DNA of 32,000 bases from Candidatus Saccharimonadota bacterium (GCF_008189285.1 NZ_CP043315.1:480001-512000), one strand, 5' to 3'; shown: positions 1-32,000, numbered from the stretch's first letter. Notes: generated by a model not told the origin, from the letters alone. Numbers and translations are program-made.

Positions 1-439
1 TCTCAGTTTGATTATACCCCCTCCAAAACAATCTCCAATTATGCAAAGGAATTGGAATTATATAATCCACATTATCGGCCCACTCTTTAATTGAATTATT
101 CATTAAATTAGCAAAGAAATTAGTCAAATAAAAGCAATTATGATTCTTATAAGACATAATCAATTTCTTGGTATTTATATCATATTTCATAATAGATTTC
201 GCATAGTCTATATAATATTTCTTATTTTGTATGCATTTTCCACATGAAATTGACTCTCCCATATCATATGAAAAAGGGTTTCCGCATGTCTTGCATGCTG
301 GATCCTGTATAAATCTAATTTTATTCCAACACTTATGACACAATCCATTCTCTTGCAAAGGAGCATTACATAAATAACATATCTTTGGATAAAATAAATC
401 AGTAATCTTGTTCATACATTTACTTACAATTGAATTCAT
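1..439 (-). CDS. ComF/GntX-family protein, N-terminal part (3' end runs off the window)
   Basis: Absent from the ORF track because it is truncated. My own translation from the ATG at 439 gives MNSIVSKCMNKITDLFYPKICYLCNAPLQENGLCHKCWNKIRFIQDPACKTCGNPF...SCGKCIQNK...DYIIPIPLHNWRLFWRGYNQTE. It has four CxxC pairs followed by the (I/V)P(I/V)PLH..R...RG(Y/F)NQ motif typical of ComF-family proteins. The start directly abuts the tpiA stop (440-442). Confidence 0.7.
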   Translation of the reverse strand, partial: MNSIVSKCMNKITDLFYPKICYLCNAPLQENGLCHKCWNKIRFIQDPACKTCGNPFSYDMGESISCGKCIQNKKYYIDYAKSIMKYDINTKKLIMSYKNHNCFYLTNFFANLMNNSIKEWADNVDYIIPIPLHNWRLFWRGYNQTE

Positions 440-1078
440 TTATACCTCAATTGTTTTTTCAATATCTTGATTTATATTTTGTATAATTTGGTTAAATATT
501 TTCTCTCTACTCAATCTTCCGAAACATAATCCATCAAGAAATCCAATAAATTGCTGGTAATTACTTTCATTTAGCGATCCTCCATAGCAAATTGGCTTAT
601 TTGTAATTTTCCTAATTTGCATTACTTTATCAGCAATAATATTCGCGCCTGGAGCATCTTTTTTTCCTATATATTCATGTGGCTCATAAACAATTATTCC
701 ACTTTTAGATAAATTGCTTAATTTCTCAGCTTCATATATATCTCTCACAAAAATAATAGGAATGATATCATTCTCATCGCATGCTTTGATCATACTTTTT
801 GGATTATAATTACTTTGATAATGATCTGCATGATTGCATAAACAATGCTTAACATTAAATTGCTTTAATAATTCTATAGATATACTTCCAGTTAGTGTAT
901 TTTGTGTAAAATTCTGAGCACATAATGATATGTTTTTCAAATTAGATAACTTAGATATGGCAAAATAATTTGGCGCAACAATATACTTTACATTCTTCTT
1001 ATGATTATACTCATAAATATTTTCCATAACTGATGCATTTTGAATGCCTTTCCAGTTTGCTATTACGAAAAAACTCAC
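440..1078 (-). CDS. tpiA: Triosephosphate isomerase, short and divergent (212 aa)
   Basis: ANWK near the N-terminus (catalytic Asn/Lys). The His is retained in CNHADH (usually GHSERR). The catalytic Glu is retained in VYEPHEYIGKK (usually YEPVWAIGTG). YGGSL matches YGGSV. The phosphate-gripping loops are not canonical. Confidence 0.7.
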   Translation of the reverse strand: MSFFVIANWKGIQNASVMENIYEYNHKKNVKYIVAPNYFAISKLSNLKNISLCAQNFTQNTLTGSISIELLKQFNVKHCLCNHADHYQSNYNPKSMIKACDENDIIPIIFVRDIYEAEKLSNLSKSGIIVYEPHEYIGKKDAPGANIIADKVMQIRKITNKPICYGGSLNESNYQQFIGFLDGLCFGRLSREKIFNQIIQNINQDIEKTIEV

Positions 1079-1226
1079 TAACTATTTTAATATATTTTTT
1101 ATCATTTTGTTAGGAATTTTTTCAATTGTTTGGCAATAATGCAATTTATATAAACGCTTCCATATCAAATCATTCAATATGTATGCAGCTCATTTTATAT
1201 TACATTATGATATCATATAATTAAGT

Positions 1227-1925
1227 ATGAAATTCATTAAAGCGCATGGATTAGGAAATGATTTTGTAATGATTTTTGAAGAAATAAATCATAAGCAAAT
1301 ATTAAAAATTAGCGATAGAAAGCTAGGAATTGGATGCGATCAATTAATTCAAAATATTCAAAAAAATGGCAAAAATTATGTAAGATTTTGGAATCAAGAT
1401 GGGTCAGAGGCGAATTTATGTGGAAATGGAATTAGATGTCTAGCTAAATATTACACAAATACTAGAAATAAATTTATCACGAAATCAGGAACAATTAATA
1501 CTGTAAAACTGGAAAATCAAATAGCATTCTCCTTGCCAATTAAGCCAATTATCAATTCTATAAATCACAATAATATATATGATGTAAATATTGGAAATGA
1601 GCATATCGTAATCATTGAAAATAAAGCGCCAAATTGGAATGAAATTACTTTGCAATTTGCAAACTATTTGCAAGATAAAAACATTATGTGCATTTGGAAT
1701 GATGGAAAGTGGAATATTCAGTCATGGGAAAGAGGAGTTGGAAGAACATTAGCATGTGGATCTGGAACTATAGCAGCTGCATGCGCTGGATGGCATAGCG
1801 GTCAAATTTCTCAAAAACAAGTCAAATTTTACACAGAAATAGGTGAATTATGCATTGTTCAAAAAACAAAATTATGGCAAATCGGAGAAGCAAACATAGT
1901 TGCAGAAGGTGATTGGACGAATTGA
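1227..1925 (+). CDS. dapF: Diaminopimelate epimerase
   Basis: MKFIKAHGLGNDFVMI N-terminus. Both catalytic Cys motifs are present: NQDGSEANLCGNGIRC and GRTLACGSGTIAAA. At 232 aa it is shorter than typical DapF. Confidence 0.85.
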   Translation: MKFIKAHGLGNDFVMIFEEINHKQILKISDRKLGIGCDQLIQNIQKNGKNYVRFWNQDGSEANLCGNGIRCLAKYYTNTRNKFITKSGTINTVKLENQIAFSLPIKPIINSINHNNIYDVNIGNEHIVIIENKAPNWNEITLQFANYLQDKNIMCIWNDGKWNIQSWERGVGRTLACGSGTIAAACAGWHSGQISQKQVKFYTEIGELCIVQKTKLWQIGEANIVAEGDWTN

Positions 1926-2027
1926 TGCTAATTAATTATTTGCAAACTTTGCAGAAGAATAGTTAAACTTATATATCATTTTACTTATCTATCTTGCATT
2001 AATTCTTTCCTATTTGTAATATAAACT

Positions 2028-3593
2028 ATGAATTTATTAAAAACACTATTATTATTTCCTATAATTATATTTTGTGGATTGGAAGAAAATGGATACCTTG
2101 AAACAAAAGATGTTTTAGAAGAAAATTCAAGTAGGCCATCCTATCTAGCACAAACAGATAAGGCTTTATTTGATAGAGCGATGCATGATTTTGAAATTTA
2201 TAGAAAACATTCAACAAAACAAATAAATAATTTTATTTCCTTTATTAAGCACTCAAAAATATTTCTACTTTATCTTCGAAAAACAAAATTACTTCCAGTT
2301 GATTTAGTTGATCATGTAATAATGCCTTTTATGATAGGTGAAAATAGTCAATTATTTGATTTAAAATATCCATCTGCATTAAAGCAATTATGCTCAATAA
2401 ATACACAATGTATTGCAAATATATTGACAGGAAAGTATGAAATTAATCGCAATGATTTCTTTGTAAAAAGATATTTTAGTACATATGTAGAAAAGATAAT
2501 TCATGAAATGGAAATGGAAACTACTTTAGATCTTACAAAATCACTTAATAAATGCAATAAAATGGTGGAGAATTTTCTAGATCCATATAAAAATATCAAG
2601 AAGCTTGATCTATCTGGGAATCAAATTTACATAATGTCTAAATTTGCATTCAGTAAATTAACAAAATTAAAAGAGCTTATTATTTCTGATAATTGCATTA
2701 TAAGCATTCCCAATGAATCATTTTATGGCATGCATAATTTAGAAAAATTGATCTTATCTAACAACAAACCAACTAAAAAGAAAATATTTTATGGAAATAA
2801 ATTACTTGGAAATAAAAGCAAAATAATTCAATTGCATTTGAAGTCATTTGTGAATTTGATAAATTTAAAAATACTACATCTAACAAATAATGCAATGCAT
2901 CTACTTCCAAACATTCCATTATTCGCTAATTTTTCTAATTTGCAAGAACTTAATTTATCTGGAAATAAATTTACATCAATTGGAGACCAGATTTTTAGTG
3001 ACAATTTAAATTCATTGGCAATTCTTGATTTGTCAAATAATGAATTAGATGAATTAGATGAGAATGCTTTTCTCAACTTGCATGGCCTTCAAAAACTTTC
3101 TCTTAAAAATAATAAACTAACTTTCATACATGAAAACACATTCAGAAAACTAACAAAATTAGAAACTTTAGAATTAAGTAACAATGCATTATACAATACA
3201 TTATGTGATAATTTATTTGCAAATTTAATCAACTTGCAAAGCTTAGATATTTCTTCATGCAACATATCAATCTTAAAAAATTGCCATTTCTTAAAAAAAT
3301 GCACTAAGCTACAATCTCTAAATTTAAATAATAATGGAATACCCTGCATTGACCAATATTATTTCTGCGATTTGCCAAACTTAGAAGTGTTAAAATTGAA
3401 TCATAATAGAATAATGGCATTTCCATATGAGGCGCTAAACAAATTGCAAAAATTGCAAAAAATAGATTTATCTTACAATAACAGATTTGCATTACGTAGA
3501 AAACTTACACTGTATAACCTAACTTCATTAAAGATACGTAACAATGATCTAGAAACATTCAATTGGGTAGAGATAGTAATGCTTCTAGTTTAA
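2028..3593 (+). CDS. Secreted LRR protein, family A (521 aa)
   Basis: Signal-peptide-like MNLLKTLLLFPIIIFCG. Family-A N-module motifs are present (HDFEIYRK, KIFLLYLRK, KYPSALKQL). At least 12 LxxLxLxxNxI repeats follow (KKLDLSGNQI, LKELIISDNCI, LQELNLSGNKF, LAILDLSNNEL, LQKLSLKNNKL, LETLELSNNAL, LQSLNLNNNGI, LEVLKLNHNRI). Confidence 0.85.
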   Translation: MNLLKTLLLFPIIIFCGLEENGYLETKDVLEENSSRPSYLAQTDKALFDRAMHDFEIYRKHSTKQINNFISFIKHSKIFLLYLRKTKLLPVDLVDHVIMPFMIGENSQLFDLKYPSALKQLCSINTQCIANILTGKYEINRNDFFVKRYFSTYVEKIIHEMEMETTLDLTKSLNKCNKMVENFLDPYKNIKKLDLSGNQIYIMSKFAFSKLTKLKELIISDNCIISIPNESFYGMHNLEKLILSNNKPTKKKIFYGNKLLGNKSKIIQLHLKSFVNLINLKILHLTNNAMHLLPNIPLFANFSNLQELNLSGNKFTSIGDQIFSDNLNSLAILDLSNNELDELDENAFLNLHGLQKLSLKNNKLTFIHENTFRKLTKLETLELSNNALYNTLCDNLFANLINLQSLDISSCNISILKNCHFLKKCTKLQSLNLNNNGIPCIDQYYFCDLPNLEVLKLNHNRIMAFPYEALNKLQKLQKIDLSYNNRFALRRKLTLYNLTSLKIRNNDLETFNWVEIVMLLV

Positions 3594-3726
3594 CTTCATT
3601 AATTTTAATGATTTATTTTTATATGCTAATTTCAATACAAAGAGATTTCTCTGTATTTATATAAATTAAGAATGATTTGGATAAAATCATAAAGAGTAGA
3701 GATCATCTTTTTTGGATTATTTCAAA

Positions 3727-4455
3727 TTAACCACGCAACAAATCATTGATTGAAATTTTGGATTTAGTTTTTTCGTCAACTTTCTTAATTATAATTGCGC
3801 ATTCAAGCGATATATTTTTGCTTATGGAATATGATCCTGGAACAATAACGCTATATGAATCAATTTTATCCATTTGCAATCCATCTCTATTGAATATTTT
3901 TGTTGATGATGTGATTTTTGTTCCTGCCCCTAATACACATCCCTCTGGAATCATAATGCCTTCCGCAATAATGCATTGAGCTCCTATAAATACATTATCT
4001 TCTATAATTACAGGCATAGCGCTTGAGGGCTCCAAAACTCCAGCAATCACTGTATTAGAAGAAATATGACAACGCTTTCCTATATGCGCGCATGACCCAA
4101 TCGTTACCCCACTATCAATCATTGATTCATCATCAATATATGCCCCAACATTAATAAATGAATTACTCATTATCACGCAATTCTCTCCTATATATACCCC
4201 TCTTCTAATCCATGACCCTGGAACAAAACGAGAATTTTTATCTAATAAAGCTTGATTATTTATATTATTCTGCAAATCCACTTTGTCATTCCATTTTGTT
4301 AAATTATCTATTCCAGTAATTTGCTTCTCTGATTTAAAAATATTATTAATTTGCTTAAATGCATTTTTATTCAATTCCCATTGATTCTCTTTGTTCACTA
4401 TTTTAACTTTCCCAGACTCTAAATCTACTAGCAAAGATTCTACTTTTTCATTCAT
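3727..4455 (-). CDS. dapD: 2,3,4,5-tetrahydropyridine-2,6-dicarboxylate N-succinyltransferase (hexapeptide-repeat acyltransferase)
   Basis: RFVPGSWIRRGVYIGENCVIM..SFINVGAYIDDESMIDSGVTIGSCAHIGKRCHISSNTVIAGVLEP...PVIIEDNVFIGAQCIIAEG shows the left-handed beta-helix hexapeptide pattern and the DapD-like core. Confidence 0.8.
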   Translation of the reverse strand: MNEKVESLLVDLESGKVKIVNKENQWELNKNAFKQINNIFKSEKQITGIDNLTKWNDKVDLQNNINNQALLDKNSRFVPGSWIRRGVYIGENCVIMSNSFINVGAYIDDESMIDSGVTIGSCAHIGKRCHISSNTVIAGVLEPSSAMPVIIEDNVFIGAQCIIAEGIMIPEGCVLGAGTKITSSTKIFNRDGLQMDKIDSYSVIVPGSYSISKNISLECAIIIKKVDEKTKSKISINDLLRG

Positions 4456-4560
4456 AATTTAACCCTACAACGTGATATCATCAATATCAACACAATAAAT
4501 GAAATAAAAAAATATAAAATAGAGTTGCATTAAATTTTTTTTGCCATCTATACATATATA

Positions 4561-5028
4561 TTGTATAATGAATACATGACATTATTTAAATTAAGTAAAA
4601 TTAAGAATACAATTTATGCGACAGGAAGAGTTGCAATGCTTTCTTTGCCTATCTACTCATATTGCACAAATATAGATTGTTTATTGCAAAAAACACAACA
4701 ACAATGGGGGGAGAATGTATCATGTGAAGAATTTAAAACCATTATTAAAGATGAGTGCGAAAGAAAAAGCATGCTTAGATTGTCATGCAAAAAAGCAAGA
4801 AGTTTGTCACAATTGAATCAAGAGCCTTACTTAATTGACAAAATATCCTCTTATATATTTAATGAAAATGATCTTGTGATTGGGCTTTTAAAATATGAAT
4901 TATCAAATAATTATTTTTATTGTAATGCCTACCCTTTAAGCAGCGTAATAAAAAACTTTATAGAAAGATGTAATTCTCAAGATTTATTGAAAAATAAACA
5001 TAATAAATGCATTTCAAATATAAAATAA
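4561..5028 (+). CDS. Hypothetical protein. Truncated tandem paralog of the 5174 gene, without the LRR part.
   Basis: The first ~35 aa and the block SLSQLNQEPYLIDKISSYIF closely match the 5174..6364 product. The ORF-track start is a TTG embedded in TTGTATAATG. An in-frame ATG lies at 4576. Confidence 0.5.
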   Translation: MYNEYMTLFKLSKIKNTIYATGRVAMLSLPIYSYCTNIDCLLQKTQQQWGENVSCEEFKTIIKDECERKSMLRLSCKKARSLSQLNQEPYLIDKISSYIFNENDLVIGLLKYELSNNYFYCNAYPLSSVIKNFIERCNSQDLLKNKHNKCISNIK

Positions 5029-5173
5029 AGATTTTTAATCTTATTAAAACTGAAATAAGCCTCATTATGCAATGATAGCTTGCACTTCACTTGTTATTTC
5101 ATATAATTAGACCATGAAATTAAAAAACTGCAAAATATATTTGCATTGAACGCTTTATATCTCTAAATACACA

Positions 5174-6364
5174 TTGTATAATGAATACATAACATTATTT
5201 AAATTAAATAAAATTAAGAATGCAATTCAAATAACAGGAAGAGTAATCATATTTGCTATTCCTATCTGTTCATATTGCACAGGATTTGCACTAGATAAAC
5301 TGCATTATCCTATGTATTTCTGCGATGTGGAAATAGAATCTTATGAGCAAAAAGAAATACTGCGGAGAGAAATAAGCAACGACATTAAATTGTATAAAAA
5401 GACAAATGAAAACGAGTTTGTAGAATTTATTTATACTAAGCATGAAAGAATAGCAACTAATGCATTTAAATTATTATGCAGAAAATCAAATAGTCTGTCA
5501 AAATTAAACAAAGAACCTTATTTAATTTATGAAATCTCCTCTTATATATTTGATAAAGAAAAATACTTTCAATTCTTATTAAAATATCAATCTGCTTGCA
5601 AAATTATGCATACAGATTTTCTATTCAGTTTGGATCCTTTTGAAAAAGGTGGATTATTTCAAAAAATGTATGCGGCAACTCATGTCAAAAAATATAGAGA
5701 AAATATGGAGAAAACATCAAAGTTGCGCATAGGTTATTGTGAGCATTTATGCCCATTTGTATCCTTTCTATATAAAAACCTAGAAATGCTAGAAATTGAT
5801 TACAATCAAGAAATTGACAAAAAAATACTTTATGAATTTAAATTATTAACAGAATTAAACATAAGAATATTGCATGATTACTGCATACCAAAAAATACTT
5901 TTAATCATTTAATCTCATTAGTGAAACTTAATTTATCTTTTTGCAAGCTCAAATCAATTCCTAATTTATTTAATCTAAAAAATCTAAAAGAACTAGATCT
6001 TTCAAACAATGATATATCAAGAATAAAAGAAAATGACCTTAAAGGATTGGAAAGCCTTGTGTCATTAAGTTTGAATTACAATAGTATTAAATGCATTGTT
6101 TCAAAAGAAGATCATGAATATTTTTCTTCAATTAAAGATGATGAAAATGCATCATATTGGGAAATTGAAAGTTTGTCATACTTGCCAAAACTTAGACAAA
6201 TCTATCTAACAACTTATACTAATTGCTTATATATATCAACAAATGCAAAAAACATCTTAGAAATCCAATTGCTAAATTTAGAAATTTACCCTAACTTTCA
6301 AGATGAAAATACAATGCCACATGCGCTGCTAAAAGAAGTAATTAAAAGCATAGCAATTCAATAA
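5174..6364 (+). CDS. LRR protein (396 aa) with a hydrophobic N-terminus
   Basis: LRRs are present: LVKLNLSFCKLKSIPNLFNLKNLKELDLSNNDISRIKENDLKGLESLVSLSLNYNSIKCI. A DIKLYKK motif is reminiscent of the family-A DIEIYR. Only a TTG start is available upstream of the conserved hydrophobic segment. Confidence 0.65.
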   Translation: MYNEYITLFKLNKIKNAIQITGRVIIFAIPICSYCTGFALDKLHYPMYFCDVEIESYEQKEILRREISNDIKLYKKTNENEFVEFIYTKHERIATNAFKLLCRKSNSLSKLNKEPYLIYEISSYIFDKEKYFQFLLKYQSACKIMHTDFLFSLDPFEKGGLFQKMYAATHVKKYRENMEKTSKLRIGYCEHLCPFVSFLYKNLEMLEIDYNQEIDKKILYEFKLLTELNIRILHDYCIPKNTFNHLISLVKLNLSFCKLKSIPNLFNLKNLKELDLSNNDISRIKENDLKGLESLVSLSLNYNSIKCIVSKEDHEYFSSIKDDENASYWEIESLSYLPKLRQIYLTTYTNCLYISTNAKNILEIQLLNLEIYPNFQDENTMPHALLKEVIKSIAIQ

Positions 6365-6453
6365 ATTAAGCGGTAGGATTTTGCCAAATATTATCTGGCT
6401 CAATCATGCAATCATATAAATCATAAATCAGGCAATTATACAACTAATCGAAA

Positions 6454-7779
6454 TCATAAAAATCTTTCTTTTCTTATTTCAATAAACAAATACAATGCAT
6501 AAATCCATGCTGATATTAGAAATGATATCGAGATTCCGAAAGATCCCATATGAAATAAAATAGGCATCAAAACAAAATTAGAGGCAAATTGTGCCATTGC
6601 GCCTCTTAATGGGATTTTCGTATTATCATATGCAAAAAATACTGCATTCATTATTTTGCTTAAGGTGTATGCCGGAACACTAAGTATATATATTTTCAAA
6701 TATGAGCTTATGTGCATAACATCAATTAGTGTCATTTTTCCTCTTAGAAATAATATTTTACATATTGGAAGCGAAAGAAAAAAGATCAATATGGATATCA
6801 CTGAAGATCCTACTAATCCATATATCCAAACTTGATTATACAACTCTTTTGCTTTATAAATTTCTTTCTCTTTTATATACTGAGTCAAATATAGCAAAAA
6901 TGTAGTGCTAAACACAATTCCTATTAAGCTTAATGGAACCTGCATAATACGATCTGCAAAAGCTAAGTATGATATATTTCCTGTAGGTAAAAAACTTACG
7001 AACCATGATGAAAACATAATCATGATTTGGGAAATTCCTGATGAGAATGAAATATTTATAAATTTCTTTTTAAATACCATAAATTCTTTTTCATACATAT
7101 CATCAGAATTTATTTTTTCATACAATGGGATTAGATTATTTCTCCACGCATGAAAAATAATCCATATAAATTGCACAATATTTCCCAATAAAATGGCAAA
7201 TCCAATTAATGAAAATGGCAAGTTAAATTTATAACAAATCAATAATGTTGCAATCGCAATAATATTACATATCGCACTAGATACAGCACATACTGCAAAT
7301 TTTTTATTGAAATTCAAAGAACTAACAAGCACACTAGATAATCCCATAAAGAACAAGCTTGGCAAAATGAAATAAGAAAATTTTATAAAATATAAAGCTG
7401 CTTCACTAGATAAATTTGGAAATATAAAATATGTTCCATATTTAATGAAAAGTAGAAAAATTATCATAACTATAATAATGCATTTGCACAGTTTTACAAT
7501 TAATTTCGCAAGAAAAGCGTTTGGATTTTTATTTTTTAACTTCAAGTCTTTCAACATAGGTATAAGCAAATTATTCATACTCCCATCTGATATAACTTTT
7601 CTGAATAAAGATGGGAATTTAACAGCTAATATATACGCATCCGTAATAGCGCCTACTCCTGCCCAATTTAATATAATAATATCTCTAAAATAGCCCAATA
7701 CTCTTGATATAAGAGCAAAACAACTAACACAAGCGCTGCTCAATATAAATTTCTTATAAATAGATTGAGATTTACTCAT
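6454..7779 (-). CDS. murJ: Lipid II flippase MurJ/MviN (441 aa)
   Basis: Polytopic membrane protein. The N-terminal SRVLGYFRDIIILNWAGVGAITDAYILAVKFPSLFRKVISDGSMNNLLIPML matches the conserved MurJ N-terminal block. The ATG overlaps the stop of the upstream peroxiredoxin gene by 1 nt (TAATG). Confidence 0.8.
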   Translation of the reverse strand: MSKSQSIYKKFILSSACVSCFALISRVLGYFRDIIILNWAGVGAITDAYILAVKFPSLFRKVISDGSMNNLLIPMLKDLKLKNKNPNAFLAKLIVKLCKCIIIVMIIFLLFIKYGTYFIFPNLSSEAALYFIKFSYFILPSLFFMGLSSVLVSSLNFNKKFAVCAVSSAICNIIAIATLLICYKFNLPFSLIGFAILLGNIVQFIWIIFHAWRNNLIPLYEKINSDDMYEKEFMVFKKKFINISFSSGISQIMIMFSSWFVSFLPTGNISYLAFADRIMQVPLSLIGIVFSTTFLLYLTQYIKEKEIYKAKELYNQVWIYGLVGSSVISILIFFLSLPICKILFLRGKMTLIDVMHISSYLKIYILSVPAYTLSKIMNAVFFAYDNTKIPLRGAMAQFASNFVLMPILFHMGSFGISISFLISAWIYALYLFIEIRKERFL

Positions 7780-8312
7780 TATGCATCCGGATTTAGAGTG
7801 GATTCACCTTTTTTCCAATTTACAGGGCACAATCCACCATTTTGCAATGCATCCAATATTCTCAACACTTCTTCAGGATTTCTTCCTACATTAAGATCTG
7901 TAACGCTTGCATATCGAACAACCATATTTGGATCTATTATATATGTTGCTCTTTGAGACACGCCTGCATCAACATCCTTAATTCCTAATTCGCTAGATAA
8001 ATTTCCACCTATATCTGCAAGCATAGGAAAATTAACTTTCCCAATTTGAGCATTATCTTTTTTCCATGCCAAATGAACAAATTCTGAATCCATGCTAGCC
8101 CCTAAAATTTGCGCACTACGATCTTCGAATTCACTTTGCAAATCTGCAAATCCACTAATTTCAGTAGGGCAAACAAATGTAAAATCTTTAGGCCAGAAGA
8201 AGAAAACCATCCATTTTCCATTATAAGAAGAAGAATTAACAACTTTCATTTCATTATTGCCTAATACAGCAGTCAAATTAAATTCAGGAAACTTAGAACC
8301 AATACCTAACAT
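7779..8312 (-). CDS. ahpC: Typical 2-Cys peroxiredoxin (AhpC/Prx1 type)
   Basis: Peroxidatic motif FTFVCPTE and resolving-Cys motif GGLCPVNWKKGESTL. I prefer the ATG at 8312 (MLGIGSKFPEF) over the ORF-track start at 8333, because GGAGG lies 5 nt upstream of it. Confidence 0.88.
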   Translation of the reverse strand: MLGIGSKFPEFNLTAVLGNNEMKVVNSSSYNGKWMVFFFWPKDFTFVCPTEISGFADLQSEFEDRSAQILGASMDSEFVHLAWKKDNAQIGKVNFPMLADIGGNLSSELGIKDVDAGVSQRATYIIDPNMVVRYASVTDLNVGRNPEEVLRILDALQNGGLCPVNWKKGESTLNPDA

Positions 8313-8440
8313 AACAACCTCCAATAAACACATTCTATCTCGATTTATATAATTTGCAAAGTTCCACTACTTGTGTTGGAGCTGCTAAGTAAATATTAGA
8401 TAAGTTGATTTCTATAGAGCAATAATATATAAATTTAATT

Positions 8441-9379
8441 ATGATGTTATTTAATATAGTATTTCTATTATTTTCTTCAAATATATTTTGCATGCAAGAT
8501 AATATTAGTCGCGCAAGCAATGATGGAGTAGGCAGAGTGTTTTCTCAATATTTTGGAAAAGATTCATTGTCAAAAAAAATGAAAATGGATATAGAGTTTT
8601 ATCGAACACTCTCAAGTAAAGAATTTGCAACTCTCATTAATTCCAAGCCTTTTCTTATATTTTTATTTTGCAATAAGAAAAAAATGATGTTTTCAGATCA
8701 TGAAATAATTGAAATAATTACCTCTCATCTCATTGATGAAAAATCATATTATTCAATGAAAAATCAAAATATATCATTGGATAAATTCAATTATCCAGCA
8801 AGTTCATTAAAATATTATTTTGCGAATGGAATAAATGATGATTCATTGAAATATGAAGATAAATATTACTTTGAATGCTTGCATATATGTTCATATGCTT
8901 CATTACATGATGATAAATTGAAAAAATCGCTTGAATTAATAAACAAAGCATCGTATATGCCATCGAAAAATATAAATATAAATTTATCGCAGAATCTATT
9001 CATTCTTATTCCAAATGCAACAGTAATCTACTCAGCTTTCTCCGAGATGCAAAGAATTGAAGGAGGAATTTATCACAATAAACTGAAAAAACTTATTGTA
9101 ACAAAAAGTGAAATCACAAGAATATTGAAAGGAACGTTAAATCTTCCAAACCTTGAACATCTTTGCTTTGCTTGCAATCAAATTGATCATATTGATAGAG
9201 AAGCATTTGCAGGAATGCCAAAGTTGAAAGAACTAAATCTTGATGGGAATCAAATAACAAGATTTGGATCCAATCAATTGATAGGAATAAATATTGATGA
9301 ATGTAAAATAAAACTTAACAATAATCCTTTGAACTCAGAATCAGCTAATTATTACAATTATTTAAAAAGTAAAAAATAA
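8441..9379 (+). CDS. Secreted LRR protein, family A (312 aa)
   Basis: Signal-like MMLFNIVFLLFSSNIFC. Family-A motifs MDIEFYR, PFLIFLFCNKKK, SDHEIIEIITSHL and YPASSLKYYFA are present. C-terminal LRRs: LPNLEHLCFACNQIDHIDREAFAGMPKLKELNLDGNQITRFG. TATAATTTGCAAAG lies upstream (8348-8361). Confidence 0.8.
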   Translation: MMLFNIVFLLFSSNIFCMQDNISRASNDGVGRVFSQYFGKDSLSKKMKMDIEFYRTLSSKEFATLINSKPFLIFLFCNKKKMMFSDHEIIEIITSHLIDEKSYYSMKNQNISLDKFNYPASSLKYYFANGINDDSLKYEDKYYFECLHICSYASLHDDKLKKSLELINKASYMPSKNININLSQNLFILIPNATVIYSAFSEMQRIEGGIYHNKLKKLIVTKSEITRILKGTLNLPNLEHLCFACNQIDHIDREAFAGMPKLKELNLDGNQITRFGSNQLIGINIDECKIKLNNNPLNSESANYYNYLKSKK

Positions 9380-9456
9380 TTATAATATTCTAATCATATG
9401 TTTTCTTATCATAATGTATAATTTGCAAAGCTCAATCGACTAAGATAAAATAACAC

Positions 9457-10722
9457 ATGAATAATATTATTGCAGCAATTCTTTTTGCATGCACATTTGG
9501 ATTGAAAGTTAATTGCGCTCAAGCAGGTGCTAGAAGTTTGACCTCAAGCCTAAGAGGAAAGATAGGATCTTTTTCAAGCTCATCAGGTTATAGCGCAGGT
9601 TATAGCAGTGTACCATATGTAGATCAGCGAGTAGAAAAGTTAAAGCATGATATTGAAATATATAGACAATTCAACGAAGAGGAAGTAAATACTTTTGTAA
9701 ATTTACCTCTATTGAAAACATTTCTGCTTTACAATAATAGAAGAAGGTCTGAAAATGAATTATCTGGAAATTCAATAACATTCTCAAAACATGAAATTAC
9801 AGATATTATAGCTCCATTTTTTGTAGATTATGATTTGATTGAAAAAGTGCTTGATAAATCATGTTCTTTTCATAAACTACATCATCCTGCAAATGCTTTG
9901 AAATGGTTCTTTGCGCAAAAAATAGAACATCTTGATTTTTATCCTCCTCATTATCATAAGTTCAGAGAGCATGATCATTCAATCAAATCATACTGTGCAT
10001 TGTATGGTGATGAAGTAAGGAGAAAAGAATTATTTGATGGGAGAAAAATAAGATTTGGCATAGTGGAAGGATCATTAAATCAAAGATTATTTTTAGTGAA
10101 AGGAGCATTAGAGCAAAGAGTATTTGCTTTATGTCCTAATGTCCAAGAAATTGATGGATCAACAAGAGCGCTTGTATCAGAAATTAAACCTCTAAATTTG
10201 TCTCAATTGAGAAAAATCTCTTTATGTAGCGAAAACATGCTCGCATCACTTAAAGCAAATACATTAAATCTCCCAAATCTAGAATCTATATACATTGGAT
10301 ATTCTGGAATTACAGAAATAGAAGAAGGAACGTTTGAAAAGTGCCCTAAATTAAAATCTATATCCTTTGCCAATAACAAAATAACAGAATTTGGATCAGC
10401 GCAATTAAAAGGAGTTAATTTAAATCAACTGGAAGAATTAGATCTATCTGAAAACCCTCTTGATCAATCTTCCAAAGATTATGTAAACAACATTAAAAAT
10501 CAAATTAAAAATAGAAATGACCTTAAAGCTGAAGAAGAAAAATGGAGAAAAGCAATAGAATTATCAGAAGAAGGTGAAATTGCATGCATTCATTATCAGT
10601 TCGACAAAACTTTCCCATACACAAAATTGTTCCCATCAAATCTAGCAACATATCAATTCACCCCAAACCAATTAAGCATTACAGAGCAACTAACAGATAC
10701 AACACTTGATGAAATAGATTGA
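9457..10722 (+). CDS. Secreted LRR protein, family A (421 aa)
   Basis: Signal-like MNNIIAAILFACTFGLKVNCAQA. Motifs KHDIEIYRQ, LLKTFLLYNNRRR, SKHEITDIIAPFFVD and HPANALKWFFAQ are present. LRRs: LPNLESIYIGYSGITEIEEGTFEKCPKLKSISFANNKITEFG...LEELDLSENPL. TGTATAATTTGCAAAG (9415-9430) lies 27-42 nt upstream of the start. Confidence 0.85.
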   Translation: MNNIIAAILFACTFGLKVNCAQAGARSLTSSLRGKIGSFSSSSGYSAGYSSVPYVDQRVEKLKHDIEIYRQFNEEEVNTFVNLPLLKTFLLYNNRRRSENELSGNSITFSKHEITDIIAPFFVDYDLIEKVLDKSCSFHKLHHPANALKWFFAQKIEHLDFYPPHYHKFREHDHSIKSYCALYGDEVRRKELFDGRKIRFGIVEGSLNQRLFLVKGALEQRVFALCPNVQEIDGSTRALVSEIKPLNLSQLRKISLCSENMLASLKANTLNLPNLESIYIGYSGITEIEEGTFEKCPKLKSISFANNKITEFGSAQLKGVNLNQLEELDLSENPLDQSSKDYVNNIKNQIKNRNDLKAEEEKWRKAIELSEEGEIACIHYQFDKTFPYTKLFPSNLATYQFTPNQLSITEQLTDTTLDEID

Positions 10723-11011
10723 TTATATCAAACCATATATTTATCTTATTCTTCTCATAGCTTATTTCTGCAATATGATGCCATATTAATAGAAGGTCAA
10801 AATTCTAATCATGAAAAATCTAACTAGATAACATTTTATAAATTTGAAGTGATCCTAACAATAATTTTAAAATAACCCTAATATTAAAATAATTCTAATT
10901 AACAATGAATTAGTTTATAAAAAACACTGAAATAGCGCTAATAATTGCGAATTTACAAAAATACAAATTAAGCAGCTATATATTATTTTCATGAATTTTT
11001 TAAGTTCAAAA

Positions 11012-11051
11012 AAATAATTCCTTTGCAATCTAAATAATTCCTTTGCAATCT
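11012..11051. repeat. 20-bp perfect tandem duplication (AAATAATTCCTTTGCAATCT x2)
   Basis: Read directly from the sequence. It lies in the 556-bp ORF-free spacer between the 9457 gene and accD. Confidence 0.9.
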
Positions 11052-11109
11052 GTTTATTAAATGTTTTTCTTATCATAATGCATATGATAAAATTGTTTCA
11101 ATAAAATCC

Positions 11110-11228
11110 ATTTGTTGAATTTATGCTACAAATCACCAGGAGCACTTTCTGATCTTTTAAATCTAATTTTAGAAATCCAGCTTGTTAATCAATTATAGAT
11201 ATGCCCTACTATAATGATAAATTTAATA
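11110..11228 (-). pseudogene. Decayed duplicate of the accD 5' end plus its upstream leader
   Basis: About 80% identical by eye to 12031..12150. The translated relic reads N*LTSWISKIRFKRSESAPGDL*HKFNK, against AccD NWLTSWIPKIRSERSESVPDDLWHKCNK. The start codon is lost (1-nt deletion) and two Trp codons have become stops. Confidence 0.6.
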
Positions 11229-11278
11229 TTGTATGAGATATTTCCTTGGCAATTTATATGAAATAATTTCCTTAACAG

Positions 11279-12118
11279 TTACTTTAATATATTAATGATT
11301 CTGTTAATTTCTAATGCAATTTTTGATCTATGCACTATTTTATCTACGAATCCATTTTTAAATTGGAATTCTGAGCTCTGGAAATCCTTTGGCAATTCTT
11401 CTCCGATTGTTTGTTGAATAACTCTTTTTCCTGCAAATCCTACTAAGGCTCCAGGCTCTGCTAATGTCACAGTTCCTAACATGGCAAATGAGGCTTGAAC
11501 TCCACCAGTTGTCGGATCGCATAGAACGGAAATATAAGGAATTCCTGCATCTTTCACTTTCTTAACAGCAATAGTTGTGCGAGCCATTTGCATTAATGAA
11601 AATATACCTTCTTGCATTCTAGCTCCACCAGAAGATGAGAAAAGCACCAATGGAATCTTATTTCGTATAGAAATTTCTGCAGCATGCACAATTGCATTTC
11701 CTAGCGCTCTCCCCATTGATCCGCCAATAAATGCAAAGTCCATTGCTAATGCAACAACAGAATTCCCTTCTAATTTACCAACTCCAATTTCAAAGCAATC
11801 ATCCATATCACATTTTGCACGCGCTTTTTTTAATCTAGATTTATAAGACACTGTATCAGAGAAATTAATAGGATCATCTTGCAATCTCGGAGGAATTTCA
11901 GTCTTAAAATTACTTTCTGAGCCAAAAAATGACACCAATCTATGATGGGCACGCATTCTTTCATGATGATCACAAATAGTGCAAACCCACATATTATCTA
12001 CCATATGTGATCTAAAAATCATTTCCTCGCATTTATTACATTTATGCCATAGATCATCAGGAACACTCTCTGACCTTTCAGATCTAATTTTAGGAATCCA
12101 ACTTGTTAGCCAATTCAT
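11279..12118 (-). CDS. accD: Acetyl-CoA carboxylase carboxyltransferase beta subunit
   Basis: N-terminal Zn-ribbon CNKCEEMIFRSHMVDNMWVCTICDHHERM. Carboxyltransferase core FIGGSMG, SSGGARMQEG and TTGGVQASFA. Confidence 0.9.
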   Translation of the reverse strand: MNWLTSWIPKIRSERSESVPDDLWHKCNKCEEMIFRSHMVDNMWVCTICDHHERMRAHHRLVSFFGSESNFKTEIPPRLQDDPINFSDTVSYKSRLKKARAKCDMDDCFEIGVGKLEGNSVVALAMDFAFIGGSMGRALGNAIVHAAEISIRNKIPLVLFSSSGGARMQEGIFSLMQMARTTIAVKKVKDAGIPYISVLCDPTTGGVQASFAMLGTVTLAEPGALVGFAGKRVIQQTIGEELPKDFQSSEFQFKNGFVDKIVHRSKIALEINRIINILK

Positions 12119-12260
12119 AAATACATTCTACTATAACGACAAGTTTAATGATAGAAATTGAATAATGGATTTTTTCTTGATTTAAGATTCAATGTGATGC
12201 ATTTATTTTCATTCAAGAGCAGCTTCATAAAACTTTATTGCTACTTAATATTTCTCAACA

Positions 12261-12310
12261 ATTTTAAATTCATTTTTAGAATTGTATTTTAAATTCATTT
12301 TTAGAATTAT
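12261..12310. repeat. 25-bp tandem duplication (ATTTTAAATTCATTTTTAGAATTGT x2, 1 mismatch)
   Basis: Read directly from the sequence. It lies between the 12363 LRR gene and accD. Confidence 0.85.
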
Positions 12311-12362
12311 GAATTGTTTTGTTTAACAAAATAATGCATTTTTAGAAAAAAATCATGCTATA

Positions 12363-13538
12363 TTATCTTTTTATGCAGCTTTGGTTGATTTTGTCTAATA
12401 TTTCATCGCCTCTTAAATCTATTTGTTGTCCTAATGGCACTTTTCTAATAATTTTCATTATATGCTGCAACTTAATTATATATTCTTTGGAAAGCGCATT
12501 TAATGAATTCTTTGACAAATCTAATGCCCTTAATTTTACCACATCTATCCCTTTCAGTTGTTCAAAGCCAAATTCTTTTATTTTGCAATCTTTCAAATAT
12601 ATCTCTTTTAAATTAGGGCATTTCTCAAATGCTCCCGCTTCTATTTCTTCAAGACTGCATGTTAAAAAAGATATACATACTAGATTTGGCAAATCTAATA
12701 TATTTGCTTTGAGAGATTTAAAACTTGCATGATGAAATTTCATTTCTCTCAATTTAAGTAAATTTAAAGGCTTTATATCTGTAACAAATGTTGTCTTGCA
12801 TGATTGAATTGTTAGAGCATTAGGGCAAAAAGCAAATACTCTTTGCTCTAATGCCCCAGAAATTGAACTTAATCTAATCACGCGCTTATTAAGCAATATT
12901 TTTCTCATTTCATCGTCATGCAATGCACAGTATGAACTAATTGCGTGATCATGATTTCTAAACTTATCGTACCTAGCAGGCTGAGAATATAAACCAGTCA
13001 AAAAATTGCCATTTTGTGAATAATCATTACGCCCTCTAATTTGTTGCGCAAAGAACCACTTAAGAGTATTTGCAGGATATTTTAGCTTACTCAATGAGCA
13101 TGAATTATCATGTACTTTTTCAATTATTTTGTCATCTACAAAAAATGGAGCTATAATATCTTCAATTTCGTGATTAGAAAATATTATATTTGAATTCTTA
13201 GACGATGATTTTTCATGCTTGATTTTTCTATTATTGCAAAGTATAAATGTTTTTAGCAAAGCAAGGCTAGCAAAAGAATTTACTTCTTCTTCGGTGCATT
13301 TTTGGTATAATTTTATGTCATGCTTTAACTCTGCAGTTAATTTATCATCTTTCAAACCAAACATTATTGAATCCAATAATTCCTTGCAAATAGGATCCAT
13401 TGAATCAAATCCCAAATTCTCATTATTTGCACAATTAACCTGCAATACAGATGCATATGTAGCAATAATCGCAAAACATCTAATCGCTTCTATTATATTA
13501 ACAATAAATTTCATGCACAAACATAACATATACTTCAA
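12363..13538 (-). CDS. Secreted LRR protein, family A. Close paralog of the 9457 gene.
   Basis: Shares KHDIKLYQK, LLKTFILCNNRK, SNHEIEDIIAPFFVD, YPANTLKWFFAQ, HDHAISSYCALHDDE, GALEQRVFAFCPN and LPNL...EIEAGAFEKCPNLKEIYL with the 9457 product. The likely true start is the ATG at 13514 (MKFIVNIIEAIRCFAIIATYASVLQVNCA), which gives a signal peptide like its paralog. Confidence 0.85.
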   Translation of the reverse strand: MKYMLCLCMKFIVNIIEAIRCFAIIATYASVLQVNCANNENLGFDSMDPICKELLDSIMFGLKDDKLTAELKHDIKLYQKCTEEEVNSFASLALLKTFILCNNRKIKHEKSSSKNSNIIFSNHEIEDIIAPFFVDDKIIEKVHDNSCSLSKLKYPANTLKWFFAQQIRGRNDYSQNGNFLTGLYSQPARYDKFRNHDHAISSYCALHDDEMRKILLNKRVIRLSSISGALEQRVFAFCPNALTIQSCKTTFVTDIKPLNLLKLREMKFHHASFKSLKANILDLPNLVCISFLTCSLEEIEAGAFEKCPNLKEIYLKDCKIKEFGFEQLKGIDVVKLRALDLSKNSLNALSKEYIIKLQHIMKIIRKVPLGQQIDLRGDEILDKINQSCIKR

Positions 13539-13733
13539 TTTAAGTTTAGAAAAATCTTACAAACTTAGCGATGCATTTTATTTTTCATGCAATTCAAGCA
13601 ATGCAATGCTGTCTTATTATTTTAACAATTTGCAATTTTTTATAAATTATTCTATAAATCAACTTAATGAAATTTGCATAATAAACTTAATTAGATTTGT
13701 ATGGTATTTTTGAATAATGAATAATATTTGCCA

Positions 13734-15251
13734 TCAACGAATTTTTCTCAATACATCAATAAATTTATCAACTTCATCATGCGTATTATAAAAAGCAAAT
13801 GACGCCCTTACAGTCCCTTCTATTCCAAATGATCTAATAGAAGGTTGAGCACAATGATGTCCTGTTCTGACTGCAATTCCTTCTTCATCTAGCTTCTTTC
13901 CAACTTCATTGTTATCAATTCCATTAACTATAAAAGATAAAACCCCGACTCTATTAACAGGATTTCCAATTATCTTTACATGATCCAAATTTTTCATTTG
14001 CTCATACGCATATTGCACTATATCATGCTCATGATTCTCCACATTATTCATATCTAATTTATTTAAATATCCAATAGCAGCGCGCAAACCTTCTATGTCA
14101 GCCAAATTTGCAGTCCCAGCTTCATATACATACGGAGATTCTGCGTATTTTACTTGCTCATATTTCACATCATGAATCATTCCTCCACCAACTTGATATG
14201 GAATGCTATTTTTCAATAAATCTTCTCTTCCAAAAACAACTCCGGTTCCAGTTGGCGCAAACATTTTATGTCCAGAAAATACAAAAAAATCACATCCTAA
14301 CTCTTGAACATCAATTTTAATATGCGGAATTGATTGCGCACCATCTAATATAGTAATTGCCCCATGCATTTTTGCTTGTTGAATCATACTTTCTACAGGA
14401 ACTAATGTTCCTAGCGAATTTGCAATATGTGCTAATGAAACAATCTTAGTTTTCTCACTAAGCATATTAGAATATACATCCATAACAATATCTCCATTAG
14501 AATCAATTGGTATAATCTTTAAATTTGCATTTTTTTCTTGAGCTAATTTACGCCATGGCAAAATATTTGAATGATGCTCTAATTGCGTAATTAAAATATC
14601 ATCTCCAGCATTAACTTTTTGCATTCCAATTGTATTAGCAAGCAAATTTAATCCTTCAGTAGCGCCTTTTACAAATATTATCTCTTTTTCAGACCCATTA
14701 ATAAAACTAGCAACTTCTCTGCGCGCTTTATCAAATAATTCTGATGCTTCTTGAGACAATGTGTGCACTCCTCTATGAACATTAGAATTATATTGTGAAT
14801 AATAATTTGATATAGCATCAATTACAACTTTAGGTTTTTGTGATGTAGCTCCATTATCAAGCCAAATAAGTGGCTTTCCATTAATCAATCTACTTAAAAT
14901 CGGAAAATCTTGCCTAATCTGATGCACATCGAATAAATCACGATTAATAATTTGAGAATTATCTCCAGTTATATAGTTGGCATTATTGTAATCAAAACTT
15001 GAAATATCATCCATTGTTTTGTGATTTTCAAATTCACTACACTCTTCATAAATACCACTTACTTCTCTATAATTTCCTAATTCATGCATATCAAAATTTC
15101 CAAATTCGTTCATATTGATTTTTCTTTCATTAGAATGCATTGTACTCAACCTATCAATATTGCGCTTATCTCTTTCACTGCAATAATTCTGACTTTCAAG
15201 CAAATTATTGGAATTATAATTATGCATATTATTTGTAATCTTTTTGCTCAT
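13734..15251 (-). CDS. SufS-type (group II) cysteine desulfurase with a ~105-aa low-complexity N-terminal extension. Candidate encapsulin cargo.
   Basis: The core starts at IRQDFPIL...IWLDNGATSQKP. PLP-Lys motif SGHKMFAPTGTGV and catalytic Cys motif RTGHHCAQP are present. The long form is supported by AGAGGA 6 nt upstream of the ATG at 15251 and by only 11 nt separating it from the upstream gene's stop. Confidence 0.9.
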   Translation of the reverse strand: MSKKITNNMHNYNSNNLLESQNYCSERDKRNIDRLSTMHSNERKINMNEFGNFDMHELGNYREVSGIYEECSEFENHKTMDDISSFDYNNANYITGDNSQIINRDLFDVHQIRQDFPILSRLINGKPLIWLDNGATSQKPKVVIDAISNYYSQYNSNVHRGVHTLSQEASELFDKARREVASFINGSEKEIIFVKGATEGLNLLANTIGMQKVNAGDDILITQLEHHSNILPWRKLAQEKNANLKIIPIDSNGDIVMDVYSNMLSEKTKIVSLAHIANSLGTLVPVESMIQQAKMHGAITILDGAQSIPHIKIDVQELGCDFFVFSGHKMFAPTGTGVVFGREDLLKNSIPYQVGGGMIHDVKYEQVKYAESPYVYEAGTANLADIEGLRAAIGYLNKLDMNNVENHEHDIVQYAYEQMKNLDHVKIIGNPVNRVGVLSFIVNGIDNNEVGKKLDEEGIAVRTGHHCAQPSIRSFGIEGTVRASFAFYNTHDEVDKFIDVLRKIR

Positions 15252-15262
15252 AATTTTCCTCT

Positions 15263-16609
15263 TTAATCGTGGTAATGGCCAATTTCTATATTACACAACA
15301 TAGCTAAAGCATCTGGAACTAAAACTGCTACATTATAGTATTTAGTAATCAAATAATTAATCACTGACATATCATCTGTATTCATTTCTCTTACGCTCAA
15401 ACTTGGAATTCCTCCATAAGAAATATCAGGTTTATTTAATCCAACCACTCCTTGTTTGTCCATTCCTAAACGAATAGCCATCATATTTGTAATTGCCAAG
15501 CCATCATGACGTTTTGTAATACCAATTTTATCACATGGAACCAATGGAACCCCTCTCCACGTAATTAGATTGCTTCCAAACATTCTTACAATTACAGGCG
15601 GAACCCCTCTTTTTGTACATTCTCTTGCAAATGCAGAAATAGCCCTTGGATGCGCTACTATAACAGATGGATCTTTCCATAACATGCCAAGTAATTCATC
15701 CATATCATCTGGAGTTGCAGGCCCAGTTCTAGTGGTAATTTTTCTATCGTGAGAAACCTGATTAATCAATCCATGACTTGCATTATTGAATATTTCCCAC
15801 TCTTCTCTTTCTAATATATTTTGAATTAAAATCTTCAACTGAGATTCAAATTGAGGGTGTGGGTTATTATACAATTCATGTATTCTGCTATGTATTCCAA
15901 GCACAGATTGAATCACATCTAGCTCAATTTCTTCGGGAGATTCATCATACTCTGTATAGCTTTTAGGCATCATTGGTTCATCAGAATAAGAAGAAATTAA
16001 TTTAGCTTTATGCTCTCCGGTATTATATTCATTTTCATAATTCATAATTGAAGATTTTACATAATATCTGAATTCATCTTTTTGAAGCAAATCTTTAAAT
16101 GAATCATTTTCAACAACCAGCATAGATCCTGGAACAGATGTTCTGATTTTAATTTTATCGTAATTTTCATATCCCAAAGCTTTAAACCCTCCAAAGAATT
16201 TTCCAGCTTGTAAATTAGCTATTACAACAGGCTTTTCATTATGATTTAACAGAACTAATTCATATTCACCGCTTAATATTATATAAAACTTATTCTCAGA
16301 TTGATTTTGCTCAATTACCTCTCCTAATATGCAACTTTTTTTAGATGAATTGCCAATAAGTGAAGAAATTTCCTTATTATTTAAATAACTCATCAATTCA
16401 ATTGATTTTACTGATTCTTCATTCAAAGCATGTGGATTGTTTTTATATTTTTTAACTCTATTGATTCTAAATATACCAGTTTCTAAATTTACACATGGAA
16501 GCATCTTCATAAATAATCTAGGAGTAATAAATTCTGCAAAAGCATGTGTATTTTGCACTGCAGATAATACTTTAGCATTTTTAAGGGAATTAATTCTTCT
16601 TTCTTTCAT
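15263..16609 (-). CDS. Candidate family-2B encapsulin shell protein (cNMP-binding-like domain insertion, no HTH)
   Basis: AGGAG lies 5 nt upstream of the ATG. Residues ~25-55 (FITPRLFMKMLPCVNLETGIFRINR) resemble the N-arm segment I recall from family-2 encapsulins. Residues ~65-185 look like a cNMP-binding beta-barrel (FYIILSGEYELVL, GKFFGGFKAL, IRTSV). The remaining ~260 aa show no recognisable DNA-binding motif. The gene is coupled to an extended SufS. The ORF itself is certain; the functional call is an inference. Confidence 0.65.
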   Translation of the reverse strand: MKERRINSLKNAKVLSAVQNTHAFAEFITPRLFMKMLPCVNLETGIFRINRVKKYKNNPHALNEESVKSIELMSYLNNKEISSLIGNSSKKSCILGEVIEQNQSENKFYIILSGEYELVLLNHNEKPVVIANLQAGKFFGGFKALGYENYDKIKIRTSVPGSMLVVENDSFKDLLQKDEFRYYVKSSIMNYENEYNTGEHKAKLISSYSDEPMMPKSYTEYDESPEEIELDVIQSVLGIHSRIHELYNNPHPQFESQLKILIQNILEREEWEIFNNASHGLINQVSHDRKITTRTGPATPDDMDELLGMLWKDPSVIVAHPRAISAFARECTKRGVPPVIVRMFGSNLITWRGVPLVPCDKIGITKRHDGLAITNMMAIRLGMDKQGVVGLNKPDISYGGIPSLSVREMNTDDMSVINYLITKYYNVAVLVPDALAMLCNIEIGHYHD

Positions 16610-16707
16610 TTTATCTCCTATTCAATGACCATAATATTATGAGGAAATTATTACTTAATGGTTAAAAAATGAGCCTAATTACAAGTTATTTGCTAAGCAT
16701 ATATATC

Positions 16708-17019
16708 TTATTGTTGATTATTGAAAAAATTATTATTCATTTCAAGAATGATTTCTCTATTTGATATTCTTCTATTTAATATTTCCACCATTTTTTCAAA
16801 AGAAATATCGTCATCCAACAAAGCAACTCCATTGCTGCATAAGCGAAGATTTCCATTTAATTTTGCAACAGACCATTCTCCATGAACATTTTCTTTATTA
16901 GCATTATTTTGCATCAATTGAGCATAAGGCAATTGAAGTGCATTATCTACAATTCCTGCATCAATGTTCATTGAAATAAAAGTGGATAAAATTATTGTAG
17001 TATTTAATATTCTATTCAT
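16708..17019 (-). CDS. Small hypothetical protein with a signal-peptide-like N-terminus (103 aa)
   Basis: ORF with hydrophobic MNRILNTTIILSTFISMNIDAG. It sits 98 bp upstream of the encapsulin-like gene on the same strand. There is no obvious SD and I recognise no homology. Confidence 0.45.
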   Translation of the reverse strand: MNRILNTTIILSTFISMNIDAGIVDNALQLPYAQLMQNNANKENVHGEWSVAKLNGNLRLCSNGVALLDDDISFEKMVEILNRRISNREIILEMNNNFFNNQQ

Positions 17020-17165
17020 ATTTTTATTATGACATGATATTATTTGATTGCAAGTATTCTTATAAATTCCAATATAATACTTAGTAAATAGATGAAATAT
17101 ATGACAAAAATATCACAACAAATCAAATCAGTTGCAAAATAATCTATTATGATCTATAAAATAAT

Positions 17166-17306
17166 CAGGCTCTTATAAGTGTTTTGTCTGCGAGGCACAA
17201 TAATACTCACGGGAGTCGTCACTGATTTGTTCTGTGGAACATTTTATACGACACCCACCTATACATATAGGCCCCGTGAAGGTGGAATATTTATATGAGT
17301 CGCAGT
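17166..17306. ncRNA. Unassigned candidate structured RNA or leader element
   Basis: A G+C-enriched island in an otherwise very AT-rich 350-bp spacer, with stops in all frames. Complementary segments are TCACGGG (17207-13) with CCCGTGA (17273-79), CCACCT (17255-60) with AGGTGG (17280-85), CTGCGA (17188-93) with TCGCAG (17300-05), and GTCGT (17216-20) with ACGAC (17248-52). The first two are interleaved, so they could form a pseudoknot. The strand is undetermined. Confidence 0.3.
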
Positions 17307-17370
17307 ATTTATTAATATTATTAACAACTTACATTTTAATTGCTTAATAGATAAAATTCATCGAGACAAT

Positions 17371-18192
17371 ATGATAAAAAAATTAGGGAAAGACATAACA
17401 TGGATACGAACTGGTGGAGAAGTTGACATATTTGAACCTAATTCAATTTATGAGCTAAAGAGTTTTTTGAAAAATAACAAAAAAGTGATCCCTGTAGGAT
17501 TTGGATCCAATATAATCATTCCTGATTCAGGATTAGATAAAACTATAATAAGATTAAACAATATGCAAAATGATATACAAATAAATAGCGATCATCTAAC
17601 AATTAATGCTGGAACTCCAAATATAATTGTATCTAGATTTTGCACAGAAAATAATTTATCAAACTTAGAGTTTTTACATACCATTCCAGGAACAATTGGA
17701 GGGGCTTTATATATGAATGCAGGTGCATATGGGTATTGCGTATCAGATTATTTATTATGGGCAGAATTAATCGATCTAGATGGAAATATCCACAGACTTA
17801 ATAGATGTGAAATTAAATATGAATATAGAAAGAGCAATATTCCCGATGGAATGATTTTTCTCAAAGGATGCTTTAAAGTTGAAAATTGCAATAATGTCAA
17901 AAATAAAATCAAACAAATGAAACAATATAGAAATGATAAACAGCCTAGAGTAAATACTTTTGGAAGCGTGTTCACTAATCATGCAAAATATAACGCATGG
18001 AAGTTAATTGAACAATCTGGATGCTATGGGATGAAAATTGGAGGGGCATATATATCAGAATTACACTGTAATTTTATAATCAATGATGGGTCCGCTACAA
18101 GCAAAAATATAAAAGATCTTATAAATCAAATACAGCAAAAAGTCTTTAATCATTCTGGAATTTTATTAGAAGAAGAAGTGATTTTTCTTTAA
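17371..18192 (+). CDS. murB: UDP-N-acetylenolpyruvoylglucosamine reductase
   Basis: FAD-binding N-domain (GGEVDIF..., VIPVGFGSNIIIPDSG), IPGTIGGALYMNAGAYG, FGSVFTN, and C-terminal GGAYISELHCNFIIN. Confidence 0.85.
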   Translation: MIKKLGKDITWIRTGGEVDIFEPNSIYELKSFLKNNKKVIPVGFGSNIIIPDSGLDKTIIRLNNMQNDIQINSDHLTINAGTPNIIVSRFCTENNLSNLEFLHTIPGTIGGALYMNAGAYGYCVSDYLLWAELIDLDGNIHRLNRCEIKYEYRKSNIPDGMIFLKGCFKVENCNNVKNKIKQMKQYRNDKQPRVNTFGSVFTNHAKYNAWKLIEQSGCYGMKIGGAYISELHCNFIINDGSATSKNIKDLINQIQQKVFNHSGILLEEEVIFL

Positions 18193-18288
18193 ATTTCTCA
18201 TAATATTATAAATCATAATATTAAATCTAAAATGCATATTAATTAGTAAATTTATCTCTATTTAATAAATTAATGCATTAATTTAACC

Positions 18289-19188
18289 ATGCTATATATG
18301 TTATGCAATATATTCACACCAATACATGAAGCAATAATTCATATTTCTAGAATTGTTGAGCGTTCATTTGATTTTCATATGTTTAAATATTTGTATAAAA
18401 TGGGAATAAGTTCTATTAAACACAATATTTATACGGCAATATATATTGCAATTGTTATAGCATTTGCAATGATTTTATCGCATTGTACATATCAATTATA
18501 CAATCTGATATCATTAGGGAAAATAACAGGGAGATGGACTAAAGCATTTCTATATATAATGAATTTCAATGTTTATATAAGATTATTGACAACATTATTA
18601 GTAGCATTCATATATGAAAAAAATGAAGCAGATAAAATGGTTCATATAACAATGGGGCTAACATATTCATTTTCCATATTGAAAAGAGCTGCGCTATATA
18701 CAGCATTGATGTTTCATATAAGATTTACTCAAATAATGCATTATATGTTATCTCTTAATGTAGCATTTGCAATATTAAATCCAAAGAATCATATATTATT
18801 CTCATATTTTACATATTCTAAATATGAAACTTGGAATAATTCATTAATTAAATCATCATTGCATCTATCTAGCAATATATTTGAACTAATGTGGATCATA
18901 TCATATTGTATATTGGGATATATATGGTGGCACATATCAAATAAAAACAGCATGTCTAAAACTATATTTAACATACACATTATTCTTAATCTTGCATGGT
19001 ATCCAATATTTTGCATATTACAAAGACCTGGAATATCATTAATGCATATCACATTATTGATAACTTCTGCTTTATATATGATGATTAGCTTGAGAAAAGC
19101 AAAACATATATTGATTATTCTTATTCCATATATAGCGTTATTAATGACTGAAGCATATCTTAATTTATATATATTTTTGAATAATTAA
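18289..19188 (+). CDS. Membrane protein with a C-terminal TspO/MBR-like domain (residues ~150-299) and an extra N-terminal membrane region
   Basis: The C-terminal half aligns by eye with Rhodobacter TspO: ETWNNSL...FELMWIISYCILGYIWW versus EWYDNL...FPLAWTSLYFLM; LNLAWYPIFCILQRPGISL versus FNTLWTPVFFGMKRMATAL; IPYIALLMTEAYLNLYIF versus VPYLIWATAATGLNFEAM. The true start could be internal. Confidence 0.5.
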   Translation: MLYMLCNIFTPIHEAIIHISRIVERSFDFHMFKYLYKMGISSIKHNIYTAIYIAIVIAFAMILSHCTYQLYNLISLGKITGRWTKAFLYIMNFNVYIRLLTTLLVAFIYEKNEADKMVHITMGLTYSFSILKRAALYTALMFHIRFTQIMHYMLSLNVAFAILNPKNHILFSYFTYSKYETWNNSLIKSSLHLSSNIFELMWIISYCILGYIWWHISNKNSMSKTIFNIHIILNLAWYPIFCILQRPGISLMHITLLITSALYMMISLRKAKHILIILIPYIALLMTEAYLNLYIFLNN

Positions 19189-19190
19189 TA

Positions 19191-19317
19191 ATATTCTATT
19201 CAGGTTAATATGTTCATATGTATATTCTGTTCAGGTTAATATGTTCATATGTATATTCTGTTCAGGTTAATATGTTCATATGTATATTCTGTTCAGGTTA
19301 ATATGTTTATATGTAAT
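19191..19317. repeat. 31-bp tandem repeat, ~4 copies (TTCAGGTTAATATGTTCATATGTATATTCTG)
   Basis: Copies at 19199-19229, 19230-19260 and 19261-19291 are perfect. The fourth copy (19292-~19316) is partial and variant. The array starts 3 nt after the stop of the TspO-like gene. Confidence 0.95.
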
Positions 19318-19604
19318 TAATATATATTTTGCTTAAATTTGCTTATTAATCATATATTGCCAATGCATTACTTAAGCATCTTACATATTTCATAAATTTT
19401 GATAGAATAAAATGTGATATTCTTGTCAATCATATTTTTACTTTCTTTATCTTTATTCAAAAAAAGATGGGACTCTTTCATAGTTATAGATAGTCTTTTG
19501 CCTGTCATATGCATGTTATGGTTGTCAAGAAACATACGCATTGAATATTTATTTTTCTTTTTGATAAATTTATATTTAATTCCAAAAATTTTAAAGGAGA
19601 CCAC

Positions 19605-20165
19605 ATGAATATTTTAAAAAACATTCTACACTTTCATAATAAAACAACCAATTACATACATGATAAATACATGTGTATTCTTTGTGCATTTTGGATTGTT
19701 CCATTTCTAGCAGGAATGACAATAGTATGGATTAGCGCGCTAATAATTTTATTTGGATTAAGTCTTTTTATTCCATTTTTCATGTCTATGTTTGTATTGC
19801 TTTCAATTGCATTTGCTTTAGTTAATATAGTTACTCAAGCCCCATTATTAGGAATCTTATTTATAGGAGCATTATTTCTATTTAGGGATCAAATCAACTA
19901 TATATGGAATCAATTATTTATTGCAAAAAGCTATTCAATTCAAAAGCCATCTATATCTGGACACACGCCAATGATTTTATCTTTATTTATAATACATGCC
20001 CTTATGTATATTATGCCAATTCCTACTATGTGGAAATTCGGAATTTTAGCGCTAATGTCAGCATATATGTTTAAGAAAACTAATCATGATAATTGTGATC
20101 AATCAAACCATATACATCATCATTGTTGCGATTCAAATCATAATAATAATTGCAGTAAAAAATAA
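19605..20165 (+). CDS. Hypothetical polytopic membrane protein with a Cys/His-rich C-terminal tail
   Basis: Strong SD (AAAGGAGA) 5 nt upstream of the ATG. About 5 hydrophobic helices. Tail sequence HDNCDQSNHIHHHCCDSNHNNNCSKK. Confidence 0.65.
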   Translation: MNILKNILHFHNKTTNYIHDKYMCILCAFWIVPFLAGMTIVWISALIILFGLSLFIPFFMSMFVLLSIAFALVNIVTQAPLLGILFIGALFLFRDQINYIWNQLFIAKSYSIQKPSISGHTPMILSLFIIHALMYIMPIPTMWKFGILALMSAYMFKKTNHDNCDQSNHIHHHCCDSNHNNNCSKK

Positions 20166-20212
20166 CAGAGGCAATCCTTTACTAACATACTAATTGTTAT
20201 TACAATGCGCAT

Positions 20213-21400
20213 ATGAATAAAATAATTTTATCTCTTATTACTTGCAATATATTTGCAGTTGGAGAGATATCGCATAAACTTAGCGCTTCTGAATCATATT
20301 CACAGCACATAAAAGCAATTAAACATGATGAGGAAAATCTAAATGCATTTAAAGATGAAGGGTATTATCAATTAGCTTGCAGAAAAGATTCAAATAAAGC
20401 TCTTCTTGGATTCTGCGCTTATAAAATTCTTCAAAGAGAAAATAAAGGCTCTTTATATAGCCTACGTTACGATTCTTTGATAAGAGAGCCTCAGCATTTT
20501 TTCTTCTATCTAAAGTATATGTCTGAATATATTGATGAATTTAAAGAAATATTGATGAATTTGAAAGAAATATTACTACATGATGAATTCGCAACATATT
20601 TACCACACAATACATTCAACGGATTAAGCAATATAACGCATCTTATTATCAACGGAAATCCATTATTATCCACATTGCCAGCAAGTATATTCAGTAAATT
20701 AAGCAATATAACACACCTTAATATCAACAACACTCTGTTGTCCGCATTACCAAAAAACATATTCAATGGGCTGGTCAATTTAATAGAACTAAATCTATCT
20801 GTAAATAAAATAAAATCATTGCACTGTGATATATTCAAAGGTTTGGTTAATTTAGAAGAATTATATATAGCTAATAATGAATTCTTCACATTACCAGTAA
20901 ATATATTCAGAGATTTGCATAGCCTATCAGAATTATGCGTGTCTGGAATAAAATTGACCCACCTTCCTAATAATATATTTATTGGTCTAGATCAATTAAC
21001 AGATTTAATGTTGTGTGAAAGTTCATTATCCACATTGCCATCTAGTATATGCACATTAGAATCATTAAATTCATTGCATGCTAGAAGAAATAATCTTGAT
21101 AAATTACCAGGAGCAATAGGAAATCTAAAAAATTTAACAGAATTATGGCTTTATAAAAATCAATTAACAAAACTGCCAGATTCTATAGGAAATTTAACCA
21201 ATCTAATAGAGTTATCCTTGGGAGAAAATCCATTAATTCGACTTCCACATACAATAAGCAAATTAGATAATTTAGAAGAATTAGACCTTCCCATTGAAAT
21301 GCTTGAACCTCTTTCAAAGAAATTAATGAAGTATTTAATGAGCTTAGAATCCGTATCATTATATGGATCAAATCCAAGATTTGCACATTTTACACAATAA
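20213..21400 (+). CDS. Secreted LRR protein, family B (395 aa)
   Basis: Signal-like MNKIILSLITCNIFA. Family-B N-module (IKAIKHDEENLNAFKDEGYY...ALLGFCAYKILQ). About 12 LRRs of LxxLPxxIGNLxNLxxLxLxxNxL type (LDKLPGAIGNLKNLTELWLYKNQLTKLPDSIGNLTNLIELSLGENPLIRLP). Confidence 0.85.
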   Translation: MNKIILSLITCNIFAVGEISHKLSASESYSQHIKAIKHDEENLNAFKDEGYYQLACRKDSNKALLGFCAYKILQRENKGSLYSLRYDSLIREPQHFFFYLKYMSEYIDEFKEILMNLKEILLHDEFATYLPHNTFNGLSNITHLIINGNPLLSTLPASIFSKLSNITHLNINNTLLSALPKNIFNGLVNLIELNLSVNKIKSLHCDIFKGLVNLEELYIANNEFFTLPVNIFRDLHSLSELCVSGIKLTHLPNNIFIGLDQLTDLMLCESSLSTLPSSICTLESLNSLHARRNNLDKLPGAIGNLKNLTELWLYKNQLTKLPDSIGNLTNLIELSLGENPLIRLPHTISKLDNLEELDLPIEMLEPLSKKLMKYLMSLESVSLYGSNPRFAHFTQ

Positions 21401-21625
21401 AACTATTAAATCTCTTACAGAGAAATTAATGAAATGCTTAGTCAATTTGCAATGCTTATATATAGAGAAAATCCTAGAATTTTCAGATGGATAGGGCTGC
21501 TAGAATCATTAAATACACTATGCATATCAGCAAACAGCATGGAATATATTCCACGTAATATTGAAATTTGTTCAATCATACAAAGCATAAATGCATATGA
21601 ATTTTCAGTAAGTATTTTAGGCTAA
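21401..21625 (+). pseudogene. Decayed LRR-coding remnant downstream of the 20213 gene
   Basis: Just past the stop, one frame reads IKSLTEKLMKCLVNLQCLYIE, which echoes the gene's own end LSKKLMKYLMSLESVSLYG. A second frame reads ENPRIFRWIGLLESLNTLCISANSMEYIPRNI. LRR sequence is therefore split over two frames. Confidence 0.45.
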
Positions 21626-21711
21626 TAATAATCTAATAAATGAGATTATTTCTAATAAGAAATTGTAAAAATCCCATTTACTTCCTAATCCGTTAGGATT
21701 ACAATTTTGCC

Positions 21712-22587
21712 ATGAATAAAATAATATTATCAACATTAATGGCTATAAGTGTATTTTCACTGGACTGCGCCCCTCCTACAAATATAGAAAGATATAATAA
21801 TTGCATAACAGCAATAAGAGGAAATGTAGAGCATCTATCTCAATTTCAAACTGTTGAAGGATATAATGCAGAATTAATATCAGGCAGCACTCAAAGCGCA
21901 CTTCTTGGATTCTGCGGATATCAAATCTTAAAAAGCGGCACAAATCAACCTAGCTATGACGATGTTTTAAAAAGCGTAAAAAGTGACAAACCACATAATA
22001 AATATAAAAACTCAATATGCATTGCAACATACTTTCATGCAGCGTATGTATCTAACATAGCCAAACCTATCGGAGCAATTTCAAGAATATTCGTCAATAT
22101 TAAGCAATTAAATTTGCAGGGCGCAGGATTAACATATTTGCCTGATGGAATATTCAGTGGATTAGACAAATTAACTGAATTAAATTTAAGTGGCAATTGT
22201 AGTGCAAAGCAAATTGAATTTCTTTCTCCTGCTGTTAATCAATTAGAATGTCTCCCTGATGGAATATTCAGTGGATTAGACAAATTAACTAATCTAGATT
22301 TAGGTGGCAATAAATTAACAAGCTTACCTTCTAGCACATACAAGCTAACCGCATTAAAAGAACTAAGTGTGCGTAAAAATAAACTAACTTCAATATCAGA
22401 TGGAATAAGCAGCTTAAAAAATCTAGAAGAATTATTTCTTGATTCCAATGAATTAACAGAAATTCCATATTCTATAGATGAATTGAAATGTTTGAAAGAT
22501 CTGTCTTTATTTCCCAATCAAATATCAGCAATTTCATTTAAAATGAATAGATTGCTGATAGAGAATAACCGAAATCTTGGAGAGTAA
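21712..22587 (+). CDS. Secreted LRR protein, family B (291 aa), possibly 3'-truncated
   Basis: Signal-like MNKIILSTLMAISVFSLDC. N-module ITAIRGNVEHLSQFQTVEGYN...ALLGFCGYQILK. LRRs include an internal near-identical duplication LPDGIFSGLDKLT(E/N)L (nt 22141 and 22255, 114 nt apart). Confidence 0.8.
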   Translation: MNKIILSTLMAISVFSLDCAPPTNIERYNNCITAIRGNVEHLSQFQTVEGYNAELISGSTQSALLGFCGYQILKSGTNQPSYDDVLKSVKSDKPHNKYKNSICIATYFHAAYVSNIAKPIGAISRIFVNIKQLNLQGAGLTYLPDGIFSGLDKLTELNLSGNCSAKQIEFLSPAVNQLECLPDGIFSGLDKLTNLDLGGNKLTSLPSSTYKLTALKELSVRKNKLTSISDGISSLKNLEELFLDSNELTEIPYSIDELKCLKDLSLFPNQISAISFKMNRLLIENNRNLGE

Positions 22588-22654
22588 TTTCAATAGCAAA
22601 TTGAATGCACAAGTGGAAAATTCCAAATCATAACAGCAGAAACTTCCACCTAGC

Positions 22655-22984
22655 ATGAAAGAATTAACTAATTTGACAGCTCTTAGCATATCTAGTATGA
22701 GATTAAAAGGATTTCCAGAAGCAATAATATCTTATTTAACAAAACTAAAAGAATTACATATAAATAACAATACATTTAAAAGATTTAGAGGAATAGATAA
22801 ATTAAAAGACCTGAAAACATTGACGATATCAAGAACACATATAGGTCTCTTACCAAAAAATGTCGAAATAACTTCAAATAAAATCTCTTATGGAAATAAC
22901 CCTACCATCTCAGTTCAAGTCAATTATCCTAAAACACCAAAAGCTAAAAAGTCAAAAACCAAAAAATTCAATATTAGAAAATAA
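22655..22984 (+). CDS. LRR-only fragment (109 aa). Probable detached 3' part of the 21712 gene.
   Basis: LRR sequence already starts upstream of the ATG (QQKLPPS-MKELTNLTALSISSMRLKGFP...LKELHINNNTF). There is no signal peptide or N-module. It is in a different frame from 21712..22587, with stops in every frame between the two. Confidence 0.45.
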   Translation: MKELTNLTALSISSMRLKGFPEAIISYLTKLKELHINNNTFKRFRGIDKLKDLKTLTISRTHIGLLPKNVEITSNKISYGNNPTISVQVNYPKTPKAKKSKTKKFNIRK

Positions 22985-23031
22985 CCCAGCTTTATTGCAA
23001 AACCTAAGATATGCAAAAAACTAAATATAAT

Positions 23032-23051
23032 AAATCAATTGCAATTGATTT
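23032..23051. terminator. Perfect 20-bp palindrome between convergent genes (possible weak bidirectional terminator)
   Basis: AAATCAATTG/CAATTGATTT, located between the end of the 22655 ORF and the ftsK stop. The stem is AT-rich and there is no clear U-tract on either side. Confidence 0.25.
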
Positions 23052-23053
23052 AA

Positions 23054-24832
23054 TTAAACCAAGATCTCTCTTTTTCCTGATCGGTCTGGTTTGCTAACAA
23101 TTCCCTGCTCTTCCATAGACTCAACAATTCTTGCTGAACGGTTGTAACCTATCTGTAATTGCCTTTGTATGTAACTTATCGAAACCCTCTGATCTCTTAA
23201 TACTATCTGTACAGCCTGCGTATACATAGGATCATCGCTAGCATTTTCATCTATATTTTGATCCTTCACTTCCAATTCTATATATGAAGGCTCTCGTTGG
23301 TCTCGTAAGAAATCTGCAATCATATGAACTTCCTCATCAGAAACAAATGGAGCCTGTATTCTTCTAGCGGGATATCCTGGAGAAATATAAAGCATATCCC
23401 CTTTTCCTAGCAATTGCTCTGCCCCGCTATTCTCACCCATAATTGTTCTACTATCTATCTTAGATGCTAATTGAAATGTAATTCTAACAGGGAAATTCGA
23501 CTTAATTGTTCCAGTAATAACATCAACAGAAGGTCTTTGCGTCGCCATAATAATATGAATTCCAGCAGCTCGTGCCATTTGAGATAAGCGCTGTATAGAA
23601 ACTTCAATTTCCTTGCCAGCAGTCATCATTAAATCTGCCATTTCATCAACAATTACAACTAAATATGGCATTTTTTCATATTTCTTTTCAGACTTTGCTT
23701 TAAAAGACTCTTTAATAATTTTCTCATTAAATCCAGATATATTTCTTACCTCAACCTCTGATAACAATCTATATCTTCGTTCCATTTCTTGCACAGCCCA
23801 TTTTAAAACTTTTACAGCTTCTTGTGGATCCGTAACGACTGGAGTTAGCAAATGAGGTATTCCATTGTAAACAGACAACTCTAATTGCTTTGGATCAACT
23901 AAAATAAACTTACAATCATCAGGATCTTTAGCATAAAGCAAAGAAAGAATCATACTATGCATAGCAACAGACTTACCAGATCCAGTAGTTCCAGAAACTA
24001 ACAAATGAGGCATTTGAGCTAAATCAACCACAATTGGCTTTCCAGTAATATCGCACCCAAGAGCCAGAGGAAGATTGCATGAATGATTCTGAAATACAGA
24101 AGAATCCAAAACATTGCGCAGTCCAATTAGATTTCTAATTCTATTTGGCAACTCTATTCCTAAAAGATTTTTTCCTGGGATAGTTGAAATACGAGCAGAT
24201 AACGATTCTGTTGACCGAGCTATATCATTAGACAAATTTACAATCTTGGATGCCTTAATTCCAGGAGCAGGCTTAAATTCAAATAAAGTGACAACTGGCC
24301 CATTATGCTGATTTAACAACTCTCCTTCAACTTTGTACTCATTCAAAACTTGCTCCAGAGATTCTCTTGAAATGCTTTCTGATTTCTTAGATTTTGGCAA
24401 AGAAAGAAATGATACTTTTGGCATAATAAATGAATTTATAGTTTTTTCTGTTTTTCTCTTGATTCTTTTAGGTTTTTGAACAATTTTTTCTTTGTTTTTA
24501 AATTTTACATATAAATAATATGAAGAATAAAACGCTATAACAACCCAGTAAATATAAGATGGAATAATTTCAGCATTAATAATCCCAAACATCCCTACAT
24601 TAAAATTAAGATATTTCATAAAATAACTAAATATAAATATAGAAGGAATAATATGCAATCTTAAAAATAAGACAAAAGGGATAATCAGCATATTAATCCC
24701 AAGAAAATCAACAATCCAAATCATGTAAGATTGAGAATTCCATGGAAGATTTAATAAATACAATGAATAAGCAAATAATGTAATTGATGTAATTAATTTA
24801 GAAAACATATTAAATCCTATAATGGGCTGCAA
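23054..24832 (-). CDS. ftsK: DNA translocase FtsK (short form, 592 aa)
   Basis: N-terminal TM helices. Walker A GTTGSGKSV and Walker B VVIVDEMADLMM. MATQRPSVDVITG. C-terminal gamma winged-helix (ISYIQRQLQIGYNRSARIVESMEEQGIVS). The alternative ATG at 24808 would remove the 23-nt overlap with the upstream OMP gene. Confidence 0.9.
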   Translation of the reverse strand: MQPIIGFNMFSKLITSITLFAYSLYLLNLPWNSQSYMIWIVDFLGINMLIIPFVLFLRLHIIPSIFIFSYFMKYLNFNVGMFGIINAEIIPSYIYWVVIAFYSSYYLYVKFKNKEKIVQKPKRIKRKTEKTINSFIMPKVSFLSLPKSKKSESISRESLEQVLNEYKVEGELLNQHNGPVVTLFEFKPAPGIKASKIVNLSNDIARSTESLSARISTIPGKNLLGIELPNRIRNLIGLRNVLDSSVFQNHSCNLPLALGCDITGKPIVVDLAQMPHLLVSGTTGSGKSVAMHSMILSLLYAKDPDDCKFILVDPKQLELSVYNGIPHLLTPVVTDPQEAVKVLKWAVQEMERRYRLLSEVEVRNISGFNEKIIKESFKAKSEKKYEKMPYLVVIVDEMADLMMTAGKEIEVSIQRLSQMARAAGIHIIMATQRPSVDVITGTIKSNFPVRITFQLASKIDSRTIMGENSGAEQLLGKGDMLYISPGYPARRIQAPFVSDEEVHMIADFLRDQREPSYIELEVKDQNIDENASDDPMYTQAVQIVLRDQRVSISYIQRQLQIGYNRSARIVESMEEQGIVSKPDRSGKREILV

Positions 24833-25469
24833 ATCCTACTCTGCTTAACGAAGGCTTAAATTTAAAAAATTCAGAATCAAATTCTGATATGCTTTTTATC
24901 CCAAATGAGCTACTTTCTAATCTTTTTTTATCTGAAAAACCATAAGTATAATAAATATCCAAGCTCAATTTAGAAATTGTCATAAATGATATTCCGCCTC
25001 TAAATCCAAAAAATGGTGTCAAAATATTTTTCTCAAGTGTATCGATATGCTTATTTAAATAAACAATCTTAGGGGAAAATCTTGTTGCGCAAATCACAGG
25101 CCCTAAATATAATTTCGCCCTATTATTTCCTAACCCTGCTTTAATGCAAAATTCTAAATTTATATTGTTATTTCCAATTTTTAAATCTAAATTCTCGTCT
25201 TTATGAGTTAGTTCATTTTTCACAAATCCAAGATTAATATCTCCACCAATAAATATGTTTGATTGAATTTTTCTCCAATGATTAAATGATAAACAAATAT
25301 TAAAATTATTATTATGCTTCATATCAGTTTGCTTTGTGCTCTTTGATTCAATCGTAGAGTTTTTCATATTCTTAAATCCATATGCAATTCCAATTCCAGT
25401 ATCTGCACTAAGGAATGCAAATGAGAATAAATATAAAAACATTTTTAACATAGCAATATTATAAGGCAT
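24810..25469 (-). CDS. Putative outer-membrane beta-barrel protein (219 aa)
   Basis: Signal-like MLKMFLYLFSFAFLSA. Alternating hydrophobic beta-strand pattern (GIGIAYGF, IFIGGDINLGFV, LEFCIKAGLG, FGFRGGISF, LSLDIYYTYGF) with a C-terminal strand RVGFAAHYRI. Confidence 0.55.
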   Translation of the reverse strand: MPYNIAMLKMFLYLFSFAFLSADTGIGIAYGFKNMKNSTIESKSTKQTDMKHNNNFNICLSFNHWRKIQSNIFIGGDINLGFVKNELTHKDENLDLKIGNNNINLEFCIKAGLGNNRAKLYLGPVICATRFSPKIVYLNKHIDTLEKNILTPFFGFRGGISFMTISKLSLDIYYTYGFSDKKRLESSSFGIKSISEFDSEFFKFKPSLSRVGFAAHYRI

Positions 25470-25503
25470 ATCAAACTATAAATTAAGATGTTAAAATAAC
25501 TTA

Positions 25504-25827
25504 ATGTCTAATAAGCCTTATAAACGCAATGAAAGATTAGCATGCAGATTGCTAGATATGGTCAGAAAAGAAGTTTGGATGATTCATGGAAATATATGCA
25601 ATATTACTTATGTAACATTAAGCAAAGATTTTAAATATTCTGATGTTTACTTGCAAACTGAAGATGAAAATAATATAAAATTATTACAAGATTCAGAAAA
25701 AGAAATAATGAGACAAGTAAGATCTAATTGGAGCGCTAAGTACATGCCTACTCTGCGTTTTCATATAGACAAAAAGGCTAATCATATGGATAAAATGAGA
25801 GCAATCATGGAAAGCGAAGACTTTTAA
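25504..25827 (+). CDS. rbfA: Ribosome-binding factor A
   Basis: Size (107 aa) and pattern RNERLACRLLDMVRKEV...ITYVTLSKDFKYSDVYL...IMRQVRSNWSAKYMPTLRFHID match the RbfA layout (R..R....L....ITxVxxSxDlxxAxVY....P.L.F..D). Confidence 0.7.
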   Translation: MSNKPYKRNERLACRLLDMVRKEVWMIHGNICNITYVTLSKDFKYSDVYLQTEDENNIKLLQDSEKEIMRQVRSNWSAKYMPTLRFHIDKKANHMDKMRAIMESEDF

Positions 25828-25828
25828 T

Positions 25829-26098
25829 TTGTTTTTTTCAAATATTTTAAATATATTTTCATATATTAATTTAATTCTTATGCTTTATACAATGACCGCA
25901 TGGCGAGGAAAAATGTTACTGCATTCCAGCACTTTTGGATGGATAGCATTTTGGTCATATTTGCTATCTAATCCTAGCTCAGTAAAAATCATATTATTTT
26001 TCATATCTGCAATCTCAGTAGCATTAAGTTCTGGATTGTGGCTGTCATTTTTATCAAAAAAAAACAACTTAACCAAAGAAAATTACAAAAATAAATAA
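25829..26098 (+). CDS. Hypothetical small membrane protein
   Basis: TTG start 1 nt after the rbfA stop (alternative ATG at 25880). Two to three hydrophobic helices. No recognisable family. Confidence 0.35.
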   Translation: MFFSNILNIFSYINLILMLYTMTAWRGKMLLHSSTFGWIAFWSYLLSNPSSVKIILFFISAISVALSSGLWLSFLSKKNNLTKENYKNK

Positions 26099-26267
26099 AA
26101 ATATAATATTAAAGAATTTTATATTGAAAATATGCTGAAAAATAAAAAGTATATTAACTTATTTTCAACTAATTATTACTTATTAATAATATTAATGAAT
26201 TTAATAATCTCTAATTTCATCAAATACATGAATGCATAAAATATTACAATATGTTATTATTCTAAAA

Positions 26268-27137
26268 ATGAAAAATATAATTATATTATCTGGTGGATGG
26301 ACAGAGCCTTTTGCATCATTAAAGAGCGCTAAAACGGTTATCTCCCTACTTAAAATAAAGCATTCTAATGCGCATATTGTCAATTTAGATCCAGCAGATG
26401 GCTTATTAAATCTTAGAAAGCAAATTCTTGATATTTCTCCAGATGTTATCATAAATTTAGTTCATGGATATTGGGGTGAAGATGGGTATGCGCAAATCTT
26501 TTTAGATAAATTAGGATTTCCATACACTGGGCCAAGCTTTCAAGAAGCTCACACATCAATGAACAAACATATAATGCATGAATTATGCAAAGAATTGAGC
26601 GTTCCAATTCCTAAAAGTGGATATGTATCAGAATCTAAATACATTGAAAAAGTTCACTGCTACCCTCATATAATAAAGCCTATTAGAGGTGGATCTTCTT
26701 ATGGAATAGACGTAATAAACAATGAAAATGAAAAAATTAATCATGCAGCAAAAGATCCTATTTTGATTTATGAAGAAATAATTGATGGTCCTGAATTGTG
26801 TATTGCGATTAAGAAAGGGAAATGCCTTGGAACAATTTTAATAGATCATGATGATCAAATATATACTGTTCATGCTAAAAATACTGATGAAAATGTGAGA
26901 TTTATAGATCCAAAAATTTATGGCGTAAGCGATAAAATGCTTGAAGATGCAAAAAGCTATGCTTCAAAATTATATAATCACGTAAATGGAAGGGGCATTG
27001 CAAGAATTGATTTTAAAGTTACAGATAAGCCTTATTTTATAGATTATAACTCAATACCAGGAATGGTTTTAATTCCAAGAATATTAAAGTTAAATGGATA
27101 CTCTGATGAAGATATGATTGATTTATTGATCAATTAA
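26268..27137 (+). CDS. ddl: D-alanine--D-alanine ligase
   Basis: MKNIIILSGGWTEPFASLKSA, HGYWGEDGYAQIFLDKLGFPYTG, IIKPIRGGSSYGI, and ARIDFKV...YFIDYNSIPGM. I prefer the ATG at 26268 over the ORF-track start at 26232. Confidence 0.85.
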   Translation: MKNIIILSGGWTEPFASLKSAKTVISLLKIKHSNAHIVNLDPADGLLNLRKQILDISPDVIINLVHGYWGEDGYAQIFLDKLGFPYTGPSFQEAHTSMNKHIMHELCKELSVPIPKSGYVSESKYIEKVHCYPHIIKPIRGGSSYGIDVINNENEKINHAAKDPILIYEEIIDGPELCIAIKKGKCLGTILIDHDDQIYTVHAKNTDENVRFIDPKIYGVSDKMLEDAKSYASKLYNHVNGRGIARIDFKVTDKPYFIDYNSIPGMVLIPRILKLNGYSDEDMIDLLIN

Positions 27138-27267
27138 TATATAAAATAAATAACTTTTTTTCATTTTAATCAAATTTTCAGATAAATCCTTTGTATCTTA
27201 AATTAATAAATCCCCAGGAAATCCTTTGCTTATTAAGCTTATACTTCAAATCAAACTAACAAATTAT

Positions 27268-27296
27268 TTGACTATTCAGTTTAAATTACCTAATAT
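27268..27296 (+). promoter_or_regulatory. Sigma70-like promoter of rnpB
   Basis: TTGACT (27268-73), an exact 17-nt spacer, TAATAT (27291-96), then 6 nt to the G at 27303 that begins the RNase P RNA P1 helix. Confidence 0.55.
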
Positions 27297-27302
27297 TTTC
27301 TT

Positions 27303-27678
27303 GAAGCTGAGTTGTCGCTAGACTTTTGTCGATCATTTGATTGATAGATATTTAGAGGAAAGTCCGGGCTCCATGAAGAAAAAGTGCTGGTTAATGGCCA
27401 GCGGGTATATAATTGCTAATTACTAGCAGCAATATATCTAGGGAAAGTGTCACAGAAAATATACCGCCTAGGAATTAATTTTTAGGTAAGGTTGAAATGG
27501 TGCGGTAAGAGCGCACCGCTGTTTTGGCAATGAAACAGGCATGACAAACCCCACTTGGAGCAAATTCGAGCAAAGGGTTGCATCTTCACTAATGCCCTTG
27601 GGTTGAATGCTATAATTTTGCAGCAATGTAAAGTAGAGATAAATGACAACATAAAACAGAACCCGGCTTATTGGCTTC
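27303..27678 (+). ncRNA. rnpB: RNase P RNA, bacterial type A
   Basis: Universally conserved P4 strands GAGGAAAGTCCGGGCTCC (27355-72) and ACAGAACCCGGCTTA (27656-70). GGTAAGAGCGCACCG and GACAAACCCCACTTGGAGCAA blocks are present. The ends pair as P1 (GAAGC at 27303-07 with GCTTC at 27674-78). Confidence 0.92.
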
Positions 27679-27708
27679 AATTAATAATTCAATCAATAAA
27701 AATTGTAA

Positions 27709-27973
27709 AAAGAGCATAAAAATTGTAAAATTACACTTCAATAATAAAAAAACATTTACCTATATATTCATAATAATATCTGCAAAGACAATCAAAGAGC
27801 ATAAAAATTGCAAAATTACACTTCAATAACAAAAAAATATTTAGCTGTATATTCATAATTATTCATAATAATAACTATAAAGACAATCAAAGAGCATAAA
27901 AATTGTAAAATTACACTTCAATAACAAAAAAATATTTAGCTGTATATTCATAATAATAACTATAAAGACAATC
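27709..27973. repeat. ~85-bp tandem repeat, 3 copies (85, 95, 85 bp)
   Basis: The units start with AAAGAGCATAAAAATTG(T/C)AAAATTACACTTCAATAA at 27709, 27794 and 27889. Copy 2 carries an internal 10-bp duplication. The array lies between rnpB and rplI. Confidence 0.9.
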
Positions 27974-28046
27974 ATAATTCCATAAATCTCTCTCAACCCT
28001 TGATTTAAAAATCATTTTTGACGAAAATATCTTTGAGAGAAATTAT

Positions 28047-28535
28047 ATGAGTAGCAAGAAAAATAAAAAAAATAAACTAAATAAATTGATAAGTTTAGTT
28101 TTAAAGGTCAGTTTAAGAGGCAAAGGATCTCCTGGAGATTTGATCAAAGTGAAAAAAGGTTATTCCAATTATCTGATTTTATCTGATAAAGCCATGATTG
28201 CTAATAAACCTAACTTAGAAACTATGGAAAAGCAAAAAGAAGAATGGCTTAAAGTTGACTCTGCAAAGAAACAAGAAGGTAAAGTTGCAAAAGAAAAGAT
28301 AGATCAAATTGTAATCGATATCGTACACAATACTGTTGATGGATTTAGACTTTACGGATCTGTTTCTAACAAAGATATAATGGAACAACTTGCTAAAAAA
28401 GGCTTTGAAATCAAAAAAGAAGATATTGTTATGAAAGCAATTAAAGAAGTTGGAACTTTTAATGCAAATATATACACATATGGAAACAAAGCTAACATTA
28501 CTATTAATGTAAAAGCTCCTACTGTTGCTTCATAA
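28047..28535 (+). CDS. rplI: 50S ribosomal protein L9
   Basis: LKVSLRGKGSPGDLIKVKKGYSNYLI (L9 N-domain pattern) followed by a long charged helix and a C-domain (162 aa, with an N-terminal Lys-rich extension). Confidence 0.8.
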   Translation: MSSKKNKKNKLNKLISLVLKVSLRGKGSPGDLIKVKKGYSNYLILSDKAMIANKPNLETMEKQKEEWLKVDSAKKQEGKVAKEKIDQIVIDIVHNTVDGFRLYGSVSNKDIMEQLAKKGFEIKKEDIVMKAIKEVGTFNANIYTYGNKANITINVKAPTVAS

Positions 28536-28565
28536 GCATTTAAATTTGACTAATAATTTATATTG

Positions 28566-29972
28566 ATGGAAATAATTATGACCGATGAATCTGAGAATAA
28601 AATAGTATGTGTTCTGCCCAGTGCTATAGAGGCTGAGAAAGCTTTATTGGGAGCATTATTGCATGAAAATTTACTTTTCGAAAATGTATCTGAATTTTTA
28701 TTGCCTCAGCATTTCTTTGACCCCTTGCATCAAAAAATATTTGAGCATATATCTTATGTAATCAACAAAGGTCAATTAGCTAACCCAATTACAATATGGC
28801 CTTTTTTCCTTAAGGATGAGTCAATAAAAGATTATGGTGGAGAAGACTATCTTAAAAACTTAGAATCTTATATTATATCACTTTCACATACAGAAGATTA
28901 TGGAAAACAAATATTTGATAGATACCTTAGAAGGCAATTAATTTTAATTGGCGATCAAATTAAAAGCGAAGCATATGATATGAAGCTGAAGCAAAATGCA
29001 TTGGATCAAATTGAAGGTGCGGAAAATAATTTATTTTCTTTAGCGACTTTAGGAATACAAAAAAGCAATGTAAAATTTGGACAAGCATTAAATTTAGCTG
29101 TAAAACAAGCAGAAATCGCTTTCAGAAGCACTGATCATGTAGTTGGAGTTGCAACAGGATTGCATGGATTGGATAGAGCATTGGGAGGATTTCATAAATC
29201 AGATCTTATTATATTAGCTGCTAGACCATCGATGGGTAAAACTGCATTGGCTACTAACATTGCATTTCGAGCTGCTATGAGAAAACAAAAAGTTGCATTT
29301 TTCTCACTCGAAATGTCTTCAGAGCAACTTGCATTGCGTATTCTTGGTTCTGAAACAAATATACCTTCAGATAGAATAAGACGAGGAGCAATACAAGAAC
29401 ATGAAATGCATATGTTAACTAAAACATCGCAAAAATTGCTTGATATACCTTTATTTATTGATGATACTCCTGGATTAACTGTTTCTGGACTACGAACAAG
29501 AGCAAGAAGATTGCATAGGCAAGAAAAACTAGACTTAATCATAATAGATTATTTGCAATTAATGCATGCTGGGACCAACCAAGATAATAGAACTCAAGAA
29601 TTATCTTTTATAACTAGATCTCTAAAATCATTAGCCAAAGAATTATCTTTGCCTGTCATTGCATTGTCACAGCTATCTCGTGCAGTAGAGCAAAGAGATG
29701 ACAAGAGGCCTCAATTAGCTGATTTAAGAGAATCAGGAACAATTGAGCAAGACGCTGATGTTGTAATGTTCATTTTTAGAGAAGCATATTACGAATCACG
29801 CAAAAAACCATCCGAAGGATCTGACAAAATGGAAGCATGGCAAGCTAGAATGGAAAAAATACACAATCTGGCAGAAATCATGATTGCAAAACAAAGACAC
29901 GGTCCAATCAAAAATGTACAAGTAGGATTTGAGGATGCAATGACTAAATTCTACGATCTAGATATTGCTTAA
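28566..29972 (+). CDS. dnaB: Replicative DNA helicase DnaB
   Basis: LPSAIEAEKALLGALL N-domain. Walker A ARPSMGKTALATNIA and Walker B LIIIDYLQLM. SQLSRAVEQR and DLRESGTIEQDADVV. The start is ambiguous among TTG 28563, ATG 28566 and ATG 28578. Confidence 0.92.
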   Translation: MEIIMTDESENKIVCVLPSAIEAEKALLGALLHENLLFENVSEFLLPQHFFDPLHQKIFEHISYVINKGQLANPITIWPFFLKDESIKDYGGEDYLKNLESYIISLSHTEDYGKQIFDRYLRRQLILIGDQIKSEAYDMKLKQNALDQIEGAENNLFSLATLGIQKSNVKFGQALNLAVKQAEIAFRSTDHVVGVATGLHGLDRALGGFHKSDLIILAARPSMGKTALATNIAFRAAMRKQKVAFFSLEMSSEQLALRILGSETNIPSDRIRRGAIQEHEMHMLTKTSQKLLDIPLFIDDTPGLTVSGLRTRARRLHRQEKLDLIIIDYLQLMHAGTNQDNRTQELSFITRSLKSLAKELSLPVIALSQLSRAVEQRDDKRPQLADLRESGTIEQDADVVMFIFREAYYESRKKPSEGSDKMEAWQARMEKIHNLAEIMIAKQRHGPIKNVQVGFEDAMTKFYDLDIA

Positions 29973-29975
29973 AAT

Positions 29976-30083
29976 CCCAAACAACCCAAACAACCCAAAC
30001 AACCCAAACAACCCAAACAACCCAAACAACCCAAACAACCCAAACAACCCAAACAACCCAAACAACCCAAACAACCCAAATAA
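29976..30083. repeat. 9-bp tandem array CCCAAACAA x12 (last unit CCCAAATAA)
   Basis: Counted directly: units at 29976+9k for k=0..11. The array begins 4 nt after the dnaB TAA. Confidence 0.97.
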
Positions 30084-30306
30084 TCTGAATAATCTGAATA
30101 ATCTGAATAATCTGAATAATCTGAATAATCTGAATAATCTGAATAATCTGAATAATCTGAATAATCTGAATAATCTGAATAATCTGAATAATCTGAATAA
30201 TCTGAATAATAATTGAATAATCTGAATAATCTGAATAATCTGAATAATCTGAATAATCTGAATAATCTGAATAATCTGAATAATCTGAATAATCTGAATA
30301 ATCTGA
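30084..30306. repeat. 9-bp tandem array TCTGAATAA x14, one degenerate 11-nt unit, then x9 plus a partial unit
   Basis: Counted directly: 30084-30209 holds 14 units, 30210-30220 is TAATTGAATAA, 30221-30301 holds 9 units, and TCTGA follows. Confidence 0.97.
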
Positions 30307-30783
30307 GCATCATAGCAAGTGCTATTTGATAAATACTGCTTGACTTCAACTAATTTATTTACAAATAGAGAAAACAAAAATGTTGTAAGATATAGGGAAG
30401 TAGTTCATAAATAATTGAAATTCTATGAATTTAATGAAATAGATGGTTAAATAATTTAAATACATAAATTGAAATATCAAAACAATTAAATCTTGCAAAC
30501 TAATGCAATTAGATAACAAGCAATTTATAGCAAACTGAATATGGTAAATTTGAATGATTATTTTCAATGAAAATATAAAATCTTTATCTTGCAAAATGGG
30601 AAATGTAAAATATTTATTTATCTTATAAAATGAGAAATACAAAACATTGATCTGGAAATATTAAAAATGAGAAATAAATAGCGAGAGATAATAAATTAAA
30701 AAAACTAATTCTATATATTTATGGCATAAAAACTGTAAAAGTTAGCATAAAATTCAACATATCATTTAAAATGAAGAATTATT

Positions 30784-31288
30784 TCACCCTCCTCCTATTT
30801 CTTCCTCAGATACTTCAGATTGCCCTCCATTATGTTCATTTATACGTCTAGCATAGCTCATAATCCATTCTTTTATTCTTGCACCAGAATTAACTAGCAA
30901 ATCATCACCATTTCCTGAACAAATAAATGAATTCAACGATAAACTACAAATTTCCTCTGGCAATATGGTTAGTCTATTATTTGATATATTAAGCGATACC
31001 AATTCATTCAGCGATTCTATTTCTTTTGGCAATGTAGTTAGTTCATTATTTGACACATCAAGTCTTGTTAGATAATTCAACCCTCCTATCCATTGGCAAT
31101 CTGCTCAAGTTATTGTTAGATAAATTCAATATGCTAAATTTAGGAAACTTTTTCTTCAAAAAACTCGCGTCAGTATCATATATCTCAATCGTATTTCCTT
31201 CTATTTTTAACGTTATTACATTTGGATAATATACATTTAAATCATTGTTCAAATTTAAACCACCATTCAATAAATTATCTTTTATCAC
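30784..31288 (-). pseudogene. LRR-only gene copy, frameshifted. It carries the family-B C-terminal cap but has no N-module.
   Basis: ORF 31058..31288 ends ...NNNLSRLPMDRRVELSNKT*. Shifting one frame at CCAATGG gives WIGGLNYLTRLDVSNNELTTLP, which continues into ORF 30784..31080. The first ORF is also in frame with the 31310 gene, separated only by that gene's TAA. Confidence 0.55.
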
Positions 31289-31309
31289 AACCTCTTCACA
31301 TTCTTCAAT

Positions 31310-31975
31310 TTACAAAGCCTTGCACCCACGATCAAACCATTCTTTTACTGCTGGATCAGAGTTAGCGATCAAATTCTCATCATTTCCTCCATGCCCAATA
31401 TAATTAAATGACCGCAATGATAAATTGCATATTTCCTTTGGTAATTCAGTTAATTTATTACCTCCTATATAAAGTGATATTGATTCTAAATTTTTTAAAC
31501 AATTTAAAATAGCGCCTGGAATATATTCGAGTTGCAATTCATGCAAAGAAATATTGTAATCTCCACATTCAGTATTAGCTTTAATAAGAGTCATGTGCTT
31601 GCGAAAATCAAAAGCATCTTCTAAGATAACGTAAAATATATAAAACGCATCAATTCCAGATGATAGCCCAAACTTTTCGTCATGTTTTTTTATATCATTA
31701 TATATCGTATCAAGATCGGACTTATTATATCCATACGGAGACGGATTATTTTCTATTTTCCTAATTTGATAAGCATAATATCGCTTTAACGCCTCTTCTC
31801 GACCTGCAATCTCTAAGCATTCTTGATAGCCTTCTTTAGTACGAAGTTTTTCTAAATTTGCCATATTATAAGATTTTATCTCACTTGCACATTTATCAAA
31901 TAATTCCTTTCTGGATCTGATATCTGCAATGCATATCATGGAAAATAATTGGAGGATTTTACTGTATTTCATCAT
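31310..31975 (-). CDS. Secreted LRR protein, family B (221 aa)
   Basis: N-module EIKSYNMANLEKLRTKEGYQ...ALKRYYAYQIRK is related to the 20213 and 21712 products. Short LRR LESISLYIGGNKLTELPKEICNLSL. C-terminal cap NLIANSDPAVKEWF is shared with the downstream fragment (LLVNSGARIKEWI). Confidence 0.75.
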   Translation of the reverse strand: MMKYSKILQLFSMICIADIRSRKELFDKCASEIKSYNMANLEKLRTKEGYQECLEIAGREEALKRYYAYQIRKIENNPSPYGYNKSDLDTIYNDIKKHDEKFGLSSGIDAFYIFYVILEDAFDFRKHMTLIKANTECGDYNISLHELQLEYIPGAILNCLKNLESISLYIGGNKLTELPKEICNLSLRSFNYIGHGGNDENLIANSDPAVKEWFDRGCKAL

Positions 31976-32000
31976 TGAAACTTTTTTAGCACAATGTACA

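Follow-up and report, generated by a model that had tools for sequence, protein, structure and literature searches.

Does a gene pair in the reduced genome of a protist endosymbiont encode a protein compartment together with the enzyme that it encloses? [quoted passage not shown] The sequence belongs to Candidatus Cytomitobacter indipagum, an endosymbiont of diplonemids whose genome measures 628 kb (~0.63 Mb), and the shell protein is 100% identical to a protein of this species in NCBI. As described, the window is AT-rich (25-35% GC), and LRR domains are found in seven of its ORFs. The features of the locus, all on the minus strand, are as follows.

16615..16618 (-): GGAG ribosome-binding site, 5 nt before the shell ATG (read from the sequence)
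15263..16609 (-): family 2B encapsulin shell gene, 448 aa (NF041163, PF19307 and PF00027; stop codon 15263-15265)
16445..16609 (-): N-arm, aa 1-55 (motif TPR..F..MLP.V....G..R.NR)
16022..16444 (-): inserted cNMP-binding-fold domain, aa 56-196 (PF00027; Foldseek CNB matches)
15266..16021 (-): linker (aa 197-225) and HK97-fold shell-forming core (aa 226-448) (PF19307)
15252..15262 (-): 11-nt intercistronic spacer with AGAGGA Shine-Dalgarno at 15257-15262 (read from the sequence)
14940..15251 (-): N-terminal extension of the desulfurase, aa 1-104, presumed cargo-loading domain (predicted disordered)
13734..14939 (-): SufS-type (class V, type II) PLP cysteine desulfurase domain, aa 105-505 (TIGR01979, PF00266; stop codon 13734-13736)

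The 448-aa ORF at 15263..16609 (-) and its N-terminal segment, FITPRLFMKMLPCVNLETGIFRINR, are both present in the sequence. A profile search matched the protein to NF041163, the NCBIfam model "family 2B encapsulin shell" (encap_f2b), with an E-value of 5e-113 over profile positions 5-450 of 450. Although this match runs from end to end, its score (378.5 bits) falls 5% short of the curated equivalog cut-off of 400 bits, and because of this the protein carries the generic NCBI name "cyclic nucleotide-binding domain-containing protein". NCBI does apply the family 2B shell name to its 81% identical orthologue in C. primus. Pfam places the SrpI-like family PF19307 at aa 194-444 (E 1.2e-88), and sequence searches matched the solved 2B shells 9bje, 9bix and 9bhu and the 2A shells 8t6r and 6x8m (E 1e-59 to 6e-73), with 9bje aligning over its full length to shell aa 13-444. 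An AlphaFold model of the shell (pLDDT 85-93 across most of aa 260-400, low confidence in the linker, aa 197-225) was used for a Foldseek search, which returned 9bhu (E 1e-33), 8t6r, 8wol, 6x8m, 9bje and 9bix, all with probability 1.00. The refuting test set beforehand, namely whether the part outside the cNMP-fold domain has a fold other than HK97 or belongs to another family, was run and its result favoured an encapsulin. The profile search and the predicted HK97 fold thus bear out the original proposal: as judged from sequence and model, the product of the 448-aa ORF belongs to the family 2B encapsulin shells and has an N-arm, a cNMP-fold insertion and an HK97-fold core.

The resemblance of the N-arm to that of family-2 encapsulins holds as well, since residues T29, P30, R31, P38, G45, R48, N50 and R51 are invariant or near-invariant in 63 2B shells. 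The Trp of the family motif (TPRW..LPWV..G.YRVNR) is replaced by Cys here and by Tyr in Cytomitobacter relatives. The cNMP-binding-like barrel is recognised by Pfam (PF00027, cNMP_binding, aa 98-178, E 2.8e-9) and matched the CNB domains of PKG and PKA in Foldseek (E ~1e-8). It occupies the position between N-arm and HK97 core, the feature that separates family 2B from family 2A.

The downstream ORF (13734..15251 on the minus strand, 505 aa) is a complete SufS, as had been described, and contains both SGHK and GHHCAQP. It scored 524 bits against TIGR01979 (SufS), above the curated cut-off of 475, and matched PF00266 with an E-value of 1.8e-137. Solved SufS structures matched the catalytic domain by sequence (up to E 3e-131), and the model of this domain has pLDDT values mostly above 90. 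The PLP-binding lysine K329 (SGHK) and the catalytic cysteine C467 (GHHCAQP) are invariant among the compared desulfurases. By these matches, the product is a SufS-type cysteine desulfurase with its catalytic residues intact. Against the 2A cargo model NF041166, which was built on long 2A-type extensions, the protein scored 624.7 bits, below the cut-off of 800, and the alignment was confined to profile positions 207-623, that is, to the catalytic part.

SufS profiles and solved SufS structures start to align only at residue ~104-111, so the extra N-terminus of ~105 aa is real. Its residues 11-104 are predicted to be disordered (pLDDT 28-41); it is rich in N, S, D and E, with 17% Asn and 0% Pro, and its ~104 aa had no family match in profile or Pfam searches. 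An extension was found on all orthologues and outgroups and varies in length from 50 to 159 aa (only ~50 aa in the closest relative). Among orthologues it is 20-30% identical with an omega of 0.3-0.76, which indicates almost neutral evolution.

The arrangement of the two genes is as tight as first reported. The desulfurase gene lies directly downstream of the shell gene in the same orientation; the shell TAA (15265-15263) is followed by "agaggaaaatt" (11 nt) and then by the desulfurase ATG at 15251. This spacer, with its AGAGGA, implies co-transcription and coupled translation. In relatives the genes overlap by 8 nt or stand 8 nt apart, and an 8-nt overlap also joins the pair in each of the three nearest outgroups. 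Although the flanks are shuffled, the pair stands side by side in five related genomes of ~0.62 Mb, and the adjacency was seen in C. primus, Nesciobacter, two further ~620-kb chromosomes and a Logan contig, where the flanking genes differ. The proposed pairing of a shell with an N-terminally extended desulfurase was therefore kept in every relative and outgroup examined.

Comparisons of both genes gave saturated dS (>1). In the HK97 core, which is 70-90% identical at the amino acid level over the clade, pN (0.06-0.18) was far below pS and omega was 0.03-0.075; in the desulfurase catalytic domain, pN (0.13-0.30) was likewise far below pS and omega was 0.08-0.20. The N-arm had an omega of 0.04-0.27, while the cNMP-fold domain evolves 3 to 6 times faster than the HK97 core. 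On these substitution patterns, the shell and desulfurase genes are both under purifying selection. We consider it likely that the two genes form a functional 2B desulfurase-encapsulin pair.

The alternative that survives best is that SufS is no longer encapsulated, or only weakly so, and acts as a free housekeeping desulfurase for Fe-S clusters and tRNA thiolation, the extension drifting as low-complexity sequence and the shell being empty or serving another role. Published loading motifs of the LARLANEFFS / AASPYYFLDG type were undetected in the extension by an ungapped PSSM (P = 0.30 against shuffles) and by gapped HMMs (P = 0.22-0.39 against shuffles), and a motif profile derived from the outgroups gave P = 0.10. 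A loading motif was likewise undetectable in the closest relative and in Nesciobacter, while an INKILNEFNF-type motif visible by eye in C. primus and at two further loci (L005 and L006) is weakly supported (P = 0.07-0.22). These searches favour a free enzyme, as do the variable length and nearly neutral evolution of the extension and the fact that the catalytic domain is as close (~50% identity) to ordinary SufS of 406-420 aa as to the long encapsulin-type SufS. Moreover, Fe-S cluster synthesis is reported to be among the most complete pathways left in the symbionts, so a desulfurase would be needed regardless. However, poor conservation is also seen in the loading domains of those 2A and 2B cargos that have been characterised, which bind by short, discontiguous and partly non-specific contacts (PMC11550324, PMC10836720). 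Adjacency and coupling to the shell gene are kept in 5/5 rearranged genomes and all outgroups, the extension is always kept despite the deletion bias of reduced genomes, and the shell core is strongly constrained. A desulfurase that has left its shell is therefore unlikely.

Much less probable is the possibility that the pair is a decaying, non-functional relic that is being lost in genome reduction. It could be argued from the fast evolution of the cNMP-fold domain, which Pfam no longer recognises in the Nesciobacter shell, from the hypervariable cargo extension, and from the shell and NF041166 cargo scores, both under their curated cut-offs. On the other hand, both ORFs are intact in 5/5 complete genomes, and the shell ORF is intact in 2/2 partial Logan contigs, in which the cargo ORF runs off the end of the contig. 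The catalytic residues are all kept, the excess of pS over pN applies to HK97 core and catalytic domain alike, and the genomes of these symbionts (505-550 genes) contain very few pseudogenes.

The PF00027 match, the present NCBI name and a weak CRP match (E 1e-4, 21.6 bits against a cut-off of 266) could be taken to indicate a Crp/Fnr-type cyclic-nucleotide-responsive regulator. As had been noted, however, the protein lacks a helix-turn-helix: no HTH family matched the shell, and its C-terminal 250 aa are the HK97-fold domain. The homologous "regulator" EshA has itself been re-assigned as a shell protein (PMC11550324). The cNMP pocket also lacks its canonical residues: FGE has become FGG (G141), removing the Glu of the phosphate-binding cassette, and D151/K152 stand at the Arg position of R(S/T)A, so that the phosphate-binding Arg is absent. 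The fold and family evidence refute this reading, to which we assign almost no probability. The pocket Glu is kept in 56/57 other 2B shells as compared to 0/6 endosymbiont shells. With these key contacts absent from its sequence, the external domain would not act as a sensor of cyclic nucleotides, and a cNMP-binding assay on the inserted domain is likely to be negative; the sole 2B shell tested, that of S. griseus, did not bind cAMP (PMC11550324). A further divergence concerns the ~30-aa Ca-binding subdomain that opens the cNMP-fold domain and is reported to be highly conserved in 2B shells. Past the N-arm, shells of the endosymbiont clade have a segment of 19-20 aa, whereas the median over 57 other shells is 30, and in the region of this metal-binding subdomain the C. 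indipagum shell has an 11-residue gap relative to 9bje and low model confidence (aa 53-62).

The HK97 fold, a distant Foldseek match to the phage capsid 8ho3 (E 5e-7) and the GTA capsid genes reported from the same genomes might suggest a prophage or GTA capsid cluster remnant that lies beside sufS by coincidence, but this is refuted, and no more credible than a regulator, as encapsulin shells match better than capsids by 20-plus orders of magnitude, the N-arm and cNMP-fold insertion are specific to family 2B, none of the adjacent genes encodes a portal, protease or terminase, and the desulfurase pairing is kept far beyond this clade.

How does the pair, read as a desulfurase encapsulin, compare with known systems? 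The 2B shell and desulfurase combination had been called less studied, which is true, as we found no experimental characterisation of any such system in the literature. The pairing is not new, however: a catalogue (Andreas & Giessen 2021) lists 199 2B and desulfurase operons from 9 phyla, ~9% of 2B systems. The catalogued operons, for example that of a Ca. Berkiella MAG (L007), resemble this pair in the two-gene core, in which the desulfurase directly follows the shell, in the domain order of the shell and in having a similarly short cargo extension (50-120 aa). The shells of the nearest ones are only 38-40% identical to that of C. indipagum, which in turn has FGG in place of FGE, a segment past the N-arm that is ~10 aa shorter, an obligate endosymbiont genome of 0.63 Mb and no neighbouring rhodanese, TusA or DsrE. 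A sulfur acceptor of one of these kinds or CysE adjoins the outgroup loci L008 and L009; none is near the C. indipagum pair. An N-terminal amphipathic motif common to outgroup cargos was undetected in the C. indipagum cargo.

The best structural match is the S. griseus shell Sg Enc (EshA, 9bhu; TM 0.63/0.71), the first 2B shell to be solved, which forms a T=1 particle of 29.4 nm with external cNMP-fold domains (PMC11550324). Both shells combine an HK97 core with a cNMP-fold domain, and both lack the phosphate-binding Arg. They are only 28% identical; the cargo of Sg Enc is 2-methylisoborneol synthase rather than a desulfurase, and the segment matching its 30-aa Ca-binding subdomain is truncated in C. 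indipagum.

Two 2A systems share the cargo enzyme class. The HK97 core of SrpI from S. elongatus PCC 7942 (6x8m) is homologous (sequence E 1.3e-68; 44% identity over 231 Foldseek-aligned columns), and its SufS-type cargo is loaded by a disordered N-terminal domain (PMC8049743). Unlike the C. indipagum shell, SrpI has no cNMP-fold insertion; its cargo has an N-terminal domain of ~225 aa with LARLANEFFS and AASPYYFLDG, both absent from the C. indipagum cargo, and its host is a free-living phototroph in which it is induced by sulfur starvation. The encapsulin of A. baumannii 118362 (8t6r; shell core E 2.3e-70) is a store of crystalline S0 produced from L-cysteine and keeps reductants out, which is the only experimentally shown function of desulfurase encapsulins (PMC10836720). 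It differs in having a 24-nm 2A shell with closed two-fold pores, a P/G/S-rich loading domain in contrast to the proline-free, N/S/D/E-rich extension here, and an operon of four genes that includes rhodanese and serine O-acetyltransferase, both missing from the vicinity of the C. indipagum pair.

By analogy with these characterised 2A and 2B relatives, the shell protein would probably assemble into a 60-subunit T=1 icosahedron of ~24-29 nm, with the HK97-fold core as its wall and the cNMP-fold insertion on the outside. The disordered extension may tether the SufS-type enzyme to the shell lumen during assembly. L-cysteine, for which the bacterium must rely on its host, could then be converted inside the shell to alanine and persulfide or elemental sulfur, and this sulfur, held apart from cytosolic reductants, might serve as a protected pool for later use. 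For such a storage mechanism we regard the case as evenly balanced. It could also be speculated that the shell-associated SufS is the main or only cysteine desulfurase of these ~0.62-Mb endosymbionts, so that all sulfur for Fe-S clusters and tRNA thiolation passes, buffered, through the encapsulin; this is rather doubtful, but if true it would make a minimal cell dependent on a protein organelle.

Since the architecture was already known, what stands out is its survival in a protist endosymbiont genome of ~0.63 Mb; we found no report of a 2B and desulfurase pair in the literature on reduced endosymbionts. Glycolysis, the TCA cycle and respiration have been lost from the symbionts of this clade, which nevertheless keep the two-gene compartment under purifying selection; this argues for an important role in the handling of host-derived cysteine or sulfur. 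Earlier work on the same symbionts speculated that their GTA capsids are encapsulin-like, and the true encapsulin gene apparently went unnoticed. Thin-section TEM of >850 symbiont cells, in which GTAs were sought, reported no capsid-like particles, at a resolution that its authors judged limiting. The loading signal and external domain appear, from their sequences, to have diverged from those of every characterised system: no loading motif is recognisable, the pocket Glu and Arg are gone, and the metal-binding subdomain seems shorter. The clade provides a small natural set of test cases, in which the operon is minimal, accessory genes are missing, the loading domain is very short and variable and the external domain is degenerate. 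Comparing its members could reveal which features are truly needed for cargo loading and function in 2B desulfurase systems. For annotation, the name of the shell gene should become family 2B encapsulin shell.

The surroundings of the pair agree with the preliminary description. No rhodanese, cysE, sulfate-uptake or sufBCDE gene was found within the 32 kb; the sole hexapeptide acyltransferase in the window (3727-4455) was considered as CysE and rejected, as it is DapD. The small ORF upstream of the shell gene (16708..17019, 103 aa) is present; it had no family match in profile and Pfam searches and no counterpart at any orthologous locus, and the region is missing from the closest relative. 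The window also contains, at ~17125-17290, a non-coding element that is conserved and structured and might be a divergent 6S RNA.

The shell and cargo genes form two closely packed minus-strand ORFs separated by a very short spacer, and a ribosome-binding site lies 5' of the shell ORF:

16609 to 15263, minus strand: shell ORF, 448 aa
5' of the shell ORF, minus strand: ribosome-binding site, GGAG
shell TAA to cargo ATG, minus strand: intercistronic spacer of 11 nt, 'agaggaaaatt'
15251 to 13734, minus strand: cargo ORF, 505 aa

[quoted passage not shown] Candidatus Cytomitobacter indipagum, a member of the Holosporaceae that lives inside a marine diplonemid protist as an endosymbiont, has a protein 100% identical to that of the shell gene. 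The GC content of the window is 25-35%, and a scan of positions 13300-17500 for promoters and terminators gave counts at or below those of shuffled sequence, which makes it uninformative in DNA this AT-rich.

The shell protein matched NCBIfam NF041163 (family 2B encapsulin shell) from end to end (E = 5e-113), with a score of 378.5 bits, slightly below the curated cut-off of 400. Pfam returned SrpI-like (E = 1.2e-88) and cNMP_binding (E = 2.8e-9), and the NCBIfam and Pfam profile searches found no DNA-binding domain in it. Among solved structures, the 2B shells 9bje, 9bix and 9bhu matched across the full length and the 2A shells 8t6r and 6x8m (SrpI) along its last 240 residues, with E values of 6e-73 to 2e-59 for the five. 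An AlphaFold model built from an alignment of 63 homologues had a mean pLDDT of 73 (85-93 in the core), and Foldseek placed it with 9bhu (E = 1e-33), 8t6r, 8wol, 6x8m, 9bje and 9bix, followed by cyclic-nucleotide-binding domains and a phage capsid of HK97 fold. Because the family, sequence and Foldseek matches all point to encapsulin shells, the reservation that the protein might have a non-HK97 fold or belong to another family falls away. In a set of 63 2B shells, the N-arm residues given in the preliminary description proved to be invariant or nearly so.

Residues ~105-505 of the cargo are a SufS-type desulfurase, as judged by TIGR01979 (above cut-off), Pfam Aminotran_5 (E = 1.8e-137) and solved SufS structures (best E = 3e-131). 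The PLP-binding lysine K329 and the catalytic cysteine C467 are invariant. Residues 1-104, the presumed loading extension, had no match in family and structure searches; they contain 17% Asn and no Pro and are predicted to be disordered (pLDDT 28-41), next to a catalytic domain that is confidently folded in the model.

The adjacency of the two genes is kept in C. primus, Nesciobacter abundans and two ~620-kb 'Rickettsiales bacterium' chromosomes, while the genes flanking the pair are largely rearranged between these genomes. A sixth lineage, represented by partial Logan contigs only, has the pair too, with the cargo ORF truncated by the contig end. Its shell is 84% identical to that of the window and comes from assemblies of SRR12358675 (contig L016) and SRR12358676 (contig L017); if these runs are RNA-seq, the contigs would indicate expression of murB, shell and cargo. 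No close shell relatives were found outside the clade in a collection of genomes from 185,579 species, and shell identity falls from 55% to 34% on leaving the clade. The nearest outgroups (38-40% shell identity), including a Ca. Berkiella metagenome-assembled genome, encode a 2B shell and a desulfurase overlapping by 8 nt, and two of three have rhodanese, or rhodanese with TusA and DsrE, adjoining.

Omega values are only rough because synonymous sites are saturated (dS > 1); they were 0.03-0.075 for the HK97 core, 0.04-0.27 for the N-arm and 0.08-0.20 for the cargo catalytic domain. Such low non-synonymous divergence in all three shows that selection maintains both genes. The pair is thus retained though these genomes have lost most of their metabolism: they hold 505-550 genes and no glycolysis, TCA cycle or respiration, and Fe-S cluster synthesis is listed as one of their most complete pathways (10.1101/719211). 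Other parts of the two proteins are much freer. Evolution is 3-6 times faster in the cNMP-fold domain than in the HK97 core, and the cargo extension is nearly unconstrained, with an identity of 20-30% and a length of 50-159 aa.

The pocket of the cNMP-fold domain has changed in this lineage. The Glu of its FGE motif, which 56 of 57 other 2B shells have, is replaced by Gly in five of the endosymbiont shells and by Lys in Nesciobacter, and the position of the phosphate-binding Arg is occupied by Asp or Lys. Given these replacements, and since the sole experimentally tested 2B shell does not bind cAMP (PMC11550324), a cNMP-sensing role is unlikely here. The segment following the N-arm, where the S. 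griseus shell has its Ca-binding subdomain, is 19-20 aa long as compared to a median of 30 in other 2B shells.

Encapsulin desulfurases have a published loading motif, LARLANEFF (PMC8049743), and similar strings are present in many of those retrieved here; an amphipathic motif at the N-terminus (IYSLVEQLSF, INKILNEFNF, INQMIEKFDF) is common to the 2B cargos with short extensions. Neither could be distinguished from chance in the window's cargo (ungapped PSSM, P = 0.30; gapped HMMs, P = 0.22-0.39; outgroup-only profile, P = 0.10). We considered 'KINMNEFGNF' (aa 44-53) and the cargo N-terminus as copies of LARLANEFFS and rejected them, their PSSM and HMM scores being no better than those of shuffles. 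In C. primus and the related loci L005 and L006, the outgroup-derived profile found the right position weakly (P = 0.07-0.22) and the profile from long-type cargos gave no recognition; this latter profile did not significantly recognize short 2B-type N-termini in general. The closest relative has merely ~50 residues ahead of the catalytic domain, and the motif was not found there. Since the motifs are not separable from chance, encapsulation in this species is inferred from the coupled genes, from precedent and from a disordered extension that is always present. Characterized loading domains are also poorly conserved, with short and discontiguous contacts (PMC11550324, PMC10836720), which weakens the negative motif result and leaves it standing.

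We looked for further members of the system. Rhodanese, CysE and other sulfur-relay genes are absent from the 32-kb window, as the preliminary description had noted for rhodanese and cysE. The sole candidate, a hexapeptide acyltransferase at 3727-4455, was rejected as a CysE partner, as it is DapD (E = 4.5e-74, above cut-off); in Nesciobacter, the gene immediately upstream of the shell is its homologue. A 103-aa ORF with a hydrophobic N-terminus (16708-17019, minus strand), located between the shell gene and a conserved RNA-like element, was also rejected, having neither a family match nor a homologue in orthologous loci. The segment that holds it is missing from the closest relative. The ORF is a species-specific gene, if it is a gene at all.

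The architecture itself is known. A catalogue lists 199 operons of 2B shell and desulfurase in nine phyla, about 9% of 2B systems, as compared to 1281 for 2A (PMC8346489), and the C. primus orthologue is already named a family 2B shell by NCBI. What sets this pair apart is the unusual host and the lineage-specific degeneration. Our literature search turned up neither experimental work on a 2B desulfurase system nor any encapsulin described from obligate endosymbionts with reduced genomes; these organisms are not mentioned in the supplementary files consulted for the 2021 census of encapsulins, and a study of gene transfer agents (GTAs) in the same symbionts names encapsulins only to draw a comparison with GTA capsids.

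What is established for the pair is its identity, its integrity, how the operon is built and that it is under selection; its mechanism, from assembly to release, can be proposed by analogy with SrpI-CyD (PMC8049743), the A. baumannii system (PMC10836720) and the S. griseus 2B shell, a T=1 particle of 29.4 nm (PMC11550324). The shell would form from sixty subunits, enclosing desulfurase dimers that are tethered via their extensions, and its pores would admit cysteine. Sulfur could then build up as persulfide or S0, protected from cytosolic reductants, and be given up on demand to acceptors. In a cysteine-importing endosymbiont such a store might buffer the sulfur supply or curb cysteine and sulfide toxicity. 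A thin-section TEM survey that covered >850 cells of the symbionts described no capsid-like particles, at a resolution that its authors judged limiting (PMC9254644). It is also a possibility, though a less likely one, that this minimal cell routes all of its sulfur mobilization through the encapsulin rather than keeping an ordinary accessory sulfur store. Beyond the completeness of Fe-S synthesis stated in the genome paper, neither that paper's supplement nor a 2026 preprint or a Holosporales review names the Fe-S system or further desulfurases of the genome.

A non-coding block of ~155 nt near the operon is 75-79% identical in all five genomes, where synonymous divergence is saturated:

window, 17125-17290 (approximate), probably plus strand: conserved block
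L016 (Logan contig), 3182-3332: copy
L002 (related genome), 5240-5393: copy
L005 (related genome), 7432-7581: copy
L006 (related genome), 9691-9844: copy
L004 (related genome), 4456-4594: copy

In the orientation of murB (plus), RNAalifold gave a consensus of 23 pairs, five with compensatory changes and 96% of cells paired. The covariation score was beaten by one of 500 shuffles and slid controls scored far lower; the single-sequence folding energy was not exceptional. The element is probably an independent small RNA. It may be a divergent 6S RNA: Rfam 6S/SsrS matched two copies on the murB (plus) strand at 14.8 bits (E = 0.44) and 18.8 bits (E = 0.04), below the gathering score of 46.4, and did not match the C. 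primus copy. A role as leader of the shell operon was rejected, as the element is 4.6-5.5 kb away in C. primus and Nesciobacter (in the latter on the opposite strand) and usually adjoins murB, being apart from both murB and shell in some genomes. It lies outside the encapsulin operon. Near it, L005 has a full murB (3978-4811, minus strand) and a separate 86-aa MurB_C fragment (6113-6373, minus strand), which looks like a relic of duplication or rearrangement at the locus.

The remaining genes of the window are housekeeping genes (tpiA, dapF, dapD, murJ, ahpC, accD, murB, ddl, ftsK, rplI and dnaB), with seven LRR ORFs scattered among them, an RNase P RNA and a TspO-domain protein:

2028-3593, 5174-6364, 8441-9379, 9457-10722, 12363-13538, 20213-21400 and 21712-22587: LRR-domain ORFs, seven in 32 kb
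18289-19188, plus strand: TspO/MBR protein, 299 aa, C-terminal domain at aa 169-296 (E = 2e-18)
27299-27686, plus strand: bacterial class A RNase P RNA, full-length model match (251.9 bits, E = 3.5e-81)

Because Nesciobacter keeps the order murB-ddl-murJ-ahpC-dapD-shell-cargo contiguous, the gene orders suggest an ancestral block that was split by LRR gene insertions and rearrangements. The TspO/MBR protein carries a hydrophobic N-terminal extension of ~165 aa, and its retention is unusual for a 0.63-Mb genome.
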